Part shown: positions 1 through 64,000 of the stretch, one piece after another
How the letters are laid out: the number at the start of each line of letters is the position of its first letter
Numbering within the stretch: the first letter of the stretch is position 1
Source of the DNA: a phage
Reading direction: 5' to 3' (one strand)
Sequence record: PZ347661.1
DNA length: 64,000 nt
The notes under the pieces: generated by a model
Told to the model about the DNA's origin: nothing
Database searches by the model: none
What the model saw: the letters and a program-made list of their open reading frames with translations, nothing else
Translations under genes and position numbers: made by a program

Positions 1-86
1 GGCTGAGGCTACACCCTTACACTCAACTAGCCCCCCCGGTATGTTGACGGTGTAGCCACCACCCTACCCCACCTTACACGTTACAC

Positions 87-99
87 GTTGCTCCGCAAC
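87..99 (+). promoter_or_regulatory. Hairpin promoter candidate of the N4 virion-RNAP type (stem GTTGC/GCAAC, loop TCC, then CTATGG)
   Basis: Inverted repeat with 3-nt loop read directly; same architecture and CTCCGC core as the hairpins at 756, 1016 and 5877; lies ~45 nt upstream of the first ORF. Confidence 0.5.
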
Positions 100-142
100 C
101 TATGGACATGTCGTCCTATCATCAACTATTGGAGCTATCATC

Positions 143-466
143 ATGACTACTCAAGCTACTGTACGTATGACCGCAGGAACTTTACTTGGTACTGTTAACT
201 CAGCTGCTACTACTGTTGCAGATACATTCAGCACAGCAACTAAAGCAGTAGGTATGCTTAATTCATATGTTAGTACGATGGCAGAGAAACAAGCCATTCG
301 TACTAAATTAGAAATGCATACCTTTGTTAATAAACTGGCAGAGGAAACAGCTATGACTGAGACTCTGCGTAAGAAAAGTATCGAGGAATTCTGCAAGGAT
401 TCAGAGAACGCTCGAATCTATAACGCAGAATATTCCAAAGTAATCGACATCCTGACTAAAGACTAA
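143..466 (+). CDS. hypothetical early protein (107 aa)
   Basis: ORF with GGAG RBS about 8 nt upstream; between hairpin promoter and terminator. Confidence 0.6.
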   Translation: MTTQATVRMTAGTLLGTVNSAATTVADTFSTATKAVGMLNSYVSTMAEKQAIRTKLEMHTFVNKLAEETAMTETLRKKSIEEFCKDSENARIYNAEYSKVIDILTKD

Positions 467-473
467 GTCATCA

Positions 474-499
474 AGGAGACTCTTCGGAGTCTCCTTTTA
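474..499 (+). terminator. intrinsic terminator (9-bp GC-rich stem, TTCG loop, T tract)
   Basis: AGGAGACTC-TTCG-GAGTCTCCT followed by TTTTAT. Confidence 0.7.
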
Positions 500-554
500 T
501 AAACATTAGATAGATAATCAAAAGTAGATAACTATCTACTTTAGGAGAAGTAAA

Positions 555-749
555 ATGTCCGTGACAGAATGCAAATCTGAAAGTCCAGGAGAAGCTTTGG
601 AAAGATTCGAAAAAGCTTTGATGGATTACCAACACGCTTTAACAATTCATCGCTTAGACTTCGATACAGAAGACGATTTGCCTGATTTAAAGGCAAAGAT
701 GGAAACTGCTAAGGAAGAACTTCTAACCTGGTTGTCTTACATTCCTTAA
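555..749 (+). CDS. hypothetical early protein (64 aa)
   Basis: ORF with AGGAG RBS. Confidence 0.55.
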   Translation: MSVTECKSESPGEALERFEKALMDYQHALTIHRLDFDTEDDLPDLKAKMETAKEELLTWLSYIP

Positions 750-755
750 AACCCG

Positions 756-770
756 AGAAGCTCCGCTTCT
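756..770 (+). promoter_or_regulatory. Hairpin promoter candidate of the N4 virion-RNAP type (stem AGAAGC/GCTTCT, loop TCC, then GTTGG)
   Basis: Perfect 6-bp inverted repeat with 3-nt loop; complementary strand reads GAAGCGGAGCTTC; conserved with 1016 and 5877. Confidence 0.6.
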
Positions 771-794
771 GTTGGATACAATTAGGAGACAACC

Positions 795-1010
795 ATGAAC
801 GTAGAAAATATCCGTATAATTGAGAATTGCTTTAGTAATAAACCTGTAGACCTCAGCAACGCAAGAAGGTCTACAGATAAAGAGTATGGAAAGTTTCTAT
901 CCTTACTCGATGAGTATCGTATGCAAGGGCATGTTGAATTACATGCTTATCTGCATAACTCAGGCTACTTCATGGACAAACTGGAAGCTAATACAGGCTG
1001 TCCATTCTGA
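795..1010 (+). CDS. hypothetical early protein (71 aa)
   Basis: ORF with AGGAGA RBS. Confidence 0.55.
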   Translation: MNVENIRIIENCFSNKPVDLSNARRSTDKEYGKFLSLLDEYRMQGHVELHAYLHNSGYFMDKLEANTGCPF

Positions 1011-1015
1011 AAACC

Positions 1016-1030
1016 AGACGCTCCGCGTCT
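1016..1030 (+). promoter_or_regulatory. Hairpin promoter candidate of the N4 virion-RNAP type (stem AGACGC/GCGTCT, loop TCC, then TATGG)
   Basis: Perfect 6-bp inverted repeat with 3-nt loop; same pattern as 756 and 5877. Confidence 0.6.
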
Positions 1031-1166
1031 TATGGAGTGCGTAGCACAACCTTCGAAGAAGGTTATGATGTAAATGCATCCACTAATCATTGAACTTTTA
1101 TCCTTTTGTTTGGGTGTTCTCACCGACGAGTTCACCCGTAAATCACATAAATCTGGAGAGTACAAA

Positions 1167-1547
1167 ATGTCTATTCAAAAATTCACTTTCGGTCAATCTA
1201 ACGCTGCTGCTACCACTGCTAAAGCTGATAAACCAAAAGCTCAGTTATGGCTGAACATTGGTTATGTAGCTAATGAAGGCTCTGATGATGAGAAATTCAT
1301 CTCTCTGCCTACTGGTATTCCACTGGATACTCAGGAACCACTGCCTACTAACAGTAGCAATGCTGACTTCCGTGCTATGCGTTGTGCACAGAACGATTTG
1401 CTGGAACAGTTAATCGCATATGCTCAGAACCTGGAACCAGGTGAAGAAGGTATCATTAACCTGCAAGTTCAACTTCGTCGTGTGAAAGCAGAGGCTGCTG
1501 ACATCCCAGCAGACGAGAATAAATATGCTCGTAAACTGACTTTCTAA
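1167..1547 (+). CDS. hypothetical early protein (126 aa); track ORF 1074 trimmed to the ATG with GGAG RBS
   Basis: ATG at 1167 preceded by CTGGAGAG; position would fit N4 early transcription factors but no motif supports that. Confidence 0.55.
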
Positions 1548-1557
1548 TCAACTACTA

Positions 1558-1586
1558 GACTCCCTTCGGGGAGTCTTTTATTTTTA
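1558..1586 (+). terminator. intrinsic terminator (GACTCCC-TTCG-GGGAGTC plus T tract)
   Basis: 7-bp stem, tetraloop, TTTTATTTTT tail. Confidence 0.7.
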
Positions 1587-1690
1587 ACTATGCGAAAGGC
1601 TATTTCTACTTTTTGAGTATCTTTAGACGAAGGGTACTGAAACAGTAACCAGATAGATATAGATTTATATTAGATGAAGGAGTAACCATT

Positions 1691-1876
1691 ATGCGTACAA
1701 TTTGTAACCGTTATAATTCACAGAAGATGATTGTTATGTTGCAACCATGGGGCAGTAAGATGACACTAAATGCACGTTGGCAGGTATCTGTAAAAGATGA
1801 GAATGGTCACTGCTATGACCACTTCTTTGTAACTAAACCTACTCGTAAACAAATTCGTAAACTTCATAAGGCATAA
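1691..1876 (+). CDS. hypothetical protein (61 aa)
   Basis: ORF with GAAGGAG RBS. Confidence 0.5.
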   Translation: MRTICNRYNSQKMIVMLQPWGSKMTLNARWQVSVKDENGHCYDHFFVTKPTRKQIRKLHKA

Positions 1877-1880
1877 GACT

Positions 1881-2099
1881 ATGTTGGACTTCATTGCGTT
1901 TGTAATACTCTGTTATGTGCTATATCGCCTACGTGGTTACATCCTCAATGGAGCCAAGTGGGTAAGAACTAAGCTGGTACTTATCTGTAAGTTACCTGTT
2001 GTATTCGTTAAGTGTCTGTTTGCTTCCATCATAGCCAAAGAAGTTCGTAAGCAACTCTGGGCTAAGGAAGCAGAAGAGTTTGCAAAGAGGAACCAGTGA
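1881..2099 (+). CDS. hypothetical small hydrophobic protein (72 aa)
   Basis: ORF tightly packed after previous gene; weak RBS. Confidence 0.4.
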   Translation: MLDFIAFVILCYVLYRLRGYILNGAKWVRTKLVLICKLPVVFVKCLFASIIAKEVRKQLWAKEAEEFAKRNQ

Positions 2100-2278
2100 T
2101 ATTCACTAACATAGAAGATGCCATTGAAGAATGTATCTTTCGTAGGTATCACACTGGTATACAGAAACGACACTATGGTGTTGTACAACTCAATGGCTAT
2201 CAAATGGTTGTAAGAATTGTACGTAAGAGTAAACCTTTTAACTTTATGTGGAGTACTAAATCATGCGTAAGTCATTAA
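2096..2278 (+). CDS. hypothetical protein (60 aa, GTG start)
   Basis: ORF with non-ATG start overlapping previous stop. Confidence 0.3.
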   Translation: MIFTNIEDAIEECIFRRYHTGIQKRHYGVVQLNGYQMVVRIVRKSKPFNFMWSTKSCVSH

Positions 2279-2391
2279 TCATGGGAACCAAAGAAGACGT
2301 ACAAAAGATGAAAGAGCGTCTGGCTGCTAAGAAACAGACATCTGAACCAGTACGTAAGATTGTTACCTTCAATCATCCGTGTATCAAATAA
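2263..2391 (+). CDS. hypothetical small basic protein (42 aa, below the ORF-track cutoff)
   Basis: ATG with GGAG about 9 nt upstream; ends right before a terminator. Confidence 0.3.
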   Translation: MRKSLIMGTKEDVQKMKERLAAKKQTSEPVRKIVTFNHPCIK

Positions 2392-2396
2392 CAAGG

Positions 2397-2427
2397 AGTC
2401 CTCCATTAGGGGGACTTCTATTTTTTA
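2397..2427 (+). terminator. intrinsic terminator (8-bp stem, ATTA loop, T tract)
   Basis: AGTCCTCC-ATTA-GGGGGACT followed by TCTATTTTTT. Confidence 0.6.
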
Positions 2428-2502
2428 TTCCTGAATAGTTAGACCCGAAGGGTCAACCGTACGAAGTACGGTTAGATATGTATTTAAATAGGAGAAATAA
2501 CC

Positions 2503-2820
2503 TTGAATGAAATTGTTTGTATACTTCCTCAATCAGCTAAGATAGCTGACCGGAATATACGTATCCACTTACCATTCCCATTAAGCAATCCATTCACTCG
2601 TAATGAAAGAACCACAGTAGAAGACGTGGAGGTAGCTTATGAGGCTTACCTTCGTAATCGTCTTATTAGTGGTGACAAGTTAATTACAGCAGAGATGGAA
2701 AGGATTGCATCCTTTGTAACAGATAGTACAGGTAAGCCTGTTGGCTTAATTGGTACTGAATCTGATGTGAATGTTATTCGTAAAATATTAATGGAGGCAC
2801 TAAGTGAACAACCTCAGTGA
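2503..2820 (+). CDS. hypothetical protein (105 aa, TTG start)
   Basis: ORF with AGGAG 8 nt upstream of TTG. Confidence 0.45.
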   Translation: MNEIVCILPQSAKIADRNIRIHLPFPLSNPFTRNERTTVEDVEVAYEAYLRNRLISGDKLITAEMERIASFVTDSTGKPVGLIGTESDVNVIRKILMEALSEQPQ

Positions 2821-3037
2821 TGTAATTGTAGGTAATGAGATATTCGTTGACCGAAAAGGTTATGCCCGAATTAAACTAAAGGGTACTAACAGAACTATTG
2901 TTCGTAAGGTGTACTCTAAACCTTTTAGCAATTTCTCTATTGATGAAGTACGTATTAATAACAGGATGTACTTCATAGATAGTAAAGTATCTGTATGTCA
3001 TACAGATGGTAAAACCTCTCTTGAATATACTTACTAA
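2804..3037 (+). CDS. hypothetical protein (77 aa, GTG start)
   Basis: ORF overlapping previous gene end. Confidence 0.35.
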   Translation: MNNLSDVIVGNEIFVDRKGYARIKLKGTNRTIVRKVYSKPFSNFSIDEVRINNRMYFIDSKVSVCHTDGKTSLEYTY

Positions 3038-3049
3038 GGAATAAACAAA

Positions 3050-3271
3050 ATGTTGTTCAGCACTAATTATGGTATTTGCCCGATTTGCAATAAAGGAAGA
3101 GGAGTTGCTAATCATAAGAAGTGTAGTCGTATTCTACAGAAACAACGGAACCAGAAAGAATGGGATAAGATATTGGAAAACCAACACAAAGATGAGTTCA
3201 AGAAGACAGCTGTTAAGGCATCTACTCAGCTCATTCGTCGTACTAACTTCATAGAAGGTTATCAGAAATGA
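3050..3271 (+). CDS. hypothetical protein with N-terminal CPICNK motif (73 aa)
   Basis: ORF with AAGGA RBS; Cys pair may indicate a zinc ribbon. Confidence 0.5.
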   Translation: MLFSTNYGICPICNKGRGVANHKKCSRILQKQRNQKEWDKILENQHKDEFKKTAVKASTQLIRRTNFIEGYQK

Positions 3272-3624
3272 AACTAATCGTAGCTGGTGGAAGAGACTTC
3301 GTAGATACCAATCGTATGATTGAGGAATTACAGAAGTTAGTAAATTCAGGGAATATACCTGAATGCCCAGAATTAGTATGTGGCATGGCTCGTGGAGCAG
3401 ATATATTAGCTTTCCGTCTATGGAAATCTGCAAATATGCAGATACATGTATTCCCTGCTGAATGGGATACCTATGGCAAGTCTGCTGGATTCCGTAGGAA
3501 TAAAGAAATGGGTGAATTTGCAGATGCTGCTGTATGTTTCTGGGATGGTAAATCCAAAGGAACCAAGCACATGATTGATATCATGAATAGGCTTAATAAA
3601 CCTGTATACGTTGTGAGGTACTAA
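3268..3624 (+). CDS. Rossmann-like SLOG/DUF2493-like protein (118 aa)
   Basis: LIVAGGRDF ... CGMARGADILA pattern resembles LOG/DprA-type nucleotide-binding folds; family assignment is an inference. Confidence 0.5.
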   Translation: MKLIVAGGRDFVDTNRMIEELQKLVNSGNIPECPELVCGMARGADILAFRLWKSANMQIHVFPAEWDTYGKSAGFRRNKEMGEFADAAVCFWDGKSKGTKHMIDIMNRLNKPVYVVRY

Positions 3625-3882
3625 ATGATTATTACATATCCTACAGGCAAGAACGTAGATTATATGGGACATACTATCCAAGTACCACATTGGGTTAAGT
3701 ATATAGCTTTATATACTCGGCAATATAAAAGTGCTAATACCTCATTAATAGGATTCTCTAAGAAACCTAAGCTAACAGAAAACAATATCTGGGTATCCTC
3801 TGGGAGACAAGAAGAGATTGGTTTTTGTGATTTGAGTATTATCGATAATAACGTTTACCTAACGCTGGAGAAAGTAGCATGA
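3625..3882 (+). CDS. hypothetical protein (85 aa)
   Basis: ORF in tight operon. Confidence 0.45.
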   Translation: MIITYPTGKNVDYMGHTIQVPHWVKYIALYTRQYKSANTSLIGFSKKPKLTENNIWVSSGRQEEIGFCDLSIIDNNVYLTLEKVA

Positions 3883-4070
3883 ATATTGAAAATTATGAAA
3901 TCACTTTAGTAACAGCAGATAGTAAAACTGTGATTAAAAAACAATTAAATAATGACCCCGAGATGCTTAACTGGGTTGCAGAGCAATTTGCTGATGTTAA
4001 CTCAGCACAGGTAACCATACGGAATATGTCAGGAAAAGTAGTAGCATTTACAGGCAAGGAGCCAGTATGA
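3879..4070 (+). CDS. hypothetical protein (63 aa)
   Basis: ORF, start overlaps previous stop. Confidence 0.45.
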   Translation: MNIENYEITLVTADSKTVIKKQLNNDPEMLNWVAEQFADVNSAQVTIRNMSGKVVAFTGKEPV

Positions 4071-4381
4071 AAACTATTTTAGTAGTCCATGATTCTACAT
4101 TTACTGATGTAGATAAGATGATGCGTAATATTGATTATGTATCTCAGACAAGCCAAGCATTCAATGAAGAGTTTACTCTGTACTGTAATGCTGAATCACC
4201 ACTGGTTCCTATCCTTAAGGAATCAGGTCTACCATTCTCTACAGAGAACTTCCCGGAAGAACCGGACTATGTAATCTCATTTATCTATGACTTACATGAT
4301 GGTTCTGAAACCAGTGAATTAGCTATGAACCAGTGGCGTAGTAAACGTCCTGTGTTCGCATTTCAGGTACTTAAGCCATGA
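4067..4381 (+). CDS. hypothetical acidic protein (104 aa)
   Basis: ORF, ATGA overlap coupling. Confidence 0.5.
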   Translation: MKTILVVHDSTFTDVDKMMRNIDYVSQTSQAFNEEFTLYCNAESPLVPILKESGLPFSTENFPEEPDYVISFIYDLHDGSETSELAMNQWRSKRPVFAFQVLKP

Positions 4382-4620
4382 TATATGAAGAATATTACGT
4401 ATTTAAAAAAGGAGATGAGTTTATAGCCATGCCTGATGATTACATTGATTGGCATACAACTCCAGTATTAAGCGAAGCATTTTCCGTACCTAACCTAGAA
4501 GAGGTTAATAAAGTAATGAACGGGGTAATGTTAACTAGAGGACTAGCTTATAAAATAGACGCATTAGAAGGAACTACTGTATGTAAAGTAGTTACATCTA
4601 TTGAGGTACTTAAACCATGA
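4378..4620 (+). CDS. hypothetical protein (80 aa)
   Basis: ORF, overlap coupling. Confidence 0.5.
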   Translation: MIYEEYYVFKKGDEFIAMPDDYIDWHTTPVLSEAFSVPNLEEVNKVMNGVMLTRGLAYKIDALEGTTVCKVVTSIEVLKP

Positions 4621-4997
4621 AGATTATGTCATTAGGTGACGACACCAATGCTTTACTAGGTGTATCTGCACGCCCAATCATCATTGTTAATAAACATCAC
4701 GGTAAATCCGGTGAGTATATTGGACGTGGCTCACCATTAGGCAATCCATTCGTTATTGGTAAAGACGGTTCGAGAGAACAGGTTATAGCCAAGTATCGAG
4801 TATGGCTTAATGAACAAATTATGAGAAAGAATCCAGTTGTACTGGATGAACTTAATCGTCTTGGTAATAAAGCCATTGACGAGAAAGGATTAGCCTTACA
4901 GTGCTTCTGCTATCCAAAACCATGTCATGGTGAGGTTATTAAAGAGAAGCTAGTAAAGGCTATGTATAACTACTTTGTAGAAAACCCAAAAGGATAA
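4617..4997 (+). CDS. DUF4326-like protein (126 aa)
   Basis: GRGSPLGNPF motif; family assignment from memory, needs HMM confirmation. Confidence 0.5.
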   Translation: MKIMSLGDDTNALLGVSARPIIIVNKHHGKSGEYIGRGSPLGNPFVIGKDGSREQVIAKYRVWLNEQIMRKNPVVLDELNRLGNKAIDEKGLALQCFCYPKPCHGEVIKEKLVKAMYNYFVENPKG

Positions 4998-5000
4998 TTT

Positions 5001-5360
5001 ATGAAAGAAATCCTAGTATTCACTACTAATACACTAGGGCAGCATACCAATGCTGCTGCCAAGCTAGCTTATAAGAAGCATGGTGCTCGCTGGGGTATGG
5101 CCTATGGTCATTACGGTAATAGCTTTGCCATTCCAGTAAGGGATGGCAGTGGTAACCGAATTAAAGAAGGTGCTATCTATGGCTTCGTTGAAGGCTTTAT
5201 TTCCTATGCATCTACTAATCCTCAGTGGGATTTCAAAGTAATGGGGGATGACTTTCTGGACCCATACCTGTTCAATAATGTCACTGGCAATGTGCTATTG
5301 CCAGAAGCATGGCGTAAATACTTAGGTGATGCTTACAACTACTGGGGAACCTCCTCATGA
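5001..5360 (+). CDS. hypothetical protein (119 aa)
   Basis: ORF with AAAGGA RBS. Confidence 0.55.
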   Translation: MKEILVFTTNTLGQHTNAAAKLAYKKHGARWGMAYGHYGNSFAIPVRDGSGNRIKEGAIYGFVEGFISYASTNPQWDFKVMGDDFLDPYLFNNVTGNVLLPEAWRKYLGDAYNYWGTSS

Positions 5361-5533
5361 CTAAAAAAGAGCGCAGTCAATTACAATCCTTAATACGTAA
5401 ACATGTAGCAGCTCAAGTTGCTCTATCATGGTCTGGTTCTCAAGATCCAGAAGACAGAGAAATAATTGAAGCCAATGCAGAGTATGCAAAGCGTAAATTA
5501 TACAATTGGATTTCAATGAGAGTAGACCAATAA
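5357..5533 (+). CDS. hypothetical small protein (58 aa)
   Basis: ATGA overlap with previous stop fills a gap without ORF-track entries. Confidence 0.35.
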   Translation: MTKKERSQLQSLIRKHVAAQVALSWSGSQDPEDREIIEANAEYAKRKLYNWISMRVDQ

Positions 5534-5607
5534 ATGGAGTTACTAACTTATTTAATAGTCCTATGGTCCATAGGTGGAACCACTGTATGGCTTATACCGG
5601 AGATACT

Positions 5608-5871
5608 ACCATGACATATGAAGAACTGTGGTCTGCTCAAGTCAGAGCCAGAGCACTCACACGGCATGACATCTATTGTGCATTACAAAATGAATTAAAG
5701 AGTCGTACTAAACTAGGCCACATATCTGGCTTCATCAAAATACCTATGACTAGCCTAGTCTGGCCTTATCAGAAGAAAAGTAATGAGTTTAATGGTAATG
5801 GTCTGCATGTACGCATCGACTACATTGGTAATGAAAATAGTATTCGTATTACCTTTTGGACCAAACGTTAG
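5608..5871 (+). CDS. hypothetical protein (87 aa; track ORF 5506 trimmed to ATG with GGAG RBS)
   Basis: ATG at 5608 preceded by CCGGAGATACTACC; start uncertain. Confidence 0.35.
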   Translation, partial: TMTYEELWSAQVRARALTRHDIYCALQNELKSRTKLGHISGFIKIPMTSLVWPYQKKSNEFNGNGLHVRIDYIGNENSIRITFWTKR

Positions 5872-5876
5872 GTAAT

Positions 5877-5891
5877 AGCTGCTCCGCAGCT
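5877..5891 (+). promoter_or_regulatory. Hairpin promoter candidate of the N4 virion-RNAP type (stem AGCTGC/GCAGCT, loop TCC, then TTTGG)
   Basis: Perfect 6-bp inverted repeat with TCC loop, immediately upstream of the RNAP II genes. Confidence 0.55.
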
Positions 5892-5924
5892 TTTGGTTAT
5901 TAATCATATTTAGGAGAATAAGCG

Positions 5925-6743
5925 ATGTACTCATCTATTGAACATCAGAAGCAACTTGAAATCCTTTTCAACAAGAATCAATTACTCCCTCGCATGAGGA
6001 AGGAATTCGAGGACTCCGAAGAAATTGACTTTAAGGCATTTGCTGCCTATTTAGAAATTGATTATAAGCTGCTCATTGATGCAATGGTGCAGATTGCCCT
6101 ACATAAACGTGCTGACATTCAGACTATGATTGGCTCTCTCATGAGTCACTCAGATGATGCTCAGTACATCGCTGACTGTCTGTATAAGATGGCAGAGAAT
6201 GACTGCTTCAACTATGACCCTACCATCGACAAGTTCGGTGTTATCTATGAGATTAGTGAAGATGTTCAGATGGAACTGGAAGCATTCCAGTATCCTTTGC
6301 CTATCGTAAGTGCTCCTAAGCCTGTTAAGTGTAACCGTGATACTGGTTACTACGAAAGCAGAGGTAGCATCATCCTCAAGAAGAACCATCATGAGATGGA
6401 TGTCTGTCTTGATCACATCAACCGCATGAATAACCAACGTCTCTGCATTAACTGGGACGTTGCTAACTATGTAAAAGACTCTCGTCCTAATATGGATAAA
6501 CCTAAAGAGGGTGAAACCCGTCAGGACTATGAGAAACGTGTCAAAGCCTTTGAGAAGTACAGCCGTACAGCTAAGGAAGTAATGGAGTTAGTGACCAAGG
6601 AAGGTAATAACTTCTCTCTGGCTCACAAATATGACAAACGTGGGCGTACATATGCCTGTGGCTACCACATCAACTATCAGGGAACCAGTTACAACAAAGC
6701 TGTTCTGGAGTTCGCTGATAAGGAGCTAGTAAACAATGATTAA
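5925..6743 (+). CDS. phage RNA polymerase II small subunit (N4 gp15-like, 272 aa)
   Basis: Size and position match the N4 two-subunit RNAP II (recalled sizes 269 and 404 aa); adjacent to the large subunit, which carries polymerase motifs. Confidence 0.65.
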   Translation: MYSSIEHQKQLEILFNKNQLLPRMRKEFEDSEEIDFKAFAAYLEIDYKLLIDAMVQIALHKRADIQTMIGSLMSHSDDAQYIADCLYKMAENDCFNYDPTIDKFGVIYEISEDVQMELEAFQYPLPIVSAPKPVKCNRDTGYYESRGSIILKKNHHEMDVCLDHINRMNNQRLCINWDVANYVKDSRPNMDKPKEGETRQDYEKRVKAFEKYSRTAKEVMELVTKEGNNFSLAHKYDKRGRTYACGYHINYQGTSYNKAVLEFADKELVNND

Positions 6744-6846
6744 TCATCGTGCAGTAGCTGACTTCTACGCTCACAGAGAACTAGTGTTAAAACGTATTAA
6801 CGAAGCTCTCAAACGTGAGGCAGAGGCCAAACGTAAACGTAAATAA
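6736..6846 (+). CDS. hypothetical small basic protein (36 aa) between the RNAP II subunit genes
   Basis: ATG with AGGAGC RBS; very short, speculative. Confidence 0.25.
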   Translation: MINHRAVADFYAHRELVLKRINEALKREAEAKRKRK

Positions 6847-6900
6847 ATCCAATAAGCAGGCTCTCCATAGTGGGGAGCCAAGAAGCAAAAGGAACATAAA

Positions 6901-8118
6901 ATGCAACTGTTAACCGCTAAAGAATACCTGAAAGTAGATATCGCCAATAACTATGGCTTAGATAAGAAGACATGGGATGAACGTATTGCCTGGTTCGATG
7001 AGAACGAAGCTAACCTGCTTAATCTGGTAGATGAAGCTGAAGATTCTGCTCTGTTCTTTGCAGGTGTAAATGCATGGAAAGACATGAAAGCTGGTAAACC
7101 TATCGGTTATGCCGTAGCTCTGGATGCTACATCATCTGGCTTACAGTTACTGGCTTGCCTGACTGGTGACCGTTCTGCTGCTGAACTGTGTAACGTAGTT
7201 AACTATATGGGTGAGAATGGTAAACCCTTACGTCGTGATGCTTATACAGTTATCTATCACAAGATGCTGGACATCCTTGGTGAAGCATCACGTATTAAAC
7301 GTAGTGACACTAAGCAGGCAGTTATGACTGCATTCTACGGTTCAGAAGCCAAGCCTAAAGAAGTATTCGGTGAAGGTATTCGTCTCAAGACTTTTGAGAA
7401 TGTAATGGAAACTGTTGCTAGTGGTCCTTGGGCACTTAACAAGTTCTTACTGCAATGTGGTAATCCTGATGCTAACCGTTACGTATGGGTACTTCCTGAC
7501 AACTTCCATGCTGTCATTAAGGTCATGGTTCCAGAAGTACAGACTGTTAACTTCTTAGGTAAACCATTCGACATCACTCGTATGGTTCAGGGTACTGAAG
7601 AGAAGACTCGTATGCTCTCTGCTAACATTACCCACTCTATTGATGGGATGGTAGTACGTGAGATGCTGCGTCGTTGTAACTTCGACCCTAAACTGGTTGC
7701 CTATGTACGTGAACTATGTGATATCGGGCCAAGCAATTATCCTGCTATCGAAGGGAACCTGGAAATGACTATGGAAATTTGGAATCATTATGAGAAGTCT
7801 GGGTTCCTGTCACTATCTATTCTGGACTACCTTGACCCGAATACCATTGCATTGGTAGACCGTCAGGTAATAGCAGATATGATTGACACTCTGCCTAAGA
7901 AACCATTCCCTGTAATGACTGTACATGACTGCTTCCGTTGTCATCCTAACTACGGTAATGACCTGCGTCGTCAGTACAATCAGATTCTGTCTGATATTGC
8001 TAAGAGTGACCTACTGGGCTTCATCTTGTCTCAGGTACTAGGACAAGAGTTCTCCGCTGGTAAGCTGGATGACAGCCTCTGGCAGGACATTCTTGAAACA
8101 GACTATGCATTAAGTTAA
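6901..8118 (+). CDS. phage RNA polymerase II large subunit (N4 gp16-like, 405 aa)
   Basis: KQAVMTAFYGS resembles motif B and TVHDCF motif C of T7-like single-subunit RNAPs; size matches N4. Confidence 0.8.
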   Translation: MQLLTAKEYLKVDIANNYGLDKKTWDERIAWFDENEANLLNLVDEAEDSALFFAGVNAWKDMKAGKPIGYAVALDATSSGLQLLACLTGDRSAAELCNVVNYMGENGKPLRRDAYTVIYHKMLDILGEASRIKRSDTKQAVMTAFYGSEAKPKEVFGEGIRLKTFENVMETVASGPWALNKFLLQCGNPDANRYVWVLPDNFHAVIKVMVPEVQTVNFLGKPFDITRMVQGTEEKTRMLSANITHSIDGMVVREMLRRCNFDPKLVAYVRELCDIGPSNYPAIEGNLEMTMEIWNHYEKSGFLSLSILDYLDPNTIALVDRQVIADMIDTLPKKPFPVMTVHDCFRCHPNYGNDLRRQYNQILSDIAKSDLLGFILSQVLGQEFSAGKLDDSLWQDILETDYALS

Positions 8119-8125
8119 TAAACTA

Positions 8126-8159
8126 GCCTCATTCCTTCGGGAGTGAGGCATATTTTTTG
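8126..8159 (+). terminator. intrinsic terminator (10-bp stem with TTCG loop, T tract)
   Basis: GCCTCATTCC-TTCG-GGAGTGAGGC followed by ATATTTTTT. Confidence 0.65.
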
Positions 8160-8175
8160 CTTGGAGGTAATAACT

Positions 8176-8358
8176 ATGCTAATCCCTTTTGAAGTAATCT
8201 CTCAGCTAATACTGATAGTTTTATCTGTACTGGTTCTGTCTACAATAGTTCATGCCCACAAATCTAAGTTTGCTTGCTACTGTTATGGAGCATACTCGCT
8301 AGGCTGCTTTGTAATGGCAGGATGGATAGCTTTTGCTGTCTACTGTGTAAACAACTAA
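8176..8358 (+). CDS. small membrane protein (60 aa)
   Basis: ATG with GGAGG RBS; two hydrophobic segments. Confidence 0.4.
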   Translation: MLIPFEVISQLILIVLSVLVLSTIVHAHKSKFACYCYGAYSLGCFVMAGWIAFAVYCVNN

Positions 8359-8386
8359 CCCTCTTAACGGAGGGTTTTTATTTTTA
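8357..8386 (+). terminator. intrinsic terminator
   Basis: AACCCTC stem, GAGGGTT partner, TTTTATTTTT tail. Confidence 0.6.
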
Positions 8387-8432
8387 TTCATCATGTATAC
8401 TAATCCTGCTATTTACTTATGAGGAAATTGAT

Positions 8433-9266
8433 ATGCCAACTTTGAAAGTAGGTTTTAACAAAACCACTAATGTTGCAACTGTACTGGATGCCAGTGGTTC
8501 TATCCCAGGTGGTTCCGTAGAAGTAGGAACCTTTGTACACCCAGATGCTACCTACCCAGATAGCTTAGTTATCTATCATGGTGTTCGTGACCTGCTGTAT
8601 AAACGTTCTGCTAAAGACCCTAGTAAAGAAGGCTCCTGGCCTAACAACATCGTAGATATGCAGTCTATCTCTATTGATATGAAAGCTACTCCACGACTGA
8701 TTATTGCTACTAAACTGCCTCGTGTAATCTCTGCTATCGAAGGTGAAGACATTAACTGGCACGTTGATGTAGCAGGTGGTAAAGCACCATTTACTTATAA
8801 ATGGCAATTCAAAGCTAATACCGCTGGTGCAGCATTCGCTGATATTAGCTCCAGTACTAACCCATCTGCTGCTACTGCAACATTGACTCTTAATGATGTA
8901 ACAGCTTCTTCTGCTGGTACTTATAAAGTGATTGTTACTGATGCTAATGGAACCACGGTAGAAGATGAGTCGCTGCTGGCTGTAGGTTATTATGAAGCAA
9001 GCTCTCTGGTAGCTACTCCTGCTTCACTGGCTCTGTCTGTTGCTGCTGATACTACTGATGGCAAAACCGTAACTATTGTTGCTATGCCTGTTGGTTCTTC
9101 TTCCGGTGCTTTGTCTATCAAGACTGCTCCAGATTCTGGTCGTGCTACGGCTACCATTGCTGGTAACGTACTGACAGTTAAACCAGTGGCTGCTGGTGAT
9201 GCTACTTCTGTAGTAGTTACCAATGGTACGGTAGATGTAACAATCCCTGTTACTGTTGCAGAGTAA
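8433..9266 (+). CDS. Ig-like domain protein, possible capsid decoration protein (N4 gp17-like, 277 aa)
   Basis: Thr/Ala/Val-rich beta-sandwich-like repeats (YKWQFKANTAG..., SAGTYKVIVTD); start trimmed to ATG with GAGG RBS; N4 encodes its decoration protein in this region. Confidence 0.55.
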   Translation: MPTLKVGFNKTTNVATVLDASGSIPGGSVEVGTFVHPDATYPDSLVIYHGVRDLLYKRSAKDPSKEGSWPNNIVDMQSISIDMKATPRLIIATKLPRVISAIEGEDINWHVDVAGGKAPFTYKWQFKANTAGAAFADISSSTNPSAATATLTLNDVTASSAGTYKVIVTDANGTTVEDESLLAVGYYEASSLVATPASLALSVAADTTDGKTVTIVAMPVGSSSGALSIKTAPDSGRATATIAGNVLTVKPVAAGDATSVVVTNGTVDVTIPVTVAE

Positions 9267-9288
9267 GAGTATTTCTTTTTGTGATTAT

Positions 9289-9313
9289 AGCCCTCCTTAG
9301 TGAGGGCTTTCTT
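9289..9313 (+). terminator. intrinsic terminator
   Basis: AGCCCTC-CTTAGT-GAGGGCT then TTCTT. Confidence 0.5.
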
Positions 9314-9333
9314 GTATATATAGGAGAGTAAAA

Positions 9334-9648
9334 ATGACCCAGAAATTACGTGTATGGCACATCCCCCAAGTGCCAATGAAGGCATTTCATGTAGAGACTG
9401 ATAGTCTTCAGGAAGCTGTTAAGATTAAGAATGCGCTAGCAGACTACGATCTATTCCAATATGAGAACAACGTCAAAGGCGATTATGCTAATGCTAACGG
9501 TATTGAGATGTGGGATGAGTCCCTCACTGACCAAGACCTTATTGATATGGAATTGGATGACCGTTGGGTAGATTGGTATATTGAAACTGAAGAATATTTC
9601 TTTGATGACCCAGAAGAGTATCTGAATTATCTAGCCAAGCAAGTATGA
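9334..9648 (+). CDS. hypothetical acidic protein (104 aa)
   Basis: ORF with GGAGAG RBS. Confidence 0.55.
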   Translation: MTQKLRVWHIPQVPMKAFHVETDSLQEAVKIKNALADYDLFQYENNVKGDYANANGIEMWDESLTDQDLIDMELDDRWVDWYIETEEYFFDDPEEYLNYLAKQV

Positions 9649-9694
9649 TTGCTTTATTTGGGGCTATAAACCCTGAAATAAAACCCTCAAGTTT

Positions 9695-9725
9695 GACCTC
9701 CCTATTGAAGGGAGGTCTTTTTTTG
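9695..9725 (+). terminator. intrinsic terminator
   Basis: GACCTCCC-loop-GGGAGGTC followed by TTTTTTT. Confidence 0.7.
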
Positions 9726-9749
9726 ACTTAAACATCCTGGAGCCAGGAA

Positions 9750-9938
9750 ATGTATAAAGAGATTGCATTTTTCTCATTCTTACTTGGTGGTTTAATAGGT
9801 GCAGGAATTGTAGCTATTTCTAATACCTACTTTGGTTCTACTCCAAACTCTCTAACACAAACCCTCAAGCATGAATGTGAATTGAATATCCCTCGTAATC
9901 AAAACTGTGTAATGCAGTTCGTACCGGAGAAAAAATGA
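9750..9938 (+). CDS. small membrane protein (62 aa)
   Basis: ORF with hydrophobic N-terminal helix. Confidence 0.45.
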   Translation: MYKEIAFFSFLLGGLIGAGIVAISNTYFGSTPNSLTQTLKHECELNIPRNQNCVMQFVPEKK

Positions 9939-10195
9939 ATATTCATAACCTACGTTTGGTTGAAAAACTGTATGAAGAATACAACGACAACCGGCAGCAA
10001 TTAGCTAGTTTGAAGAAGTCACCACATATGGTGAAAGTATCATTCAATGATACGGATTTAGGACTACAAGCCCGTACAAGAATACTTCCTGAACTACTGT
10101 CCTTTTATCAAAAGAGGATTGCTGTTTTAGAAAAACGCTTTGAGCATTTAGGCGTAGATTTATCACCACTCCCAGATGAAGGAGAAGAAGAGTGA
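9935..10195 (+). CDS. hypothetical protein (86 aa)
   Basis: ORF, overlap coupling. Confidence 0.5.
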   Translation: MNIHNLRLVEKLYEEYNDNRQQLASLKKSPHMVKVSFNDTDLGLQARTRILPELLSFYQKRIAVLEKRFEHLGVDLSPLPDEGEEE

Positions 10196-10401
10196 AAGTA
10201 ACAAATCGTTCTGAGAACAATGAGGTAACTTTCGGTGATGTAGAGCCTGCTAATGGTTTTATTTATAACCAGACAGTGTGTCTAAAGATTCACTTACCTG
10301 AAGGTAAACCTGCTGCTGTTGCTGTAGAAACTGGCAAATCATTCTATCTATCAGCAAATACATATGTAACACCAATAAACCTGGAAGGATATTACCTTTG
10401 A
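10192..10401 (+). CDS. hypothetical protein (69 aa, GTG start)
   Basis: ORF overlapping previous stop. Confidence 0.4.
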   Translation: MKVTNRSENNEVTFGDVEPANGFIYNQTVCLKIHLPEGKPAAVAVETGKSFYLSANTYVTPINLEGYYL

Positions 10402-10583
10402 AACTTACCCAGTCCCAAGCAATCTTCCTTCGTATGGTTCAAGGTGGTTCTGCCACCAGCAACCGTAATAACAAAACCGCACAGTCTCTTAAGAAGCTGG
10501 GCTTAGTACAGTTCAATACTGGTCTTGGGTGGTCATTAACCCCTATCGGTGTACTTCAACTTAACGAAATGAAAGGTAACTAA
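10398..10583 (+). CDS. hypothetical protein (61 aa, TTG start)
   Basis: ORF with GGAAGGA upstream. Confidence 0.35.
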   Translation: MKLTQSQAIFLRMVQGGSATSNRNNKTAQSLKKLGLVQFNTGLGWSLTPIGVLQLNEMKGN

Positions 10584-10913
10584 ATGAAAACTTTACTTAA
10601 AGGTATTGCAGTAGCCGCACTGATAGCTTTGGCCCCAAGTGCACAAGCAATTGAACCAGAACCAATTCTGGAAGGTGCTCAGGCTTATCTGGATGACACC
10701 CGTGATGCGTTCGGGCAAGGATTCTTCATGGGCAGTATGATCTCTTATATCGAGAGTACAAATAATTGCGTTCCTGAAGGTGTTAAGTATTCAGTCATTC
10801 TGCCTAAGATTGTCAAAGTAGTTATTTATGACTCTGCAATTCTCAAATTGAAGAATACATCTCAAATTGTTGTGTACTCAGTACACAAGGCATATCCCTG
10901 CACTAAATCTTAA
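10584..10913 (+). CDS. secreted/periplasmic protein with signal peptide (109 aa)
   Basis: N-terminus MKTLLKGIAVAALIALAPSAQA is a typical Sec signal with AQA cleavage site. Confidence 0.55.
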   Translation: MKTLLKGIAVAALIALAPSAQAIEPEPILEGAQAYLDDTRDAFGQGFFMGSMISYIESTNNCVPEGVKYSVILPKIVKVVIYDSAILKLKNTSQIVVYSVHKAYPCTKS

Positions 10914-10947
10914 TCAGTAATTCCATTAGCTTTAGGAGAGTAAGTAA

Positions 10948-12000
10948 ATGGCAAGCATTGACTCCTTGACTGTATGTAATTCACGTCAAGCTCGTAACTT
11001 TATTATCCGTGCCCTGAAAGCAGGTAACGTACCATTCCTGACTTCATCACCGGGCATGGGTAAATCTGCAATCATTCGTTCTATTGCAGAAGAATTTGGT
11101 ATGAAGCTGATAGACCATCGTCTGTCTACTTCTGCTCCAGAAGACCTTTCTGGCTTACCATTCCGCAATGGTGACCGTGCAGAGTTTATCCCATTCGCTG
11201 ACTTATTTCCTATTGAAGGGGATGCTGTACCGAAGGGTTATAATGGCTGGCTCCTGTTCCTCGATGAGTTCAACTCAGCTAAGAAAGAAGTAGTAGCTGC
11301 TGCATACAAACTGATTCTCGACCGTATGACTGGTCAGAAAAAACTACATCCTAATGTGATGATTGTCTGTGCAGGTAACAAAGCTACTGACCGTGCCATT
11401 GTTAACCCACTGGGTACTGCAATGCAGTCCCGTGTGGTTCACTTCGAAATGGAACTTAACTTCGACATCTTTGTTGAAGACGTAATGATTCCTCAGCAAT
11501 GGGATGAACGTCTGGTTGCATTCTTACATGCTAACCCCGGTTACCTGCATGACTTCGACCCGGCACATAAGAACAAAACATTCTGTTGTCCTCGTACCTG
11601 GGACTTTGTTAACAAAGACCTCAAGAACTTGCCAGAAGGTGCTCTGCCTGATGAAGATTCTATCTACTATGCAGGTCACGTTACTGCTGGTAAGGCTACA
11701 GAATTTGTTCAGTTTACCCAGGTGTACAATCGTATCATTACGATTGAGAAGGTAGTCAAAGACCCACTGGGCTGTGCACTACCGGATGATAACAACCTGT
11801 GTTGGGCTACTGTTAACCATCTGGCTAACAAAACTACTGAAGAGAACTTTGTTGATGTTCTTCGGTATATTGAACGCTTTAAAACGTTCACCCATAGGAT
11901 TCTATACTTCCGTACAGTAGGCAATGCATTACCAGATCTTCAGGCTACCCCTGAATGGCGTAAGGCTGCTGCTAATATCTCTCGCTACATTCACGGATAA
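10948..12000 (+). CDS. AAA+ ATPase, MoxR-like (350 aa)
   Basis: Walker A SPGMGKS and Walker B LLFLDEFN. Confidence 0.75.
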   Translation: MASIDSLTVCNSRQARNFIIRALKAGNVPFLTSSPGMGKSAIIRSIAEEFGMKLIDHRLSTSAPEDLSGLPFRNGDRAEFIPFADLFPIEGDAVPKGYNGWLLFLDEFNSAKKEVVAAAYKLILDRMTGQKKLHPNVMIVCAGNKATDRAIVNPLGTAMQSRVVHFEMELNFDIFVEDVMIPQQWDERLVAFLHANPGYLHDFDPAHKNKTFCCPRTWDFVNKDLKNLPEGALPDEDSIYYAGHVTAGKATEFVQFTQVYNRIITIEKVVKDPLGCALPDDNNLCWATVNHLANKTTEENFVDVLRYIERFKTFTHRILYFRTVGNALPDLQATPEWRKAAANISRYIHG

Positions 12001-12007
12001 TCACAAC

Positions 12008-13183
12008 ATGAACCAATTTCCTCAGCACACACTTAGTGATGAACAACTCATGCGTGAGTATGACCGTATTCAGGCCCAAGCCTTCCTGGGCAAGTCTGCT
12101 GCGTTCTTTGGTTCATTACTGTGTAGTCTTAAATTCTCATGGAAACGTGAGGATTGTCCCACTGCATGTACTGATGGGATAGAACTTCATTTCAACCCAG
12201 ACTTCTTTATCTGGATGTGTCCAGATGTAAGAGAAACAGTATTAATGCACGAACTATGGCATGTAGCATATCTACATGACATCCGTCGTGGAAGCCGTGA
12301 CCCGGAAGTCTGGAACCAGGCATGTGACCACTTCATTAACCTTCAGTTAGAAGAGGATGGTTACAAGTTCACTGGTATCGACAAGGGCATTTGCAAAGAC
12401 CCTAAATATAAAGATTGGGTCGAAGAAGACATCTACGATGACCTGATGAAGAACCCTCAGAAAAGGCAGAAGCCGTCAGGGGGTGCTGGAGCAGGTCTTG
12501 CTGGCGACATGAAATCCCCTACTTCGGGGCAGTCCCAGGGTGCTGTCGTCAACAACGTAGTACGTGCAATGCAGAGCCAGAAGATGGCTGGTGGACAGAT
12601 GCCCGGTAAGGGTGCTGGTCGTATGGAAGAGGTTATTACCCAATTCCTTAAACCAGTAGTTCCCTGGCAGGAAGTTCTGATAAACTTCTTTACCGACATT
12701 GATGACACCCATTATACGTGGGCCAGACCTAATCGTCGTTACACTGACATCTATCTACCTTCCATGGAAGATGATGAAGGACGCTTACGACACTTAGCCT
12801 ACTTTGAGGATGTATCTGGTTCCATTAGTAGTGATGACTCTCTGCGTTTTAACTCAGAGGTTGCTTACGTTAAGAGCCAATTCAATCCTAAGAAGATGTC
12901 CTTAATTACCTTCGACGATGTTATCCAGGAAGAAATAGACATCACTGAAGAAGATACTTTCGAAGAGATTAAGATTACTGGTCGTGGTGGTACAAACCTG
13001 GAACCAGTACGCGAATGGATTATTAAGAATAAGCCAACCGCTGCAATCATATTCTCCGATATGTATGTTCGCCCAATGGAAGAATTACCATTTGATATCC
13101 CCATCATCTGGTGTGTTCTGAATAATCCCAATGCTACCGTACCTTTTGGGGAGGTAGTTCATATCCCTAAAGGAATGAAATAA
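12008..13183 (+). CDS. zincin-like (HExxH) plus VWA-domain protein (392 aa)
   Basis: MHELWHVAYLH motif, Gly/Gln-rich linker, C-terminal DxSGS MIDAS-like motif (FEDVSGSISS); start trimmed to ATG at 12008. Confidence 0.6.
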   Translation: MNQFPQHTLSDEQLMREYDRIQAQAFLGKSAAFFGSLLCSLKFSWKREDCPTACTDGIELHFNPDFFIWMCPDVRETVLMHELWHVAYLHDIRRGSRDPEVWNQACDHFINLQLEEDGYKFTGIDKGICKDPKYKDWVEEDIYDDLMKNPQKRQKPSGGAGAGLAGDMKSPTSGQSQGAVVNNVVRAMQSQKMAGGQMPGKGAGRMEEVITQFLKPVVPWQEVLINFFTDIDDTHYTWARPNRRYTDIYLPSMEDDEGRLRHLAYFEDVSGSISSDDSLRFNSEVAYVKSQFNPKKMSLITFDDVIQEEIDITEEDTFEEIKITGRGGTNLEPVREWIIKNKPTAAIIFSDMYVRPMEELPFDIPIIWCVLNNPNATVPFGEVVHIPKGMK

Positions 13184-13689
13184 TGGTTGTTAACGGTAAT
13201 TCTCTATATCGTTCCTCTCAGTTGCTGGATGTTCCAGACCATAAGGTATCTGAACACGGTGTAAGCTATGGATTAGGTGAAGCTGGTTATGATATTCGTA
13301 TCAAACAAGATATTACCTTCTATCGCTTATTTGGGTTGATTCCAATGGTGAAGGTCGTTGATGGAAATCAAGTATCACGCCATCTCGGTAAGTTCACATT
13401 GGCTTCAGCAATTGAGAAGTTCAACATGTCCCCATCCTGTGTAGCTATCGTTCACGATAAGTCTACCTGGGCAAGACGTGCATTATCTGTGTTCAATACC
13501 GTAATAGAACCAGGATGGAAAGGGTATCTTACCCTCGAACTGGTCTATCATGGTCGCAAGAAATTGCATATCCCAGCTGGTTCTGGGATAGCTCAAGTAT
13601 TATTTCATCTGGTTCAGGAACCTGCTAATTACAATGGCAAGTATATGAACCAGGAAAACAAACCAGTAGCTGCAAGAAGCAGCAAATAA
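13183..13689 (+). CDS. dCTP deaminase / dUTPase-fold protein (168 aa)
   Basis: IEPGWKGYLTLEL motif typical of the Dcd/dUTPase superfamily. Confidence 0.6.
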   Translation: MVVNGNSLYRSSQLLDVPDHKVSEHGVSYGLGEAGYDIRIKQDITFYRLFGLIPMVKVVDGNQVSRHLGKFTLASAIEKFNMSPSCVAIVHDKSTWARRALSVFNTVIEPGWKGYLTLELVYHGRKKLHIPAGSGIAQVLFHLVQEPANYNGKYMNQENKPVAARSSK

Positions 13690-13698
13690 GGAAACAAC

Positions 13699-13908
13699 AT
13701 GTCAGTATTTCAAGTAACTCATGCAACCTCAGATGTACGTTTAACCATTAATGCTGCAAATGTAATTGCAGTAGAACAGATTCCACAGTCTGACCATGCA
13801 CGCGTCATATTTGTAGATAATAACTATATAGAAACCAAAGAAACCTATCGTTCAGTACGCAATTACCTGAAGAAAGCTCTTGCTCCTGCAAGCAAAGACG
13901 CTGAGTAA
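13699..13908 (+). CDS. hypothetical protein (69 aa)
   Basis: ORF with AGGAAAC RBS. Confidence 0.5.
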   Translation: MSVFQVTHATSDVRLTINAANVIAVEQIPQSDHARVIFVDNNYIETKETYRSVRNYLKKALAPASKDAE

Positions 13909-13920
13909 GTAGCTGCCTAA

Positions 13921-13946
13921 ATAGCCCAACATAGTTGGGCTATTTG
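13921..13946 (+). terminator. terminator-like hairpin
   Basis: TAGCCCAA-CATAG-TTGGGCTA then TTTG; short T tract. Confidence 0.45.
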
Positions 13947-13981
13947 TGAAGAAACTAACTCAACCTCACATAGGAACCATC

Positions 13982-14224
13982 ATGGAATCTTTAGCAGCAA
14001 TCCTTGTTTTCTTATTCATATTGGCTGTATACCTTATCCCTACTATCATTGCTTTTTCACGAGGCCATGTCTCTAAGTGGGGCATTGGTGTACTCAATAT
14101 CGTATTAGGCTGGTCACTGGTATTCTGGGTAGTAGCACTGATTTGGTCACTGTCCAACAAAGGGCAGAACCAGGTTACAAATGTAACCGTTGTTCAAACC
14201 AATGGTGGCAGTAAAACAGAGTAA
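13982..14224 (+). CDS. membrane protein with two TM helices (80 aa)
   Basis: ATG with AGGA RBS; hydrophobic segments. Confidence 0.5.
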   Translation: MESLAAILVFLFILAVYLIPTIIAFSRGHVSKWGIGVLNIVLGWSLVFWVVALIWSLSNKGQNQVTNVTVVQTNGGSKTE

Positions 14225-14296
14225 CTAATCGTAATAGTCTCATGAGGCTATTACTGGAAGTTACTTCCAGCTCATTGCTTATCCATCTCCTAATCC

Positions 14297-14323
14297 AAGC
14301 CCACCTAACCCGTGGGCTTTTTT
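14297..14323 (+). terminator. intrinsic terminator
   Basis: AAGCCCAC-loop-GTGGGCTT followed by TTTTT. Confidence 0.65.
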
Positions 14324-14339
14324 AATTACAGGTACTCTT

Positions 14340-14720
14340 ATGTCAAACAGACGAAATGGTAAGTCTATCCTGCAAGGACTGGACTTCAGTAAGCTGGAAC
14401 AAACTGCAATGCTTGCTTTAGGTAAAACTATCCATGACCAAGTGGAGAGTAAAATTGAATTAGATCTTTATGCAACAATGCAGACTCTTATTCAGAAAAA
14501 ATGGATTACTAGCAGACTTTTTCCTTCATACATTCCCCCAGAACCTCATCTGAAATCTAAGGTAGACCGAATCATAGATAAGTTCTGGCTTAACCCATAC
14601 GGGGATGATATGCAACTTTATCTGACTCAAATACAAAAGAATCCTCATACTAAGGATGTGTTCAAGGGTAAAAGTACTACCCATCACTACCCCTGGTATA
14701 GAAGAGGTAGTAAATACTAA
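14340..14720 (+). CDS. hypothetical protein (126 aa)
   Basis: ORF. Confidence 0.5.
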   Translation: MSNRRNGKSILQGLDFSKLEQTAMLALGKTIHDQVESKIELDLYATMQTLIQKKWITSRLFPSYIPPEPHLKSKVDRIIDKFWLNPYGDDMQLYLTQIQKNPHTKDVFKGKSTTHHYPWYRRGSKY

Positions 14721-15163
14721 TGCGTATCCCATTCCTAAGAAAAAGGGAACGAAATCCTGTTCTTTATAATAAAGGCATAGAGGATGAGTATGCACTCAAC
14801 AGTAAAGCTCGTTCCTACACAACAAAATTATTTATGGGGACTAAAAACCCTGATAGATTACTGGACTTTGTTTTTGAACAAGTCTTTATCATATACAGCT
14901 TAGCTATGACTGCTGGTTCACAAGAAGTAAGTGATAAGGCAAGAGATGCTCTCTGTATGCTCCGTAAAGAGTATGAAGCCCTCATGTATGAAGACTTGTA
15001 CTCCTTTAAAAAAGAAACCGCTGTAGCGTGTTCTGTGGCTCTTACTGAAGGTGTAGCAGTATTACAAGAACTACCTCGTAGTGAGTTTAAGCTGGTATAT
15101 GTTCAGGTTAAGAGAATCACAGAGACTAGAAGTGGTATCACCAACTATCTAAGGTCATTCTAA
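14720..15163 (+). CDS. hypothetical protein (147 aa)
   Basis: ORF, coupled to neighbours. Confidence 0.5.
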   Translation: MRIPFLRKRERNPVLYNKGIEDEYALNSKARSYTTKLFMGTKNPDRLLDFVFEQVFIIYSLAMTAGSQEVSDKARDALCMLRKEYEALMYEDLYSFKKETAVACSVALTEGVAVLQELPRSEFKLVYVQVKRITETRSGITNYLRSF

Positions 15164-16107
15164 TGATTAAGGCATCAGTAATTGCAGATTCTGTTCATCC
15201 AGAAACAGGAACTCGTATAACAACCTTTGAATTGGTTTATCCCCGATTCATTCACAGTGAGTTTATGACTCACCGTGTATTCAACCGTAATGCTTCGAGC
15301 AGTCGTGCTATTCCTACCTCTAAGCTTATCGAACAGGTTCGTAATGAACCAGTGATGCCAAGTCACTGGGGCAAGAACCAGAAAGGTATGCAAGCAGAGG
15401 AAGAACTCACTCCTATGGAGATTGGGGATGCCAAGTTTATCTGGGATAACGCTGCATCTGCTGCTGCTGTGTACGCTGAACAACTACGCCGTGGTCAGGT
15501 ACATAAGCAGATTGTTAACCGTATTCTGGAACCCTTCACGCATATTCGTGTAGTGGTAACTTCAACTAGCTGGGCTAATTTCTATGGACTGCGTGACCAC
15601 AAAGATGCACAACCAGAGATTCGTGAACTGGCTCAAGCAATGCGTAAGGCACATGAAGAAAGCACACCAAGAGCACTATCATATGGGCAATGGCATATGC
15701 CGTACATTACTCATATTGATCGTGTTGGGGCTTACAATTTCTGCAAACGCAATCGAGTTACACGCGATGAACCAAGTGATGCAGAAGTACATGGACTACT
15801 TCTTAAAGTAAGTGCTGCACGCTGTGCTCGTGCTTCCTATAACAACTTTGAAGGGCGACCTTCTACTATCGAAGAAGACCTTGGCTTATTTGCTAAGTTA
15901 GTGGAAAACCAACCTATTCATGCTTCTCCAACGGAACATCAAGCTACGCCTATGAACCTTAGTGAGAAGTACGTGAATAACATGAACCCAGTTACATGGG
16001 AACAAGGTGTTACATCCATGGATAAAGAAGGGAATCTGTACTCAGGTAACCTGCTTCACTTTATCCAATTCCGTAAATTAATTCCTGGTGAGACTATTAC
16101 TGAATGA
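15163..16107 (+). CDS. thyX: flavin-dependent thymidylate synthase ThyX-like (314 aa)
   Basis: EFMTHRVFNRNASSSRAIP resembles the ThyX RHR-x7-S signature (THR variant); inference from motif only. Confidence 0.55.
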   Translation: MIKASVIADSVHPETGTRITTFELVYPRFIHSEFMTHRVFNRNASSSRAIPTSKLIEQVRNEPVMPSHWGKNQKGMQAEEELTPMEIGDAKFIWDNAASAAAVYAEQLRRGQVHKQIVNRILEPFTHIRVVVTSTSWANFYGLRDHKDAQPEIRELAQAMRKAHEESTPRALSYGQWHMPYITHIDRVGAYNFCKRNRVTRDEPSDAEVHGLLLKVSAARCARASYNNFEGRPSTIEEDLGLFAKLVENQPIHASPTEHQATPMNLSEKYVNNMNPVTWEQGVTSMDKEGNLYSGNLLHFIQFRKLIPGETITE

Positions 16108-16343
16108 AAAAACTAGCTCTATACGCAATGCTAATTAGTACCTTACTTACACTAACCTACGCATACAAAGTTGCCTTTGTCGTAGAAACAGATATGCAGT
16201 TCATTCGAGCTAGTATTCTGTTCTTTGTAAGTGAAATTGGTTTATGGTGTGTCTACTACTTTGCTCGTGATTATGAAGCGATTCGTGAGCATGATGAAGC
16301 AAAGGAACGAATGAGACGCTTCATTGAAGAAAATAGTAAGTAA
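16104..16343 (+). CDS. small membrane protein (79 aa)
   Basis: Two hydrophobic helices; ATGA coupling. Confidence 0.5.
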   Translation: MKKLALYAMLISTLLTLTYAYKVAFVVETDMQFIRASILFFVSEIGLWCVYYFARDYEAIREHDEAKERMRRFIEENSK

Positions 16344-16348
16344 ACTTA

Positions 16349-16376
16349 AGACCTCCTCCGGGAGGTCTTTTTTTTG
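16349..16376 (+). terminator. intrinsic terminator
   Basis: GACCTCC-TCCG-GGAGGTC followed by TTTTTTTT. Confidence 0.7.
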
Positions 16377-16403
16377 GTTTCAATAACTGTCCCAGGAGGA
16401 CTT

Positions 16404-16628
16404 ATGGCAAGTTGGTATGCAACTATGTTGGAGAAAGACTCCAATGGAATATACAGAGAATCCGCAGGCAGTTTTAAAAACATCTGTATAGATGGGCGTT
16501 TATGCAAAATTAATGCAATAGACACTGCGGAAGAAATCCTGTCTAAAGAATCAGGGTATGCAGGATTCAAGTTAGAAAAACTTAGTAAAGCCTGGGATTA
16601 CAGAAATCCCATTGTTATTAAAAAATAA
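16404..16628 (+). CDS. hypothetical protein (74 aa)
   Basis: ATG with AGGAGG RBS. Confidence 0.45.
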   Translation: MASWYATMLEKDSNGIYRESAGSFKNICIDGRLCKINAIDTAEEILSKESGYAGFKLEKLSKAWDYRNPIVIKK

Positions 16629-16637
16629 GGAAACAAT

Positions 16638-16850
16638 ATGCCTGCTAAATATCGTATTAAAGACACTCCCGTAATGTGTGAGGGAGAAAAGGGTGACATT
16701 GTATATGCCTGTATCCAGGATGATTTCAATGCTGCTCTAATGTTAACCCAAATGACAAATACACTGCATGTATCAGTAACACTGGACCCTACCGGTGACT
16801 ATCCATGCTTCCCTATTCCTGCCCATAACCTGGAGCAAATTCATGATTAA
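16638..16850 (+). CDS. hypothetical protein (70 aa)
   Basis: ORF with AAGGAAAC RBS. Confidence 0.45.
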   Translation: MPAKYRIKDTPVMCEGEKGDIVYACIQDDFNAALMLTQMTNTLHVSVTLDPTGDYPCFPIPAHNLEQIHD

Positions 16851-17157
16851 CCCTGAAGTAATTCATAGTAAAACCGGTAAGGCTGTCCCGCTTAGTGAGA
16901 TTGCAGTAACTGGTGATATTGCTGCTTGTCCAGCTAACATCGCTTCTCTATGTATGTGCATTGCTGCATTAGCAGAAGAACGTAAATTATGGCTGGAACC
17001 AAGCAAGGAGATGGTACTGGCTGGTATGTCTGAACTGAATGCTCTTCTGAAAGAAATGTATGACGAGAATGGGCAATTAGTTGAACCTACTGATGACCAA
17101 ATTTCAGACACTGTAGTATTTGTACTACAAGCAATGGCGGAGAAACGAAATGGCTAA
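16843..17157 (+). CDS. hypothetical protein (104 aa)
   Basis: ATG with GGAGC RBS; overlaps previous stop. Confidence 0.45.
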   Translation: MINPEVIHSKTGKAVPLSEIAVTGDIAACPANIASLCMCIAALAEERKLWLEPSKEMVLAGMSELNALLKEMYDENGQLVEPTDDQISDTVVFVLQAMAEKRNG

Positions 17158-17344
17158 CGCTACAGTAAAAAACAAAAAACAATTCTCCATCACTATTGAT
17201 GGTTTATCTGAAGAAGATTTACTAATTCTGGCTAGTTTTATGCAAAACAGTCCTTTTGGTTACAGTCCTCATGAGGAACCGGAAAAAGAACGGGAATTAC
17301 GTAAAGTAATCTTTGAAGCCTGTAAATCGGCATTAGATTCTTAA
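17150..17344 (+). CDS. hypothetical protein (64 aa)
   Basis: ATG overlapping previous stop. Confidence 0.4.
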   Translation: MANATVKNKKQFSITIDGLSEEDLLILASFMQNSPFGYSPHEEPEKERELRKVIFEACKSALDS

Positions 17345-17387
17345 TAGTCATAACCAAGAAGCAACATTTAATCTGGAGAGTAAATAA

Positions 17388-19952
17388 ATGTTAGTTGCAG
17401 ATACTAATGAAGTAGCTACCTCAGCGACACTGGGTGGCAAAGAAACAATTGCCTTTGGCATCTCTGATGACCCGGCATTCTTCCATGTATTAAGTACTTC
17501 TCTGTATAACAATCCTACTCTGGCAGTAGTCCGTGAGACTATCTGTAACAGTTGGGATGCTCATATTGAAGCAGGTAAGACTAATACTCCTATTCGTATC
17601 ACCATTGATACAGACAACTTTATTACCTTCCGTGACTACGGTAACGGTATCCCAGATGAACTCATTGGTTCCATTTATGGTGTCTATGGTGCATCTACTA
17701 AGAAAGCCAACAGTAGTGTTACTGGTGGCTTTGGTCTGGGATGTAAATCCCCATTCGCTTATACGGATAGCTTCCAGGTTACTTCATGGAACCAGGGAAA
17801 GATGTCGGTATACAACGTAGCTAAGGCTGCGATTGAGAATGATGGTAAGCCAGGTATTGTTCCTATTGTTACTGGTATTCCTACTGAGGAATCTGGTCTG
17901 GAAGTTAAATTCCAGTTAGGCAAACATGATTTAAATACCTTTATTCATTACATCAAATCAATCGTGTTTAACGGTGAGATTAAAGCTGAGCTAAGTACCA
18001 CTAAACTCGTTAAAACAGAAGAGGGCATTAGTATTCAGCAAGGTGACTACACTCTACTGAATACATTGGGTATGTCATTTGAACCCGGTTCGTATGATAT
18101 GTCTGATAGCTGGTATCAGGGTTATATGGGTAACAGTAACATTTTCGTTCGTTACGGCAACGTAATGTACCCAATTGTATCCAGTCCTGCTAGTGAAGAA
18201 GCTGTAGGTCTTATTCTCAACTTTATGAATATCATTGGTGCTTCTAATTTAGTAGTTCAAGCTGCACCAGATACTCTGGCTATTGCTCCTAGTCGAGAAA
18301 CTCTGTCTAACCAGAAGTTAACCGACGATGGTATTACTACTCTATGTGTAGATTTAGTAGACCGTATGGAGAAAGAGATTAAGGCTAAAATTCCTGAAGC
18401 TATTAAGCAGGTTGAAGAATTCGCCTCTAAATCCTCTACTCGCTTTTGGGAATATCCTTCTTTCCTGTCTGCTGTTACAAACCCAATTGTTCAACGTTAT
18501 ATGTCTTCTAGTTTGTGGGCTAAGCAACGTAAGCATCACATCAAGCACTGGCGTAACCTATCCAATAAAGCATTACTAGCTCGTCCTGAATATGCAGGTC
18601 TTAAGAAGCTGTATGGTAAAGCTATACGTGCTCTTAAGCATACGCGTACAGACAGCACCTATTTATTCCAGGATTTAGTATACCGTCACCTACACTTACC
18701 CCAACTTGCTGCTCTAAAGGCTACTGGTATTAAGTGGTCTGGTTACATAGTGAACCAGGGTAGCTGTGTTGACTTAGTAAAAGGTAAGCTTACTGATTAC
18801 TTTAAGATGACTCATCTTAGTCATTTAGGTATCGGCATATTCACTACCAAGAACGTTGTAGTTACCCGACGTTTATCTGATTGTGCAGACTCTTTCTCAT
18901 ACTTCCCTGAGTACAACCGAGGTGACTTGGAGCGTACAGCTTTTGTTCATGTCGTTGGTCCTAAGAAGGGTGCAGCAGAGGAAGCTGTAGCTAAGTTTAC
19001 TGTTATGGGTTATCGGGTAATTGACCTTACTCAATATAATGAGTGGGACAAACCAACTAACTTCCGTAGAGAACAAGCTAAGATGGCTGCTGAAAAACGG
19101 GCTAAGACAATAGCTGCCAATAAAACCAAAGCAGGAGGTAAAACCAATGCTCTGATTTCATTGAATGCAGTTCTTGATACTACCCGGGTACGGAATAAAA
19201 ATGGTGATTGGGAACCCAAGCCCTATATCCAGAAGGAATTTGCTGACCCAAGTCGCCATGAGAAGTACGGTTTCGTTGAAGTGGAGCAACCTAAGTACTA
19301 CGTACTAGCCAATCAGGTTGGTTCAGGTAGCCCAGTAACAGCCAGTATTGGAACCATGTGGAAATGGTATGAGTTGTCCGATGAGATGAAAGCAGAGACT
19401 GTTGTCTGCCGTAATCAAATCGAAGCTAACAAGGCCAAGCGACGTGGTGCTATCCACATTGATGATGTTCGCTTTATGGAACTGATGCCCGTAATTACTA
19501 GTAAAGGCTTCAAGAAGTATGTTACTGAACATCGCATCGGTATTCTGGAATACGTAGGACTGGATGACAGGGAATACTGGGAAATTCTAGACATACTGGG
19601 TCTAACCTTCAAACCATTACAGAATCTGATTTTTAAACCAGAGTATGAGTGGGCATATGACTTTCTACGGAATCGACCACATGACAACAAAGAAAAACTT
19701 GTTGAAATGGGTTGTATTAAGTCAGTGAGTGACTTAGAACCATATACAAAACTGGTTAATCCCCGTAATCATAAGTACTTTAAAATACTTAATGATTACA
19801 AAGAATTATTCAGTTATAGCTGGGCTAAAAATGACATCCTACAGACGCTGGACTTAGGTAGTTTGGTCAAACACCTTAAGAAGAATCCAGAGGATATTCC
19901 TGGGTTTAAGTCCCTCTACCGTAATCGTCTAAATAAACTGAAAGGTAACTAA
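17388..19952 (+). CDS. rIIA: rIIA-like protein (854 aa)
   Basis: Large protein with N-terminal ATPase-like region (CNSWDAH), followed directly by a second large gene as in rIIA/rIIB pairs of N4 and T4; inference. Confidence 0.6.
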   Translation: MLVADTNEVATSATLGGKETIAFGISDDPAFFHVLSTSLYNNPTLAVVRETICNSWDAHIEAGKTNTPIRITIDTDNFITFRDYGNGIPDELIGSIYGVYGASTKKANSSVTGGFGLGCKSPFAYTDSFQVTSWNQGKMSVYNVAKAAIENDGKPGIVPIVTGIPTEESGLEVKFQLGKHDLNTFIHYIKSIVFNGEIKAELSTTKLVKTEEGISIQQGDYTLLNTLGMSFEPGSYDMSDSWYQGYMGNSNIFVRYGNVMYPIVSSPASEEAVGLILNFMNIIGASNLVVQAAPDTLAIAPSRETLSNQKLTDDGITTLCVDLVDRMEKEIKAKIPEAIKQVEEFASKSSTRFWEYPSFLSAVTNPIVQRYMSSSLWAKQRKHHIKHWRNLSNKALLARPEYAGLKKLYGKAIRALKHTRTDSTYLFQDLVYRHLHLPQLAALKATGIKWSGYIVNQGSCVDLVKGKLTDYFKMTHLSHLGIGIFTTKNVVVTRRLSDCADSFSYFPEYNRGDLERTAFVHVVGPKKGAAEEAVAKFTVMGYRVIDLTQYNEWDKPTNFRREQAKMAAEKRAKTIAANKTKAGGKTNALISLNAVLDTTRVRNKNGDWEPKPYIQKEFADPSRHEKYGFVEVEQPKYYVLANQVGSGSPVTASIGTMWKWYELSDEMKAETVVCRNQIEANKAKRRGAIHIDDVRFMELMPVITSKGFKKYVTEHRIGILEYVGLDDREYWEILDILGLTFKPLQNLIFKPEYEWAYDFLRNRPHDNKEKLVEMGCIKSVSDLEPYTKLVNPRNHKYFKILNDYKELFSYSWAKNDILQTLDLGSLVKHLKKNPEDIPGFKSLYRNRLNKLKGN

Positions 19953-19956
19953 TCTG

Positions 19957-21993
19957 ATGAAAATCGAACTGATTTCTATCATCGCACTGGCAGTTGACAG
20001 TCGTAACCTTACACTGTGGAAGCCCGATGGCTCCACGCTTATATATCCTCAGAGCGATCCACGGGTTGCTCGTATTGTATCTGAAGCACAAACCAAAGGT
20101 CTGGGAACTACCAAAGACCAAATAGAAGTGAATATTGCACCAGAAGTAAACCTGCGTACTGAATATCTGGAAGCAGAGAAGAACACTAATGGATTCGTCC
20201 GTTTCTTCAAGGTAGCTAAAGCTAAACTTATGGAGTTCTTTCAGGATGGTACAGGTGTTCCTCCTGCACGTATCGTCTCAGATATTAAGCTGGGTAACCC
20301 TACTAAGACGTTGGTATCTAAAGCCATGGATACCTTCCTGGCTGTACAAGCTAATGAACCAGAAGTAACTGTAACAGATGGTTTCTACGACAGACGAGAC
20401 AACCTGATGTGGGTTACTGGCTGGGATAAGGACCATAACCATCCTGCACTGGTTCGTTTTATCAATGACGTACTGCGTTGTGGTTATGACCATACCAACC
20501 GTACTCTTGCACAGGAATGGCCTATTGCAATTCGTGCAGTATCCGATGATGAAATGGGTGAGTTTGCTAAACAAGCTCAGCACATCAAAGGAGTACACAT
20601 TGTATTTACCAGTCGTGATGTAACGCCATTTCCTTACGTAGAAGTAGTTAAAACTACGAACCAGGATAAGCTGGCTGCCGCTTCTGAGAAGCTGGCTGCA
20701 TTGGGGGCTATTAGTACTGATGATGCTAACTTCCACACTGATGTGAAGGAAGATGAAGTGGTTGTTGCTGTTACCAACAATGGGGTTATCCCTGGAGTTG
20801 AGAACCTGCATCGTCACTTGCGTCAATCTGCTCAGCTGAAAGACTACAAGGGCTTTACTAAGTTCCTTGAGCGTCTGGCTCCGGTTATTAAAGACCGTCT
20901 GCACTCAGTAGAAGACCTGATGAAGTTCATGGAGACTGCTGAACTGCCTATTGCCGATGATGGTTCAATCCTGTTCCTCAAACGCCTTAAGTCTAGTGGT
21001 ATAGAAAACGGTAAACGTGTATTCGTTGACTGTCACTCAGGTAACATTCGTCAATGGGTAGGCTGTAAAGTGCAGGTACGTGAAGACCTGGTAGACCCTG
21101 ACCGTCGTCAGGATTGTTCTAACGGTCTGCACGTAGCATCCATGAGCTATCTACGTGGCTTCGGTGGTAACGTAACTATCCTTGGTAAAGTAGCACCGGA
21201 AGATGTATTTGCTGTTCCTGAGTACAGCACTAATAAGATGCGTGTATCTGCATATCATATTATTGCTGAGCTACCCGAAGAGGAACGTAATAACGTTAAC
21301 AACGGTATCTATCTTTCTAAAACTGAAGTAGGTAAAAAGCTACTTAATGATGCCATCGTTGGGAACCATAGTTCACCTACCACACTTATTATGGTTGGTG
21401 GTCATTATGGTACTAACCTCAAATACACCAATCTATCTTCTGGTTCCGTAGAACAATTCCGTACAGTTGCTAGTAAAGAAGCACTGAATATGGAAGAGTC
21501 ACTGAATGAAGCTGTAGCTGCTGAACCAGTGAAAGCTACTGACCTTAAACCTATTAGTAAGAAGGCTCCTACTGTGAAAGAACAAATCCAGGAACTGGTT
21601 AAAGAGTTCCTTAATGCAACAACCCCTGAAGATAAGTTAGCTGCTGCTGACCTTCTGGTAGAACTGCGTGGTAAAGCTCGTAAGCCCTGGGGTGCATTCG
21701 ACGTAGGTAGTGATGTAGTAGACGCTATTGCTACTATCCGTAGTACTCGCATTCCTGCACCAAAAGCTAAACCGGTGAAGGTAAGCAAACCTATTAAAAC
21801 TGCCCCTAAACCAATTAATGGAACACACGCTGATAATCTGCGTAGCATCCTGAACGATACGACGTACTCCGACTATCAGAAAGGCCATGCTCTGCAAGAC
21901 TATAAGCGTCATGCTAAGAAGTCATTCACTGCAATGGGTTTGACTGAAGAAGAAGCTAAATTAGCTACCAAACTGGTCAAAGCTGTTAAGTAA
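19957..21993 (+). CDS. rIIB: rIIB-like protein (678 aa)
   Basis: Position directly after the rIIA-like gene and size; no specific motif. Confidence 0.5.
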   Translation: MKIELISIIALAVDSRNLTLWKPDGSTLIYPQSDPRVARIVSEAQTKGLGTTKDQIEVNIAPEVNLRTEYLEAEKNTNGFVRFFKVAKAKLMEFFQDGTGVPPARIVSDIKLGNPTKTLVSKAMDTFLAVQANEPEVTVTDGFYDRRDNLMWVTGWDKDHNHPALVRFINDVLRCGYDHTNRTLAQEWPIAIRAVSDDEMGEFAKQAQHIKGVHIVFTSRDVTPFPYVEVVKTTNQDKLAAASEKLAALGAISTDDANFHTDVKEDEVVVAVTNNGVIPGVENLHRHLRQSAQLKDYKGFTKFLERLAPVIKDRLHSVEDLMKFMETAELPIADDGSILFLKRLKSSGIENGKRVFVDCHSGNIRQWVGCKVQVREDLVDPDRRQDCSNGLHVASMSYLRGFGGNVTILGKVAPEDVFAVPEYSTNKMRVSAYHIIAELPEEERNNVNNGIYLSKTEVGKKLLNDAIVGNHSSPTTLIMVGGHYGTNLKYTNLSSGSVEQFRTVASKEALNMEESLNEAVAAEPVKATDLKPISKKAPTVKEQIQELVKEFLNATTPEDKLAAADLLVELRGKARKPWGAFDVGSDVVDAIATIRSTRIPAPKAKPVKVSKPIKTAPKPINGTHADNLRSILNDTTYSDYQKGHALQDYKRHAKKSFTAMGLTEEEAKLATKLVKAVK

Positions 21994-22005
21994 TAGCCTG
22001 TTCAA

Positions 22006-22039
22006 ATAGCCTCACTTATAATAAAGTGAGGCTATCTTT
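22006..22039 (+). terminator. intrinsic terminator (12-bp stem)
   Basis: ATAGCCTCACTT-ATAATA-AAGTGAGGCTAT then CTTTG. Confidence 0.5.
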
Positions 22040-22055
22040 GAAGAGGAAATAAGCT

Positions 22056-22451
22056 ATGTCTAAAGTATTCAGAAGTAATCGCAAAGCAACTGATGAAGAC
22101 ATCATTCGTATGAATGCTGTTGGTCTATCCCTCGCAACTATCGCTAAGACGTTGGGGGTTCACCCCACTACGGTTACTTTGCGATTGCGTTCTCTAAACA
22201 TTGAACCAGCCGACACACGTCGGACGTTCATGGAAAACGTATTACGACCTTTACCAACCCATGTGGCTGATTGGCTATCGGAACAAGTTGGTCCTGCTTA
22301 TGAGATTCGCTCATATGTAAGAGACTTGATTCTGGAGGCATATAATAATCGCCACCTTAACCAAGAGAGTGAGCATGACAAGTTCATCCGTTTGTACGCT
22401 GGCAAATACGGAAGCCTGGTTCCGGAAAGCAGTACCAAATCCAACGAGTAA
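22056..22451 (+). CDS. hypothetical protein, possible helix-turn-helix DNA-binding (131 aa)
   Basis: ORF with GAGGAAA RBS; LSLATIAKTLGVHPTTV looks like an HTH. Confidence 0.5.
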   Translation: MSKVFRSNRKATDEDIIRMNAVGLSLATIAKTLGVHPTTVTLRLRSLNIEPADTRRTFMENVLRPLPTHVADWLSEQVGPAYEIRSYVRDLILEAYNNRHLNQESEHDKFIRLYAGKYGSLVPESSTKSNE

Positions 22452-22497
22452 GAACATTAGTACCCAGATTGGCTGCCATCTGGAAGAAGTATGTGAA

Positions 22498-22836
22498 ATG
22501 TTAGATGAGTTAACCCCATCCTGCGAGGATAGTATGCAAGTGTTAGCCGATGCACAGGCTGCTTTGGGTAAATTATCTCTGCTAATGAAATCAAACCACA
22601 TGGCTATCTTCCCAGCGAATAGCAATCGCTTAGCTTTGCTGGATTCACTGGCAGACCAGATTGTTACAGCAACTGGCGTCGGTACTTTCCTTGGGATGAA
22701 TGTCTCTGGAGCATTGGCTGAAGTCAATCGCTCAAACTATTCTAAGTTTGAAGATGGAGAACCTGTCTTCAATGAGAACATGAAAGTTATGAAAGGGAAA
22801 GACTACACTCCCCCAGATTTAACGCCATATATCTGA
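22498..22836 (+). CDS. MazG-like nucleotide pyrophosphohydrolase candidate (112 aa)
   Basis: EEVCEMLDE resembles the MazG EExxE-xxD metal-binding motif; start trimmed to internal ATG. Confidence 0.4.
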   Translation: MLDELTPSCEDSMQVLADAQAALGKLSLLMKSNHMAIFPANSNRLALLDSLADQIVTATGVGTFLGMNVSGALAEVNRSNYSKFEDGEPVFNENMKVMKGKDYTPPDLTPYI

Positions 22837-22843
22837 GGTACAT

Positions 22844-22975
22844 ATGACTGAAGATTTTCTGACATGGTTTGAAAAGACTTTTCCCGTGCATCTTTGGCCC
22901 TCTGAAGAGGAACGGGAGGAACTAAAAACCTACACCTGGCTTGCTTGGCGTGATGCCAAAAGAGTAACTACTTAA
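22844..22975 (+). CDS. hypothetical small protein (43 aa)
   Basis: ATG with GAGG RBS; ends before terminator; below ORF-track cutoff. Confidence 0.25.
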   Translation: MTEDFLTWFEKTFPVHLWPSEEEREELKTYTWLAWRDAKRVTT

Positions 22976-22980
22976 AAACA

Positions 22981-23000
22981 ACCCTCTACGGAGGGTTTTT
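22981..23000 (+). terminator. intrinsic terminator
   Basis: ACCCTC-TACG-GAGGGT followed by TTTTT. Confidence 0.6.
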
Positions 23001-23013
23001 ACTGGAGATTTTA

Positions 23014-24324
23014 ATGTTTTCCAAACCTACCAAAGCCCCGCTGAACAAGGGGCAAGAAGCGGTTGCGAAGGAGTTCTTCGACTTCCTGCTCAACCCTAAT
23101 GCTACCGAATTCAATATTAGTGGCCCAGGGGGAACTGGCAAGACATTCCTGATGTCGCACCTCATTGATGACACAATGCCTGCATATATGGAAACTTGCT
23201 CCCTTATGGGAACCAAGTCTCTGTATAACGAAGTTGTTATGACTGCGACCACGAACAAAGCTGCTGAAGTTCTGGCTCAGGCTACTGGACGTCCTACATC
23301 TACTTATCATTCCTTCCAGGGATTGATTGTTAAGAATGACTTTAAGACTGGTGAGGCTAATGTCGTACCATCTAAATCATTCAATATTAAGAAGAACAAA
23401 ATCATCTTCGTAGATGAAGCATCCATGATTGACCGTCAGTTACTTAAGTATGCCCGTGAAGGTACTCACCAGTGCAAACTGGTATTTGTAGGAGATGCTT
23501 CCCAGCTTCTGCCTGTTAAAGAGAATAAGTCTCCAGTGTATGCAGGTAATATCCCAACACACTATCTGACTGAACAGATGCGTACCGATGTACCGGAACT
23601 CAAAGCATTGAACCAGCAATTGCGTGATACGGTAGAAGGTAAGACAGGCTTCCTGCCTATTAAGTGTATTCCAGGCATCATTGATTGGGTACAGGGGGAA
23701 GAGATGGAGAAACTGGTTCTCAGTCACTTCACTCAACCTACTAATAGCCGTATTGTTGCTTACACAAATGACCAGGTTATTAATTACAATAACTACATTC
23801 GTGAAGCTAATGGCTACGTGGGTGAGTACTCCATTGGTGAACAGCTAGTCTCTAACTCTGCTATTCGCTTAGGTGTGGATAATCGTCTGTCTATCGAACA
23901 AGACGTAAAACTCATCGACCAGGATAGCAGTACTCGCATGATTAAGGTTACAGGTGACCTGGAACTGGAAGTTCGTGATAGTACTCTGGACCTTGGTTAT
24001 GGTGGTATTGTAAGTGAAGTTCCTGTTCCTACTGACCCAGACTACTTCAACCGTTTGGTTAAGTGGTTAGGTAAAGAGAAGAACTGGGAACCTTACTTCC
24101 GTCTTAAAGAAACCATTCCAGACCTGCGTGCTACTCATGCATGTACTGTCCATAAATCACAAGGCTCTACTTACGACACAATCTTCATTGATGCAGATGA
24201 CCTCTCAAGCTGTCGCCAACCTGATATGGTTGCTCGTCTGCTTTACGTCGCTGTGTCCCGTGCGCGTAAGCGAGTAGTGTTCTATGGCAATCTTGCCAGT
24301 AAGTATGGTGGTCTAACTTTCTAA
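23014..24324 (+). CDS. SF1 DNA helicase, Dda/RecD-like (436 aa)
   Basis: Walker A GPGGTGKTF, Walker B FVDEASMI, C-terminal TVHKSQGSTYD motif. Confidence 0.8.
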   Translation: MFSKPTKAPLNKGQEAVAKEFFDFLLNPNATEFNISGPGGTGKTFLMSHLIDDTMPAYMETCSLMGTKSLYNEVVMTATTNKAAEVLAQATGRPTSTYHSFQGLIVKNDFKTGEANVVPSKSFNIKKNKIIFVDEASMIDRQLLKYAREGTHQCKLVFVGDASQLLPVKENKSPVYAGNIPTHYLTEQMRTDVPELKALNQQLRDTVEGKTGFLPIKCIPGIIDWVQGEEMEKLVLSHFTQPTNSRIVAYTNDQVINYNNYIREANGYVGEYSIGEQLVSNSAIRLGVDNRLSIEQDVKLIDQDSSTRMIKVTGDLELEVRDSTLDLGYGGIVSEVPVPTDPDYFNRLVKWLGKEKNWEPYFRLKETIPDLRATHACTVHKSQGSTYDTIFIDADDLSSCRQPDMVARLLYVAVSRARKRVVFYGNLASKYGGLTF

Positions 24325-24334
24325 GGGAGGGTAT

Positions 24335-24865
24335 ATGCCTCAGATTGGTTCAGCGACTATTGGTCAAGTTGCCAATAGCAGTGATATAGTCAAACACCTG
24401 TTCTTAGCAGAACTGGTTCGTCTTGATAGTGTGTTAAACGGTATCATTGATAAGAACGACCGTATCAATGGTATTGATGTATCGGCTGGATTCCTTTATC
24501 AAGGGGAATTCTATCAGCGTTCTAATGCTGCCAGACCCCCAACCTACGGTGAGCGATTAACACTTAATCCAGAACTATGGCCTGCAATGGACAAGTATCT
24601 GAAAGCCTCCAGTCGCTTGATTATGGAAGTACACCTTGTGAACCAGACAGTATATCGTCTGGTTCGTGGTTGTATGTCTTATCAGGATGTACGTGATGCT
24701 TTACCTGAGTGCCTGGTAGCCCAGGACCAGACTGGTAAGTACAAGGAACTGCCACGTACTCGTGAAGCAGCCTGGACACTTGCTGGTGATCCTATGGCAA
24801 TAAAACAGTATGAGAAGATTCTTCCCTCTATTGAGTATTATGCAGCTTCCCATCTGATTTTCTAA
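24335..24865 (+). CDS. hypothetical protein (176 aa)
   Basis: ORF with GGGAGGG RBS. Confidence 0.55.
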   Translation: MPQIGSATIGQVANSSDIVKHLFLAELVRLDSVLNGIIDKNDRINGIDVSAGFLYQGEFYQRSNAARPPTYGERLTLNPELWPAMDKYLKASSRLIMEVHLVNQTVYRLVRGCMSYQDVRDALPECLVAQDQTGKYKELPRTREAAWTLAGDPMAIKQYEKILPSIEYYAASHLIF

Positions 24866-24874
24866 GGTAAAGCT

Positions 24875-27454
24875 ATGCGTTACATCACCTCTCAAGATAC
24901 GGGTAAGTATCCCATTGCTATCCTCGGTCATCAAATCCGAAGGGAGGAGATGATTAAAACCTACCTGCTGCCTAATGACTTAAGCATGGAAGATTTCATC
25001 TTCATTGAGCTTCATTCTGCCCCAGGCAAGAAGAAGACTCCTGCAAGGGAAATTAAAGAGTTCATACAGCAGGAACTTCAACAAGTACTGGATGATGCAG
25101 AAACTCAATACATAATCTGTACCGATTCTGATTACTTCAAAATACTGACTAAAGAAGCTAAAGCAGAGGCTAACCTCGGCTATGTTTGTGACTCAATATG
25201 GGGTAAGCAGAAGGTTATCTATGCACCTAGCTACAGGCAGGTCTTTTATGATCCTCCTGTAGTGAAATCCAAGATTGCTCAGGGTATGGATGCATTACTT
25301 AACCACATCCGTGGGCAGTATGCCGAACCAGGTCAGGGAATCATTGAGTTTGAAGCCTATCCAGATACACCAGAGAAGATTAAAGCCTGGTTAGACCAGT
25401 TGCTTGAGATGAATAAGCCACTGGCTATAGACATTGAAACATTCGGTTTAAAGCACTATAACGCCGAGGTAGGAACAATTACATTCTGTTGGAGTAAGAC
25501 ACAAGGCATAGCCTTTAATGTGGACTACGAGCCGATTCCTGGGGCTACTGAAGCACCTTACGGGCGTATCAACAGAAATGATATTGTTCGAAATCTTCTC
25601 CGTGAGTTCTTCATTAAGTACACCCAACGGCAGATGTATCACAACATTAGCTATGACGTGTATGTGCTTATCTATCAGTTATTCATGGATAACCTGATTG
25701 ATACAGAAGGCTTACTACATGGCATGGAAATCATGCTACGTAACTGGGATTGCACTAAGTTAATTACCTACCTGGCTACTAACAGTTGTGCCGGTAATCA
25801 CCTTAGTCTGAAAGATCAGGCTCAGGAGTATGCTGGTAACTATGCTCAGGATGATATTAAAGACATCTGTCTTATTCCTAATGAGCAGCTGTTACGCTAC
25901 AACCTCATTGACGGTTTGTGTACGTGGTACACCTATGAGAAGCACTGGGATACTCTCATTGCTGATAACCAATTGGATGTTTACAACAACATCTTTAAGC
26001 CAGCTTGTGAAGATATTATCCAGATGCAGTTAACCGGTATGCCCATGAATATGGATACCGTTAACCAAGTAGCTAAGGAGATGGAAACTGACAGGAACCA
26101 GGCTCTGAAAACTATTCGTGAGTCTAAGCTCATGAAGAACTTCACACTGATGCTTCGTCAGGAATGGGTAGACGATAAGAATGCTAAGCTGAAGAAGAAG
26201 CAAGTAACACTTGCTGACTGTGACATCGAGTTTAATCCAAACTCCGGTCCACAGCTACAGAAGCTGTTATTTGACTATATTGGCTTACCGGTTCTTGGTC
26301 TTACTAAGAGCAAGCAACCTGCTACTGATGGTGACACTATTAAAGCACTGCGTACCCATACGCAGAGTGAAGATGTTAAGGAACTGCTCAATGCACTTAT
26401 CGACTATAAGCTCGTGGATAAGATTATCACTAGCTTTATACCAGCTTTCAGGAATGCCCAACCGGGACCGGATGGCTGGCACTACCTATTCGGTAACCTC
26501 AATCTGGGAGGCACAGTCTCCGGTAGGCTATCGGCTTCAGAGCCAAATCTACAAACAATTCCATCCGGCTCTAAATATGCCAAGAAGATTAAGAAATGCT
26601 TCGAAGCTCCTCCAGGCTGGATATTTTGCGGCTTGGATTTCGCCTCGCTGGAAGACAGAATCTCTGCACTGACTACTAAAGACCCACAAAAGCTCAAGGT
26701 ATATACCGACGGCTATGATGGTCACAGTCTACGTGCATATGCTTACTTCGGCGAGCAGATGCCAGACATAGAAGACACAGTAGAATCCATTAACTCCATT
26801 CAGCATAAGTACAAATCATTACGTAGTGATTCGAAGGCTCCAACCTTCCTGCTTACCTATGGTGGTACTTATATGGGCTTAATGAAAAACTGTGGCTTCT
26901 CTGAAGAGAAGGCTAAAACTACAGAGAAACGTTATCACGATCTCTATGTAGTTAGTGACAGGTGGGTTCAGGCTAAGCTGGACGAAGCTGCCAAAACTGG
27001 CTATGTTACTGCCGCATTCGGTTTGAGAGTGCGTACTCCTTTACTGGCTCAGGTTTTACGTGGGACATGTAAGACTCCGTATGAAGCAGAAGCAGAAGGC
27101 AGAACTGCTGGTAATGCTTTAGGGCAAAGCTGGTGTCTACTGAATAACCGTGCTGGTTCAGAATTTATGCGTAAAGTCAGAGCCAGTGAGTTCAGATTAG
27201 ATATTCGTCCTAGTATTCATATTCATGATGCTCAGTACTTCATGATTCGTGACAACATGGATACCTTGCAGTTTACGAACAAGCACTTGGTTGAAGCTGT
27301 TAACTGGCAAGACCATCCTGATATTGCTCATCCAGAAGTTGGCTTGGGTGGGGAACTATCCTTGTTTTACCCAACGTGGGCTAACGAGATTGAAATTCCA
27401 AATCACGCTACCCCAGAAGAAGTTCATCAAATAATTCAAAAGGCATTCGCATGA
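24875..27454 (+). CDS. family A DNA polymerase with 3-prime-5-prime exonuclease domain (859 aa)
   Basis: Exo I LAIDIETFG; Pol A motif A LDFASLEDRI, motif B RSDSKAPTFLLTYGG, motif C HIHDAQYF. Confidence 0.85.
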   Translation: MRYITSQDTGKYPIAILGHQIRREEMIKTYLLPNDLSMEDFIFIELHSAPGKKKTPAREIKEFIQQELQQVLDDAETQYIICTDSDYFKILTKEAKAEANLGYVCDSIWGKQKVIYAPSYRQVFYDPPVVKSKIAQGMDALLNHIRGQYAEPGQGIIEFEAYPDTPEKIKAWLDQLLEMNKPLAIDIETFGLKHYNAEVGTITFCWSKTQGIAFNVDYEPIPGATEAPYGRINRNDIVRNLLREFFIKYTQRQMYHNISYDVYVLIYQLFMDNLIDTEGLLHGMEIMLRNWDCTKLITYLATNSCAGNHLSLKDQAQEYAGNYAQDDIKDICLIPNEQLLRYNLIDGLCTWYTYEKHWDTLIADNQLDVYNNIFKPACEDIIQMQLTGMPMNMDTVNQVAKEMETDRNQALKTIRESKLMKNFTLMLRQEWVDDKNAKLKKKQVTLADCDIEFNPNSGPQLQKLLFDYIGLPVLGLTKSKQPATDGDTIKALRTHTQSEDVKELLNALIDYKLVDKIITSFIPAFRNAQPGPDGWHYLFGNLNLGGTVSGRLSASEPNLQTIPSGSKYAKKIKKCFEAPPGWIFCGLDFASLEDRISALTTKDPQKLKVYTDGYDGHSLRAYAYFGEQMPDIEDTVESINSIQHKYKSLRSDSKAPTFLLTYGGTYMGLMKNCGFSEEKAKTTEKRYHDLYVVSDRWVQAKLDEAAKTGYVTAAFGLRVRTPLLAQVLRGTCKTPYEAEAEGRTAGNALGQSWCLLNNRAGSEFMRKVRASEFRLDIRPSIHIHDAQYFMIRDNMDTLQFTNKHLVEAVNWQDHPDIAHPEVGLGGELSLFYPTWANEIEIPNHATPEEVHQIIQKAFA

Positions 27455-27756
27455 CCAAAAGTACTAAAGAAACTGTAGTCAGAAAATATCATTGGATGGT
27501 GGCAGCACAAGTAGTCTTCCAGCTTCCTAAAGTGGATGATGGTTCCCTGCTTACCATGAACACAATGTTGCTCACTGATGAACCTTATGTGACCTATAAA
27601 GATTTGGCCCGTGCCAATCATTCCCTGAAGATTAGTCTGGACCAGCGTTTCGACACTTCGGTTGACCTGAAAGACATTGTTTATCTGTCTCTTAGTAACC
27701 TGGGTCTGATGTCTGAACCAGAGTTCCAGGCAAACATGATTCCAAAGGATAAATAA
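27451..27756 (+). CDS. hypothetical protein (101 aa)
   Basis: ORF, ATGA coupling. Confidence 0.5.
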   Translation: MTKSTKETVVRKYHWMVAAQVVFQLPKVDDGSLLTMNTMLLTDEPYVTYKDLARANHSLKISLDQRFDTSVDLKDIVYLSLSNLGLMSEPEFQANMIPKDK

Positions 27757-28040
27757 TGACTAAGCTCTCCGGTGGATTGAATAACTGGTATGTAGTACCA
27801 GTTAAGCACCCTCAACGGAAAGAGCAAGAGCCATACCAAGCAGAGTGTGAGGATATTATCCAAGCACTGGGCATGACCTTCGATGAAGGTTGTGCCTTTA
27901 AAGCTCTGTGGCGAAATGCTGCTGCCCGTATGGGTAATGGTAAACCTGGAAACTCTTCAGTGTACGACTCAGAGAAGATTGTGCACTATGCCAACCGTAT
28001 ATTAAAAAAGGCTTACAATGAAGATAACCAACAATCATGA
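27756..28040 (+). CDS. hypothetical protein (94 aa)
   Basis: ORF, overlap coupling. Confidence 0.5.
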   Translation: MTKLSGGLNNWYVVPVKHPQRKEQEPYQAECEDIIQALGMTFDEGCAFKALWRNAAARMGNGKPGNSSVYDSEKIVHYANRILKKAYNEDNQQS

Positions 28041-28998
28041 TGTCTCACTGGCTCTGGCTGTATGGCTACTACATGATGAGTATGATTACGTAGACAATCC
28101 TAAGTATCTGTCTGTTACTACATTGCTTAAGCCTATTAAGCAAATCGTCATGAAACATCGTGTAGATCTCAGTGACCAGTCAATTGATGTTATGGATTTT
28201 GTCTCCACATCAATGGGTACTGGCTTACATGACTCTATCGAGAAAGCCTGGAAGCTGGGTCATAAGACTGCATTGAAGAAGCTAGGTTATCCTCAGCGCG
28301 TAATTGATGCAGTAGTCATTAATCCAACCGAAGCAGACTTTGATGCTAACCCTGACCTTATCCCAATCTACATTGAACAACGTGGAACCAGGGTAGTTAA
28401 GGGTTGGACTATCGGTGGTAAGTTCGACATCGTAACAGAAGGTCTGTTGCAGGACTTTAAGTCCACTTCAACCTATTCCTGGGTTGCTGGTTCCCGTGAT
28501 GATGAACACAAGATGCAAGGTAGCTTATATCGTTGGATTCACAACGACATCATTACCGAGGATGTAATCCGTATTAACTACATCTTCACTGACTTCATGA
28601 AGCATATGGCCAATAGCAATCCGAACTATCCTGCTAATCGTATTATGCACAAGGATATTCCGTTGCTATCTGTCGATAAGACTGAACGTTGGGTAGAAGA
28701 GAAGATTCACCTCATTGAGAAGTACTGGAATGCACCTGAAGAGGAAATTCCTGAATGTACTGACGAGGAGTTGTGGCGAACAGAGCCACAGTTCAAATAC
28801 TTCTCTGATGCTTCTAAGGTAGATGTACCTGGAGCCAGAAGTACCAAAAACTTTGACGATATGGCATCTGCTCGTATCTTCATGGCTGAAAAAGGTGGCA
28901 AGGGTGCTATCAAGGTCGTGGAGGGGCAGGTTAAGCGTTGTCTATACTGCCCTGTCGCGTCCATTTGCAAACAAAGAGAGAGATATTTTCCATCATGA
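28018..28998 (+). CDS. putative PD-(D/E)XK-type exonuclease with C-terminal CxxCx5C motif (326 aa)
   Basis: GKFDIV ... LQDFKST nuclease-like motifs and C-terminal CLYCPVASIC cysteine cluster; N4 encodes a 5-prime-3-prime exonuclease in this region; inference. Confidence 0.5.
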   Translation: MKITNNHDVSLALAVWLLHDEYDYVDNPKYLSVTTLLKPIKQIVMKHRVDLSDQSIDVMDFVSTSMGTGLHDSIEKAWKLGHKTALKKLGYPQRVIDAVVINPTEADFDANPDLIPIYIEQRGTRVVKGWTIGGKFDIVTEGLLQDFKSTSTYSWVAGSRDDEHKMQGSLYRWIHNDIITEDVIRINYIFTDFMKHMANSNPNYPANRIMHKDIPLLSVDKTERWVEEKIHLIEKYWNAPEEEIPECTDEELWRTEPQFKYFSDASKVDVPGARSTKNFDDMASARIFMAEKGGKGAIKVVEGQVKRCLYCPVASICKQRERYFPS

Positions 28999-29510
28999 GT
29001 AAGCTGACCCAGCAACGTCTGAAAGAATTACTGCATTATGATGCTCAAACTGGCATCTTCACTCGTCGTATATCTCTCAGTAATCGCACACCAGTAGGTA
29101 GCATTGCTGGGTCAGTTAACAAGAGTGACGGCTATATCTATATAACTGTTGATGCCAAACGGGAAGCTGCTCACAGATTAGCTTGGTTCTATGTATATGG
29201 GGTATGGCCAGAAGGTCTTTTAGACCATAAGGACACTATTAAAACCCATAACTGGATAGACAATCTGAGAGAAGCCGATAAAAGTACTAACGGAGCTAAC
29301 CGTGGACTGAATAAAAACAACACTACAGGTTTTATGGGTGTTACAAAATTCAGGAGTGGATACCGAGCAGCAATTAAGGTAAACCACAAATCACATTTTC
29401 TAGGTGTATTCCCAGATGTAGTAGAGGCAGCTAAGGTATACGACAAAGCTGCATTAGAACATTTTGGGGAATTTGCCGTTACTAACATGAGCTTAGGATT
29501 ATTTAAATGA
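28995..29510 (+). CDS. HNH homing endonuclease with AP2 DNA-binding domain (171 aa)
   Basis: HNH motif LDHKDTIKTHNWIDNLREA...N and AP2 motif GYRAAIKVNHKSHFLGVF...EAAKVYDKAALEHFGEFA. Confidence 0.8.
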   Translation: MSKLTQQRLKELLHYDAQTGIFTRRISLSNRTPVGSIAGSVNKSDGYIYITVDAKREAAHRLAWFYVYGVWPEGLLDHKDTIKTHNWIDNLREADKSTNGANRGLNKNNTTGFMGVTKFRSGYRAAIKVNHKSHFLGVFPDVVEAAKVYDKAALEHFGEFAVTNMSLGLFK

Positions 29511-31660
29511 GTATTGACCTTACTGGCATAAGTCACCACCCTGCAATTGAAGAAATTGTAGACGTGCTGTGTAACAAGACACAAAACAACGACAGAGGAT
29601 TCTTCCGTGTCGAAGTAGCCTACTTCCTGGCTAAAATGGCATCCTGTATGGGTGCAACCATTGTCACTAAAGACCGTGGTGACTTACCAGTCAACATTTA
29701 CGCTATGGCATTAGCAACGTCTGGCTTCGGTAAAGGTCACTCGGTAAATATTATTGAAGACGGATTTATGACTGGCTTCCGTAAACGCTTTATGGAAGAC
29801 ACCATGCCCGTCATTGCAAATGACCGTTTATGGAAGATTGCTAACGAACGTGCTGCTCGTCAGGGTACAGACCAGAATGATGAGTTTGATAAAGTTGAGG
29901 CAGAGTATAAGCGTGCTGGAGCATATCCGTTTACGTTTGACTCAGGTACTCCACCAGCAGTTAAACAATTACGTCACAAGCTGTTAATGGCTGGGTGTGG
30001 TTCAATCAACCTTCAGATTGATGAGATTGGTTCAAACCTGTTAGCTAACACAGATGTATTAACCCTGTTCCTGGAGCTATATGACCAGGGTAAGGTTAAG
30101 CAGAAGCTAACCAAAAACACTGCTGAAAGTGTTCGTGGAGAAGAACTGGATGGTAAGACTCCAGCTAACCTGTTGTTGTTTGGTACACCAAGTAAGCTAC
30201 TGGATGGTGGTCAGACCGAAGATCAGTTCTATGACTTCCTCGATACAGGGTATGCACGTCGCTGTCTGTTTGCCATTGGGCATTTAGACAAACGAGCACA
30301 TGCAACAATGTCTCCGGAAGAAATCTACCGTAACCTGATTAAACAGGATAACGTGCAGTCTCTTGGCAAGTGGGCTAATCATTTCCATAGTCTGGCTGAC
30401 CCAAACCTGTTTGGTTTTAAAATGGTTGTGGAAGATGCTGTGGGGATTGCTCTGATTACTTACAAGATTGATTGTGAGAAACAGGCAGAGGCTATGGCTG
30501 ACCACGAAGAGATTCGTAAGGCTGAAATTTCACACCGTTACTTCAAAGCTCTTAAGCTGGCAGGAGCACTGGCATTTGTTGACCAGAGTTCATTCATTGA
30601 GATGTCCCATCTTAAACAAGCAATCCTGCTTGTAGAGGAATCTGGAGCAGCATTCCAGGGTATTCTCAATCGTGAGAAAGCCTATGTGAAGCTGGCTAAG
30701 TACATTGCCTCTGTAGGTAAAGAAGTAACTCATGCTGACTTGCTGGAGTCATTGCCTTTCTATAAGAGCGGTAATGCAGCTCGTAATGAGATGATGACTC
30801 TTGCTACAGCATGGGGTTACAAACAGCACATCATCATTAAGAAAACCTTCAATGAAGGTATTGAGTTCTTCCGTGGTGAGACTCTGAAAGAAACTGACAT
30901 CAATGAGATGATAGTGGCATATAGTGATAGCTTTGCTTATGACTACATTGGTGAACGTGTACCGTTCGACCAGTTGCATGTATTAACCCAAGCTCCCGGT
31001 ATGCACTGGGTAAACCATCATATGAAGAATGGGCATCGTTCTGAAGAGAACGTTATTCCAGGATTTAACATGATTGTTATTGACTGTGATGGTGGAGTAC
31101 CACTGCATATGTGCCATGAACTGATGAAGGAATATAAGTTCATGACCTATACCACTAAACGTCATTCTGATGAAGAGAACCGATTCCGACTGATTATTCC
31201 AATGAACTATGAGTTACACCTCGACACTGAGGAATACAAAGAGTTCATGAATAACGTTATGTCTTGGCTACCGTTCGAAACGGATGAGTCTGCTAATCAG
31301 CGAGCCAAGAAGTGGATGTCCTGCGAGATTGGTTCCTATCATTACAATCTTGAAGCAAATCTGTTGGATGTGCGTGACTTTATTCCTCGTACTAGTAAGA
31401 ACGAGCAGTTCCGGAACCAGATGAAGGAAGTACAGTCGTTGGATAATCTGGAGCGTTGGTTCGCTAGTCGTATTGCTACCGGTAATCGTAATAATCAAAT
31501 GATTAAGTACGCACTGGCATTGGTTGACAGTGGTTGGGATTTTGCCCAAGTACAGCAAGCCGTCCACTCATTCAATAAGAAACTGGTTAATCCATTGCCA
31601 GATGATGAATTGAATGCAACCGTAATGGTCACCGTGGCTAAACGCTTCGCTGGCAAGTAA
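29507..31660 (+). CDS. primase-like replication protein (N4 gp43-like, 717 aa)
   Basis: Large replication-module protein with P-loop-like SGFGKGHS; primase role inferred from synteny, not from a clear motif. Confidence 0.5.
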   Translation: MSIDLTGISHHPAIEEIVDVLCNKTQNNDRGFFRVEVAYFLAKMASCMGATIVTKDRGDLPVNIYAMALATSGFGKGHSVNIIEDGFMTGFRKRFMEDTMPVIANDRLWKIANERAARQGTDQNDEFDKVEAEYKRAGAYPFTFDSGTPPAVKQLRHKLLMAGCGSINLQIDEIGSNLLANTDVLTLFLELYDQGKVKQKLTKNTAESVRGEELDGKTPANLLLFGTPSKLLDGGQTEDQFYDFLDTGYARRCLFAIGHLDKRAHATMSPEEIYRNLIKQDNVQSLGKWANHFHSLADPNLFGFKMVVEDAVGIALITYKIDCEKQAEAMADHEEIRKAEISHRYFKALKLAGALAFVDQSSFIEMSHLKQAILLVEESGAAFQGILNREKAYVKLAKYIASVGKEVTHADLLESLPFYKSGNAARNEMMTLATAWGYKQHIIIKKTFNEGIEFFRGETLKETDINEMIVAYSDSFAYDYIGERVPFDQLHVLTQAPGMHWVNHHMKNGHRSEENVIPGFNMIVIDCDGGVPLHMCHELMKEYKFMTYTTKRHSDEENRFRLIIPMNYELHLDTEEYKEFMNNVMSWLPFETDESANQRAKKWMSCEIGSYHYNLEANLLDVRDFIPRTSKNEQFRNQMKEVQSLDNLERWFASRIATGNRNNQMIKYALALVDSGWDFAQVQQAVHSFNKKLVNPLPDDELNATVMVTVAKRFAGK

Positions 31661-31716
31661 GCAAACAGGAGTCTTTCTTTGGTTTGAAGGACTCCTAAAT
31701 TAAATGAGGAAAAATA

Positions 31717-32469
31717 ATGTCCGAAGTAATTCCCAATGATATGAACACTCAGCTAATCCTGATTGCAGGATTCTCAGCGAGCGGTAAATCAGCATCACTG
31801 CGTAACATCCGGAACCAGGAACGCTGGCTCTATCTGAACACTGAAGCAGGTAAACGTCTGCCTTTCCGTAACAAATTCAATACCTACAACATCGAAGACC
31901 CATATCAGATTTGGGAAGCATTTGATGTTGCATCTCCTGGTGGAGAAATGGCAGATGATGTTGATGGTATCATCATTGACTCAGCAACCTTTATGATGGA
32001 TATGCTGGAATCCCAGTATGTATTGCCCTCTGCAAACACACAAAAGGCATGGGGTGATTTTGCACAGTTCTTTAAGATACTGCTGCAACAGAAAGTTGTT
32101 AAGTTTGGTAAGCCAGTAATCATTACTGCTCATGCTAAAGACGAACTGGATGAAGCTGCTGGTGTGATGAAAACATTCATCCCAGTGAAAGGTTCTCTTA
32201 AGAATAACGGGCTTGAAGCCTACTTCTCTACAGTGGTTTACGCAGAACGTGTAGACATTAAAGAACTGGAGAAGTATGGGAACAAGATGCTTGAAATTAC
32301 GGAAGAAGAACGTGACTTAGGGTATAAGCACGTATTCCAGACCCGTCCAACCAAGAAGTCAGTAGGTAAACGACTTCGTTCCCCAATGGGTATGTTTGAT
32401 AAGTCCGAGACTTATATCGACAATGATGCCCAGAAACTCTTAGACCACCTGGCTGAATACTACGCTTAA
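31717..32469 (+). CDS. P-loop ATPase (250 aa)
   Basis: Walker A GFSASGKSAS and Walker B-like IIIDSAT. Confidence 0.55.
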   Translation: MSEVIPNDMNTQLILIAGFSASGKSASLRNIRNQERWLYLNTEAGKRLPFRNKFNTYNIEDPYQIWEAFDVASPGGEMADDVDGIIIDSATFMMDMLESQYVLPSANTQKAWGDFAQFFKILLQQKVVKFGKPVIITAHAKDELDEAAGVMKTFIPVKGSLKNNGLEAYFSTVVYAERVDIKELEKYGNKMLEITEEERDLGYKHVFQTRPTKKSVGKRLRSPMGMFDKSETYIDNDAQKLLDHLAEYYA

Positions 32470-32508
32470 GCGTTTGTCTGGTTGTTAATCACTTATTAGG
32501 AAAATCAT

Positions 32509-33312
32509 ATGTCATTGTTCAGTAATCTGAAAGAAAAAACCAAAAACGTTGAAGCTGCTAAAGACTCCCTGGGTGGGGGTGGCTTCGGTGCAAAAGAAAC
32601 CGATATCTACACCGGTACTGTAAAAGTAGCTTACGTAGGCAAAGCTGACTCTGGTGCAGACTGGATGCAGTTAATCATTGAAGACCTGAAGAACTCTGAT
32701 GGCGTACCTGCTGGTGAGTTCCGTGCTCAGGTGTACTTCACTTCTGGTAATGCTAAAGGTAACAAGCCAACTTACGAGAAGAATGGCAAAGAATACTTCT
32801 TGCCTGGCTACACTGTCATTAACGACATGATGCTGATGGCTACCGGTACTGAACTGCCTGAAGCAGACTTCGAAGAGAAGATTGTTAAGGTCTATGACTT
32901 CGATGCTAAAGCAGAGGTTAATAAATCCGTCATGGTTCCAGTTGACCTGGTTGGTCAGACTGTTACCTTCGCTCTGGAAAAAGTTCTGGAATCTAAGCAG
33001 GTTAAAGGTGACAACGGCTACGTTGACTCCGGTGAAACTCGTGAAGTAAACGAGATCCAGAAAGTGTTTCATCCGGAACTGCTGGTCACAGTCGTCGAGG
33101 CTCAGGAAGCAGAGAAGGCTGAGAAAGAACTGACCCCAGAACTGGCTGTATTCTATGCAGCATGGCTGGAAAAGAACAAAGGCAAGACTCGTGATAAGAC
33201 CAAGGGTTCTGCTGGTGGTAATGGTAAAGGTGGCTTGCCTCCTAAACCAGGTGCAGGTGCTGGCACGGGTACTACTCCTGCTGGTGGTAAATCACTGTTC
33301 GGTAAACGTTAA
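32509..33312 (+). CDS. single-stranded DNA-binding protein candidate (N4 gp45-like, 267 aa)
   Basis: Size and position match the N4 SSB (recalled as ~265 aa); Gly/Pro-rich flexible C-terminal tail; inference. Confidence 0.5.
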   Translation: MSLFSNLKEKTKNVEAAKDSLGGGGFGAKETDIYTGTVKVAYVGKADSGADWMQLIIEDLKNSDGVPAGEFRAQVYFTSGNAKGNKPTYEKNGKEYFLPGYTVINDMMLMATGTELPEADFEEKIVKVYDFDAKAEVNKSVMVPVDLVGQTVTFALEKVLESKQVKGDNGYVDSGETREVNEIQKVFHPELLVTVVEAQEAEKAEKELTPELAVFYAAWLEKNKGKTRDKTKGSAGGNGKGGLPPKPGAGAGTGTTPAGGKSLFGKR

Positions 33313-33866
33313 TGAAAATCCCAATTGTTGGTGCAGACATTAGTCTCCGCAATTGGGGTTTAGCTCGTGGGATGCTGGACATTGAGTCCGGCGTCTTCGA
33401 GCAGGTCGAACTTAAACTGGTTCAAACTGAAGTTGACCACAACAAACAAGTTCGAACCAACTCCAAAGATATACAAGCCGCTCACGATTTGTTTCTTGGT
33501 TGTGAGGAATGGTTACGGTCTGCTAAAGCAGTATTCGTAGAAGTACCAGTAGGCTCTCAGTCTGCTAACGGTATGAAATCCTATGGAGTATGCGTAGGAT
33601 TAATCGGTGCATTTCGTGCATTGGGTTGTCCAATCTTTGAAGTATCCCCAATTGAAAACAAACTTGCACTGGTCGGTGATAAAACTGCATCTAAGGACAC
33701 GATGATTCGTGCTGCTCATGCCATTTATCCTGAAGCCAACTGGCTCACAGATAAGAAGGGCAAACTTCTGAATAAGAATGAGCACTTAGCAGATGCAATC
33801 GGTGCAATCCATGCTGGTGTAAATCTCCCAGCTTTCCAGAACCTCATTAAGTTATTAAAGGCGTAA
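33312..33866 (+). CDS. RuvC-like Holliday junction resolvase (184 aa)
   Basis: N-terminal VGADISL (catalytic Asp), FVEVP (Glu), C-terminal HLADAIGAIHAG resembling the RuvC HxxDAxxxA motif. Confidence 0.55.
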   Translation: MKIPIVGADISLRNWGLARGMLDIESGVFEQVELKLVQTEVDHNKQVRTNSKDIQAAHDLFLGCEEWLRSAKAVFVEVPVGSQSANGMKSYGVCVGLIGAFRALGCPIFEVSPIENKLALVGDKTASKDTMIRAAHAIYPEANWLTDKKGKLLNKNEHLADAIGAIHAGVNLPAFQNLIKLLKA

Positions 33867-33867
33867 T

Positions 33868-34320
33868 ATGCAAATCATTTTGAACCAGTCCGAAGTAGAA
33901 GCTGCTGTACAGGCTTATGTTGATGATCAAATCAATCTTGCTGGTGACATTAATATTGTCATCAATGCAGATGGTACAGCCTCCGTTGGTATCAACGAAG
34001 AGGTTCACGAAGATACTCCACCCGTGGGAGTAGAGAAGAAAACTCGTCGTTCTCGCAAAAATCCACAGGAAGCTAAACATCGTCCGGTAGAACCAGAGCC
34101 GGAAGAAGCTGTTGAAGAGGTAAAGGTAGAAGAAACCCAGACCTCTACTGGTGGTCCGAACGGGAATTCTACGCCGGAACCTGAAGAAGAAGCAGTAACT
34201 GAACCAGTAGCACAAGAAGAAGTTGTGCAGGAAGAGGCCAAGAAAGAAGATCGTGAGCTTCCTCCGGAAGAACGACCGGTAACGAAGCCTTCACTGTTCG
34301 CTGGCCTTAAACGTAGTTAA
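33868..34320 (+). CDS. hypothetical acidic protein (150 aa)
   Basis: ORF; Glu/Pro-rich C-terminal half. Confidence 0.5.
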   Translation: MQIILNQSEVEAAVQAYVDDQINLAGDINIVINADGTASVGINEEVHEDTPPVGVEKKTRRSRKNPQEAKHRPVEPEPEEAVEEVKVEETQTSTGGPNGNSTPEPEEEAVTEPVAQEEVVQEEAKKEDRELPPEERPVTKPSLFAGLKRS

Positions 34321-34551
34321 TCTGGTAGGTGGCTCAGAAGCTGCTGCTATTTGTGGTAGTGTTCATAATTCTGATGCTATTGCTTATCAGGATTCTGGAC
34401 GTGTCGGCTCCATACATAGCATTTATCATCACTGTGCTTATACTTTGGAAACTCAGTGATAAAAACGGTGGTGACAAGCCGCCAGACTAACAACAACCGA
34501 ACCAGTGTGCAGGAATACTCTCCCCTGTGCATTGGTTCAACTGAGACTAAT

Positions 34552-34722
34552 ATGAACAAATTTACTATTCACTGGCTCAATGGAAAGGTTAGTTCTTTCA
34601 TGGGTGGAGAACCTGTTGAAGGAAAGAAAGCATTTCACATTGAATCAGAAGGCTGCAAAATCTTAATACCATACGCTTGGTATAAAGATGGTGAAGTAGA
34701 AGCATTAAAAAAGAGTAGTTAA
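34552..34722 (+). CDS. hypothetical small protein (56 aa)
   Basis: Internal ATG of track ORF 34456; weak RBS. Confidence 0.25.
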   Translation: MNKFTIHWLNGKVSSFMGGEPVEGKKAFHIESEGCKILIPYAWYKDGEVEALKKSS

Positions 34723-35144
34723 TATCGTGAAGGGTTCTGTTAGAATCCTTTGAGATAGGAACTCCTATCATAACCTTTCTTAACTTAATCTTTGCCGTAT
34801 GGCACTGACGCTAGGGGTGGCCCCCCATCCGTCAGGTAGACTATTTTAAGAATGGGTTATCACAGCAAATGTAAAGCAACATTCGGGTTAATCAATGGCC
34901 TCTCCCTATAGGGGCCATTTCTGAATCTTAGGCTATATCCCAAAGGTTAATATCTTTGGGATAAGGCTTCAGATCCCTTATCAACTAACCGCTCAATGTT
35001 GAGCATTTTAATCACATAAGCCCCTATATGGGCTGGGTTAAATGTCGGATAGCATAGCTACCTACAGCATCGAATTGTTAGGTCTTACATGCAAACTAAA
35101 TCATAGGGTAAAGAGGGACTCGTCCTCCCTCCCCTATTATAATG

Positions 35145-35214
35145 GTCGGGGTAGCGCGTAGGCATGTGCAGAAGGTCGCTACTTCTCTCGCTGGTTCGAA
35201 TCCAGCCCCCGACC
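35145..35214 (+). tRNA. tRNA-like element A (about 70 nt, isotype undetermined)
   Basis: 7-bp acceptor pairing GTCGGGG/CCCCGAC, U8-A9, T-arm GCTGG-TTCGAAT-CCAGC, possible anticodon stem AGAAG/CTTCT; hand fold leaves a short variable loop; no encoded CCA. Confidence 0.4.
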
Positions 35215-35765
35215 TACTGACATCCTATCAATGAGTACATTAGGCTAACGTGCGGAGGTTTACACTGTAGCCGGTGTAGGTGGAGAAGACGGCAGGATAG
35301 CTACCTGTGCTTAGTGTACTCTTTGATAGTTTTCGTAAGCGATTATGCGGTTTTTTAGAAACGAACCAATAACATAAATGCAAACGATGATGTTGTTCTG
35401 ATGGCGGCGTAATAGCCTATAAGTCAGCAAGGTCTTCCGATTCCTTGTAAACAAATTCGGCGCAGTGGCCCGCTGTGATTAATAATGGGCACACAACAGG
35501 TAAGAGCATTTAGGCTACTGAGAAATCATCCGAGGCAATCAGACCTATCTTCTGTTAAGTGCTCTTTCCGTTGTGGTGAATGTGCAGGCTGATGCGCAGT
35601 GGGACGTGGCTGACTCACGAGGATGGCTCAAGCGAATAAGCAAGCTCGACGCCGCCGAATAAGCGCCTTATGCCGGAGATCAGTACCGGCCACCACAACA
35701 AGTCCAGACGATATCTGAGTGACTATAAAAACAGATGGAGCCAGGTGGAATCCCTGGCAACTAAT

Positions 35766-35831
35766 TCCGGTGTAGGTACTAGTGTCGTGCACGGCATGAG
35801 TGTTCTGGTTCGAGTCCAGACGCCGGAACCA
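35766..35831 (+). tRNA. tRNA-like element B (only about 63 nt plus encoded CCA; non-canonical)
   Basis: Acceptor pairing TCCGGTG/CGCCGGA (one G-U), T-arm TCTGG-TTCGAGT-CCAGA, discriminator A and CCA encoded; too short for a standard D plus anticodon arm. Confidence 0.3.
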
Positions 35832-35833
35832 AT

Positions 35834-35957
35834 TACCAGTTGCACGAGATGGCTTGATATGTTCAAGTTTGGACTAAGTGTGACACCGCTAGATTGGAGA
35901 GCTGCTGCGGTAAGCTATAGACTCCAACCGGGGGTTCGAATCCCTCACTGGTAACCA
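35834..35957 (+). tRNA. tRNA-like element C (perfect 7-bp acceptor pairing spanning about 121 nt; possible insertion)
   Basis: TACCAGT at 35834 pairs with ACTGGTA at 35947; T-arm GGGGG-TTCGAAT-CCCTC; discriminator A and CCA encoded; internal length exceeds any standard tRNA. Confidence 0.3.
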
Positions 35958-36401
35958 ATTCAAAGTAGCATTGCACTAATCCATCCCGGAGTTCAAAGGC
36001 CAAACATGGAGCAGTGCTACTTTGAATTAGAAAGATTATGGGGGTAAGTCGTAACCATACGACGGCGTAAGTACCAGATGAGACTTCTGGACGCCCCTAC
36101 CAGATTTGGGGTGTAACAGTTAGATCCAGTTGCCGGAAGTGCTATTCTAGATACGCTGCCAATGTGTGAACGGTAAGGCTGTACAGGACTCGGACTCCCA
36201 CCTCAAACCAAAGTCGCCAGGTACTTATGGCAAACGGGTAGTAACGAACTAGTCATTCGTCAAACGCCCAACCTATTATGAGTCAGCAAGAACGCCTTCA
36301 CTTAAACTTAAACAAAAAAGCTTAACGCAATAATTATGTAGGGGTATGTAAGGATTGCGAAGAAGGAGCCAGTTAAAGTCTGGCATGGCTCAACCTATTA
36401 T

Positions 36402-36475
36402 GCCCACTTAGCTTAGACAGGGAAAGCAACCGACTAATAATCGGAAGGTCACTGGTTCAAATCCAGTAGTGGGTA
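36402..36475 (+). tRNA. tRNA candidate D (74 nt cloverleaf, anticodon uncertain)
   Basis: Acceptor GCCCACT/AGTGGGT (G-U first pair), D stem GCTT/AAGC, anticodon stem CCGA/TCGG with loop CTAATAA, T-arm ACTGG-TTCAAAT-CCAGT; the hand fold gives an unusual AAU anticodon. Confidence 0.45.
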
Positions 36476-36791
36476 CTTATTTGCTGCAATATTCCCATAG
36501 GGAATGGTGCCGTATACGCCACCTAGTTTCTGGTGAAACTCCAGATGCAGCAATCCATTCAGCAGTAACATAGTCCTGATTGCATTGCACTCTAAAGACA
36601 ACACTGGTAAGACAGTCCAGTGACTGCTAATGTACTGTTATTCCCCTCGACGGGAATTTCGCTAGTGAAGGTAACACTTAAAAATCCAAACCTACGTCTT
36701 ACTACTATCGGGCTATCAACCCACAGTCGCTTAACACACTAGTGGTAGTAGTTTGACGGCCTAGCCTCGTTAGCTGCGTTAAAGCTACTAA

Positions 36792-36817
36792 GTCCCTCTT
36801 CGGAGGGACTTTTTTAT
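36792..36817 (+). terminator. intrinsic terminator
   Basis: AGTCCCTC-TTCG-GAGGGACT followed by TTTTTT. Confidence 0.7.
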
Positions 36818-36986
36818 TTGAGTATTAATAAATGGATATTCAGGATGATTGACCTAATTTCTACTCCGTATGCCTATGAGGTAACGGATAACCGAGGACA
36901 TAAGTACTTGGTATTTGCAGGTAGCGTAGCCTATAACAACGCAGTAATGTTTAAGTACAAACTCAAACCACTCTATGAGGCTAATA

Positions 36987-37367
36987 ATGGCAACAGTAAG
37001 TAAAGAAGCAATCGAAGCTAAGATTAAGAGCATTTACTTTTTCAATGGTGCTGACGCAGTGAAGTCTGCATTCGTTGATCCATCTGCACTTCCAGCAGAT
37101 GATTTGGCTAACCTGGGTCTGACAACTCATTGCATTATCATCCTGGAAAATGGATTCAAAGTTGAAGGCGTATCCGCCTGCGTAGACCCGGCTATCTATG
37201 ATGAGCAAAAAGGTCGTCAGTATGCATATGAAAATGCATTCAATAAGATTTGGGAATTAGAAGGTTATCTGCTACGTCAGGCACTGCATGAGAAAGAAGA
37301 GACTGCTAAAGCTCTGGCTTCCTTTGCAGAAAACAATACCTGTGATGGTGGTGGTTGTACAATCTGA
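36987..37367 (+). CDS. hypothetical protein (126 aa)
   Basis: ATG with GAGG RBS. Confidence 0.5.
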   Translation: MATVSKEAIEAKIKSIYFFNGADAVKSAFVDPSALPADDLANLGLTTHCIIILENGFKVEGVSACVDPAIYDEQKGRQYAYENAFNKIWELEGYLLRQALHEKEETAKALASFAENNTCDGGGCTI

Positions 37368-37449
37368 TTCAAAGGTGTATGGTAGTTTTTACCGAAAGGT
37401 ACTGAACTACCCGACAAAGTAGTAAGGCTCAAGAAGCCAAAACAAAACA

Positions 37450-37472
37450 AGCCCTCCTAGCGAGGGCTTTAT
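37450..37472 (+). terminator. terminator-like hairpin
   Basis: AGCCCTC-CTAGC-GAGGGCT then TTATCATTT. Confidence 0.5.
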
Positions 37473-37486
37473 CATTTGAGGTAGTT

Positions 37487-37978
37487 ATGTCAGAAGAAAT
37501 TAAAGTCCATTTCACCAATTATATCGGAACCAAGTGTGTAAATGGTTTCCCGATGAACAAAGAAACATACTGCAAACTTCGTGGCTGGAATGTACCTGCT
37601 AAAGAAGACCCACTAGAAGAAGGTTATTTAGTCGAGTACCCAGACTCTAAGTCCAACCATCCTCAGTTCCGTGGCTATATTAGCTGGTCACCTAAAGCTG
37701 CATTCGAAGCTGCATACCATGACGTAGAAAAAGGTTGTACCTTTGGTCATACAGTAGAGCTTCTCAAATCAGGCTTCAGAATGACCCGTAAAGGTTGGAA
37801 CGGAAAAGGAATGTATATCACCTTAGTATCTGGTGAAAATTGGGCCATGGATAAACATGAAAATACCGTTTGTGAGAAACGGGATTGGCTGGGTATTAAA
37901 ACCGTTGATAACCAGTTTATGCCATGGGTTCCATCTCAATCAGATGTATTAGCAGAAGATTGGGTGTTAGCTCAGTAA
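37487..37978 (+). CDS. hypothetical protein (163 aa)
   Basis: ORF with GAGG RBS; last + strand gene before the strand switch. Confidence 0.55.
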   Translation: MSEEIKVHFTNYIGTKCVNGFPMNKETYCKLRGWNVPAKEDPLEEGYLVEYPDSKSNHPQFRGYISWSPKAAFEAAYHDVEKGCTFGHTVELLKSGFRMTRKGWNGKGMYITLVSGENWAMDKHENTVCEKRDWLGIKTVDNQFMPWVPSQSDVLAEDWVLAQ

Positions 37979-37984
37979 AAAGAT

Positions 37985-38009
37985 AAGCCCCTCATTAGAG
38001 GGGCTTTTT
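37985..38009. terminator. terminator hairpin between convergent + and - strand gene blocks
   Basis: AAGCCCCTC-ATTA-GAGGGGCTT with TTTTC on the + strand; sits between the stop at 37978 (+) and the stop at 38013 (-). Confidence 0.6.
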
Positions 38010-38012
38010 CAT

Positions 38013-41000
38013 TTAGTTAGTGAGGTTGAGCCAAGGGTTCAGGTTATGAGCACGTAAGCCTTGACCGAAACCGAAGGAGTAACCAAGGTTGCCTTGTGCA
38101 GCAATGCTAAAGATGTTGTCCTGAATAGGCAGGCCAACGTTACCAAACATAGTAGGAGTTGGAGCCAGCATAGCCATAGCAGCATGTACAGGGTTGTTAC
38201 GAATCATGGACACTGCAACTTTTGCGGAACGAATCTTAAAGTTGTAGAACCACATAAGACCAACGCTTTCCATATAACCACGGAAGCGTCCTGGCAAACG
38301 GTCATAGTTAATGAACTCTTCCGTCACACGTCCAAGTGCTTCTTCACGGGTTTTACCTTTACGCTTAGTCAGTTCATCATAGATGATCGCTTTAGCAATA
38401 AAGTCAGAGTACTCAACCGTCTTCTGGATACCCTGGAAGAGAGCAGTATCCTTAGTGATAAGTGCATAACGACCTGCATTGCGTACAGACTTAGGCAGCT
38501 TATCAGCCAGCTTATCCATGTATTCGTGGAGTTTGCCCTCAGTAATCAGGATGTCATCACGTCCAATACCAGCATCTGCAATTGAGGAGAACTCACCTGC
38601 TTCTAGCAGAGGCCAGATACTCAAACGCTTATGACTATCCGTGATGGACTGAATCTCAGCTTTCAACTTACGAATCTGGTTCGGGTTAGTAGCTGCACGT
38701 AATTCTGCTTCTGCATCTACCTGACGTAAACGAGATTTCAGATACTGGTTAATCTCAGCAGTCTTCTGTGGAATGCTCTTAGCAATGTTCTTAACGGGTA
38801 CACCACGAGCAACCATCTGATAAAGGTTAGCCAGGAAGTTAACAGCAGGTACGACTACTGACTTAACTACAATCAGAGTCTTAGCTTCTTTAACTAAGTT
38901 TTGAACCAGGTTCTCACCACCCATTACATACTTGTAGGCACGGTTGCCGAATACACCCAACATAGCCTTCTTGAAGGTATCCAGCGTTTCTGGGGACCAA
39001 CGAGAATTACCAGACCAGGCATCACCAACGGAAGCTGCACGATAACCAAGAGCATCATTAAGCATGTCACGACGTACCCACAGCTCACCTGGGCCAAACA
39101 GACTTTCTGCTTTCTGACGTGTTTCACTGTTCATCAGTTTAAGAGCATCGGCAGTTACTGGGTCCAGTTTAGAACCAAGAAGGTTAACGTACTGAGACTT
39201 ATTAGAAGCAGACATCTTAATGTCGTTCTCATACATGCTATACAGATTCTCAATTAGCATATCGTTGAAACGCTGGGCCTTGGCCTCTTCTACCTGACGA
39301 CCACGCCATACACCAATTGCACGAGCAAGATGGTTCTCACCCTCAATGTGCTTCAGCATGTTAGGGTCAATGGATTGCTCATAAGCAACCACATTACCAT
39401 TGGCATCATATACAGGCAGAAGTGGTTCATTACCTCGTTCACCACGAGCCAGTGCTTTGGTGATACGGTCCACGGAAGGCTTGTCAGTAATACGACCTGC
39501 TACCATGGTTCCCATCGTAAAGCCTGTACCAAGGTCTACACCACCAGCAGTATTACGAACGTTCTGTAAGATACCCTGTGAGAATGGAGCCTGTGACTGT
39601 ACTGGTGCAAAGTAGTAGCTACGTGCTGGACCACGATTAGCAGAGCTACCCTGATAAGTACCCAGACGTACATAAGACTTCTCAATCAAATCAGCAAATT
39701 GATTATCTTCAGCAACAATCAGGTTAACACCTTGTTTGTTCTCACCAGGGATATACCCTTTGTACTGGTTCAAGGTTGCACGCGAATCAGACTTGGCTTT
39801 AGCCATTTCATCCTTACGTTGACCAACCAGGTAAGAAGTAGCAAAGTCCATACCTTCAATTTCTGTCTGAGCCAGTAAAGATAACATCTCACGGTCAGAT
39901 TTATTCATTGCTTCCAGTGCATACAGGGTAATGAGTTTATCCAGTTGAGCTACATCAACAACAGAGCGTGTAGTCTTACGCTCACCCAGCAAGCGTGAAA
40001 TTGCAGTAGCATTACGCAACAAGTTATTTCCGACTGTACCATTAATCATGTACTGAGCCAGTTGCTTAGATTTACGGCTAATCAGATGCCAGTTACGTCC
40101 TGCTTGTTTCTGCAAATCTGCTTCCAGTTTATTAACCTCACGGTCAACAATCTTCTGGTCAGACAACAGGTCACGAATTTCAGCCAGAGACATAGTGTCA
40201 CGCAGGACAGCTAAGTCAGTTTTACCCATACCGGTATGCATTGCTTTCCACTCAACATTAGTCAGCTTACGGCTGAACTTAGATGCGATAGTGGTAGGCA
40301 GGTGTTCACGGAACTGTTGACGGTCAGCCTGTACCTGTGCACGTACTGCTTTAATCAAATCATATACAGAAGCATTACTCTTAGTACGACCGATTATGTC
40401 ATTAACCAGGTCATGGAACGGTTGCCATACTTTACCCTGGTTCATTGCAGCCATAACACCTTCAGCTACGATTGAACCATTCTTCTCTGTAGCAATAGCA
40501 GCTACCAGTTGTGCAGCATGAGCAGCACCTTTAACCAATGGGTTCTTGGTATTAGCTGCAACTTCACGAGCACCTTCCAAAGCACGGGTAGACAGTACAT
40601 CAATAGAATCCACCAGATACTGGTTAGCACGGTCAATAGCATTACCGGTAGGAGTAGCAACGGAATCATAGAAGGACTCTGCATTAAGACTGGTCTGCAT
40701 AATTGTCTGAGCTAGTGCATCCATACCTTCTTGTACGTTAGTGGCTTTAGTATCGCCTGCTACACGGGCATTCAGACTAGCCATTGCAGCAGTACCGATG
40801 TTAGTCAGCATTGCATCAACAGTATTGCCTGACTTCTTATCTGCTTTCATAACAGGAATATCAGCCAGTACTTTACGTACCTCTTCACTTACCATTGCCA
40901 GACCAACAAAGGTAGGCAGCAAGGAAGAACGACCCTGTGCATCAAACTCAATGTTGTTAGCACCCATGATGGTATCGAACTTCTGCTGTGCATAGTAACG

Positions 41001-44000
41001 GTCAGCAGGGTTAGTACTATCTGGGTCAGCCATGAACGATTCAACAGTTAGGTTCTTAGTAACGTGTGTGTAGTATTCCTGTGCACGAGCCATGGCAGCT
41101 GGGTTAATAGCAGCCTCGGTAGCCAGTGCAGCAACAATGTTAGTGAAGAGACGCTGTTCCTGCATATTCATGGTGAAGCCATGAGCCTGAACATCACGAG
41201 TTACTTTAGTTGCATTCACTACTGCATCAGAGAACTTACCTTTACGAATTACTTGCTGTACTGGTTCTGAACCAATGTAGTCAGTAATCAGTTTATCGAA
41301 GGTTTTTCCTAACTCTTCCAGACGAGTATTGTTACCGTATGCTTTGTTATGGAACAGGGTAGTGTCCTTAGCTACAGCAGCAGTAGGAGCCTGTCCACGC
41401 ATAACTACAGCAGAGTTAAACAGTAAGCCAGAGAACATATCATCTGCATTAGACGGAGCTTTCTTACGTCCAAATACCAGGCGTTTGATTGCTTCATATA
41501 CAGCCTGAGCCATAGCTTTAAGTGCAGTGGTTTTCTTCTGCTTACCAATCAGTTCACGGTTAGTTAAGCCCCAAGCCATGTACTCATTCAATGCAGCAGC
41601 TTTAGCCATTGCTGGTTCAATGAAGCCATTGGACAAGTGACCATTAATGGTATTCAGTGCATCAGCATATGCTTCACGTACTACCGGAGATTCATCCTTA
41701 ACATCCAGAGTACGGAATTGGTTCATCAGGTCTTCAATATTCTGGACAGCTTCATTAGGAGTACCCTCATAGTGAGCCAGTACAGATTCAAAAGTAGAGG
41801 CATGTACTAATTCATGAACCAGAGTCTCTAAGGAAGGGGTAACTAAGTAGATGGTCTTATCTTCAAAGTTAGTCCAGCCATATGCATTACCAGCTTCAGC
41901 AGCTTCAATATCTTCCGGTGCAGGGCGAGTAATATTCTTCTCAATAGCGTAGGCATCCAGTTGAGAAGGTGTACCGTAAACAACCTTATAGTCTTTAGCA
42001 GCAAGAGATTTCTGTATTTCTTTCAATACTGCTTGCTGTTCAGGAGACATCTCTTTAGCCAGCTTAGTGATAGCAGTATTAGACAGCAGACGTACACCAG
42101 ACTTCAGTACACGACCTACCTTCTCCATAGCTGGTACAACTTTCACCGGCACTTCCTTCACTGGTTCTGCCTTCGTTGGTTCCGCTTTAGCAGCACGTAC
42201 TGCTTCACGACGCTTGTTTAGTTCAGCATCAAACAGCTCGTTCAGCTTAGCTACTTGCTGGTCTACAGTCAGACCTTCCAGAGAGATTTTACCGTTGTTC
42301 ACATAAGGAGCACCTACAGCAGCCATCTGGTCAACAGTGACCTGTACCTGGTCCATTACCTTGTGACGAATATCTACACCCAAAGCAATGTTACGCAGGT
42401 TACGCTCAATCAGTGCAATACCAGAATCTCTAATCATAGAAATTTTATAATCTCTATCACCATCTACTCTGGCAATATGAGCACGTTGCTCAAAGTCTAA
42501 AGCAGACTTTGCAATAGCATCTATTGCTGAATCGGACAGCTTATTTAAATCAACATTCTTAACAAACTTAGAGAAAGACTCATATACATTCTTGATAGGG
42601 TTACCCTGCCAGGAAGTATATACAGCCTCATTAGCTTTACGGCTTGCATCAGTAATGTCATTAATACCAATGTTCATACCATCAAAGATTTTCAGGGTAT
42701 TCTTCGGAGCACCTTTCATAGTAGAAAGAGTCTGCATCATCATGCCATCACCAGTACCGATGGTCATAAATGGAATACCTGCAACACCTGCTTGCGAAGG
42801 AGCATAGATGCTCATTGGCACACGCATACGGTCATCTAAGTTGGTGGCCAGTACTTGGTTAGCAACATCAGTGTTTTCACTACCAGCAATGTAGAAAGTC
42901 TGTGAGCCAGTCTTAATCATTGGAGCCAGTGGTGCTAAGCTATTCTGGATTTCATTCAGTTCTTTCTGTGTTAAGAAATCGCCTTTTTTCCATGTTGGGT
43001 CTTTTTCTTTTTCTGCCAGCTTAGCCTGTACTGCCTGTTGGAACATATCCTGCAATACCAGAGATTGTATCTGAGTAGCCTTCTGCAAGTTCTCAGTAGA
43101 GTGCATCAACCCTTCACCAACAGTAAATCGGATACCTTGTCTCATTGGCTCAACAAAGAAATGCAGCATATTCTCTTGTAAGTTCTTCAGAGCATCCCCG
43201 GATACGGTAAACTCCTGAGGATTTAACTCACCAGTCAGAACACCATCTACTTCCTTAATAAATAACCTACCTTTGCGTTTGGCTGGAATCTTGCCAGTCA
43301 ATGCTTCCATAGAAGTAAGGAAGGTATCCAGCATAGCCTGAGCATCAGCTTCAGAAGCAGCCTCCTTACCAAACATCGCCATAGCTGGGGAAATGCTAGG
43401 GTCAGCAGCACGGGCTTTTAGAACGTCGCTTAAGCGTTCATAGATGGCGTCAGTAATTGCACTTACCATCTTGCCTGCAATACCGCGAGCACCAGAACCA
43501 TAAATGGTAATAGTCAGTGGGTTTTTAGCGATACCACGCTTCAGGTCCAGAGTACCATCTTCATTAAGATTGAAGTCTTTGATGAACAGGTCCATTAACT
43601 TCTGGAGATGGTCCATCTGATTTATAATAGGAATATTTTTGCTGTAAGTATTGCGTAGTTCATTCAGATGGAATTGCAGACTATTGGTAGATGCTTCATA
43701 CAGGTCAACATTATCATCCTGAGTATGATGCTCATTCATAGTCTTACCGGCTTTACCGAAGAACAAACCACCTTTAGCAGTATTCTTAATCCAGTTTGGG
43801 GTGAACTTACCACCAGTCATTAATACCATTGCGTTGATTGGCCCGTTGGTTACACCATCGGCTTCAACGTACAGTGGGGTATTAAAGTTGGCTCGGTCAT
43901 CACTGTTAAGGTAACGGGCATATTCCATAAGAGCCATGAGAGCTACAAATGATTTATCATTACCCAGAGATGTTCTCAGGATATCCACTGCGTCAGCAGG

Positions 44001-47000
44001 CAAGTATCCAGACTTATCAAACTCAACCATCATATCTACAGCAGGCTTCAGTTTACCTTCCAGAGCCTTGGTAAGTTCTTCTGACATAGTTTCACGAGTC
44101 ATTTTATGAACTTTGATACCCAATGCCTGAGCCAGACCTAACTGGAAGCCAGAGAAGTCTTCATTGTTTTGGTTCGATAAATCCAGAGTAGCTTTAGTAG
44201 GTAAGATAGCCTCACGAACCAGCTTAGCTGATTGAGGATTGTATTTGCCCAACATCTGCATACGACCAACACGGGTCATATTGTAAGCATAGTGAATAGG
44301 TACAGAAGAAATGTCTTCACTCTGTGCTCTCACCTGTTCAATAACAGAGAACAGTTGGTTGTAAGAATCTTCTACAGAACGATTCTTACCTTCCAGAGAT
44401 TTAGCATGGTTCTTATTAAGTAAATCCTTATCCAGAGTACCTGCACCCATCAGTTCAAGGATACGGTCTTTACCTAATGCTTCATAGAACTGAACCATTG
44501 GAGTATGTACAAAGAACTCAGTAGCCTGTTCTGCTTTAAGAGCAGCTTTCTGTTCTGGAGTATTACGGACAGCAGGGTTACGTAACTGAGTAGGAGCCAC
44601 TGAAGGAATATCATCACCCAGGTACAATTTCTCTTCTGGTTCTACGAGGACAGCTTCCTCGATAGCAGTAGGGAATTTGTTAATGGCATCGTTATCATCC
44701 AGTTTCTCAATGGTATACAGACCAATAGTCTTATTAGATTCTGGGTCAATTTCAGACACATCAAGCATAGACTCTTTAACTTCACCCATCTCAATGAGAG
44801 AAGACAGAATCTCTGTAGCCATTGCCATTGGAATACCTTTGGTATAACCCAATGGTGCATCAGCATTACGATTAAGTCCCCAATAAGATTCAATCTTTTG
44901 AGCCAGTGAGTTAGTAGCTTCTACTAAGGTTTGTGCATTCTCAAATTCTGCGAGGATGCCCTCTGGTAACAAGGAAGCATTTACACCAGTAATTGCAGCC
45001 ACATCCTGCATGTCTTTAATAGCAGCATTCTGTGTAGCAGTAAGTCGCCATTGCAGACCAGCAAGTACAGCAGTCTCTAATAACTGGTCATTGAACTTAA
45101 AGGTATCACCATCTTTCTCTACGATGTTAAGCAGTTTGCCACCTACCCAACGGTTAGCCTCAGTACCCTCTGCAAAACGTTTACCAACATTCTTGTTAGC
45201 AAGGAACTTAGCCAGACGATCAGACAGAGTAGTCTTCAGAGTTTCACCAAAATCAAATAAGTCCTGGTAACGCTTAATCACATCACTTGTGAGAGCGTTA
45301 TTTTCTCTTTGAGTGAATGCTTCAAAACGAGCAGCAGAAGACAATGCTTTCTTAACATCAGTCAAAGGAGATTCAGAACCAATGGTACGAGACTTAGGTT
45401 CTTCTGGAAGAGAAAATGCTTTAAGGAACTGGTTCGGTGTCTTGTCGTTGTTATAGACAGGGAACACTGTTTCTATTCCCGATAGAGGTTTACCGCCAAC
45501 GGTATAGTCTGCTTTCAGTTGAGCCAGTGATACTTCTTCCTTCTCGACGTTATTGGTATTAAGCCCAGATGTATCTACACCAATCTGAATCAGTGCATTG
45601 TTTGCTTCTACGAATGATTGAACAGTATTAAATTGTTCCGGGGTCAGCTTCTGGTTATCAAACAGTTGCAAAGATACAAATGGTTGTTCACTACCTTTGT
45701 AGAAGGTAGAGCGAATAGCACCAGTATCTAAAGACATATCACGATAACCATCATGACCAAATACATCAGACAGACTGATATGGTCACCATTAGAACCAAC
45801 AACAGTACCATCAGCAAAGAGCCATGGACTTTCCCTACGGTCACCATACTTATTAAGAGTATCTTGTGAAATAGTATTCTCTTTCACATAAGAATCTCTT
45901 TCAGATTCAGTAGGCTGTTCAACGGTATCCTGTTTTTCAGACTGGTTCTCAGGTTCTTTTACAGTCTGTGGTTTAGACTCTTTATTAGTAGGTTCTGTTT
46001 TAACAGCTTCACTAACAGAGGGTTTAGTCTGTACAGTAGGGGTAACTGGTTCCTGTTTCGTAACAGGAGTTTCATCAACCTGATTCACTGGTTCATTGGT
46101 CTGTTGGGATTGAGCAGCATCAAGATTGCCCTGACGGAACTCTTTAACTACCTGGGCAGCAGGCTTGTCCAGACGTGAATCCAATGGGGTAACTTTCACA
46201 TGAGAAACATTAAGCTCCGGGTAAGCCGTAGCAAGTGCGTTAGCAATATCAGCTACGGTCTTGGCTTCCAGTCCTACTTGCTGGGCAAACTTAACAGACT
46301 TGGTATCATACGGATTGACACCGAGGCCAGTACGACTACGTACCCATTCACGCGAGGGAGTAAGAGCCTGATAATGGACAGACTTATTCTTATCCGCATT
46401 CCCAGAAATCAGATGCTCATTCAACGCTCCGACCTTATTCTGCATGTGCTGGGCGAACTTCATAAAGTCGTCGAGATAAGCGGAAGCCAAATCGAAGTTA
46501 CCAGAGTTGTACGCAGAACGAATGCGTTTAGCATGTTGCAACGCAGAGTACTGGCCTTCATTAGAACGAGATTCGTCGGTTTTAATTTGTTTACTAACAA
46601 TGTCTTGAGGACGTAAGCCTAGTTCTTCTGCTTTAGCGTCAAATTCTCGTGCTCCTTGCAATAGAGCAGCAGCAGATTGCAGGGCAGCACGCTGACGATT
46701 CCCCAGTGTAATCTTACCTTCACTCGCATGTTTCAGAACCATGTTCACTGAATCTGCATCCAGTACTTCTGGAGACACATCAGCAGCCATAGCAATATTG
46801 TTTGCCTGGGCTTGGTTAGCTTCTTCAGTAGCTTTCAGTTTACCTGCTTCAGCCTGTTCCTGAATCATGGAATGAATGGCACGGAATGCACGGAGTACTT
46901 TCGGTGTATTCTGAACATTAGCCATCAGGCCGGAGAACTGGTCAACGATATTAGCAGCAGGAGAACCCTGTTCCAGATTAGCTAATGCACCTGGGTCACG

Positions 47001-48848
47001 GTTAATGAAGCTATCCATAGACATGATGTTGTCATACATCTGGATTGCAGCTTCCATTTGAACGTTAGGGTCTTCAGCAGTATTAACCAGGTCAGCCATC
47101 TTCTGAATAGCTTCAACACGGTTAGTGGAACCAGAAACAGCTTCACGGATTGCAGGACTAGCTTGTTCCAGTTCTACTGGGTCAAACTTCATTGCCTGAG
47201 TTAAGTCAGCAGCATACTGAGTAGCAGCAGCTTTCTCTTCAGGAGAAATATCCATTGCATCTACTGCTTCCTGAACAGTTGCTTGTGCTTGTTCTGCCTG
47301 AGCAGTAGCTTCCTGTGCAGCAGCGTTAACTGTAGCATCTGATACAGGGGATGCTTGTTCATTACGCTTAGCAACTTCTTCTCCACGTTGAACCAGAATG
47401 TTAGTAATAGGTGAAGCTACTTTTGCTAATGCCTTACCAGCCAGAGAAGCACCAGCCAAGGTAGTACGTACAGCAGGACCAACGGCAGCACCAGCAGCCT
47501 TAACAGTTGCACCAGGAGCTTGAGCAACTCCAGCAGAACCGAAGCCGTACAGTGCACCCAGACCTGCTTGCTCACCAACACCTTTGAGGATGTCACGAGA
47601 TGCATCAACATTACCTTGGATTGCCTTGTTCTGTGCAAACTGACTTGTACCAGACTGGATACCTTCTTCTACAGTCTCACGCAGCATGTTGGAACCAGCA
47701 CCAGCCAGTGAACCTACCTTAAGTGGATTAAGTTCAAACTTGGATACCAATGGAGCAGTAAGAGCAGCAACTGGAGCAGTTAAACCAGCAGCAGTGATAC
47801 CTGTTTCAGATGCAGTCTGACGTCGTGCCTCTTCAGGAGTTAAGCCGTCTTTAATGTGTTGTTGGTATACAGGAGATTTAGCAGCCAGTTCACTGAATGG
47901 CATTTCCATAATTTCATTGGCAGTCTGTTGATATGCACCACCAGCTTCCATACCACCAATTGCTATAGCAGGTGCAGCAATACGACCAGCAGTCTGTGCA
48001 ATCCGTGCAGGACGTGAACCTAACTCAGCAGCTAAGGTAATACCCTTAACAGCTTTGTCCCCACCTACCATTACTTTACCAAGTGCGGATACACCACGGA
48101 TAAGTGGACCACCAGTGAAGAGAGAACCAACGCCTTCAGCCAGACCATCTGTAGCAGCCATGCCATTGGACAAGGTATTAGCAACAGAATCATAAGCATC
48201 CCGACCAATTCGAGACAGAGAAGCAACGAGTTCACTTTCTCCTTTAGCAATATCCTGCTTATAGAGTTTCTCATTTTCCTGTGCAGATATTACGTTCTGG
48301 TTCTGTACTACATTACGACGAGCATTCAGTGCATCAGACTGTAGGTTGTGTACACCTTTATTCAACCAGTCAAGACCGGAAGCAATGGATGCCCCGGCAT
48401 TATCATTGACCAAGCCTGTGCCAAGAGCAGCAATGCCCCCAAGGGTATTAGCAACACCAAGACCAACACCAGAAAGGGTATCACCAAGTGCTTCACCATA
48501 TGTGCGACTCTTAGTTAAATCACGACGAACAGCATTAGCTGCATTGACACGAGCATTGAGAATGTCCATTCCTTGCTCATTGCCATACTTGTTTACGATT
48601 TCAAGAGGGGAGGCATTAGTAAAATCTGCCTGAATAGAACCTGGGTCAAATGCACCAGCACCTAAGTCACCGGCACGTCCTGCCTGTAATTGGTAAGCGT
48701 TCTGAGAAGTTAATTGGAAAGGGTTTTGCCCTTGTTCAGCTTGTTTCCGAGAGGTTGCAGTAGAGACATCGACTTGCTTAGCAGTAGTGATGCTGTCTGC
48801 GAAACCTGCCAGACGGTCAAATGTTGACATAGCATGATTCCTGTTCAA
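38013..48848 (-). CDS. virion-encapsidated RNA polymerase (N4 gp50-like vRNAP, 3611 aa)
   Basis: Single giant ORF at the late-region position where N4 encodes its ~3500-aa vRNAP; internal KNPLTITIYGSGARG resembles motif B of T7-like single-subunit RNAPs. Confidence 0.85.
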   Translation of the reverse strand: MNRNHAMSTFDRLAGFADSITTAKQVDVSTATSRKQAEQGQNPFQLTSQNAYQLQAGRAGDLGAGAFDPGSIQADFTNASPLEIVNKYGNEQGMDILNARVNAANAVRRDLTKSRTYGEALGDTLSGVGLGVANTLGGIAALGTGLVNDNAGASIASGLDWLNKGVHNLQSDALNARRNVVQNQNVISAQENEKLYKQDIAKGESELVASLSRIGRDAYDSVANTLSNGMAATDGLAEGVGSLFTGGPLIRGVSALGKVMVGGDKAVKGITLAAELGSRPARIAQTAGRIAAPAIAIGGMEAGGAYQQTANEIMEMPFSELAAKSPVYQQHIKDGLTPEEARRQTASETGITAAGLTAPVAALTAPLVSKFELNPLKVGSLAGAGSNMLRETVEEGIQSGTSQFAQNKAIQGNVDASRDILKGVGEQAGLGALYGFGSAGVAQAPGATVKAAGAAVGPAVRTTLAGASLAGKALAKVASPITNILVQRGEEVAKRNEQASPVSDATVNAAAQEATAQAEQAQATVQEAVDAMDISPEEKAAATQYAADLTQAMKFDPVELEQASPAIREAVSGSTNRVEAIQKMADLVNTAEDPNVQMEAAIQMYDNIMSMDSFINRDPGALANLEQGSPAANIVDQFSGLMANVQNTPKVLRAFRAIHSMIQEQAEAGKLKATEEANQAQANNIAMAADVSPEVLDADSVNMVLKHASEGKITLGNRQRAALQSAAALLQGAREFDAKAEELGLRPQDIVSKQIKTDESRSNEGQYSALQHAKRIRSAYNSGNFDLASAYLDDFMKFAQHMQNKVGALNEHLISGNADKNKSVHYQALTPSREWVRSRTGLGVNPYDTKSVKFAQQVGLEAKTVADIANALATAYPELNVSHVKVTPLDSRLDKPAAQVVKEFRQGNLDAAQSQQTNEPVNQVDETPVTKQEPVTPTVQTKPSVSEAVKTEPTNKESKPQTVKEPENQSEKQDTVEQPTESERDSYVKENTISQDTLNKYGDRRESPWLFADGTVVGSNGDHISLSDVFGHDGYRDMSLDTGAIRSTFYKGSEQPFVSLQLFDNQKLTPEQFNTVQSFVEANNALIQIGVDTSGLNTNNVEKEEVSLAQLKADYTVGGKPLSGIETVFPVYNNDKTPNQFLKAFSLPEEPKSRTIGSESPLTDVKKALSSAARFEAFTQRENNALTSDVIKRYQDLFDFGETLKTTLSDRLAKFLANKNVGKRFAEGTEANRWVGGKLLNIVEKDGDTFKFNDQLLETAVLAGLQWRLTATQNAAIKDMQDVAAITGVNASLLPEGILAEFENAQTLVEATNSLAQKIESYWGLNRNADAPLGYTKGIPMAMATEILSSLIEMGEVKESMLDVSEIDPESNKTIGLYTIEKLDDNDAINKFPTAIEEAVLVEPEEKLYLGDDIPSVAPTQLRNPAVRNTPEQKAALKAEQATEFFVHTPMVQFYEALGKDRILELMGAGTLDKDLLNKNHAKSLEGKNRSVEDSYNQLFSVIEQVRAQSEDISSVPIHYAYNMTRVGRMQMLGKYNPQSAKLVREAILPTKATLDLSNQNNEDFSGFQLGLAQALGIKVHKMTRETMSEELTKALEGKLKPAVDMMVEFDKSGYLPADAVDILRTSLGNDKSFVALMALMEYARYLNSDDRANFNTPLYVEADGVTNGPINAMVLMTGGKFTPNWIKNTAKGGLFFGKAGKTMNEHHTQDDNVDLYEASTNSLQFHLNELRNTYSKNIPIINQMDHLQKLMDLFIKDFNLNEDGTLDLKRGIAKNPLTITIYGSGARGIAGKMVSAITDAIYERLSDVLKARAADPSISPAMAMFGKEAASEADAQAMLDTFLTSMEALTGKIPAKRKGRLFIKEVDGVLTGELNPQEFTVSGDALKNLQENMLHFFVEPMRQGIRFTVGEGLMHSTENLQKATQIQSLVLQDMFQQAVQAKLAEKEKDPTWKKGDFLTQKELNEIQNSLAPLAPMIKTGSQTFYIAGSENTDVANQVLATNLDDRMRVPMSIYAPSQAGVAGIPFMTIGTGDGMMMQTLSTMKGAPKNTLKIFDGMNIGINDITDASRKANEAVYTSWQGNPIKNVYESFSKFVKNVDLNKLSDSAIDAIAKSALDFEQRAHIARVDGDRDYKISMIRDSGIALIERNLRNIALGVDIRHKVMDQVQVTVDQMAAVGAPYVNNGKISLEGLTVDQQVAKLNELFDAELNKRREAVRAAKAEPTKAEPVKEVPVKVVPAMEKVGRVLKSGVRLLSNTAITKLAKEMSPEQQAVLKEIQKSLAAKDYKVVYGTPSQLDAYAIEKNITRPAPEDIEAAEAGNAYGWTNFEDKTIYLVTPSLETLVHELVHASTFESVLAHYEGTPNEAVQNIEDLMNQFRTLDVKDESPVVREAYADALNTINGHLSNGFIEPAMAKAAALNEYMAWGLTNRELIGKQKKTTALKAMAQAVYEAIKRLVFGRKKAPSNADDMFSGLLFNSAVVMRGQAPTAAVAKDTTLFHNKAYGNNTRLEELGKTFDKLITDYIGSEPVQQVIRKGKFSDAVVNATKVTRDVQAHGFTMNMQEQRLFTNIVAALATEAAINPAAMARAQEYYTHVTKNLTVESFMADPDSTNPADRYYAQQKFDTIMGANNIEFDAQGRSSLLPTFVGLAMVSEEVRKVLADIPVMKADKKSGNTVDAMLTNIGTAAMASLNARVAGDTKATNVQEGMDALAQTIMQTSLNAESFYDSVATPTGNAIDRANQYLVDSIDVLSTRALEGAREVAANTKNPLVKGAAHAAQLVAAIATEKNGSIVAEGVMAAMNQGKVWQPFHDLVNDIIGRTKSNASVYDLIKAVRAQVQADRQQFREHLPTTIASKFSRKLTNVEWKAMHTGMGKTDLAVLRDTMSLAEIRDLLSDQKIVDREVNKLEADLQKQAGRNWHLISRKSKQLAQYMINGTVGNNLLRNATAISRLLGERKTTRSVVDVAQLDKLITLYALEAMNKSDREMLSLLAQTEIEGMDFATSYLVGQRKDEMAKAKSDSRATLNQYKGYIPGENKQGVNLIVAEDNQFADLIEKSYVRLGTYQGSSANRGPARSYYFAPVQSQAPFSQGILQNVRNTAGGVDLGTGFTMGTMVAGRITDKPSVDRITKALARGERGNEPLLPVYDANGNVVAYEQSIDPNMLKHIEGENHLARAIGVWRGRQVEEAKAQRFNDMLIENLYSMYENDIKMSASNKSQYVNLLGSKLDPVTADALKLMNSETRQKAESLFGPGELWVRRDMLNDALGYRAASVGDAWSGNSRWSPETLDTFKKAMLGVFGNRAYKYVMGGENLVQNLVKEAKTLIVVKSVVVPAVNFLANLYQMVARGVPVKNIAKSIPQKTAEINQYLKSRLRQVDAEAELRAATNPNQIRKLKAEIQSITDSHKRLSIWPLLEAGEFSSIADAGIGRDDILITEGKLHEYMDKLADKLPKSVRNAGRYALITKDTALFQGIQKTVEYSDFIAKAIIYDELTKRKGKTREEALGRVTEEFINYDRLPGRFRGYMESVGLMWFYNFKIRSAKVAVSMIRNNPVHAAMAMLAPTPTMFGNVGLPIQDNIFSIAAQGNLGYSFGFGQGLRAHNLNPWLNLTN

Positions 48849-48892
48849 ACTTATATCGTATAAGAAGATTCACTGTACAGTAAGTGAATGTA

Positions 48893-48918
48893 AGAGAAAA
48901 GCCCCGGATGGGGCTTTA
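48893..48918 (-). terminator. intrinsic terminator between the 648-aa gene and the vRNAP gene
   Basis: On the - strand AAAGCCCC-ATCC-GGGGCTTT followed by TCTCTT. Confidence 0.5.
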
Positions 48919-48933
48919 TTAGTATGTAAGATT

Positions 48934-50880
48934 TTATCGAGGTTGCATATAGGGAGGTAAACCCTCTGCTAATTTTAGGTAACGTTTAGCACGTTCTTCA
49001 TCTTCACGACTACGTTCACGCTCTACTGAAGCATTAGAACGGAAGTTCTGTGGAACCAGGTTTCCTTGGTCAGCCACTACAGTATTGACAGCAGCATCTA
49101 GTGCAGCCCGTGCTCTTGCTAACTCAGCTTCACGAGCAGGGATAGTAGCAGCAAGCCCACTTTGCCCAGCAGCTACACGACGACGAGTATCAGCAAGTAA
49201 GGCTTCTGCTTGTGTTACCTGGTTCTGGGCATTAGCAATATTACCCTGTACCTGGGTAAGAACATTATCACGAGCAGTAGCTTCAATACCTTCCCCACGT
49301 CGTACCGAACGTGCCAGTTCTCTGGCAACGGTATCGTCAATACGAATTCCATTACCACCTTCCGGTGATTTCCCTGGTGTAAGCGCATCCCAGGTACGAC
49401 CGAGGATACCTTCCGGTACGTTGGTAATAGACTGCTTAAGAATCTCAGCAGCTACAGCAGGAGACTGTCCGGATTCCTGCATAACTTTATTCAGTCGAGC
49501 TATCATCCATCCTTTCTCAGAACCTTTGAAAGCATCCTTAAGAAGACGGTCTGCCACTTCACCAATGGTAGAATTATCACGCAATGCACGAGCATAGTTA
49601 GCAGTAATGGTTCCAGTATTATCTTCCGACTGACGTGCAGCAACTGTATTGCCTGCCATGTTTGAAACTACTTGCTGGGTCTGTAGCTGGTCAATAGGTG
49701 CACCTACTTCTGCCTGTGCAATTAACTGACGTGCTTCACTCCATGGCATGTCCTTATAACCACCCACACCCAAGTCAGGCAATGCTGCCCAAGTCTTGGA
49801 AAGGTTACCATTCTTACGGTCATTGAAGATTGCTTCAGCTATTTTGTCCTGTACTTCAGGAGTCATTTGCTGATTACGCCAACCTGAACCAAGTACTTTG
49901 GGGGCATAGTCTTCCAGAGTAGCTTTATTAATCTGGAATGCACCTACAGGAGAATGACCTTGTGATGGGTTATTAATCATAGTTTGCTGATGATTAGTAA
50001 CCTCTCCCAGTGTCATCTCGGTAATAGGCTTATCAGTAGCAGCAAAGGTATATGTTGCATCATAAGGGGAACCAGAACGAGTACCAGCAGTTCCTGGAGC
50101 AGAGCCAGAAGAAGACGTAGCATAAGTACCAGGGAATCTCTGGTTCACACCTCGCATGATTGCAGCACGTACACCAGGAGAAGCATTCTGCATAGCAGAC
50201 TCTGCCAGTGTAAGAGCATCCATAGGTGTGGAAGCACTACGGAAAATATCAGTCAGTATACCGGATGCAGCTTGCGAATCAGCATCATTACGCTGAGCCA
50301 CACCCAAATCAAAGCGGTTCTGTGCTTGGTTAATAGCCTGACCACCCTGACCTTGAAGACGACTCAGCATATCCAGTTGTTGGTCAGCAGGAAGTGCAGA
50401 CAGTGCCTCACGAGTCTGATTCAATGCAGCATTAACACGGTTCTGGTCACCAGACTGATAAGCCTCAGATAATAAACGGATAGCTGGGGATGCATTATCT
50501 AATGCAGAATCAGTATTCTGTAAACGATCAAAACGATATGCATTGTAATCATTAATTCCCTGCTGACCTTGTTGAGTCAGAAGAGTACCTGCTCGCTCAT
50601 CCAGATTCTGGAGGGTATGTTGGTTTACCAGTGATGGGTCAACTCCCTGGAACAATGCACCAGATGCCAAAGCATTGCGATACTCAGTAGGGTCTTGATA
50701 CTGCATAGCATTCATCATGACGGCATTGCCAGCCTCCTGCTTGGCAGCGTTCTGGAAGTTACCCAGTGCATCACTTAAGCCGGAGGTGGCGTTACCAATC
50801 ATGCTTCCAAATGTGCGAATGCTGTCACCAACTCCAGAAAAGTTAGGTGCATCAACATTACGCCATGTAATCTGAGCCAT
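48934..50880 (-). CDS. virion protein (N4 gp51 position, 648 aa)
   Basis: Large ORF in the late operon; role inferred from synteny only. Confidence 0.55.
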   Translation of the reverse strand: MAQITWRNVDAPNFSGVGDSIRTFGSMIGNATSGLSDALGNFQNAAKQEAGNAVMMNAMQYQDPTEYRNALASGALFQGVDPSLVNQHTLQNLDERAGTLLTQQGQQGINDYNAYRFDRLQNTDSALDNASPAIRLLSEAYQSGDQNRVNAALNQTREALSALPADQQLDMLSRLQGQGGQAINQAQNRFDLGVAQRNDADSQAASGILTDIFRSASTPMDALTLAESAMQNASPGVRAAIMRGVNQRFPGTYATSSSGSAPGTAGTRSGSPYDATYTFAATDKPITEMTLGEVTNHQQTMINNPSQGHSPVGAFQINKATLEDYAPKVLGSGWRNQQMTPEVQDKIAEAIFNDRKNGNLSKTWAALPDLGVGGYKDMPWSEARQLIAQAEVGAPIDQLQTQQVVSNMAGNTVAARQSEDNTGTITANYARALRDNSTIGEVADRLLKDAFKGSEKGWMIARLNKVMQESGQSPAVAAEILKQSITNVPEGILGRTWDALTPGKSPEGGNGIRIDDTVARELARSVRRGEGIEATARDNVLTQVQGNIANAQNQVTQAEALLADTRRRVAAGQSGLAATIPAREAELARARAALDAAVNTVVADQGNLVPQNFRSNASVERERSREDEERAKRYLKLAEGLPPYMQPR

Positions 50881-50892
50881 GATGGTTTCCTA

Positions 50893-51336
50893 TTAACGGG
50901 TTAATTTATTAGCTGCAATATAAGCATCAGCAGTAGACTGGTCACGGTTCTCTGCAACAGCACGACTACGAGCACGGTCTTCCAGTGCAGTGTTATAAGA
51001 CTTAATCTGGTTATTCAGGTTAGTGTTAGTAACACTCTTAGCAAAGTTCAACTGGTCTTTGGCTAACTTATTGGCCTGGAAACCACTATAGATATTAGCT
51101 AATGAACCAAGTGCACCCAGTCCTAACTGAAATGTGGGTACGTTCATACCCAACTGATTGGCCGAACCAGACATGAACGAAGTAGGGGCAGATGCACCCA
51201 AATTCGTACCCATACCAATAGCTGCACCTGGGTTATAGTTCATAGCCGGGGTATTAAAGTTCTGATTGTTATTAGACATCCAAGACATAGCTGCTGGCTG
51301 TGGGGTTTGGTTGCCTGTTAAGAATGACAAATCCAT
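50893..51336 (-). CDS. virion protein (N4 gp52 position, 147 aa)
   Basis: ORF in late operon; Asn/Gly/Ala-rich. Confidence 0.5.
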   Translation of the reverse strand: MDLSFLTGNQTPQPAAMSWMSNNNQNFNTPAMNYNPGAAIGMGTNLGASAPTSFMSGSANQLGMNVPTFQLGLGALGSLANIYSGFQANKLAKDQLNFAKSVTNTNLNNQIKSYNTALEDRARSRAVAENRDQSTADAYIAANKLTR

Positions 51337-51349
51337 GGGGATTCTCCTG

Positions 51350-53992
51350 TTAAACTAAGTCAGTATTAAGGGTCATGTCAGAGTAGTTACCTATCATGTC
51401 TAAAGACAGGTCGGCTATATCTGAACCAGTCATGAGAGTACGTGATAAGAATGAATCCAGTGACTCCATTGACACGAATTGCATTGGGTCAATTACACCC
51501 TGTCCAGCAGTACCAAACATTTCTTCATACTGCTTATTGATTTCCATCATATCAGTATTGTACTGCTGCATTACTTTCTCTGCTTTCTGAATAGTAGCAG
51601 CCGTAGATGCATTAATATACTGGCTAATACCATTACCTACTGAACTGGTAAGCTGCATGATGTTTTGGGCATTCATCATTTCACTTGCCAGAGCAGACAG
51701 AGATGTACCAGTAGACATAGCAGTACCAACATTCATAGCTACCATCGAAGCAACGGCTGCAATGATAAAGCCCAGTTTGTCTCCGAACAGTGCAGCAGAT
51801 ACTTTAGTGATAATGGATACCAGAATCATTCCAGCAATAGCGTTTGCTACAGCACCGACTATCACAGCAGCTAATCCAACAAAACCCAGAGATGCACCAA
51901 CTGCACCATATGCACCAAGTATACCTGCACCACCAGCACCAGCTGTAAATACAGAGATAACCACAGCGACCACTACAACAACAATCTTAAATGCCCCAGT
52001 CTGATACCACTTCTGCTTAACCTTCTTATATGAGTTCATCACTAAGTAGGAGCAGGCAGTAGATAACTGAGTACTTCGAACTAGTGACATGGAACGATAG
52101 ATGTTGGTGTGCAGTGGGATAATGAACCCACTCTCTTCTGCATCACCCATTGCTTCGGCTACATCAATGTGCACTGACTTATTTTTGTATACCCTGTTAT
52201 TGTGGTTTAGGCCCAGTACCCTGAGTTTACGGTAAGTGTCATTACCATCCTGCCAGAGTAACTCATACTCCTGCATAGAGTAGAATGTAGTGGTAACTTC
52301 CAGTTTGTTGTTAGTACCAGTGCGTATGTTCTTACGAGTAAGAGTTATATCCCCTGCATATCTGGATCGAAGTTGCCCTTGCTTAGCACCAGACCATGCT
52401 TGCCCCGAATGAGTAGTTTCAGATACATAGTTCCAGCCAATAGTCATGTCGTACTTGTACTGCTTATTGCTATGTACCCTAAACTCTCGCTTAGGTATAA
52501 CTGGGTATTCCGGCAGTGGAGGAGGTGTTCCAACAATCTGACCTTCCTGCCTGTTCCACCATTCTACATATGCATCAACTGCATCATTAGCTGCCTGATA
52601 ACCTGCAATTACTGCTTCCAAAGTCGGGTAGGTTGGGTCAGGTGGGAATGCTTCAGTAGCCATCTGAAAGAAACGATAGATATATTCCTTAGCAGTGTCT
52701 TCTGGAGTATTAAGAGATACACCGAATGTGCCGTAAATGTACTGAATATCTCCTATGTCATCATTCTTCTTAAGCTCTGTCACCACCTTATCAATTTTCC
52801 CACCAGTAGCTTTATAAAGAGCTTTCTTACAGTGTGGGTAGATTGAGTCATTCTCTACCCATTGCTTGTCATTCCTGATTGGAATGAATGGATAGAATCG
52901 GTTATCAGTAGCTTCGGTATTAAACAGTGAATCTAGTGCAACATTACCAGAGTTTTGCTTATAGATAAGCAATTTAGGTGTACCAACAGCAGTCATCTCA
53001 GTATCTGTACGGGTAGTCTGGGATGAGTACTTACGAACCAGTGTCTCTGTGGTTGTAGTAATTGTGTCAGTACGTGTAACACCACCACCTATATCAACTA
53101 CATTGGTAGTTACAGTAGTACTGGATTGAACCTCACCAAACTTTTTGTGGGTCATTACTCTGTCAGATACAACTACAGTCACATCATCAGGTTTCTCTGT
53201 AAATCCTCTACGATAAACCTTAACGTAAGAATTCCAGTTATCCACACTTGGTTCAGTGACAGTACTATCTTCATCCGGTCTGCCATCAGAGTAGACAGAA
53301 TGAGTATGTGTAGTCTTAGTAAGATTAGTTGTATTAGCTGTTGTATCACTTGATACAGTAGTCCATAACAAAGTGGAGGGTAAGTCACCCTCATTGTCAT
53401 AGACAGTAGTCGGCCCTACTACCGGAGGATTAGTATTAGGGGACTTGTAAAATGAGTAATAAGCATAGAGATATAAAGCACCTGGTTCAAAGTTAGTAGG
53501 TGTGAATTTAATAGTGGAACCTCCATCTAAGGAGGTCATAGTAATTTCATTGGTATCTTCATCAATATCTATGTCGAATCGTTCCATGATTCGACTTGGA
53601 GCATTCTCATAAAGATACTGGTCACACCATTGTTCAAAGTCAGCAAAGCCAATCTCTGCTGCCTGAACATAGACAGACTCTCCAGTAGGAGGTGTAATTT
53701 GACCCTCTATAACAGTAGGGTCAATCTTAGCCAACACACCTAATGAAGAACCAGCCATACCAACTTTTGAATCATAGTGATTCTTACTCCAGCTGGAGAA
53801 CAGTCGCATACGAATACCCGGCCCATTCAGATAACTATCAGAGATAGTGTCTGCCATAGTGAATCCTGTATTGGAAACAATGTTACCAATGACCACAGTT
53901 TTCATATAGTTAGGACGTTTATGTATATCCCCTGCCATGTTATAGACAGAGGATGCTACGTATACTTTGGTCTTCCCACTGAATAAGCCCAT
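51350..53992 (-). CDS. virion protein with C-terminal multi-helix hydrophobic region, possible ejection/channel protein (880 aa)
   Basis: C-terminal ~200 aa contains several Gly/Ala/Val-rich hydrophobic segments (e.g. FKIVVVVVAVVISVFTAGAGGAGILGAYGAVG). Confidence 0.55.
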   Translation of the reverse strand: MGLFSGKTKVYVASSVYNMAGDIHKRPNYMKTVVIGNIVSNTGFTMADTISDSYLNGPGIRMRLFSSWSKNHYDSKVGMAGSSLGVLAKIDPTVIEGQITPPTGESVYVQAAEIGFADFEQWCDQYLYENAPSRIMERFDIDIDEDTNEITMTSLDGGSTIKFTPTNFEPGALYLYAYYSFYKSPNTNPPVVGPTTVYDNEGDLPSTLLWTTVSSDTTANTTNLTKTTHTHSVYSDGRPDEDSTVTEPSVDNWNSYVKVYRRGFTEKPDDVTVVVSDRVMTHKKFGEVQSSTTVTTNVVDIGGGVTRTDTITTTTETLVRKYSSQTTRTDTEMTAVGTPKLLIYKQNSGNVALDSLFNTEATDNRFYPFIPIRNDKQWVENDSIYPHCKKALYKATGGKIDKVVTELKKNDDIGDIQYIYGTFGVSLNTPEDTAKEYIYRFFQMATEAFPPDPTYPTLEAVIAGYQAANDAVDAYVEWWNRQEGQIVGTPPPLPEYPVIPKREFRVHSNKQYKYDMTIGWNYVSETTHSGQAWSGAKQGQLRSRYAGDITLTRKNIRTGTNNKLEVTTTFYSMQEYELLWQDGNDTYRKLRVLGLNHNNRVYKNKSVHIDVAEAMGDAEESGFIIPLHTNIYRSMSLVRSTQLSTACSYLVMNSYKKVKQKWYQTGAFKIVVVVVAVVISVFTAGAGGAGILGAYGAVGASLGFVGLAAVIVGAVANAIAGMILVSIITKVSAALFGDKLGFIIAAVASMVAMNVGTAMSTGTSLSALASEMMNAQNIMQLTSSVGNGISQYINASTAATIQKAEKVMQQYNTDMMEINKQYEEMFGTAGQGVIDPMQFVSMESLDSFLSRTLMTGSDIADLSLDMIGNYSDMTLNTDLV

Positions 53993-53993
53993 A

Positions 53994-54836
53994 TTAGTTC
54001 AGCCCGTTGTTAGACTTCAGCTTGGTCAGAATGGTGTCAATACTTGCGTTAGTGAAGCCATTCGGTGGGTTCAAGCCTTCATCAATAGTCTTCTGTGTAA
54101 TCCATGCATCAGTAAACAGCTTAGATGCTTTAACTTCTGCATCACGTTGATAAGAAGTAATCTGTTGGGAGTACAACTCTTTCTGTTTACCTACAGAACC
54201 AGTAACAGTAGCACCATCACTACGGGTATCCAGTGTCTGTGCACGTTGTGCTTCGGTCTGCTCAGTAACCAGCTTAAGCTGTTGAGGTAACATCTGACTA
54301 GCATTAAACAATGCAGCACAGTATGTCTCAGACTCAGTAGCAATTTTCATCTTAGTAAGAGCATATTCACTCTTAGCAGATATTGCCTGAATCTTAGCCA
54401 GTACAAACTGAGCTTTAGAAGTAGCTAATGTAACGCGTGCAGTAACTGCCTGAATCTGTGCCAGTGCAGCAGCCCAGTATGCCTGGTCACGACCAAGTAA
54501 GAACTGAACAGCATTACTCATGCATGATTCCATCATAGCAATGTATGCTTTGGTATATTCACCACCTGTAATACGGTTAGCCTTAAACTCAGCTTTAAGG
54601 TGATTATGTGCAGACTCCATTAATGCATCAAACGTACCACTACCACCTACTTCACGGGTAGTAAGGGATTCATTGGTTACTTTAGAAATAGCACCAAAGA
54701 TTGGAGAACCATCTCCACCTGGGATATCCCATTCAGGGCCGGACATATCAATATCAGGAAGGGTAAAGTCATCACCCTTAGTTAACTCTTCTAGAAGTCG
54801 GTTAGCTTCTACCTCAGCAGAACAAGACATAATCAT
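53994..54836 (-). CDS. virion structural protein (280 aa)
   Basis: ORF in late operon. Confidence 0.5.
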
Positions 54837-54847
54837 TCCTCTTGGTT

Positions 54848-54886
54848 CAAAAAGAAACGGCCCACGGAGTTACCCCAGTGAGCCGT
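54848..54886 (-). terminator. terminator-like hairpin
   Basis: On the - strand ACGGCTCAC-loop-GTGGGCCGT (one mismatch) followed by TTCTTTTTG. Confidence 0.45.
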
Positions 54887-54906
54887 GTTGAACTGTAGCT
54901 TATACG

Positions 54907-55545
54907 TTAATCGTTAAGGCTACCAGCAGCAATCTGTGCTTGAGCCAGTTGAGCTAATTCAGCTTCAGTCAACGGAGGCAGTACTTCAATGGAGAACTCA
55001 CGTGCTTCTGTTGCACGGATGTCCGGTAAGCCATTCTTACCTTTACGAGTAGTAATGTTAATGAACTTACGTTCTTTAAGAAACTCGTAGATACAGTACG
55101 GAATATGATAACCATTGTCGGTCACTTCACCGAATGGAACAAACTTACGTACAGTACCCATATATTCGTTAGCTACGGTGATAATCTCACCTGGCAGGTC
55201 TTTCTTCTTCGGATCAAGGTTCTGGATACGTACACGAATCAGTCGAGTCTGTTCTGCACGAATCTTCTGACCCAGGGTCATCTTCTTAACACCAGATTCT
55301 TGGTTAGCACCCAGTGGGTTAACAGCAGCTTCTACTACTGGTTCATCTTTTACTTGTGCAGCTTCAATCTTCTCGCGAAGCTTCTCAACGGAAATGTTGT
55401 TAGAGAACTTGATATTCATCAACGTTGCACGTTGCTTAAGAACTTCAAGTTCGCTAGGCATTGCAATATCGTTAACGGTATCTTCGTTGCCCTGTACGTT
55501 CACTTCTACGTCAGTGGTCGGTTTATCGTTAATGCTCATGTTCAT
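54907..55545 (-). CDS. virion structural protein (212 aa)
   Basis: ORF in late operon. Confidence 0.5.
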   Translation of the reverse strand: MNMSINDKPTTDVEVNVQGNEDTVNDIAMPSELEVLKQRATLMNIKFSNNISVEKLREKIEAAQVKDEPVVEAAVNPLGANQESGVKKMTLGQKIRAEQTRLIRVRIQNLDPKKKDLPGEIITVANEYMGTVRKFVPFGEVTDNGYHIPYCIYEFLKERKFINITTRKGKNGLPDIRATEAREFSIEVLPPLTEAELAQLAQAQIAAGSLND

Positions 55546-55575
55546 ATTTCCTGTGGTTCATTTAGTTTTATTAAG

Positions 55576-55595
55576 AGGGGGACTTATGTCCCCCT
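55576..55595. terminator. GC-rich hairpin downstream of the major capsid gene
   Basis: GGGGGAC-TTAT-GTCCCCC; T tract is on the + strand side, so - strand terminator function is uncertain. Confidence 0.4.
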
Positions 55596-55612
55596 TGTTT
55601 TATTTCGGACTA

Positions 55613-56815
55613 TTACAGAGGAGCAACAGTCTTAATCAGAGCCAGACGTTCTGGGCGTTTAACCAGGATACCATAGTACCACTTGATAGAACTGAAGCCA
55701 GTTTCACCATACGGGTCATTACGGTCAGCAGTTTCTTTACCAGGCATCTTAGTCATGATGGTGAACTTAACAGACTTACCATCAGTCTGGAAGCCAATGG
55801 TAGAGAAGGAGTCATCACCAACTACCAGCATTGGGAATACGTCGTAGTGCTCCTGACCAGATACCATAGAAGTACGGTAACCCGGGTTAGTAGTAACCTG
55901 AGCACCAGCACCTGCCCAATGCAGCATCTCAGGAACCTGAATGATACGGAACTTATCAATACAACCGATTTCACCATTCATCAGAGTACCAGCATCAGCA
56001 TAGTGCTGAACTTCGATGAATGCTTTATTACCGAACAGGTCTTTCATCGCTTTCAGTTCTGGAACCAGTTCAGAACCAACGTACATTACACGAGTACCAC
56101 CAAGTACTTTGGTATCTGTCAGTTTAGAACCAGTGATGATAGTAGTCTGGGTCGGAGTACGGTTCTCAGTAAGAATCTGGTCAAGACGCATCAGGTTCTT
56201 ATAAGAAACTACAGACGGGGTAGCACCTTCACCTGTGATGGTAGCATCAGAGACAGCAGCACCTGCATACAGTACAGTACCAGCAGCAGCCAGCAGGTCT
56301 TTCTGGAGAACAGCTTCAGTCAACTGCACAGCACCGTTCATCAGTTCACGAGACAGGTGTTCTTTCAGTTGGTCATCAGAATCAAAGTCCAGAGACTCTT
56401 GGGTAAATTCATAGAAGAAACCGAACTTATGAATAGAGCCTTCACGAGCAATACGAGTAAAGCCTACACGGTTAACACGACCACCGTTCTCTGACAGCAG
56501 AGGCAGTTTAGAAGTGATGTTACCTACGTCTTTGGAAGAACCGTACAGGTTACCATTAACGATGGTAGCACCATTAGCATCAATACCCTGGTCGTTAATG
56601 TTCTTATCGTCGAGCAGAGGAACGTACTCATACACCTTAACAGTCTTACCGTAGTTCTTCGGCATGTTAACGGTGTTAGCCAGAGGCATAAAATACTGGT
56701 CTTTACGGGACTGAATAATAGCCTTCTTCAGCCAGTAATAGGTATTCATCTGGTCGGAACCAGCACCATCAATGCTAGATTTCTGACCGTCAATTGGAGC
56801 GTTATAGTTTAACAT
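55613..56815 (-). CDS. major capsid protein (N4 gp56-like, 400 aa)
   Basis: Size and position match N4 gp56 (recalled as ~401 aa); upstream of portal in the late operon; followed by a strong hairpin; no motif-level proof. Confidence 0.6.
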
Positions 56816-56831
56816 ATCATCTCATTCCTGT

Positions 56832-58052
56832 TTAAAGACTACCCGGTACTGGGAGTTTAGCGAAATCTTCATCACTCATAGCGAGTGGGTTTACAATAGG
56901 CGTTGCTTTACGTGTAGCAGCCCGATTAAGGGAAGCTGCTTTAGCTTGCTCACTGTTAGCCAGAGTCTGCTTAGGTCGTGCTACACGCACTACCGGCTGA
57001 ACTGCTGGTTTAACTGCTTGTACCGGTTCAGGCTTAGCCACTTGGTTAAATGCACCCTGCTGTGCAAGGAGATTACCAACGTAGTTATAAGCCTGAATGA
57101 ACGGAGTACCTACCGGAATCTGACCTAACACCTGAAGACGATTCACTTCGTTAGCAATGGTGTCATAAATACCATTCTCACGCTGTTCGTGAATGGTGTG
57201 GAGTAAGCCACGATTCTGATAAAGAGCATCTTTACTGGCAGCATCCCATGTCGAGCTAATAACACCTAATGTAGCTTGTCCTTCTTGAGTAGACTTTAAG
57301 TCGTCAATTTCGGTTGCAAAATCTGCTTCGGTGTCTGTAACACGGTGTTTGCCACCCTGGTAGTTAATTTCCTCATCAGGATTAAAGTCCAGAGGATCTG
57401 TACCAGAGTCTTTTAACAACTTTTTAATGGCTTCAGGATTCTTTTTATCCAGGTCAATCAGGAAAGAAAGTTTTTCCTCATCCATTAAACCGTTGTTCTG
57501 TAGCATCAGCATTACCTTACGGTACGGCTGAAGTTCTTGCATCTTACGAGTATAGTTAGCACCCATCTGCATCAGGCTAATGGCCTCCTCCGGTGAACGG
57601 GGAGTAATCATTTTGCCGTTAGCTTTAAAAGGAGCCATCAACTTCTCGTAACCTTCCTTATAGTTGAAGTCAGCAGGCAGACCTTCAGACTGTTTGCCTT
57701 CTTCTTTCTGTTCCTGGCCTGGTTCAGTAGTAGAAGGTTCAGCTTTAGTAATCGGCTCACCGTTACTATCAACTTCTGTGTCAACAACTTTATCATCAAC
57801 TTTATCAGAAGTTAAAGAATTTGCTGAATCATCTTCAACTGGCTCAGTTTCAGGGGAGGTTTCTTCGGTTGGTAGGTCTTCAACAGCAGAGGGGTCAACT
57901 TCTTCATCAGGAGTCTGTACGCCGTTGGTTTCTGGGTTGTTCTGAGTGGAAGTATCTTCCTCAGCAATAATTGCTGGGGCTTCCATATTCAGAATCTCAT
58001 CATCCGACATTGCGAGAATGTCGGAAGCTGTGGTTGCAGCTTCCGTAGTCAT
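56832..58052 (-). CDS. head assembly protein, possibly scaffolding (406 aa)
   Basis: Strongly acidic N-terminal third; lies between portal and capsid genes. Confidence 0.45.
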   Translation of the reverse strand: MTTEAATTASDILAMSDDEILNMEAPAIIAEEDTSTQNNPETNGVQTPDEEVDPSAVEDLPTEETSPETEPVEDDSANSLTSDKVDDKVVDTEVDSNGEPITKAEPSTTEPGQEQKEEGKQSEGLPADFNYKEGYEKLMAPFKANGKMITPRSPEEAISLMQMGANYTRKMQELQPYRKVMLMLQNNGLMDEEKLSFLIDLDKKNPEAIKKLLKDSGTDPLDFNPDEEINYQGGKHRVTDTEADFATEIDDLKSTQEGQATLGVISSTWDAASKDALYQNRGLLHTIHEQRENGIYDTIANEVNRLQVLGQIPVGTPFIQAYNYVGNLLAQQGAFNQVAKPEPVQAVKPAVQPVVRVARPKQTLANSEQAKAASLNRAATRKATPIVNPLAMSDEDFAKLPVPGSL

Positions 58053-58071
58053 AGGAAATATCTCCGGTTAA

Positions 58072-58416
58072 TTATTCGTCTTCAGGTTCAGCACGAACTG
58101 CATCGAGTTCTTCTTCTACCTGAAGAATAACGTCAGCTTCATTTTCACCCATACGAATGGCGAGGTCGAGCCAACGACGTAAGTGACCAGCAGCTTGAGC
58201 CATGTTGAGTGCATCTGCACGGTTATTCGGTTCAAGCAGTGGATCACCAGACTCTTGTACGTAACGTGCACAATCTTCCACACAGAACTGACGAAGGATT
58301 ACTTTACGGAACAGTGGATTCTCCAGAAGTTTACGTACATCTTCTGCATGTGCAACTGCACCTTTAGCAGCTTCCAGTCGATGTTCCAGTCCTGCGATTG
58401 TTGATTCTTTACTCAT
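58072..58416 (-). CDS. hypothetical protein (114 aa)
   Basis: ORF in late operon. Confidence 0.5.
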   Translation of the reverse strand: MSKESTIAGLEHRLEAAKGAVAHAEDVRKLLENPLFRKVILRQFCVEDCARYVQESGDPLLEPNNRADALNMAQAAGHLRRWLDLAIRMGENEADVILQVEEELDAVRAEPEDE

Positions 58417-58429
58417 GTGAAGGTCTGCC

Positions 58430-60700
58430 TTATAAGTTCATACCAAGAGCCGATGCTGGGTCTTGGCTAGGGTCATAAAACTGGGAACTAAGTGAATAAG
58501 TCGGATCTTGCTGTGCAGCTAAGTCACGTTCCTGTAAAGAGTTCCCGTTAGTCAAAGCGTTATATCCGACAGCAGCAGATATGTTGGGGGTAGTTTCACC
58601 TTCTTTAGTAGGTGTTGTCAACGCCTTAGTTATTTGAAGGTTCTGGTTTCCTTGAGATTGTGCTTTTTGTTTTTCCATATCACGGGCATGTTTAGTACCA
58701 GATTCTTGTTCCAGATAATCCAGGTCTTTAAGGTCACCGCTAGAAATAGCTTCTTTAGCCTTAGCATTATTGAGTGCAATCTTACTTTTCAACTCCTCAT
58801 TCTCAAGCTGTGCTTTCTGAATTGCTAATTGCTTAAGCTGTTCTTCCATAGGGTCTGGTTGTGGTTTCCAGGTACGTAACTCATGTGCAAGGTCTGGCAT
58901 ACGTTTAAGTTCTGCAATCTTAGCTACAAGAGATAACGTAATAGTCTGGTCAACTGTATTACCTAATGTTTGAACCATGAAGCTCAAATCCTGGGACTTC
59001 TGGTTATCAATTTCAGCAGTATTAATATCAACCTCAATGTCGAAGTTACCTTTAAGGTCTTCACGGTTAATTTCTACATACTGCTCATTAGTAATACGTA
59101 CCACTTCCTTTTCAGATAAGAACACAGCATTCATTGCACAAATCTTAGTACCAATGTCTGCCATACCCTTAGCTAATCGACGAAGGATTGCCATCTCACG
59201 TTTGGATGCTGCATCGAGTGCACCACGAATACCAGCAGCTACATCCCCATAAGCTGCACCAGTTACACCACCAGAAAATGCTTTAACACCAGTTAGTGCT
59301 TCTGCTTCCTGGTTCTGCATCTGAGTCATTACTATTGCCGACTGAGGTAATTCCGGGAACTTATGTTCCATAATGGCCTGACTAGGATTACCCTGCATTG
59401 GGTTATATTCATAGTCTTGCCCATCATCATATCGACGACGGTTAAGGGTATCTAACATCCCCTTGGGATATCCACGCTGCCCATTTGCACTTCGGCCTAA
59501 CAGGTCAATCATCCCACGCATAGTTGCACCAAGAATTGCTTGGTTATCCCCTAACAGTTCAGCATCAGCCTCACCATAGAGTTCACGTTTACGTGGCATA
59601 TAAGGAACAACTACCAAAGGTAGCTTACCATCCGGGAATGGGTTCTTTTCCATACGGATAAGAGTAGAACCAATCCAGGTAGCAACAATTGGTTCCAGTG
59701 AACCATCGTCGTTAATGTCGTAGAATCCCCAGTATTCATAGGCAATGACTTTCTTACGAAGTGCATCCTTAAACTGGAAATCGCCAGGGGTTTTACTTTC
59801 ATGGTCTGGGTCAGTCATAGGACTGGAACTTTCCCAGTCAATCTTATCCAGATTGTGGTAACGGTCCTTGTTCTTCATAAGGTCTGCTTTGCAAGTCTCA
59901 AATGAGATAACTGCATACAGAGCCTTATCCAAATCACCATTACAGCTTGGGTCAATAACTACGTTATTGGGGTTAAGCATTTCAACAGTAGGCCTGTTAA
60001 CCAGTGCCTTCTCTACCTCTACCTCAGTAACACCAGTCTGGATTGCATAGGTAGCTTCCCCAGTTTCATTGAAGTAGTTAACAGCTTCCTTAATATCTTC
60101 TGGCATTGTTTCGTCATATTCACGAGGATTTTCTGCCTGAAGCTGCAAAGCCTGCTGAAGAATATCTGCTTGCTCTTGGTTCTCAATTGGATACAACTGG
60201 AAGACTGGTGTTTCTGTTTTAATCTTAACAGTCTTACGTTCCCAACCAATACGAGCAATACCAGTACCGTCATCTACGACACTGTGTACGTAATCATCTA
60301 CCAGTTTTACTTTATTAAGCTGGGTACGGAATTGGTAGTTAAGAACTAATTCATTCTGACGTGCAGCTAACTCATCTTCAAAAGTAACAGGGGTTACTTT
60401 AAAGAGTTTGTTAGACGAGAGGAATGGTTCTGACAATGGTGCATAACGCCACTCTGCCTGACGGCGAACCAGTCTAGGTTGGACTTGTGATCGTCCCTTA
60501 ACCTTTGGGGGTTTAGCCTTACCCTTAACTTCCATTAAGTCATTCCACTCACGAATCTGAGCCATGATTGCATCGTGAGCAGGCTTAGCTGATTCCAAAT
60601 CACCCTTGAGTAATTGGATACTTGGTTCCTTCTTCCAGTCCGTTAACTTCTCTGATTGAGTCGGGTCTGGTAAAGGCTTAAAAGTGTCTTGGTGTTCCAT
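58430..60700 (-). CDS. portal protein (N4 gp59-like, 756 aa)
   Basis: Size and position match N4 gp59 (recalled as ~760 aa), three genes upstream of the capsid gene; synteny inference. Confidence 0.6.
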
Positions 60701-60702
60701 AG

Positions 60703-61209
60703 TTATTCCTGTTCAAAAAGTTTACGGTCAGCCTGAATCTGTTTACCCAACTCAATTAGTTGGCTGTCACGGAGTCTAACAGTTGCCCTGAGTTCTTCAA
60801 CCAAACGTCTGCCTTCTTCAAGACTGTTGTCGAGTCTGGCTGCATGGCTTGCAAGACTTCTGCACTCAAAGGTTCCGGCTTCGGCTTTACGTTTATATAC
60901 CGATGCTCGTCTTTCAGACTGTTGCATCCGGCTGTCGTAATCACTGCTAACGCGAGCAAGCTCGCTTGCGTAATTACTCTCAGCCGTCTGCAACCGGGAA
61001 GTGAGTAACCCGACTTCATAACTATGGTTTCTTTGGAGAGCATTGTATTTGTCCTGTAATTTTTGTGTTGCCTTTTGATCTTCAATCTTTTGGTCATCCC
61101 ACTTCTTTTGAACAGTAGACTGTCCATTGGAATTACCCCAAAAGTAAATGGTGGCCCCTAGGACCACCACCAGAAGATAAGGCCAACCTTTAGAGATTAG
61201 CATCTTCAT
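60703..61209 (-). CDS. Rz: i-spanin (Rz-like, 168 aa)
   Basis: N-terminal TM helix [22 protein letters not shown] then charged coiled-coil periplasmic domain; GGAGG RBS before the ATG at 61209; directly after the endolysin gene. Confidence 0.6.
60756..61019 (-). CDS. Rz1: o-spanin (Rz1-like lipoprotein, 88 aa precursor) embedded in the +1 frame of Rz
   Basis: Embedded ORF with lipoprotein-type signal ending ...[11 protein letters not shown] and a Pro-rich mature part (VKPKPEPL); start codon choice uncertain. Confidence 0.45.
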   Translation of the reverse strand: MKSGYSLPGCRRLRVITQASLLALAVITTAGCNSLKDEHRYINVKPKPEPLSAEVLQAMQPDSTTVLKKADVWLKNSGQLLDSVTAN

Positions 61210-61825
61210 TACATGCCTCCAGTGGCACATTGCCTATTCGGTTAGCTACCCAACCATACGTAAAGTCTGGCATGTTTAATGAGGTGTAGTGGTTCAGTTG
61301 TTTGGCATCAAGTAACTTAATCATTACCTGACATGCTGCAACTTTGCCTCGTTTTTTCTGCAATGCTTTATATGCATTAACAGTACTTGTACCGACTTTA
61401 CCATCAACCTGTATTTTAGGGTAGTCTTTGCCATTGCGAGACATTTCATTAAGAGATAACTGCAACCATTTAGCAGGACGAGTTACACCAGTGTTAACAC
61501 CAGCATCTACCAGCTTGTGTGTTACAGCAGGAGATATATCAGCGAAGGCTACGAAGTTAGGCTTAAGTACGTAGTCATCAATGTATATCTCAGCAGCCAT
61601 CTCTTTAGATAAACCTTTCATAGAACCATCCCAACCATACTCAGTAGCCAGAACTTCTTTATGAGATTTAGCTACAGATTGGGTAATACCATAATTAGTT
61701 TCCCCACCTGGGTCACGAGGATTGTTTACATATCCCCCTTCCATATAGAACACTGCCCCCAGGATAGCAGCGACAACTCCTCCCACTGCACCACCTTTCG
61801 CAGCAAGTTTCTGTTTAGCTTTCAT
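61190..61825 (-). CDS. endolysin, GH108-type N-acetylmuramidase with N-terminal SAR-like hydrophobic segment (N4 gp61-like, 211 aa)
   Basis: YMEGGYVNNPRDPGGETNYGIT matches the GH108 EGGY signature; N-terminus KGGAVGGVVAAILGAVF is Gly/Ala-rich like signal-anchor-release domains. Confidence 0.7.
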   Translation of the reverse strand: MKAKQKLAAKGGAVGGVVAAILGAVFYMEGGYVNNPRDPGGETNYGITQSVAKSHKEVLATEYGWDGSMKGLSKEMAAEIYIDDYVLKPNFVAFADISPAVTHKLVDAGVNTGVTRPAKWLQLSLNEMSRNGKDYPKIQVDGKVGTSTVNAYKALQKKRGKVAACQVMIKLLDAKQLNHYTSLNMPDFTYGWVANRIGNVPLEACNEDANL

Positions 61826-62075
61826 GTGAATCTTCCTTTGGTCGGAATCGTATTAATCTGCCTACGATGTTTAAGGCAAACAGTGCAATTGCAATATTGG
61901 AACCATGGGGAATATCTTCCAGGATGTGACGAGGTAATCCTGTCAGCATTGGTTGAATGATATCTATGGCAGAAAACATAATTAACCCAAAAGTACTAAT
62001 CTGAATGGATGCCCACTTCCAGCATCTTTTCCAATTAGGTACTAACTCAATCTTTCTTCTTAACCTGCGAACCAT
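61815..62075 (-). CDS. holin candidate with two TM helices (about 86 aa)
   Basis: Internal ATG with GGGAGA RBS; two hydrophobic helices; immediately upstream of the endolysin. Confidence 0.4.
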   Translation of the reverse strand: MVRRLRRKIELVPNWKRCWKWASIQISTFGLIMFSAIDIIQPMLTGLPRHILEDIPHGSNIAIALFALNIVGRLIRFRPKEDSHES

Positions 62076-62389
62076 GCGAATATCTCCCGTCTTGCAGCAG
62101 CCAATACACCAATGATTGCACCTGCCCCAGCCCACACCCACTTACCAAAAATCCCAGCACCAACAACTTTATGTTTAATGGTAATGAACTCTTCAATAGT
62201 AGGTTCATTCTTAGCTAAACTATCCTCCACGTTTTTCAGTCTATTACCTATGTCATTGATTGAATCCCGTAGCTCCACCAGAGTTTCCTCCAGTTTCTCA
62301 CGATCCTGTCTTTCTCTTGTCTGGTTCTCAAACAGAGTCTTCAATCGTTCCTCCAGCCTGACTAGGAGTAGTTCACCCGATTCATTCAT
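62060..62389 (-). CDS. membrane protein with N-terminal coiled coil and C-terminal TM segment, holin/antiholin candidate (109 aa)
   Basis: C-terminal VVGAGIFGKWVWAGAGAIIGVLAAA hydrophobic region; first gene of the lysis cluster. Confidence 0.45.
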   Translation of the reverse strand: MNESGELLLVRLEERLKTLFENQTRERQDREKLEETLVELRDSINDIGNRLKNVEDSLAKNEPTIEEFITIKHKVVGAGIFGKWVWAGAGAIIGVLAAARREIFAWFAG

Positions 62390-62629
62390 AATATTACCGT
62401 AGTTGTGTAGTTAGAATCCCCAATAGGGTCATATCATAAGATGACTCATAGATAATACTTAGTATGATGAGGTACATCCAGACATAGTGTCTGGTATCAA
62501 CACATGGTAGATAGCGTTCAGTTGGGTATGTTTAATATCTCAAGGCAAGTAATTACCTTAACAGCAGTATCAGTTAGGGTAATGCAAACAGTGAACTCTA
62601 TATAAAAAGTATCATTAGTAGGTAAAACT

Positions 62630-62652
62630 AACCCCGCCGAAGCGGGGTTTTT
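62630..62652. terminator. GC-rich terminator hairpin between tail gene and lysis cluster
   Basis: ACCCCGC-CGAA-GCGGGGT with T tracts on both sides (stronger on the + strand). Confidence 0.5.
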
Positions 62653-62653
62653 G

Positions 62654-64000
62654 TTATGGCATTCTTATGATTCCAGTTATGTTATTAGGGGTTGCTGGCA
62701 AGGCTGTACCGCTGAATGTCAACTTCAAGAGTCCACCATTATTTGACGGTGTTATAGTTAAATTAGGTGCCGTCCCGTCTAAGTAAACAGCATCGTTATA
62801 TACGCGACCCCGCACCCGAATACCTTCAACCGTCAAGTTGATTAGAACAATCATATGCGGTCTAAAAGTAATGGCGGTATAGATAGCCCGGGTCGCAACA
62901 CCCTCATTAATCTGAGAGCAGAACGGTATAGTTGTGGAAGCATCACCTTGGTCACCACTAAACGGCAAATCTACTTTACCGCCGGTGAAGTTCTGACGTG
63001 CAATGAAATTACCAGACCCATCAAGCGCCACAGCAGGAAATACTATTTTCTCGAAACCAGAGAATGTCCACCCAGACGGAACCCCCGGCAGAGTGTTAAC
63101 CGATACCGCAGCAGGAGGAATGTTGACCGTTAAGCCATTCAGGTTTCCAGCATCAGTATTGAATTTGGTGGTGCAGTTCAGGAAGTACGTATTCTCACCG
63201 AATACACCAGAGCTTAACTGGTTGCCGTAGAAACAAGTATTTACGTTGTTAAAGAATCCACCAATTTTAACGGCTCTATGCGCTTGCGCCGCACCCATGT
63301 CAATGGCTACATCGGTGATATCTTCGTAGTAACCGTAAATTTCCAACGGCATTACTTCCCCGGTGAATACTAGCCCTTTATCACAGCTTTCAGCGTTCAC
63401 GAATTCAAGGCGCTGCCCGTTTATAGCGCCGTCAAAACGATACGCAAGTTTGCGCTGTGTAACGTTAATGTTATGGATGTTCTGCGAGTTGATATAGGTA
63501 TCAAACAAGAACGCCGGTTGTGTATGCGTTTTTGGTGCCGTCAGGTTTCGGGAAGTCATAGTATGGAACGCACCATACCAGCTTGACTTAGCAATTAGGT
63601 TTTGAGCACAATCCACGAACGTAATAGAGTGTAATTCGCTTGCCTCTGCAAAGTTCCGTACGCTAAAACCAATCCCTGCATTTCTTACGATGAAATTTCT
63701 AATCTTGGTTCCAGTTACGCGATAAGTATTATCTGCGAGGGCCACATTGCTCTCTAACACCCCTGTTGATGGGTTAAACCCACCAGTAACAAACATAGTA
63801 TTTGTACCATTTCCGACTAGTTCAGCGCCGTTCAGGTCGATGTCTACCATGGCAGGAATGATGATGGGGGAGCTGCCGATTACGTTAAATCGACCACCCC
63901 TTGATGATACTTTGCGGATGCCTTGTTTCATAGCATCAGCGTAGACATCGCCACTTATTCCATTACCAGCAGCTTTAACTGCATCAGCAATAGCTTGTGT
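62654..64000 (-). CDS. tail protein, partial (N-terminus lies beyond the window end)
   Basis: Reading frame stays open from the first Met at 63931 to the window edge; Asn/Gly/Thr-rich repetitive sequence typical of fibre or beta-helix tail proteins. Confidence 0.55.
   Translation of the reverse strand, partial: TQAIADAVKAAGNGISGDVYADAMKQGIRKVSSRGGRFNVIGSSPIIIPAMVDIDLNGAELVGNGTNTMFVTGGFNPSTGVLESNVALADNTYRVTGTKIRNFIVRNAGIGFSVRNFAEASELHSITFVDCAQNLIAKSSWYGAFHTMTSRNLTAPKTHTQPAFLFDTYINSQNIHNINVTQRKLAYRFDGAINGQRLEFVNAESCDKGLVFTGEVMPLEIYGYYEDITDVAIDMGAAQAHRAVKIGGFFNNVNTCFYGNQLSSGVFGENTYFLNCTTKFNTDAGNLNGLTVNIPPAAVSVNTLPGVPSGWTFSGFEKIVFPAVALDGSGNFIARQNFTGGKVDLPFSGDQGDASTTIPFCSQINEGVATRAIYTAITFRPHMIVLINLTVEGIRVRGRVYNDAVYLDGTAPNLTITPSNNGGLLKLTFSGTALPATPNNITGIIRMP

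Follow-up and report, generated by a model that had tools for sequence, protein, structure and literature searches.

The capsid of coliphage N4, determined at 2.45 Å, is a T=9 shell decorated by gp17, a 32-kDa virion protein ('32 kD VP'), with three monomers per asymmetric unit lying flat around the quasi-2-fold axes (PMC11768535). Domain I of gp17 is found on every quasi-3-fold axis and domain II on the P-domain of a capsid protein, while domain III is flexible, solvent-exposed and in minimal contact with the capsid (PMC11768535). According to the authors of this structure, gp17 reinforces the capsid and the accessory function of domain III is uncertain; part of the support for the stabilising role comes from mutant experiments that the same work cites as unpublished (PMC11768535). 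A review states that N4 gp17 has no effect on infectivity and adds stability upon exposure to DNase I and EDTA, and it lists the protein under both 'stability' and 'host adhesion' (PMC7602432). In Shigella phage Moo19, which also has a T=9 capsid, gp28 is listed as one of the virion structural proteins by a study that made use of mass spectrometry, and its residues 1-183 were modelled on the capsid, the authors noting that proteins of this kind possibly have no stabilising effect on capsids (PMC11654681).

Here, we consider a stretch of phage DNA of 64,000 nucleotides (PZ347661.1, hereafter the window), in which a rightward open reading frame at 8433-9266 codes for a protein of 277 residues (ATG at 8433, stop codon at 9264-9266). 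The window is a Gamaleyavirus (G7C-like) genome, belonging to the subfamily Enquatrovirinae of the Schitoviridae, and its bases 1-25000 are collinear from genome position 1 with those of the Escherichia phages ShWW44, St11Ph5, PE007, IME11 and others, at about 91-94% identity. Rightward genes fill roughly the first 37 kb and leftward genes follow from 38 kb, a 3611-aa ORF of the leftward arm being located at the position of the virion RNA polymerase. The product of 8433-9266 is, with high confidence, the Gamaleyavirus capsid decoration protein, ortholog of N4 gp17, G7C gp17 and Moo19 gp28, with a mechanism of the N4/Moo19 type. The gene itself is already known, since the G7C and St11Ph5 records annotate it as 'capsid decorating protein'.

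A ribosome-binding site, GAGGA (8421-8425, + strand), is present 7 nt upstream of the ATG and is invariant across seven aligned phages. Position 8433 is regarded as the true start because the homologues all begin with MP(T/V)LKV, as does the solved N4 chain. The longer, TTG-started frame that a mechanical ORF list places from 8274 is an artefact running through the 3' end of the upstream gene and the terminator. The encoded protein is rich in Thr, Ala and Val (11.9%, 13.4% and 11.6%, respectively), as the original prediction had put it; together these residues make up 36.8% of the sequence, compared with 22.2% in the long ORFs of the window, and about 49% (48.9%) of the C-terminal third, namely, the last 92 residues.

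Homology searches bear out the initial proposal of a virion surface protein that is Ig-like and corresponds to the decoration protein of N4. Residues 1-277 match positions 1-310 of the PHROG 2973 profile, labelled "Hoc-like head decoration" (E 2.4e-101), and phmmer aligns them with residues 1-279 of the N4 chain 9e99_J in the PDB (E 2.8e-122). Full-length matches were obtained to the '32 kDa protein' chains of the three N4 virion entries 9e99, 9lbz and 9ld7, and to 9d7z_J, the 'Ig-like domain-containing protein' of the Moo19 capsid (E 2.3e-91). By tblastn, the gene is present in 125 phage records, with identities of 92-95% for ECBP1, pSb-1, St11Ph5 and Bp4, 79% for G7C, 74% for N4, about 60% for Moo19, and 45-51% for Erwinia phages. 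More than 50 Gamaleyavirus records carry it at 90-95% nucleotide identity, many of them under the name 'capsid decorating protein'. The closest sequences share 93.9% nucleotide and 95% amino-acid identity with it, neither the phage collection nor the protein database containing an identical one.

The identity with N4 gp17 (74%) extends over the full length, the two proteins having 277 and 279 residues, respectively, and the same three domains, with a domain II-III linker that is three residues shorter here. With G7C gp17, St11Ph5 gp17, ECBP1_0021 and the proteins of other Gamaleyaviruses, the differences are only allelic. Moo19 gp28, a virion structural protein of about 60% full-length identity, differs in that only residues 1-183 have been modelled. 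T4 Hoc and T5 pb10 resemble this group as Ig-like, non-essential capsid surface proteins, a likeness echoed in the 'Hoc-like' PHROG label, but share no full-length homology with gp17-type proteins; weak sequence matches were found to Hoc (3shs, E 0.16 over 36 residues) and to the decoration proteins 8zvi and 5lxk (E about 2e-3). Furthermore, T4 Hoc binds the capsid through its C-terminal domain and projects outward from the hexamer centres, whereas in gp17-type proteins the N-terminal domain serves as the anchor and the molecule lies flat around the quasi-2-fold axes (PMC11768535). Membership of the T4 Hoc family was thus rejected, the match being marginal and the anchoring module located at the opposite end, so that the likeness is one of function and fold class only.

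With regard to domain organisation, three parts can be delineated in the protein: an N-terminal, putatively capsid-anchoring domain I (residues 1-88, 8433-8696), whose role is taken from the N4 cryo-EM structure (PMC11768535); an Ig-like domain II of the I-set/Ig_3 type (residues 89-185, 8697-8987), its presumed role having the same source; and a Thr/Ala/Val-rich beta-sandwich domain III (residues 186-277, 8988-9263), which is predicted to be all-beta with pLDDT values of 89-97. The 88/89 boundary was estimated from the secondary structure of the model. Domain II is the only one recognisable as Ig by sequence. It matches Pfam Ig_3 at residues 98-169 (E 2.2e-6, 28.5 bits, slightly below the gathering cut-off of 30), Pfam I-set at residues 93-175 (E 2e-4, 21.8 bits, also below its cut-off of 23.7) and PHROG 4069 at residues 78-181, and a PF13927 match is precomputed for many homologues that are 85-95% identical to the decoration protein. 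No Pfam family matches domains I and III, and BLASTP reveals no internal repeat between domains II and III (E 2.5). The Ig-like repeat signatures of the original prediction therefore hold as a genuine Ig signature at residues ~93-175, but not as a repeat at the sequence level, and the claim has to be narrowed accordingly.

The three-domain beta-sandwich character is visible only in structure. An AlphaFold2 model built with 23 homologues reaches a mean pLDDT of 87.9 and does not fall below 50 in any segment; its three blocks are essentially all-beta. When this model was compared with the PDB by Foldseek, the top matches were N4 gp17 chains (E 1e-40), then Moo19 gp28 (E 5e-21), followed by three-Ig fragments of multi-Ig proteins such as titin, Dscam and contactin, aligned across 210-235 columns. 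The global TM-scores of the model against the N4 chains are only 0.43-0.50 because the inter-domain angles differ; domains I and II together match better, with target-normalised TM-scores of 0.63-0.65 (9lbz_q, 9d7z). Structure prediction by AlphaFold2 and Foldseek thus yields the Ig-like fold that had been anticipated.

In more distant Schitoviridae, including Klebsiella phage KP8 and phages of Achromobacter, Xanthomonas, Stenotrophomonas and Pseudomonas putida, tblastn matches are restricted to residues 1 to ~60-90, and KP8 gp26 (L005 2501-3016) is a shorter version of 171 residues. From such alignments, the family appears to combine a conserved capsid anchor, domain I, with exchangeable outer Ig-like domains. 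The naming of orthologs in databases is inconsistent, as they are also recorded as 'fibritin', 'neck whiskers protein', 'kappa-carrageenase precursor' or 'multidomain protein with S-layer homology', for instance in PD205, ST4, U1G, IME11, PGN829.1, phiAxp-3 and ECBP1. The labels 'fibritin', 'neck whiskers' and 'kappa-carrageenase' are wrong, since they conflict with the solved location of gp17 on the capsid. A copy of 90% identity (protein P0061) has been deposited under Enterococcus faecium, as a hypothetical protein encoded on a contig of 2.76 Mb, and probably reflects contamination or a chimeric assembly.

The partner of the decoration protein would be the major capsid protein, an ortholog nearly identical to N4 gp56, with 399 residues and encoded on the minus strand at 55613-56815, which matches PHROG 1357 (E 1.9e-150) and, over its full length, the N4 chain 9e99_A (E 9.4e-247). 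Every defining feature of the N4 gp17 family that can be read from sequence and predicted structure is present: homology over the full length, three Ig-like domains, conserved synteny and the cognate gp56-type capsid protein. Homology to the N4 and Moo19 capsids of known structure suggests the following mechanism. A T=9 capsid of the HK97 fold would first be built from the gp56-type protein, and decoration monomers would then attach to the outside of this shell as three copies per asymmetric unit, arranged flat around the quasi-2-fold axes. Domain I would plug each quasi-3-fold axis and domain II would rest on the P-domain of a capsid protein, the two domains clamping neighbouring capsomers and thereby increasing resistance to stress. 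The flexible, Thr/Ala/Val-rich domain III would project into the solvent, its role probably being accessory and non-structural, for instance in weak adhesion to surfaces or glycans. Infectivity is expected not to require the protein. Capsid-surface presence, dispensability and added stability, known or reported for N4 gp17, are assigned here by orthology, and incorporation into the virion of the PZ347661.1 phage is likewise expected from the orthologs (cryo-EM for N4, cryo-EM and mass spectrometry for Moo19). The binding geometry is described differently for the two models, as supine monomers on quasi-2-fold and quasi-3-fold axes in N4 and as Hoc-like in Moo19, and its details may differ in the Gamaleyavirus clade.

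Other locations for this protein have to be weighed against the capsid surface. An attribution to the tail or neck, as a fibritin, neck whisker or fibre, derives from the labels 'fibritin protein', 'neck whiskers protein' and 'fibritin (wac) protein' carried by some close homologues, but these look like propagated weak Ig-domain similarities. In three independent entries for N4 and one for Moo19, the orthologs are modelled as part of the capsid shell; there is no coiled-coil, the all-beta model has no long helices, and neither Pfam nor PHROGs returns a match to the fibritin family. This attribution is effectively refuted. It is also very improbable that the product is an Ig-like early or middle protein operating in the infected cell rather than in the virion, for example in envelope modification or superinfection exclusion. 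The gene does lie among non-structural genes, with a superinfection-exclusion-like gene downstream, but the sequence contains neither signal peptide nor transmembrane segment, and the orthologs of 60-74% identity belong to the virion, where their positions have been solved.

A capsid-located protein might, on the other hand, have been selected mainly for adhesion or dispersal through domain III, in a Hoc-like manner, with mucus, glycans or the cell surface as targets, rather than for cementing the shell. The minimal capsid contact of domain III in N4 and the uncertain, non-structural role that its authors give it (PMC11768535) are consistent with this idea, as is the placing of gp17 under 'host adhesion' in addition to 'stability' (PMC7602432). 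The conservation of domain I across Schitoviridae, together with outer domains that vary in number and sequence, would also fit an anchor carrying exchangeable display domains. However, domains I and II of N4 gp17 establish extensive, patterned inter-capsomer contacts (PMC11768535), gp17 reportedly adds stability against EDTA and DNase (PMC7602432), and there is no gp17 ortholog with a known binding ligand. Besides, domain III is not markedly more variable than the rest of the protein among close relatives (83-92% identity, compared with 84-95% in domains I and II), although it is the most divergent part towards proteins of the N4 clade (58-70%). We therefore regard adhesion as an unlikely main function, and retain the N4/Moo19-type decoration protein as the preferred reading.

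The position of the gene is also that of N4. The two subunits of an N4-type RNAPII, RNAP1 (5925-6743) and RNAP2 (6901-8118), matching PHROG 2166 and 2051, precede the decoration gene, and a superinfection-exclusion-like gene resembling that for P22 gp17, then an ATPase gene, follow it. The genes of the major capsid protein and of the portal protein (58430-60700, - strand) are located about 47 kb away on the opposite strand. It had been proposed that the gene stands beside transcription and replication genes and not in the late block, as in N4, and this arrangement, corresponding to gp15-gp16-gp17, is indeed observed. In N4, G7C, Moo19, KP8 and Erwinia phage Frozen, RNAP1 and RNAP2 are followed by none to three small ORFs and then by the decoration gene, an order that thus spans five genera and two subfamilies of Schitoviridae; the authors of the KP8 study described the position as 'usual for N4-like phages'. 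In N4, of the genus Enquatrovirus, gp17 directly follows the RNAPII genes gp15 and gp16, with the same flanking hairpins and a gp18-like gene downstream. Moo19 gp28 also comes directly after RNAP2. Synteny with G7C, St11Ph5, ECBP1 and the other Gamaleyaviruses is identical, including gp16.1, which corresponds here to a strongly hydrophobic ORF of 60 residues (8176-8358, + strand) between RNAP2 and the decoration gene. This small ORF belongs to PHROG 12530 (E 9e-36), as does G7C/St11Ph5 gp16.1, and is bracketed by two strong terminator hairpins (8126-8149 and 8357-8376). It is missing from N4 and Moo19, so that N4 differs from the window in lacking both the ORF and its own terminator.

The decoration gene has terminator-like hairpins on either side, in line with what was first suggested from the sequence. 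Upstream, an intrinsic-terminator-like element (8357-8386, + strand), which ends the small preceding ORF, consists of a hairpin at 8357-8376 with an 8-bp stem (-10.8 kcal/mol, z -3.8) followed by TTTTTATTTTTA. A hairpin and T-run occur in the same place in N4, G7C, Moo19, KP8 and Frozen. Downstream, a second terminator-like element (9289-9315, + strand) is formed by the hairpin AGCCCTCCTTAGTGAGGGCT at 9289-9308, with a 7-bp stem (z -2.7), and a weaker T tract, TTTCTTG; this hairpin is near-identical in N4, Moo19, St11Ph5 and IME11. The arm is generally rich in such structures, with 29 terminator-like hairpins in bases 1-20000 compared with 12.7 expected, and bases 44001-64000 contain 27 compared with 13.9.

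A further feature was noticed around the downstream hairpin. The succession of the hairpin AGCCCTCCTT(A)GTGAGGGCT, the leader TTTCTTGTATCTATAGGAGAGTAAAAATG and the start of the next gene, located at 9289-9333 in the window, at 4862-4910 in L001 and at ~3340-3388 in L003, is almost identical in N4, Moo19 and Gamaleyaviruses, with flanking proteins that are only 60-74% identical. This block suggests a constrained regulatory element for the gp18-like gene, which perhaps combines terminator, promoter and ribosome-binding site.

As for the transcription of the decoration gene, a candidate promoter element is provided by the -10-like hexamer TATACT (8396-8401, + strand), which aligns with CATAAT of N4, G7C and KP8 and in which the A, T, A and T columns of the alignment are invariant. 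This hexamer has no -35 partner, and a consensus scan found no full sigma-70 promoter upstream of the gene. In the clade of the window, as in N4, G7C and KP8, about 45 nt containing the -10-like hexamer separate the T-run from the ribosome-binding site. Moo19 and Frozen lack the hexamer, their upstream terminator running almost directly into the ribosome-binding site; because this leaves no room for a promoter, expression in these phages would have to come from read-through or from a start further upstream. N4 also differs from the window in that its CATAAT is followed by TAGGCA, which is missing here. The upstream motif of N4, G7C and KP8, TCATAATNNNTAGGCA, does not occur in the window, even when two mismatches are allowed, and the window's own upstream motif occurs in it only once; neither therefore represents a recognisable class of repeated promoters.

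Two further observations concern sequence motifs across larger parts of the window. Matches to the sigma-70 consensus promoter are depleted compared with shuffled sequences, both in bases 1-20000 (20 compared with 50.6±8.6) and in bases 44001-64000 (21 compared with 37.2±5.2). The octamer AAGACCTG is present at 11 sites for 2.5 expected, a number reached in none of 100 shuffles, with sites for instance at 20912, 21083 and 32681 on the plus strand and at 56036, 56294 and 58721 on the minus strand. As a block of N4 middle promoters, it was set aside, its sites being on both strands, mostly intragenic, and in no case near the decoration gene.

In the full-text literature that was searched, no report on the timing of transcription of gp17 or its orthologs was found. 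According to a review of the N4 RNA polymerases, the structural proteins of the virion are not made when rifampicin is present (PMC4496689), which leaves room for an expression of gp17 that depends on the host RNA polymerase and belongs to the late class. In LUZ7, the 'early' strand carries about one fifth of the late starts, and read-through of terminators is extensive and time-dependent; LUZ7 and LIT1, for which transcripts have been mapped, lack the decoration gene. Transcription by RNAPII, as part of middle transcription or through read-through, is the option towards which we lean slightly. A late-class promoter used by the host RNA polymerase is a plausible but less probable source, and any other mode of transcription seems improbable.

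The gene would form a monocistronic cassette between hairpin terminators, directly 3' of the RNAPII genes and oriented rightward like the early and middle genes. We can tentatively propose that this terminator-insulated, self-contained cassette is uncoupled from the late structural operons, either as a promoter island of the host RNA polymerase or by regulated read-through. In the former case, a rightward, late-class promoter of the N4SSB type, embedded in the early/middle arm, could be recognised by the host enzyme via the conserved -10-like hexamer. In the latter, phage RNA polymerases could pass the upstream terminator and dosage would be set in this way, as the promoter-less arrangements of Moo19 and Frozen imply.

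Beyond correct annotation, the significance of the finding is small, in that this phage carries a standard decoration protein of the N4 type. A small question of N4-type gene regulation concerns the mode and timing of transcription for a virion surface protein whose gene lies next to those of the RNA polymerase. If the proposal of an uncoupled cassette is true, a capsid surface protein would be timed differently from every other virion protein, and differently between genera.

Follow-up and report, generated by a model that had tools for sequence, protein, structure and literature searches.

What is a small nuclease gene doing between the exonuclease and the primase of an N4-like phage, at a junction where most relatives have no gene at all? 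The question is raised by a Gamaleyavirus coliphage (about 94% identity to the nearest records), and hence by a member of the Schitoviridae, in agreement with the N4-like origin assumed in the original prediction. A stretch of 64,000 nucleotides of its genome, referred to here as the window, was analyzed. At 28995..29510 of its plus strand, on which all features described below are located, an open reading frame encodes a protein of 171 amino acids (MSKLTQQRLKELL...SLGLFK*) that corresponds to PHROG 99 ("HNH endonuclease", E=9e-64); a tblastn search of the window for paralogues returned only the self-match. The upstream neighbour is the homologue of N4 gp42 (28018..28998, 326 aa; PHROG 2139, E=9e-152), which is labelled exonuclease in related records and matches Pfam PDDEXK_1 weakly, below the cut-off (E=0.0031). 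Downstream follows the DNA primase, the homologue of N4 gp43 (29507..31660, 717 aa; PHROG 2135, E reported as 0; Pfam PriCT_1). Across N4-like phages, the DNA sequence of the first approximately 30 bp of the primase gene is conserved, and most of about 90 loci share the N-terminus M(S)IDLTGV[TS]HHPAIEE. As had been described for this gene, it is tied to both neighbours by ATGA overlaps: its ATG (28995-28997) overlaps the exonuclease TGA (28996-28998), and its TGA (29508-29510) overlaps the primase ATG (29507-29509). Very probably, it represents a free-standing HNH_3-AP2 homing endonuclease gene in the Gamaleyavirus replication operon, with homing and cleavage inferred from the comparisons presented in the following.

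Sequence profiles and a structural model identify the N-terminal half of the protein as an HNH_3 nuclease of the I-HmuI type whose catalytic residues are intact. The HNH_3 (His-Me finger) core, residues 58-100 (29166..29294), is recognized by Pfam PF13392 with E=6.7e-10 (38.9 bits; cut-off 24.8), which bears out the proposed nuclease motif. It includes the catalytic D77-H78 (29223-29228). All 45 aligned homologues match the same Pfam family, and D77, H78, N86 and N102 are invariant among them. In the AlphaFold2 model of the endonuclease (mean pLDDT 93.3), the nuclease part comprises strands 75-78 and 91-94, followed by a helix at 96-101. The closest solved nuclease is I-HmuI of phage SPO1 (PDB 1u3e), which is matched by the family profile over residues 42-120 (E=2.3e-6) and by the model in Foldseek over 96 columns with an rmsd of 3.8 Å. 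Both proteins share an Asn rather than a His as last metal ligand (N102 here). In the description of the 1u3e structure, I-HmuI is reportedly intron-encoded, nicks one strand and carries a helix-turn-helix C-terminal domain. The gene in the window, in contrast, is intergenic without an intron, and its product ends in an AP2 domain. Assignment as a terminase-associated HNH protein, i.e. an HK97 gp74-like packaging factor, was rejected in view of the neighbouring exonuclease and primase genes and the absence of the gene from most relatives.

The C-terminal third (residues ~109-165, 29319..29489) is, as judged from profiles, homologues and the model, an AP2 fold that has diverged too far to be recognized by the Pfam AP2 model. 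Neither the whole protein nor its C-terminal 73 residues matched Pfam AP2 (PF00847) at E≤10, and in this one respect the predicted AP2 domain failed the profile search. It is nevertheless supported by other lines of evidence. A phmmer comparison of the endonuclease with the plant WRI1 AP2 domain gave E=4.6e-6, and a profile of the family detected the AP2 domains of WRI1 (3.5e-12), TEM1 (2e-7), ERF096 (2.8e-5) and AtERF1 (3e-4). Pfam AP2 is matched by 27 of the 45 aligned homologues, with a best E of 1.2e-12. Finally, the model contains three strands (116-119, 122-129, 132-139) followed by a helix (142-160), and Foldseek superimposes it on AtERF1 (1gcc) with an rmsd of 1.2 Å over 57 columns, a TM score of 0.75 and 32% identity, and on 7et5 with 1.8 Å. 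Pfam HNH_3, family profile, homologues and AlphaFold2 model thus agree on the proposed architecture of an HNH nuclease followed by an AP2 domain.

HNH-AP2 homing endonucleases form a known class (PMC10448857, citing Magnani, Sjölander & Hake 2004; PMC1524935). Like the members RB49 ORF040c and "IPA-HNH" of ICP1, the protein combines an N-terminal HNH with a C-terminal AP2 domain in about 170 residues and is encoded by a free-standing gene of sporadic occurrence. It differs from the family in that its AP2 part is missed by Pfam AP2, and from IPA-HNH, whose HNH domain is too divergent for the Pfam profile (PMC10448857), in possessing a canonical HNH_3 domain that Pfam detects. Homologues were found in 2186 phage records. 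Much closer counterparts are present in PhAPEC5, ZQ2, PBM-2/3 and UE-M6 (all annotated in GenBank as "putative HNH homing endonuclease") and in the Shigella virus Moo19 (gp58), which share the junction, the length, the ATGA overlaps and the primase tract discussed below. We are not aware of any characterised member of this junction-specific clade.

The nature of the insertion becomes apparent from phages that lack the gene. Alignment with the empty sites of pSb-1 and ECBP1, in which exonuclease and primase overlap directly by ATGA (...CCATC ATGAGTA TTGACC...; empty site ...CCATCATGAGTATTGACC...), reveals a seamless insertion of exactly 513 bp with ATGAGTA on both sides. The left copy of this 7-bp direct repeat (28995..29001) includes the ATGA overlap at 28995-28998 and the right copy (29507..29513) that at 29507-29510; in ZQ2 the left copy is imperfect (ATGATTA). 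A census of 43 sequenced Gamaleyavirus and Moovirus phages yielded 34 empty junctions, six that harbor the gene of the window (type A) and three that harbor a different HNH-AP2 gene with 31% identity at the same position (type B). The type A orthologues in ZQ2, PhAPEC5, PBM-2/3, UE-M6 and Moo19 all encode 171 amino acids. The type B carriers are EC1-UPM, U1G and PGN829.1; an unannotated 478-bp gap in the latter was considered as a decayed type B gene, an idea that was discarded because it contains an intact 162-aa ORF. N4 itself lacks the gene and has no replacement at the junction. Since it is absent without replacement from N4 and from 34 of 43 close relatives, the gene is dispensable, and the comparison of gene order confirms the accessory insertion that had been postulated. 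In 80 more distant N4-like loci from IMG/VR, exonuclease and primase mostly overlap, i.e. the site is empty, while scattered insertions of about 500 bp encode relatives of the endonuclease. Type A relatives with 34-67% identity occur at this position even where the primases of the phages share only 56-77% identity, which might reflect a nuclease clade that has tracked one target across the Schitoviridae.

The gene lies between two others, begins and ends with a start and a stop of its own, and is neither intron- nor intein-encoded; a search of 27000-32000 for Rfam families, including group I and II introns, gave no match at E≤1. There is also no sign of a promoter of its own (five promoter-like sites versus 9.7 expected) or of its own terminator (three terminator-like sites versus 2.7 expected), and RNA structure at the two gene junctions is not significant (z +0.4 and +1.4). 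An AGGA motif at 29495..29498, which falls within the last endonuclease codons (L-G-L), precedes the primase ATG by 8 nt and may be read as a Shine-Dalgarno-like signal of the primase; it is conserved in ZQ2, PhAPEC5, PBM3, Moo19 and L022. At the other end of the gene, the first codons (MSKLTQ) were considered as a possible degenerate remnant of a duplicated primase 5′ end. This interpretation was abandoned, as "LT..RL.ELL.YD" is the N-terminal consensus of the family and occurs in unrelated contexts. Composition offers no support for a foreign origin: the gene has 40.7% GC versus 43% in core genes, and relative to core segments its GC3 lies at the 23rd and its codon score at the 12th percentile, none of which is a significant departure in GC, GC3 or codon usage. 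Together with a copy at this position in every relative, a core-like composition would have spoken against the original prediction, but the gene is not universal.

Evidence for horizontal acquisition, as had been proposed, comes instead from the divergence of the gene, which is incongruent with that of its flanks. Compared with ZQ2, PhAPEC5 and PBM3, the endonuclease dS amounts to 1.28-1.29, versus 0.11-0.28 for the exonuclease and 0.41-0.45 for the primase, so that between Gamaleyavirus carriers it is about 4-10 times that of the flanks. The relation is inverted for Moo19 from another genus, where the endonuclease dS (0.92) is lower than that of the exonuclease (2.16). With only 79.5-83.5% amino acid and 77-81% nucleotide identity to the annotated orthologues, the window allele is, by sequence, a distinct lineage among those at this junction. 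It was found elsewhere only in three metagenome-assembly contigs, of which L098 encodes an identical protein and L092 and L093 proteins with two amino acid differences. Among the window, L092/L093 and L098, 50-54 of 1200 upstream bases differ (about 4.4%), whereas the gene itself differs at merely 1-3 of 516 positions. Near-identical copies in backbones that have diverged by 4.4% show that exchange is ongoing in nature, and the comparison with relatives reveals a recent move of the gene. Judged by these sequences, the endonuclease and its flanks have had separate histories, with horizontal spread of the former. At the same time, a dN/dS of about 0.10 indicates that the gene is under purifying selection. 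An island of near-identity of about 1.1 kb shared with L092/L093 was evaluated as a co-conversion tract and rejected: the non-carriers nithesis, PD205, ECBP1 and pSb-1 show equally low diversity within ±300 bp. As sequence variation within these approximately 300 bp to either side of the junction is almost absent in carriers and non-carriers alike, no co-conversion tract is demonstrable beyond the 15 bp described next, and only these 15 bp and the gene itself are informative.

These 15 bp are codons 5-9 of the primase (29519..29533), which read CTT ACT GGC ATA AGT (LTGIS) in the window and CTG ACC GGA GTC ACT (LTGVT) in empty-site phages. The six substitutions (29521, 29524, 29527, 29528, 29530 and 29532) are common to all type A carriers, on at least three primase haplotypes, and occur in no empty site. 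In comparisons with PD205 and nithesis over 3127 bp, no other stretch of 15 bp contains mismatches at such a density, which is reached by 1.3% of shuffles, a modest statistical support. GGA GTN at codons 7-8 is present in none of 16 occupied loci versus 30 of 60 empty loci (Fisher test, p=1e-4, a statistic that ignores shared ancestry). The type A tract (GGC ATA AGT) replaces V by I and T by S, while in type B carriers (CTG ACA GGG GTA ACC) all four wobble positions of codons 6-9 are changed and the amino acids are retained. Judging from the linkage to type A, the tract is probably the target or immunity tract, a candidate recognition and cleavage site that carriers would possess in an immune form. 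Alternatively, it may merely have hitch-hiked with the gene from the donor and not be a determinant of immunity. The candidate site is located 12-26 bp from the insertion point; because the free-standing endonucleases of T4 often cut hundreds of bp away (PMC2988022), the true cleavage site may by analogy be elsewhere than in codons 5-9.

A plausible model for the spread of the gene follows the intronless homing of the T4 seg and mob genes, free-standing endonucleases for which this mode has been described (PMC2988022). In a mixed infection, the protein would recognize the conserved primase 5′ end of a phage without the gene, around ...ATGAGTATTGACCTGACCGGAGTCACT..., by means of its AP2 domain and N-terminal sheet, and nick or cut the recipient at this site. 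The break would then be resected and repaired from the carrier genome, which would copy the gene and a short flank into the recipient and exclude the local markers of the latter. The carrier itself would be protected by the six substitutions in codons 5-9 (GGA GTC to GGC ATA, and others). Upon insertion, the endonuclease gene would take over the start site coupled to the exonuclease stop and provide the essential primase with a new start region, AGGA-N8-ATG. Marker exclusion, put forward in the original prediction, is likewise suggested by analogy. Similar to T4 Seg and Mob (PMC2988022, PMC2790892), the endonuclease gene lies intergenically between conserved genes of replication or nucleotide metabolism, would spread by break repair and presumably has its target in a neighbouring conserved gene. 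However, Seg enzymes belong to the GIY-YIG type and Mob enzymes combine HNH with other C-terminal domains, as opposed to HNH-AP2 here, and the candidate site is closer to the insertion than the distant sites often cut by the T4 enzymes (PMC2988022), as in the pattern of intron-encoded endonucleases.

Could the same observations arise without homing? A former homing endonuclease that no longer cuts specifically might be carried as a passenger and spread by homologous recombination through the conserved flanks. Recombination would be eased by the 300 bp on each side that are almost identical in carriers and non-carriers, and a composition indistinguishable from that of core genes would also fit. 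This explanation is unlikely. The low dN/dS and the four invariant residues (D77, H78, N86, N102) suggest that the nuclease function has been maintained, and the six clustered substitutions in the neighbouring 15 bp show strict linkage to the gene in several backbones. Passive hitch-hiking would not preserve this tract where recombination has otherwise exchanged the backbone up to its very edge, and type B at the same site is accompanied by its own changes at the four wobble positions of codons 6-9. A still smaller chance is given to a gene that has been domesticated for the benefit of the phage; its product might, for instance, control replication genes as a repressor or regulator of the AP2 type, or attack competitors or host DNA as a nuclease. 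Strong purifying selection and the tight translational coupling within the replication operon would be in line with such a role, and the co-option of DNA-binding domains derived from homing endonuclease genes is documented (PMC10448857). Against this speaks the dispensability of the gene, evident from the unreplaced absences in close relatives and N4. The presence of a 31%-identical HNH-AP2 gene at the same junction corresponds to the pattern of competing selfish elements, and any benefit from marker exclusion is compatible with homing and does not constitute a separate explanation.

The order of events could also be reversed: the gene would be ancestral, precise deletions between the two 7-bp copies of ATGAGTA would have removed it repeatedly, and the empty sites would be derived. 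The direct repeat that flanks the gene in the window could indeed mediate such an excision, yet its left copy is imperfect in ZQ2, and empty, overlapping junctions predominate even among N4-like phages that diverged deeply. Moreover, a precise deletion would leave the carrier-type tract in codons 5-9 behind, which is found in no empty site of Gamaleyavirus or N4. Together with the endonuclease dS of about 4-10 times that of the flanks between Gamaleyavirus carriers, this makes repeated loss highly improbable.

Homing thus remains the preferred interpretation, and the two gene types permit a further, more tentative step. Conceivably, though with the odds somewhat against it, the junction between exonuclease and primase is a long-lived, shared homing site contested by at least two divergent HNH-AP2 lineages, both of which would read the same primase stretch of about 15 bp (CTGACCGGAGTCACT), each with its own immunity allele. 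A precedent for two endonuclease genes that occupy one site in related phages is provided by I-HmuI and I-HmuII of SPO1 and SP82 (Goodrich-Blair & Shub 1996, cited in PMC10448857); these are intron-borne, while types A and B are free-standing. If this idea is true, the natural empty, A and B alleles would offer a simple system in which the competition of homing endonucleases and the reading of DNA by AP2 domains could be examined.

Taken together, the gene is an element of a common kind, and current understanding is not overturned by it. The comparative data provide a 15-bp candidate target along with the exact substitutions predicted to confer immunity, which makes this HNH-AP2 enzyme easy to test. 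Its AP2 domain is of additional interest since endonucleases of this kind are regarded as the source of the AP2/ERF transcription factors of plants (Magnani 2004, cited in PMC10448857). For the phages themselves, the gene would be an accessory selfish element and not a component of the replication machinery, which renders it unsuitable as a core or taxonomic marker, and it would mark a local hotspot of recombination in the genomes of Gamaleyavirus, a group represented in phage therapy collections.

The endonuclease gene (plus strand, 28995..29510; 171 codons from ORF and sequence) is tightly locked to both neighbours, as the original prediction held. Its ATG overlaps the TGA of an upstream 326-aa gene (ATGA, 28995-28998) and its TGA the ATG of a downstream 717-aa gene (ATGA, 29507-29510). 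The upstream product matches PHROG 2139 'exonuclease' (E=9e-152), with a weak PD-(D/E)XK match under threshold in Pfam, while the downstream product matches PHROG 2135 'DNA primase' as well as Pfam PriCT_1. The phage is a member of Gamaleyavirus (Schitoviridae, Enquatrovirinae; G7C/N4-like), whose nearest GenBank relatives share ~94% identity over 24 kb. In pSb-1 and ECBP1, the primase directly overlaps the exonuclease stop with its start codon (...CCATC ATGAGTA TTGACC...). Compared with these phages, the window holds exactly 513 additional bases at the junction, with ATGAGTA at either end, a precise gain that confirms the proposed insertion between the two genes.

The protein had been described as an HNH nuclease with an AP2 DNA-binding domain. 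The first part is recognized by Pfam HNH_3 above threshold (residues 58-100, E=6.7e-10), by PHROG 99 'HNH endonuclease' (E=9e-64) and, weakly, by the PADLOC 'homing endonuclease' model. The AP2 domain is missed by the Pfam AP2 model in this protein, but emerges by other routes. A phmmer search of PDB sequences retrieved the AP2 domain of plant WRI1 (E=4.6e-6), with further matches to TEM1, ERF096 and the phage endonuclease I-HmuI. A family profile from 45 aligned homologues matched WRI1 (3.5e-12), TEM1 (2e-7), ERF096 and AtERF1 at positions ~109-165, and I-HmuI (2.3e-6) at positions 42-120; 27 of these homologues individually pass Pfam AP2. An AlphaFold2 model built from the same alignment is confident (mean pLDDT 93.3). 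Its three C-terminal strands and helix superpose on AtERF1 (1gcc) with an rmsd of 1.2 Å over 57 columns (TM 0.75) and on the TEM1 AP2 domain with 1.8 Å, its N-terminal part on I-HmuI with 3.8 Å over 96 columns. The catalytic residues D77, H78, N86 and N102 do not vary across the family. Judging from profile matches and model, the predicted HNH-then-AP2 architecture is real.

A census using the junction with the endonuclease gene deleted as query covered 43 distinct Gamaleyavirus/Moovirus phages. The junction is empty in 34, and six (ZQ2, PBM-2, PBM-3, UE-M6, PhAPEC5 and Moo19) carry a gene of the window's kind (type A). The remaining three, EC1-UPM, U1G and PGN829.1, carry a 474-bp insertion with a different gene (type B), so that the synteny check in N4-like relatives upholds the suggested accessory status. 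The 162-aa type B protein, with HNH_3 and a sub-threshold AP2 match, is 31% identical to type A; its gene lies at 3768-4256 of the EC1-UPM locus L004 (gp47), 3202-3690 of the PGN829.1 locus L090 and ~4975-5463 of locus L013, and type B also occupies the junction in three IMG/VR contigs. The PGN829.1 RefSeq record leaves the intact type B ORF unannotated. By far most of 80 N4-like loci from IMG/VR have overlapping or abutting flanking genes, and scattered insertions of ~500 bp at this same junction (L022, L057, L065, L073, L095 and L094) encode relatives of the protein with 34-67% identity. As a whole, the family is very large, with homologues in 2186 phage records.

The window's allele reappears in three metagenome-assembly contigs (L092, L093 and L098). 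The three backbones concerned, i. e. the window, L092/L093 and L098, show 50-54 pairwise differences in the 1200 bases from -1500 to -300 (~4.4%), while their endonuclease genes differ at 1-3 of 516 bases. Such near-identical copies in different backbones look like recent horizontal spread. Furthermore, gene divergence is incongruent with that of the flanks. Against ZQ2, PhAPEC5 and PBM3, the gene has a dS of 1.28-1.29 vs 0.11-0.28 for the exonuclease and 0.41-0.45 for the primase; against Moo19, from a different genus, its dS of 0.92 is lower than that of the exonuclease (2.16). Both observations support the horizontal acquisition originally proposed. Composition is neutral evidence, since the gene is at home in this genome, with GC (40.7% vs 43%), GC3 and codon usage inside the core-gene range. 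Between the window's allele and other type A alleles, dN/dS is ~0.10; hence the endonuclease is under purifying selection. The ±300 bp around the junction are nearly invariant, also between carriers and non-carriers, and a co-conversion tract of greater length therefore cannot be claimed.

Within these flanks, strict linkage to the gene is seen only for six substitutions in codons 5-9 of the primase (29519-29533), which read CTT ACT GGC ATA AGT (LTGIS) in carriers and CTG ACC GGA GTC ACT (LTGVT) or CTT ACC GGA GTA GTG at empty sites. From about +25 bp, the window primase returns to the pSb-1/nithesis/ECBP1 haplotype, ZQ2, PhAPEC5 and PBM3 have the St11Ph5-type haplotype, and Moo19 a third. The tract thus travels with the gene and not with the backbone. 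In the 3127 bp that exonuclease and primase span together, the density of mismatches per 15 bp against PD205 and nithesis peaks at this tract, at a level reached in only 1.3% of shuffles. Among non-redundant loci with primase identity of at least 80%, GGA GTN at codons 7-8 is found at 16/16 empty vs 0/10 occupied sites, and across all non-redundant loci at 30/60 vs 0/16 (Fisher p=1e-4, kinship ignored). In type B carriers, codons 6-9 are altered at each of their four wobble positions with unchanged amino acids (ACA GGG GTA ACC), and the final 28 bp of the exonuclease gene hold a separate cluster of changes. Homing endonucleases usually target conserved sequences, and the primase N-terminus M(S)IDLTGV[TS]HHPAIEE is conserved across the family, partly at the DNA level. 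This stretch is a candidate recognition site, and the six substitutions may confer immunity on carriers. The IMG/VR N4-like locus L084 has an empty junction, yet GGC ATC at codons 7-8 as in type A carriers, which may represent a resistant allele or be left over from earlier occupancy.

The endonuclease starts where the primase of empty-site phages starts, coupled to the exonuclease stop. The displaced primase ATG is preceded, 8 nt upstream, by AGGA from the last endonuclease codons (TTA GGA TTA ...), which is kept in other type A alleles. At the gene, sigma-70-type promoter and terminator motifs are not in excess, no Rfam family matches its region, and neither gene junction shows significant RNA structure. 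The AGGA is provided by the Gly codon of a C-terminal tail, TNxSLGL[IL] (window 29475-29507), common to the junction-specific clade (homologues P0002-P0017 and loci L022, L057, L065 and L073). Model confidence is low there (pLDDT ~64 at the last residues), and L073 retains the tail although its genes do not overlap.

Other endonuclease sites were observed nearby. A paralogue with HNH and AP2 domains (48% aa identity) lies upstream of the exonuclease in ECBP1 (L003 2303-2800), Bp4, G7C, EC1-UPM and PD38, and is missing from the window (equivalent position ~28018). In ECBP1, ~65 bp of the exonuclease 5' end are duplicated and border the insertion (L003 2231-2295 and 2797-2861), and the densest window/ECBP1 mismatch cluster (window 28040-28054) adjoins this site. 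In the metagenomic N4-like locus L094, two mobile elements occur inside 1.7 kb: an endonuclease homologue (63% identity) opens with a copy of the first 10 primase codons (MIDLTGVSHH), a second, altered copy begins the real primase, and a NUMOD4/HNH_3 endonuclease gene interrupts the latter after its first ~73 codons (features at 198-716, 727-948, 1204-1830 and 1892-3247). The DNA polymerase gene, intact in the window (24875-27454, 859 aa), is split in PD205, PGN829.1, Bp4 and contig L092 (loci L086, L090, L091 and L092) with an HNH endonuclease ORF in or adjoining the gap, which is another variable endonuclease site of this phage group.

The N4 gp41 homologue upstream of the exonuclease (window 27756-28040) has a short 94-aa form, shared with ZQ2, PD205, L092 and L093; an 87-aa form is annotated in pSb-1, and 155-158 aa are found in nithesis, St11Ph5, PBM-3, ECBP1 and others. 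Its annotation is inconsistent among records, sometimes reading 3'-phosphatase/5'-polynucleotide kinase. Compared with the window, the pSb-1 exonuclease gene (L002; annotated as 873 instead of 981 bp) is frameshifted by an indel of 1 bp, and an indel divides the Bp4 primase (L091) into two annotated CDSs; both may be sequencing errors or pseudogenes. Elsewhere, the window encodes a 163-aa ORF with a Tad2-like (Thoeris anti-defence 2) domain (37487-37978; PF11195, E=1.7e-22), and ARAGORN predicts tRNA-Ala (anticodon CGC, 35144-35215) and tRNA-Ile (anticodon AAT, 36402-36476).

Homing endonucleases that combine HNH and AP2 are already known as a class, with members in phages, protists and cyanobacteria (Magnani et al. 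2004, cited in PMC10448857 and PMC1524935). In T4, the seg and mob genes are established cases of homing and marker exclusion by free-standing endonucleases (PMC2988022, PMC2790892), and a preprint on G7C-like phages reports that homing-endonuclease-like genes are often involved in variable loci (10.1101/542787). The junction orthologues of PhAPEC5, ZQ2, PBM-2/3, UE-M6 and Moo19 are already annotated as putative homing endonucleases; no paper characterizing this clade or its target was found.

Taken together, architecture, insertion, sporadic presence and spread bear out the reading as an ordinary but tidy free-standing HNH-AP2 homing endonuclease gene of predicted function, and make the window's gene a new allele of an element already known and annotated. 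To this, the analysis adds a population census of the exonuclease/primase junction, evidence for recent spread over three or more backbones, a specific prediction of a 15-bp target/immunity tract, and a second endonuclease lineage that may compete for the same junction.

Follow-up and report, generated by a model that had tools for sequence, protein, structure and literature searches.

A tmRNA-derived tag RNA with an antisense segment against host tmRNA in the small-RNA island of an N4-like coliphage

Bacteria rescue stalled ribosomes and control protein quality mainly through trans-translation, whose tag, to our knowledge, has always been assumed to be fixed by the cell's own tmRNA. Mobile elements are known to pair with host non-coding RNAs and to redirect their activity, as do the base-pairing sRNAs and anti-sRNAs AgvB and AsxR of EHEC prophages. 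Two-piece tmRNAs derive both pieces from one permuted gene and join them by the acceptor stem and P2. In phage N4, the gp47-gp48 gap contains four canonical tRNAs. A phage-borne partial tmRNA has been described for mycobacteriophage DS6A; as cited in PMC11915505, it is a CDS-less tmRNA reduced to the tRNA-like domain, which interferes with host trans-translation. Here, we analyze the region corresponding to the N4 gap in a 64,000-nt stretch of phage DNA (PZ347661.1; the window).

The island as a mosaic of small-RNA cassettes

The island spans positions 34723-36819 of the window on the + strand and contains no conserved ORF. An earlier note, made from the sequence alone, had pointed to ~2 kb free of ORFs, which was borne out: no ORF longer than 94 aa (35670-35954) lies between the stop codon of the 34456-34722 ORF and the terminator at 36790-36811, and this one overlaps tRNA-like modules that are gained and lost among relatives. 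The same note called this unusual for a tightly packed phage genome. The gap is real, but comparison with other N4-like genomes, which the note had suggested, places the island in every Gamaleyavirus and identifies it as homologous to the N4 tRNA region. It is the small-RNA island of a Gamaleyavirus, a G7C/Bp4-like relative of N4, and a mosaic of cassettes comprising a true tRNA, a decaying copy, tRNA-shaped RNAs, a tag RNA and platform helices. The features outside the tag RNA core are as follows.

34723-35143 (+): block A, non-coding leader of the island, 87-97% identical in 16 of 16 Gamaleyavirus relatives
35144-35215 (+): M1, tRNA-like cloverleaf without CCA, called 'Ala-CGC' by ARAGORN
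35225-35329 (+): H1, CTATCAATGAGTACA (35225-35239) paired with TGTACTCTTTGATAG (35315-35329), enclosing a hypervariable insert
35494-35573 (+): H2, CAACAGGTAAGAGCA paired with TGCTCTTTCCGTTG, with a hypervariable insert
35574-35699 (+): variable 3' domain of the tag-RNA transcript, closed by GTGGTG...CACCAC
35700-35764 (+): U60, leader always directly before M2, at 24 loci including N4
35765-35831 (+): M2, 64-nt tRNA-shaped RNA plus encoded CCA (RNAalifold, 23 pairs, 4 compensatory)
35833-35957 (+): M3, 122-nt tRNA-shaped RNA plus encoded CCA (RNAalifold, 40 pairs, 5 compensatory)
35958-36028 (+): H3, ATTCAAAGTAGCA paired with TGCTACTTTGAAT, with a hypervariable insert
36040-36098 (+): M4, three-way-junction RNA with a GGGG/CCCC closing stem and two hairpins, at 9 loci
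36402-36476 (+): tRNA-Ile, anticodon AAU, CCA not encoded (ARAGORN; Rfam tRNA model, 63.7 bits against a gathering threshold of 29)
36481-36553 (+): M6, cloverleaf-shaped, with an 8-bp closing stem and a T-like hairpin with a TGAAACT loop (read from the sequence)
36790-36819 (+): intrinsic terminator closing the island, a 9-bp GC-rich stem followed by a T-run

All four T-arms with acceptor pairings that had been noticed earlier were found in place, with GGTTCGAATCC in M1 and M3, GGTTCGAGTCC in M2 and GGTTCAAATCC in tRNA-Ile, and two of these modules, M2 and M3, indeed encode CCA. ARAGORN and Rfam agree with the 74-nt cloverleaf previously folded by hand at 36402-36475, including its CTAATAA loop (AAU), and this module alone combines a cloverleaf, a 7-nt anticodon loop and a T-loop with an RF00005 score above gathering. 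In relatives, its acceptor (C2-G71 to U2-A71) and anticodon stems show compensatory change around an invariant CTAATAA loop. It is not the only cloverleaf, as had been claimed, since ARAGORN also folds M1. The Rfam score of M1 is sub-threshold (31.4 bits to the tRNA-Sec model, gathering 47); M1 occurs in only 5 relatives, where uncompensated changes in acceptor and anticodon stems have cost it pairs, and one record annotates it as tRNA-Pseudo. M1 is probably a decaying or pseudo tRNA.

M2 and M3 have consensus folds with neither D-stem nor anticodon loop. M2, identical in phage N4, has an acceptor of 8 bp, a tetraloop-capped central arm of ~10 bp and a canonical T-arm; in M3, a covarying acceptor and a canonical T-arm accompany two additional hairpins that replace the D and anticodon arms. 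Lacking a 7-nt anticodon loop, neither module can decode. ARAGORN made no call, and Rfam no tRNA match at E<=10, for M2, M3 or M6. M3 is precisely missing from relatives L005 and L009, at an AACCA/ATT junction, and comes right after the tag core in five others (L014, L015, L027, L029 and L031). The fifth acceptor-like pairing with a TGAAACT loop, also seen earlier, is present as M6; it is not a tRNA, and one other locus was found to carry it. M4 is conserved across its loci with varying loops, and the first ~60 nt of U60 recur in unrelated siphophages. Three options had been offered for such modules, namely tRNAs, degenerate or insert-containing tRNAs, and tRNA-like RNAs with another role; each fits some module. 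Compensatory changes in relatives, affecting acceptor, T-stem and inner hairpins of M2 and M3 as well as tRNA-Ile, place the island structures beyond chance.

The platform helices retain their stems while their inserts change. H1 inserts are unrelated from phage to phage, and its stem shows the compensatory variants CCATCGGGGAGTACA/TGTACTCCCCGATGG and GAGCACC/GGTGCTC; its 3' strand abuts the 5' end of the tag RNA. Phages with a promoter of their own begin the tag RNA at the position of the H1 3' end, without H1. H1 would be a processing stem of RNase III type. The H2 stem is kept with other inserts in relatives, HK620 and Sa179lw, and is a perfect complement in L006. H3 has a compensatory variant (CGAGGTAGTG.../...CTACCCCG) in L027 and L029, and its inserts differ, the one in L031 bearing a T-arm. 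The 3' domain is common to L005, L009, L018 and, in part, HK620; L003, L006, L008 and L011 carry another.

No ORF is conserved in block A, where a 39-aa ORF (35042-35161) is disrupted by indels in L003, and N4 has no counterpart of this block. Further conserved blocks lie at 36107-36400 and 36555-36790. No sigma-70 promoter above background was detected within the island; the terminator is annotated as such in PhAPEC5 and PhAPEC7. The island would be transcribed as long precursors ending at this one terminator. RNase P, together with 3' trimming to CCA, would act on these precursors at the tRNA-shaped modules, and an RNase III-type activity would cut them at the long platform helices.

A tag template followed by two pseudoknots

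The modules of the earlier note stand, but it overlooked, within its own coordinates, the tag element at 35327-35490, the antisense relation to tmRNA and the layout of cassettes and platform helices. This element is a tag RNA, composed of a tmRNA-like tag template and two pseudoknots, with variable 3' extensions to ~35699. It is tmRNA-derived, yet has no tRNA-like domain.

35327-35357 (+): antisense segment, (U)AGUUUUCGU, GCGAUUAU and GCGGUUUUUUA, complementary to E. coli tmRNA
35358-35379 (+): linker of 22 nt ending in ACAUAAAU, U at -5 and A at -4, aligned to Rfam tmRNA models
35380-35415 (+): tag frame GCA AAC GAT GAT GTT GTT CTG ATG GCG GCG TAA TAG, encoding ANDDVVLMAA and a double stop
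35427-35460 (+): PK-a, S1 GCAAGG/CCTTGT and S2 CCGA/TCGG, from covariation
35462-35490 (+): PK-b, S1 GCAG/CTGT and S2 GCCC/GGGC with invariant GAUUAAUAA between them, from covariation

The linker resembles the pre-resume sequence of tmRNA, which in the host reads ...AAAAAAUAGUC directly before GCA, and its length is kept in most subfamilies of the alignment. The frame opens on a GCA (Ala) resume codon, has no start codon and places its stop codon in a small hairpin. On this stretch, Rfam reports RF04321 tmRNA_permuted at 31.2 bits (E 8e-4), beta_tmRNA RF01850 at 20.2 and RF00023 at 12.4, all below gathering (47, 84 and 47, respectively); matches to two tmRNA models were obtained for this island and 12 of the 16 relatives scanned. 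The 25 distinct tag ORF sequences encode 12 peptides, all of 10 codons plus stop. Versions encoding ANDDVVLMAA differ only synonymously, and third codon positions are the most variable. The pN/pS of the tag frame is 0.54, compared with 2.53 and 0.79 in the other frames, for a frame of only 30 nt whose last codons also lie in the hairpin. Some of the sequences were gathered with search patterns that already specified the first tag codons, so the invariance of these codons is overstated.

Covariation defines both pseudoknots. Among 52 sequences, S1 and S2 of PK-a are paired in 100% and 99.5% of cells, with compensatory changes at 5 of 10 pairs. PK-b S1 is paired throughout (100%; 2 of 4 pairs compensatory), and its S2 exists as GCCC/GGGC, GCCCAC/GTGGGC, GGCGGGAG/CTCCCGCC and GCCCTGA/TCAGGGC. 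Taken together, 99.9% of cells are paired and 7 of 14 pairs show compensatory changes, compared with 33-51% paired in slid controls. PK1 is absent, the GCGG strand finding no internal CCGC partner, and ARAGORN detected no tmRNA in the island or in 30 relatives. The G3:U70 alanine identity pair is likewise missing from M1 (U3-A70), M2 (C3-G70) and M3 (C3-G70). In Sa179lw and the Felix-like phage EC6, consensus sigma-70 promoters start the tag RNA 0-5 nt before AGUUUUCG, 45-50 nt upstream of the tag, and the Sa179lw tag transcript contains no T-arm.

Several other assignments were rejected. A permuted (two-piece) tmRNA gene, with H1 as P2 and its insert as the tRNA-like domain, conflicts with inserts that are hypervariable and mostly without a T-arm; where one is present (FSL SP-058 type, N4), it adjoins the 3' strand, which is the wrong order. 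If the tag belonged to a one-piece tmRNA whose 3' end is the CCA of M2 or M3, a fitting 5' acceptor strand should lie upstream of the tag; none does, and each of the two modules closes with a 5' strand of its own. Recent capture of E. coli ssrA is not indicated by local alignment of every island module with ssrA (z<=1.3), and a likeness of UUGGACUAAG to ssrA was not upheld against the real ssrA sequence.

The tag cassette, ~180 nt long, was found in 711 phage records, including HK620, Felix-like phages, Ackermannviridae and siphophages, and in 350 of 5426 complete E. coli genomes (6%), unannotated in every case. Between this phage and the unrelated phages Sa179lw and FSL SP-058 it is 90-91% identical while flanks do not match, and it appears to have spread horizontally as a unit. 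In HK620, the cassette lies within the constitutive pR' leader, so lysogens may also be affected. Literature searches covering phage tag RNAs, tmRNA-like RNAs and RNAs antisense to tmRNA, as well as the tag peptides, returned nothing relevant, and the tag RNA appears to be undescribed in the literature searched.

Complementarity to host tmRNA and its possible functions

The first ~31 nt of the tag RNA are antisense to E. coli tmRNA nt 68-106, which comprise the 3' half of PK1, the resume codon and tag codons 1-6; the three sequence blocks face nt 97-106, 85-91 and 68-79, respectively. RNAduplex yields -40.3 kcal/mol for the 5' segment with tmRNA, compared with -23±3.5 for shuffles and -20.2±2.9 (minimum -29.3 kcal/mol) for 376 genomic windows, and merely -13.8 for the segment with its own tag region. 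RNAcofold of tag RNA and tmRNA predicts 29 intermolecular pairs (ddG -12.7 vs -3.0±1.7). All 22 family representatives target the same tmRNA region (nt 54-115), with z from -3.0 to -7.5 in N4-like, HK620, Sa179lw and Ackermannviridae types and from -1.8 to -5.2 in the prophage type, whose members form a nearly continuous ~40-bp duplex (-48 kcal/mol). Felix-like members, without the GCGG block, pair much more weakly (-23 to -29 kcal/mol, z -0.8 to -2.5). Pairing is strongest with E. coli-type tmRNAs (-41 to -48) and weaker with those of Yersinia and Pasteurellaceae (-29 to -35). Phages labelled Salmonella, Erwinia and Acinetobacter offered no informative differences as to host-phage compensatory changes; the target region is too conserved within Enterobacterales. 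Only clade-level specificity could be demonstrated. M2, M3, U60, inserts, 3' domain and other modules gave |z|<3 as tmRNA partners, and M2, M3, U60, inserts and 3' domain were also rejected as partners of the tag core (|z|<3). On these calculations, the complementarity of the tag RNA to tmRNA exceeds chance and is conserved across the family.

These features lead us to propose, tentatively and with slightly less than even confidence, that the island is a small-RNA cassette array whose tag RNA binds host tmRNA and replaces the host tag by one that the phage specifies. The free 5' end, (U)AGUUUUCGU, would seed on the single-stranded host tag codons 3-6, and the duplex would then extend over the host resume site and into PK1, masking the host template and tethering the phage template to the host alanyl-tRNA-like domain and SmpB. 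Stalled ribosomes would still be rescued, but the tag added to nascent chains would be that of the phage. The C-terminus of this tag (L-M-A-A, L-A-V-A or L-M-V-A) differs from the host A-L-A-A ClpX degron; tags of 111 host tmRNAs are mostly ANDENYALAA-like, and none ends in any of the three. The observations concern the anatomy and distribution of the tag RNA, its conservation and covariation, the constraint on its codons and its complementarity to tmRNA; binding in vivo, template swap, processing and the fate of tagged proteins are inferred. A broader proposal, that a widespread phage RNA class forms a chimeric two-molecule tmRNA with host SsrA, so that each protein trans-translated in infected or lysogenic cells would end in ...VLMAA or ...FLAVA in place of ...YALAA, is one we hold with somewhat more reserve. 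Several points count against a swap. We know of no trans-translation with the template on a molecule separate from the tRNA-like domain; the duplex would destroy PK1; the linker has 22 nt compared with ~10 nt in host tmRNA; the pairing of Felix-like members is much weaker; the U-A at -5/-4 is missing in an SSU5-like plasmid copy; and the element is dispensable, being absent from N4 and relatives L012, L013 and L016.

Strong and specific complementarity requires nothing beyond antisense action, and the tag RNA might simply cover the tmRNA resume site to silence or destroy tmRNA, e.g., through RNase III, with frame and pseudoknots as inherited baggage or as aids to stability or ribosome proximity. 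The long prophage-type duplex fits such an inhibitor, as does the precedent of DS6A, whose CDS-less tmRNA-like RNA inhibits E. coli tmRNA (cited in PMC11915505). This reading leaves unexplained why the changes between phage families are synonymous and conservative and leave the 10-codon frame, its stop and the -5/-4 UA in place, and why two pseudoknots covary; we regard it as rather unlikely, though the most serious rival. The tmRNA-like layout of tag and pseudoknots and their high conservation in many phages would also suit a decoy, i.e., a mimic of the tmRNA body that titrates S1, RNase R or extra SmpB sites or distracts a host nuclease attacking tmRNA. The pseudoknots, however, have no significant sequence similarity to E. 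coli tmRNA, and a decoy would need neither antisense complementarity nor conservation at the amino-acid level, making it improbable in our view.

A decaying tRNA/tmRNA array, with the tag as a tmRNA pseudogene fragment and the odd modules as dead tRNAs retained only as recombination scars or processing spacers, would account for the decay of M1, the gain and loss of modules, the canonical tRNAs of N4 and orphan T-arms in some inserts. Compensatory changes in M2, M3, tRNA-Ile and both pseudoknots, the 90-91% identity of the tag cassette in unrelated phages and its dedicated consensus promoters elsewhere speak against it, and we consider such a graveyard very improbable. Least credible is translation independent of tmRNA. 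A mini-ORF (AUG CAA ACG AUG AUG UUG UUC UGA, MQTMMLF) could be opened by an AUG that precedes the resume codon by 2 nt in the +2 frame, or IRES-like initiation at GCA could release a free 10-mer. Neither the length nor the sequence of the AUG frame is constant (MQTMMLF, MQTKKRI, MQTMM, MQTKKCIWP...; pN/pS 0.79-2.5), no Shine-Dalgarno sequence is present, and the GCA frame lacks a start codon and is interrupted 8 codons upstream by a stop.

Relation to known systems

Should a phage RNA be able to dock on tmRNA and either silence it or exchange its template, viruses would have a new means of taking over host translation quality control, tmRNA would be known in a new split form, and in-trans reprogramming of the ssrA tag would have a natural precedent. 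The ~700 sequenced phages that carry the cassette without annotation include N4-like, Felix O1-like and Vi1-like phages and P22/lambda-like prophages, and many of the ~700 are candidates for therapy; its presence in 6% of complete E. coli genomes makes a broad effect on host physiology possible. The island also illustrates the evolution of phage tRNA regions, in which cassettes are exchanged at CCA junctions and on platform helices. It occupies the same niche as the tRNA arrays of N4, T4, T5 and Felix O1 and shares their polycistronic + strand arrangement, T-arms, CCA ends and cassette turnover; unlike in those arrays, most modules cannot decode, and long helices with hypervariable tips stand between cassettes.

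Like tmRNA (SsrA; RF00023), the tag RNA has a GCA resume codon after ...UA at -5/-4, a 10-codon AND...A frame without a start, a stop in a small hairpin and H-type pseudoknots after the tag. Unlike tmRNA, it has no acceptor stem, T-arm, CCA, G3:U70 or PK1, adds a 5' anti-tmRNA segment, scores below gathering in Rfam, leaves ARAGORN silent and carries tag ends (LMAA, LAVA, LMVA) not seen in the 111 host tmRNAs. In the two-piece tmRNAs of alpha- and beta-proteobacteria and cyanobacteria (RF01849-51, RF04321), the coding RNA depends for its function on base-pairing with a separate acceptor RNA; among Rfam models, these are the ones most similar to the tag RNA, and H1 lies at the P2 position of the permuted gene. 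The presumed partner of the tag RNA is instead the host's whole one-piece tmRNA, paired at the PK1/resume/tag region, and the H1 insert is hypervariable rather than a tRNA-like domain, any T-arm being on the wrong side. Compared with AgvB and AsxR, the target is tmRNA, and the RNA carries a translatable template and pseudoknots. The DS6A RNA, as cited in PMC11915505, is the mirror image, keeping the tRNA-like domain without a tag; the tag RNA does the opposite and adds an antisense arm.

A small-RNA region with a mosaic architecture

By BLAST against phage records, the window belongs to Gamaleyavirus, a group of E. coli N4 relatives resembling G7C, Bp4 and ECBP1. In every relative, a gap of 1.5–2.3 kb separates the gp46/47-like genes from the gp48 homologue, and its only annotations are odd tRNAs (Ile, “Xle”, “Cys”, “Ala”, “OTHER”, pseudo) or rows of tiny predicted ORFs; the equivalent gap of N4 contains canonical tRNAs for Asn, Ser, Thr and Pro, four in all, together with some of the window's non-canonical modules. 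From 34723 to the single strong terminator that closes the island (36790–36811), no open frame of the window exceeds 94 aa, and the 94-aa ORF spans cassettes missing from relatives. The earlier note was therefore correct in describing the stretch as ORF-free, and this island is the phage's small-RNA region. Inside it, no candidate sigma-70 promoter scores above background. Non-coding blocks at 36107–36200 and 36561–36695 are 96.8% and 75% identical to N4 (EF056009 33226–33319 and about 33441–33576, respectively). A hydrophobic 53-aa ORF 5′ of the island (34329–34490) is conserved in N4, where gp47 and the tRNA region flank it, and the gp48 homologue just 3′ (36975–37367) is labeled “anti-CRISPR protein” in the records of 24-32N and Mimir124.

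The same note had suggested tRNAs, degenerate or insert-containing tRNAs, or a family of tRNA-like RNAs with another role as possible contents of the island, an interpretation that is partly supported. ARAGORN calls two cloverleaf genes, 36402–36476 (Ile-AAU) and module M1 (“Ala-CGC”), of which Rfam confirms only the former as a tRNA (63.7 bits); M1 scores 31 bits, to the tRNA-Sec model. The tRNA-Ile loop CTAATAA is invariant in 15 relatives, two stems show compensatory changes and CCA is mostly not encoded; 36402–36476 is a real tRNA, with an A34 anticodon (AAU) unusual for bacteria. M1, which few relatives have, lost pairs without compensation and looks like a decaying copy. M2 and M3 both possess an encoded CCA end and a canonical T-arm, with covariation in acceptor stems, T-stems and inner hairpins, and cannot decode because their consensus folds have neither a D-stem nor a 7-nt anticodon loop. 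M2 of N4 is identical to that of the window. None of the modules' acceptor stems contains a G3:U70 pair.

Modules and helices of the island (+ strand)
35144–35215, M1, tRNA-like module
35225–35329, H1, long helix with covarying stem
35494–35573, H2, long helix with covarying stem
35765–35831, M2, tRNA-like module
35833–35957, M3, tRNA-like module
35958–36028, H3, long helix with covarying stem
36040–36098, M4, junction-shaped RNA
36481–36553, M6, junction-shaped RNA

Comparison of 16 GenBank and 18 IMG/VR relatives revealed a mosaic in which sharp breakpoints mark block exchange. Many breakpoints are AACCA|ATT junctions directly after a CCA end, and M3 is missing exactly, to the junction, in two relatives (L005 and L009), which suggests that recombination swaps modules at short conserved joints of this kind. 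In the window, such joints lie at 35827–35836 and 35953–35960. The stems of the three long helices covary while the enclosed inserts are unrelated between phages, and we infer that H1–H3 are processing stems with tips free to vary. M2, M3, the conserved leader U60 and other blocks may punctuate processing or function as tRNA mimics in their own right. U60 (35700–35764) lies invariably 5′ of M2, N4 included; its first ~60 nt are shared with unrelated Klebsiella, Salmonella and Shigella siphophages (SopranoGao, VLCpiS10a, 9NA, DS8, Segz_1), and its start, AGTCCAGACG, repeats the M2 3′ T-stem and acceptor start (35817–35826). One T-arm-bearing insert (GGTTACCGC..AAGAAGTGAAAAATGTT..CCCAATTAGGTTCRAMTCCTAAACCAG) is found within differing platform helices of different phages (1438–1550 of the N4 locus L110; H1 insert of L017 and L020) and behaves as a mobile tRNA-like cassette without a free acceptor end. 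In a related N4-like contig (L025, 9535–9610), ARAGORN calls an amber-suppressor-like “tRNA-Pyl(cta)” within a canonical tRNA array.

A tag-encoding RNA with two pseudoknots

An Rfam scan at permissive settings matched 35309–35461 to tmRNA_permuted (31.2 bits, E 8e-4) and beta_tmRNA (20.2 bits), scores under the gathering thresholds, with an alignment covering CAUAAAU GCA AAC GAU GAU GUU GUU CUG AUG GCG GCG UAA UAG; such matches recur in 12 of the 16 relatives scanned. The RNA would begin at about 35327, with UAGUUUUCG. Its tag frame (35380–35415) encodes ANDDVVLMAA, a typical proteobacterial ssrA-type tag, and U and A precede the resume codon at −5 and −4, the positions of U85 and A86 in E. 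coli tmRNA. Together, 97 unique cores (the ~180-nt cassette) were collected by pattern scans of IMG/VR and by BLAST of phage records; they contain 25 different ORF sequences and 12 peptides, among them ANDDVVLMAA, ANDNVFLAVA, ANDEQFLAVA, ANDDQFLAVA, ANEEAYLMVA, ANEEMYLAVA and ANDNEMRAVA. All 25 ORFs consist of 10 codons and a stop, and versions of ANDDVVLMAA differ only synonymously. Two H-type pseudoknots follow the tag and covary across 52 sequences (99.9% of cells paired vs 33–51% in slid controls; compensatory changes in 7 of 14 pairs), the fourth stem occurring in at least four mutually complementary versions. The 22-nt linker keeps its length in most subfamilies.

Consensus sigma-70 promoters at the tag RNA of the siphophage Sa179lw (TTGACA-17-TAGATT) and of the Felix O1-like EC6 (TTGACA-17-TATAGT) predict an RNA start 0–5 nt before AGUUUUCG and ~50 nt ahead of the resume codon. 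No T-arm occurs in the Sa179lw unit, which extends to a terminator-like hairpin. ARAGORN calls no tmRNA in the window or any relative, and readings as a permuted-gene or a one-piece tmRNA both fail on topology; the family is therefore a tag-plus-pseudoknot RNA without a tRNA-like domain. In HK620 (L036, region 1244–1951), qut and the tR′ terminator flank the element, which is part of the pR′ late leader and, by analogy with lambda 6S RNA, would be transcribed constitutively in lysogens. A motif at 36322–36353 of the window, ATGTAGGGGTATGTAAGG, matches the 3′ part of the Sa179lw unit, and N4 has a similar stretch.

The core matches 711 phage records, from N4-like, P22-like, Felix-like, Ackermannviridae and several siphophage groups infecting Salmonella, Escherichia, Klebsiella and Shigella; among the matches listed, it mostly falls in unannotated sequence and is never annotated as an RNA gene. 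It is present in 350 of 5426 complete E. coli genomes (360 copies, 141 chromosomal and 219 on 94–115 kb plasmids) and absent from N4 and from the relatives L012, L013 and L016. The window and Sa179lw cores are 91% identical within unrelated flanks, a pattern that indicates horizontal transfer of the core as a cassette. A divergent copy of the type found on ~110 kb plasmids (E. coli plasmid NZ_CP027358.1; L233, 340–520) encodes ANEEVYLAVA and has GUUUUCGUUGAGACGCGACU at its 5′ side.

Complementarity to host tmRNA

In its 5′ part, the tag RNA has three blocks of complementarity to E. coli tmRNA.

Antisense blocks and their tmRNA targets
(U)AGUUUUCGU, pairing with ACGAAAACU(A), tmRNA nt 97–106, tag codons 3–6
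GCGAUUAU, pairing with AUAGUCGC, tmRNA nt 85–91, −5 to +2 of the resume site
GCGGUUUUUUA, pairing with UAAAAAGCCGC, tmRNA nt 68–79, 3′ strand of PK1

RNAduplex gave −40.3 kcal/mol vs −23±3.5 for shuffles; 376 random 363-nt windows of the phage genome gave −20.2±2.9 (minimum −29.3), and the RNA's own tag region as target −13.8. The phage tag differs from the host tag exactly at codons 4–6, which prevents the seed from pairing with the RNA's own frame. With the unfolding of both RNAs charged in RNAcofold, 29 intermolecular pairs remain (ddG −12.7 vs −3.0±1.7 with the 5′ 44 nt shuffled). The best duplex falls within tmRNA nt 54–115 for 22/22 family representatives, with z of −3.0 to −7.5 for N4-like, HK620, Sa179lw and Ackermannviridae types, −1.8 to −5.2 for prophage types and weaker values for Felix-like types (−0.8 to −2.5); the SSU5-like plasmid copy, the most divergent of the copies read, retains GUUUUCGU and GCGACU. 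Of 111 gammaproteobacterial tmRNAs, those of the E. coli/Enterobacteriaceae type give the strongest pairing with the arms (−41 to −48), and pairing with those of Yersinia or Pasteurellaceae is 8–15 kcal/mol worse. The other island modules have no complementarity to tmRNA or the tag core. From −15 on, the sense part, CCACAAAGAUAAAU followed by GCA, resembles tmRNA CCGCAAAAAAUAGUC followed by GCA. With these blocks, the RNA looks, by its sequence, like antisense (tmRNA 68–106), linker and sense (tmRNA from about nt 75).

A candidate mechanism and its rivals

The anatomy of the tag RNA and its complementarity to tmRNA are solid. Docked on the host's tmRNA across its resume site, the tag RNA would offer a resume codon and tag of its own, and the intermolecular helix would replace PK1, hairpin substitutions of which are reported as tolerated. 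Phage tags still begin with AND and have an aromatic or hydrophobic residue at encoded position 6 (residue 7 with the tmRNA-borne Ala); their Leu is shifted, and the three C-terminal residues, which ClpX reads, are different. Host tags are mostly ANDENYALAA-like, and the phage C-terminal motifs end 0/111 of the host tags. The likely outcome would be rescue without normal ClpXP targeting.

Docking with an own resume codon and tag fits these facts best, and we advance such a template swap tentatively, as somewhat more probably wrong than right. Its main rival is a pure antisense inhibitor, in which the arm would act on tmRNA and the tag would not be used as a template. Variability in the tag frame is highest at third codon positions, and its pN/pS is 0.54 vs 2.53 and 0.79 in the other two frames. 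A decoy and a pseudogene are less likely. Independent translation is also less likely: the tag frame has no start codon and a stop eight codons upstream, and the overlapping AUG mini-ORF shows no conservation.

No earlier report turned up in literature searches for the tag peptides or for related phrases. A 2025 tmRNA database paper (PMC11915505) describes 79 phage tmRNAs and CDS-less forms comprising only the tRNA-like domain; it contains no form like the phage tag RNA, and truncated hits were rejected there. The island contains a widespread and apparently undescribed class of phage RNA aimed at the trans-translation system.

Follow-up and report, generated by a model that had tools for sequence, protein, structure and literature searches.

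A putative non-decoding, tRNA-derived RNA gene in the tRNA cluster of an N4-like coliphage

A stretch of 124 nt on the + strand of an N4-like coliphage of the genus Gamaleyavirus (positions 35834–35957 of the 64-kb DNA analysed here in full, hereafter the window) is probably the gene for a stable, non-decoding, tRNA-derived RNA of ~121–124 nt, as suggested by comparison of its homologous copies. We refer to this element as unit 2. It would be excised from its precursor like a tRNA, and an invariant arm would be its working part. Unit 2 is a lineage-restricted, accessory, tRNA-derived RNA, and it lies near a tmRNA-like RNA that looks like a widespread, unannotated RNA aimed at the host tmRNA.

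Genomic setting of unit 2

The closest relatives of the window phage are PE007, nithesis, Bp4 and ECBP1. Unit 2 lies within a ~2.1-kb tRNA/ncRNA cluster without credible ORFs, flanked by a gp47-like gene on one side and by gp48/gp49-like genes on the other, and N4 has the same unannotated gap. A strong intrinsic terminator on the same strand closes the cluster downstream (36790–36811), and the genes past it encode a Phage_gp49_66 protein followed by a Tad2-like (Thoeris anti-defence 2-like) protein. In relatives, the unit 2 stretch is unannotated or lies under small 'hypothetical protein' ORFs, and other odd elements of the cluster are annotated as 'tRNA-OTHER'. The elements mapped in the window are listed below; further conserved modules lie between the long hairpin and tRNA-Ile(AAU).

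35144–35215: weak tRNA-like call (ARAGORN)
35325–35701: tmRNA-like tag template
35702–35765: pseudoknot-like module
35766–35831: 66-nt tRNA-like unit ending in ACCA (unit 1)
35832–35833, + strand: AU, a 2-nt spacer between the CCA of unit 1 and the start of unit 2; spacer and unit 2 make up a 126-nt cassette
35834–35957, + strand: complete gene of the tRNA-like RNA (unit 2); 124 nt with its encoded CCA
35958–36027: long hairpin directly 3′ of unit 2
36402–36476: canonical tRNA-Ile(AAU) (ARAGORN call)

A 94-aa ORF at 35670–35954 was also considered as a protein-coding candidate and was judged spurious, because it contains stop codons in Bp4 and KP8 and all of its substitutions are non-synonymous.

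Architecture of unit 2

A sequence-only reading of this DNA had pointed out that TACCAGT at 35834–35840 is the exact reverse complement of ACTGGTA at 35947–35953, that a T arm stands just before ACTGGTA and that a discriminator A and CCA follow it. The coordinates of the pair are correct, and the T arm, A and CCA occupy 35930–35957 as described. The accompanying estimate that a 7-mer partner of this kind arises by chance in about 1% of cases also agrees with our count, in which 0.84% of window positions (539 of 63840) have an exact partner 50–160 nt downstream. At this background rate, the 7-mer pair alone is weak evidence, and it is the comparison with homologues that lifts it above chance. 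The parts of unit 2, all on the + strand, are as follows.

35834–35840: acceptor-stem 5′ strand UACCAGU (nt 1–7), paired with 35947–35953
35841–35880: D-arm-like region with U8, G9, a 3-bp stem, G13.A44 and an expanded loop; Ser-type 5′ motif
35843–35845 with 35878–35880: D-like stem CAC/GUG (nt 10–12 with 45–47), invariant
35851–35869: 7-bp hairpin inside the D loop (nt 18–36, 19 nt), with covariation
35881–35893: 13-nt linker UGACACCGCUAGA at the place of the anticodon arm (nt 48–60), invariant except for G59U
35894–35927: 34-nt irregular arm at the variable-arm position (nt 61–94), predicted by MFE and RNAalifold
35930–35946: T arm GGGGG-UUCGAAU-CCCUC with a 5-bp stem and a 7-nt loop; one compensatory pair
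35947–35953: acceptor-stem 3′ strand ACUGGUA (nt 114–120), paired with 35834–35840
35954–35957: discriminator A (35954) and encoded CCA (35955–35957), read from the sequence

The D loop measures 30 nt with its inserted hairpin and contains GG at 35871–35872 (G38G39); U8, G9, CAC/GUG, G13.A44 and G38G39 are all invariant. The linker change G59U occurs in one metagenomic sequence that is present in two collections, and the CCA end is TCA (UCA in the RNA) in two metagenomic sequences (L144/L283 and L277). The 34-nt arm consists of UUGGAG/CUCCAA and AGCU/AGCU with a 9-nt loop and a 5-nt bulge, and the T stem begins 2 nt further 3′. A separate hairpin ahead of the T arm had been seen earlier, and we recovered the same pairing of TTGGAG (35894–35899) with CTCCAA (35922–35927). 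The suggestion that this is an oversized variable arm is plausible, as its position just 2 nt ahead of the T stem is that of the long arm in class II tRNAs.

The sole substitution in the 34-nt arm is A67G, with pairing retained as G.U. With no other variation in this arm and none in the D-like stem, neither offers covariation, and their pairing is predicted by energy models only. A helix between 35885–35889 and 35907–35911 (5 bp, nt 52–56 with 74–78) is a possible modelled alternative to the 34-nt arm, and the single-sequence fold of unit 2 was not significantly more stable than that of shuffled sequences (z = −0.96).

An anticodon arm, i.e. a 5-bp stem with a 7-nt loop containing U33, is absent from unit 2. 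CUGCGGU (35905–35911), which sits atop a stem of ~10 bp, is the one loop that combines U33 with a purine at position 37. Without an anticodon arm, unit 2 could not read codons.

Homologues maintain the helices and an invariant core

Homologues were gathered by BLAST against phage records, by three scans of IMG/VR and by one metagenome scan, the scans using sub-patterns of the core. We obtained 13 distinct versions of unit 2, all from Gamaleyavirus or from the Klebsiella phage KP8 group, and the IMG/VR and metagenome scans with core sub-patterns yielded N4-like contigs only, besides chance matches in unrelated ORFs. On these sequences, the unit 2 family appears to be confined to the Enquatrovirinae. 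A covariance model of the family scored its members at 152–157 bits and exceeded 150 bits only on homologous copies.

A structure of six helices was tested on 10 versions (alignment A2, which predates the metagenome scan). In this test 99.7% of cells were paired, compared with 27–49% when the 3′ partners were slid by 1–3 columns, and RNAalifold independently predicted the same helices. The closing helix was 100% paired in 10–13 distinct homologous copies. Three of its seven pairs have undergone double compensatory changes (C3-G118 to U-A, C4-G117 to U-A, A5-U116 to G-C), and a wobble, G2.U119, is seen in one further copy. The T stem has another such change, 7 of 10 sequences having A-U in place of G-C at pair 99–111, and so does the inserted hairpin, where pair 21–33 changes from U-A to C-G. 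In the same hairpin, pair 18–36 occurs as G.U, A-U or G-C, and pair 24–30 occurs as A-U or G.U.

Conservation is concentrated in a core of nt 38–97 (35871–35930), where 2 of 60 columns vary as against 19 of 64 elsewhere (Fisher p = 7e-5), a difference that is partly biased because core-derived patterns served to retrieve some of the copies; p is 0.002 when the part set by the search pattern is excluded. Unit 2 is kept between Gamaleyavirus and KP8 despite rearranged neighbours and flanks that are not alignable.

Every copy starts 2–4 nt after the CCA of a preceding stem-ACCA element. PE007, which is otherwise 98% identical to the window phage, reads ...GGAACCA followed directly by ATTCAAAG, and the repeat AACCAATT is found at both cassette junctions; read in this way, the PE007 junction lacks exactly the 126-nt cassette. 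The cassette is also missing from N4 and IME11. Judged by these genomes, it is discrete and dispensable. The same comparisons argue against a fusion of unit 2 to the adjacent element, which had been one of the earlier suggestions: the upstream unit (35766–35831) ends in its own ACCA, the order of the two is reversed in KP8, and PE007 keeps the upstream unit without unit 2.

The sequence-only reading had allowed for a larger tRNA-like RNA and had named two things that would together refute its proposal: a lack of transcript ends at 35834 or 35957, and scores below noise in tRNA covariance models. The second half holds, in that these models do score the region below noise, yet the comparison with homologues shows unit 2 to be a real, selected, structured RNA gene, and a larger tRNA-like RNA of ~124 nt is supported by the maintenance of the acceptor stem, T arm, A73 and CCA in evolution.

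Unit 2 lies outside the tRNA and tmRNA families

To place unit 2 among known RNAs, we used ARAGORN on the window and Rfam models at the gathering threshold and at E <= 10 on the 64 kb, on 3 kb and on 276 nt. ARAGORN called only 35144–35215 and 36402–36476 and no tRNA at unit 2, and the tRNA model RF00005 had no match at unit 2 (at least 29 bits, and also E <= 10 on the 276-nt stretch). The length of unit 2, 124 nt, is outside the 70–95 nt of canonical tRNAs.

A decoding tRNA from which an intron or other insert is removed to leave a tRNA of normal form would account for the acceptor stem, T arm, A73, CCA and the place in a tRNA cluster, and an intron-like insertion had been proposed from the sequence. 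This reading is barely credible. Whatever stretch is taken out, the remainder does not form a 5-bp anticodon stem capped by a 7-nt loop with U33, and halves of such a stem are not seen on the two sides of any segment; what would be the insert is the very part that is conserved; there is no Rfam intron match; and only ~45 extra nt are present, too few for a group I core of ~200 nt or more. To our knowledge, group I is the only type of self-splicing intron in bacterial tRNAs.

A tmRNA domain was rejected as well. The 3:70 pair is C-G in seven sequences, U-A in two and U.G, in reverse orientation, in one, and it is never G3.U70. The Rfam tmRNA model RF00023 matched the T arm of unit 2 alone, at 12.4 bits compared with a gathering score of 47, and no tag-like ORF was found inside unit 2. 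Because the defining features of the tRNA, intron-containing tRNA and tmRNA families were looked for and are absent, unit 2 falls outside all three.

Searches for a partner of the invariant core gave no match of ~20 nt or more in E. coli genomes (E <= 10), no excess complementarity to host tmRNA (z = −1.55) and no complementarity beyond chance to either strand of the 64-kb window. Two same-sense 10–11-mers of the core occur at 63079–63114, inside a 425-aa ORF, and were set aside as chance matches.

Likeness to class II tRNAs

After its own family, the best matches of the unit 2 covariance model were N4 tRNA-Ser (28 bits) and two 88-nt class II tRNAs of Klebsiella phages. The T-arm junction of unit 2, CCGGAGGTTCGAATCCTTCAC, is identical to N4 tRNA-Ser (L004:1729-1818) at 20 of 21 positions, and its 5′ part carries TTG-NNN-GAGA(T)GGC, the D-arm motif of Ser-type class II tRNAs in N4 and other phages. 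Unit 2 and N4 tRNA-Ser share U8-G9, a 3-bp D stem (predicted in unit 2), a GAGA..GG D loop and an encoded CCA, and both carry an extra arm directly 5′ of the T stem. This arm, however, is 34 nt long in unit 2 and ~16 nt in N4 tRNA-Ser, and unit 2 differs further in having no anticodon arm, in its 19-nt D-loop hairpin, in its A73 and U1-A72 in place of a Ser-type acceptor, and in escaping tRNA detection. These likenesses suggest that a class II phage tRNA was probably the ancestor type of unit 2.

Descent of this kind raises the question of whether unit 2 is a decaying pseudogene, i.e. a former class II tRNA gene that has acquired insertions and is drifting without function. The resemblance of both ends to N4 tRNA-Ser, the failure of tRNA detectors, the absence of unit 2 from several relatives and the change of CCA to UCA in two metagenomic sequences would all fit such a history. 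However, stem substitutions are compensated in three separate helices, and the interior is near-invariant across two phage genera whose flanks cannot be aligned, which is the opposite of what drift predicts. We therefore regard a pseudogene as very unlikely.

Proposed processing and the working part of unit 2

We infer that unit 2 keeps those parts of a tRNA that are read by processing enzymes, namely the acceptor stem, U8/G9, the D stem, the T arm, A73 and CCA. Because the copies always begin 2–4 nt after a CCA, the cluster resembles a polycistronic transcript with a cleavage site at the 5′ end of every tRNA-like element. In the reading that we prefer, unit 2 would be transcribed as part of the precursor of the ~2.1-kb tRNA/ncRNA cluster, up to the terminator at 36790–36811. 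RNase P would cut at the 5′ end of unit 2, 2 nt past the CCA of the preceding unit, and exonucleases would trim the 3′ end back to CCA. The RNase P cut would also set the 3′ end of the upstream RNA. The tRNA shell would then act as a natural 'tRNA scaffold' that confers precise ends and stability, and the invariant core (35871–35930) would be the working surface that binds a host or phage partner.

The processing step could conceivably be the whole purpose of the element: the fold would serve as punctuation that recruits RNase P to make the upstream 3′ end, and the excised RNA would be functionless. Consistent with this idea, unit 2 always abuts the CCA of an upstream element, which in PhAPEC7, Mimir124 and KP8 is the 3′ microhelix-ACCA of the tmRNA-like RNA, and the cassette is dispensable. 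Punctuation, however, needs the acceptor and T helices only, whereas the most conserved part of unit 2 is a 60-nt interior that RNase P does not read, and in PE007 the same junction works without unit 2, the next element being a plain hairpin. We consider punctuation as the sole role unlikely.

In a further reading, unit 2 would not be inert. It could be an anticodon-less tRNA mimic that is charged by a synthetase that ignores the anticodon, or it could titrate a host factor that reads acceptor ends or elbows; we think either quite unlikely. A73 and an intact elbow are features that E. coli LeuRS uses on minimal substrates. If the mimic or titration reading were true, unit 2 and the neighbouring tmRNA-like RNA would form a phage kit for rewiring host translation quality control.

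Related clusters hold further tRNA shells that carry foreign sequence: an element of 147 nt in Vi01, a tRNA-Ile shell with a 35-nt cargo in pSb-1, and T4 rnaC. The 35-nt insert of the pSb-1 shell recurs in a prophage RNA of E. coli O26. The Vi01, pSb-1 and T4 shells suggest that mounting RNA modules on tRNA frames is a general practice.

A tmRNA-like RNA upstream of unit 2

The RNA at 35325–35701 gave a weak match to the Rfam permuted-tmRNA models, in the tag region only (31 bits, compared with a gathering score of 47). Its tag reads GCA AAC GAT GAT GTT GTT CTG ATG GCG GCG TAA, that is ANDDVVLMAA followed by a stop. All 15 of the 15 distinct versions keep a 10-codon frame, A-N-[D/E]-x-x-x-L-[A/M]-[A/V]-A, with synonymous changes and use of all three stop codons; an overlapping AUG frame is not kept. 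The kept 10-codon frame and its synonymous changes are evidence, at the level of sequence, that the tag may be translated. The stop codon of the tag sits inside a hairpin, which is followed by two apparent H-type pseudoknots, the first with compensatory changes (by eye).

Homologues of the tmRNA-like RNA occur in ~800 phage records from unrelated families, including N4-like phages, Felixounavirus, Kuttervirus, Klebsiella and Shigella siphophages and Erwinia phages, and in 198 of 5426 complete E. coli genomes. The one chromosomal copy that we examined, in O26:H11 strain 11368, belongs to a lambdoid prophage, where it has the Q antiterminator on one side and the holin on the other. The copies that we inspected are not annotated as RNA genes, and a literature search found no description of unit 2 or of the tmRNA-like RNA. 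Phage tmRNAs listed in 2014 were those of mycobacteriophages and Bacillus phage G only (PMC4131195), and the 2025 tmRNA database counts 79 phage sequences (PMC11915505).

Among 29 loci, neither a tRNA-like domain nor a complement of AGUUUUCG was found near the tmRNA-like RNA. In DS8, RCIP0103 and Felix-like contigs, hexamers that resemble promoter elements by eye would put the start of the RNA near AGUUUUCG; a terminator-like hairpin follows ~0.77 kb downstream in DS8. A compact form of 173 nt in PhAPEC7 and KP8 ends in a 7-bp microhelix and ACCA; this microhelix covaries (C1-G72 vs U1-A72), and unit 2 starts 2–4 nt later.

The conserved 5′ segment of the tmRNA-like RNA is antisense to nt 54–108 of E. 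coli K-12 tmRNA. A 10-nt block (UAGUUUUCGU / ACGAAAACUA) pairs with tmRNA nt 97–106, which are the host tag codons and are unlike the phage tag; GCGAC pairs with nt 87–91, around the host resume codon; and UUUGCGGGUUUUUA pairs with nt 68–81, the 3′ strand of pseudoknot 1. The predicted duplex has an energy of −35 to −49 kcal/mol, with z mostly −3 to −6 relative to shuffled sequences. The same host target is matched in 24 of 28 distinct versions, and the Felix-like lineage reaches it via a different block. The gap of 11–12 nt between the end of the duplex and the phage resume codon equals that between pseudoknot 1 and the resume codon in E. coli. A scan of genome contigs for host covariation returned chance matches only, the pattern being too loose.

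One tentative explanation, which we consider possible but on balance doubtful, is that the tmRNA-like RNA binds to host tmRNA, hides the host tag and supplies a template of its own; alternatively, it would be a simple antisense inhibitor.

A further possibility is that the two phage RNAs are the halves of a split tmRNA, with unit 2 as the acceptor partner of the tag template. The template RNA has no tRNA-like domain of its own, and unit 2 lies 130–450 nt downstream of the template in the same cluster in 12 of 13 unit-2-bearing phages checked. Unit 2 nevertheless lacks G3.U70, the universal alanine identity of tmRNA; complementarity between unit 2 and the template RNA was not found; the template RNA is present in hundreds of phages and prophages without unit 2; and Rfam tmRNA models match only the T loop of unit 2, at 12 bits. 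We therefore reject the split-tmRNA idea, which the missing G3.U70 and the lack of co-occurrence make highly improbable.

Implications

The tRNA finders used in phage genome annotation require an anticodon, so that RNAs like unit 2 are invisible to them. Unit 2 would illustrate that tRNA genes in phage clusters can become scaffolds for other RNA modules, and the combination of presence in this phage, absence from PE007 and a sharply bounded invariant arm makes its role testable. The cluster as a whole seems to be directed at the host translation-rescue machinery, and the tmRNA-like RNA may matter more than unit 2; if confirmed, its interaction with host tmRNA would be a new phage route to interfere with ribosome rescue.

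Comparison with known systems

The tRNA-like-domain-only derivatives of tmRNA, such as that of mycobacteriophage DS6A (PMC4131195; PMC11915505), resemble unit 2 in being phage-encoded mimics of the acceptor and T arm without decoding capacity, and the DS6A-type mimic is reported to inhibit tmRNA, perhaps by titrating SmpB (PMC4131195). They differ in size and descent: the DS6A type is ~65 nt long, derived from tmRNA and carries the alanine identity pair, whereas unit 2 is 124 nt long, lacks G3.U70 and probably descends from a class II tRNA. The 66-nt unit 1 (35766–35831) is nearer to the DS6A-type architecture than unit 2 is.

The closest analogue of unit 2 is T4 species 1 RNA (rnaC), and unit 2 would work most like this RNA or like a natural version of the tRNA scaffold. 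Like unit 2, T4 rnaC (139 nt; species 2 is rnaD) lies in a phage tRNA cluster, falls in the range of 120–140 nt and lacks an anticodon arm. Its T arm, CCGGG-UUCGAAU-CCCGG, is canonical, and the terminal stem after it encloses two long hairpins. This terminal stem is imperfect and no CCA is encoded; in unit 2 the 7-bp stem is perfect, and A73 and CCA are present. The unit 2 model had no match to T4 rnaC or rnaD (L153, E <= 10), T4 tRNA-Leu being the only match in the region, and the likeness is one of architecture only, not of sequence or profile homology. T4 rnaC is processed like a tRNA, according to the older literature; we know of no function for the T4 species 1 and 2 RNAs, the only classical example of such elements.

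Ponchon and Dardel reportedly built 'tRNA scaffold' chimeras by putting a cargo RNA in place of the anticodon arm. The engineered scaffold is also alluded to in the abstract of PMC3401473. The principle would be common to both, in that a tRNA shell would give an insert RNase P processing, a CCA end and nuclease resistance. The engineered scaffolds are artificial, whereas unit 2 appears to be a natural counterpart in which the D loop is modified too and the cargo lies nearer to the variable-arm position.

A tmRNA-like tag template with an antisense 5′ end

Upstream of the two tRNA-like genes lies a tmRNA-like RNA that lacks a tRNA-like domain, with the following parts:

35325-35701, + strand: tmRNA-like mRNA-like domain, without tRNA-like domain
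35380-35412, + strand: tag ORF, 10 codons (ANDDVVLMAA) plus stop
35325-35370, + strand: antisense 5′ segment; counterpart in phage DS8 at L152:531-575, target the E. coli ssrA gene (L154)
35493-35578 and 35570-35699, + strand: recurrent hairpin scaffolds around the tag template, seen at many loci

The stop codon of the tag lies inside a hairpin, and the RNA also contains two pseudoknot-like elements. The tag frame was kept in all 15 of the tag variants, which showed synonymous changes and used all three stop codons. Homologues were found in ∼800 phage records from families unrelated to each other, and 198 of the 5426 complete E. coli genomes had a copy; the one in O26:H11 strain 11368 resides in a lambdoid prophage, with Q on one side and holin on the other. 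None of the copies inspected carried an RNA-gene annotation.

The conserved 5′ end of this RNA is antisense to nt 54-108 of host tmRNA, a region that spans the 3′ strand of pseudoknot 1, the resume codon and tag codons 3-6. Within the segment, a block matching at 10 of 10 positions is complementary to the tag of the host and not to that of the phage itself. Duplex energies between the phage segment and host tmRNA lay between −35 and −49 kcal/mol, with most z values from −3 to −6, and 24 of 28 variants of the segment had the identical target; the Felix-like lineage uses another block for its antisense match to host tmRNA. This match to nt 54-108 suggests that the phage RNA docks on host tmRNA, perhaps replacing its template.

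The flanking scaffolds consist of an X stem, ACAACAGGUAAGAGCAUU-[variable insert]-AGUGCUCUUUCCGUUGUGGUG, and a Y stem, GUUGUGGUG...CACCACAAC. Individual scaffold hairpins carry compensatory changes (AAGAGCA/UGCUCUU to AAUGGCA/UGCUAUU, AAUGACAC/GUGUCAUU or AAGGCAA/UUGCCUU), and some inserts contain T-arm-like GGUUCGAAUCC hairpins.

A compact form of the tmRNA-like RNA occurs in two of the comparison phages:

L005:1335-1507: compact tmRNA-like RNA of PhAPEC7, 173 nt
L006:1333-1500: compact tmRNA-like RNA of KP8

It runs from the antisense 5′ segment through the tag (ANEEAYLMVA in PhAPEC7) and a single pseudoknot-like element to a 7-bp microhelix, whose loop has 13 nt, and then ACCA. The first microhelix pair covaries, being C-G in PhAPEC7 and U-A in KP8. 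In both phages unit 2 starts 2-4 nt past the compact RNA.

Other tRNA-like genes and the 3′ side of the cluster

Further tRNA-like elements were found in this cluster and in another phage:

35144-35215, + strand: called tRNA-Ala(CGC) by ARAGORN
36402-36476, + strand: canonical tRNA-Ile (63.7 bits); its anticodon, AAU, is unusual
L014:706-852: 147-nt tRNA-like element of Salmonella phage Vi01

In Rfam, the first of these reached only 31 bits, under threshold, as tRNA-Sec. It has U3-A70 instead of G3·U70, a U37 after the anticodon and no CCA. Compared with PGN829.1 the segment is a clean indel, and it may represent a further tRNA-like gene of non-standard type. The acceptor, D and T arms of the tRNA-Ile recur in phage pSb-1 (L010:1954-2041) around a 35-nt insert, CAGGAAAGCUUCGAGAGAACAAGGUGUCUG, that replaces the anticodon arm and is found again within an E. 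coli O26 prophage RNA. The Vi01 element lies just upstream of that phage's copy of the tmRNA-like RNA; its 7-bp acceptor stem (UGCGGUG/CACCGCA) is perfect, and it also has a D-like stem, an ∼85-nt insert, a T arm and A73 without CCA.

On the 3′ side of unit 2 are:

35958-36027, + strand: long hairpin AUUCAAAGUAGCAUUGC...GCAGUGCUACUUUGAAU, beginning directly 3′ of the unit 2 CCA
36105-36205, + strand: ∼100-nt non-coding block GGGGUGUAACAGUUAGAUCCAGUUGCCGGAAGUGC..., near-identical in N4 (L004:2425-2530)
36975-37367 and 37487-37978, + strand: respectively a gene for a Phage_gp49_66 protein and one whose product has a Tad2-like (Thoeris anti-defence 2-like) domain

Analogous long hairpins, some with T-arm-like tips, follow each tRNA-like gene in N4 and KP8. 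The ∼100-nt block looks like a further conserved ncRNA module of the cluster. The Phage_gp49_66 and Tad2-like genes are just downstream of the ncRNA cluster, which therefore adjoins an anti-defence gene.

Unit 1 and the module that precedes it

Two adjoining elements separate the tag template from unit 2:

35702-35765, + strand: 60-nt module, GUCCAGACGAUAUCUG...GCCAGG-UGGAAUC-CCUGGC, also in 9NA (L151) and DS8 (L152)
35766-35831, + strand: unit 1, a 66-nt tRNA-like RNA

In N4-like phages unit 1 always has a module of this type 5′ of it. The module also occurs without unit 1 in unrelated siphophages, adjoining head genes in 9NA and within a long tmRNA-like RNA in DS8. Its hairpin stem covaries (CCAGG, GCAGG, GUAGG), and a loop-to-5′ pseudoknot pairing UGGA with UCCA is possible.

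Unit 1 is kept by N4 itself, and covariation between phages was seen in its hairpin and T stem; CCGGTGTAGGT is found again at 35271, 5′ of the tag template. With a 7-bp acceptor stem, UAGGU as its short loop, a single hairpin and a T arm, and ending in A73 and CCA, unit 1 resembles in layout a tmRNA molecule consisting of the tRNA-like domain only, although it lacks G3·U70.
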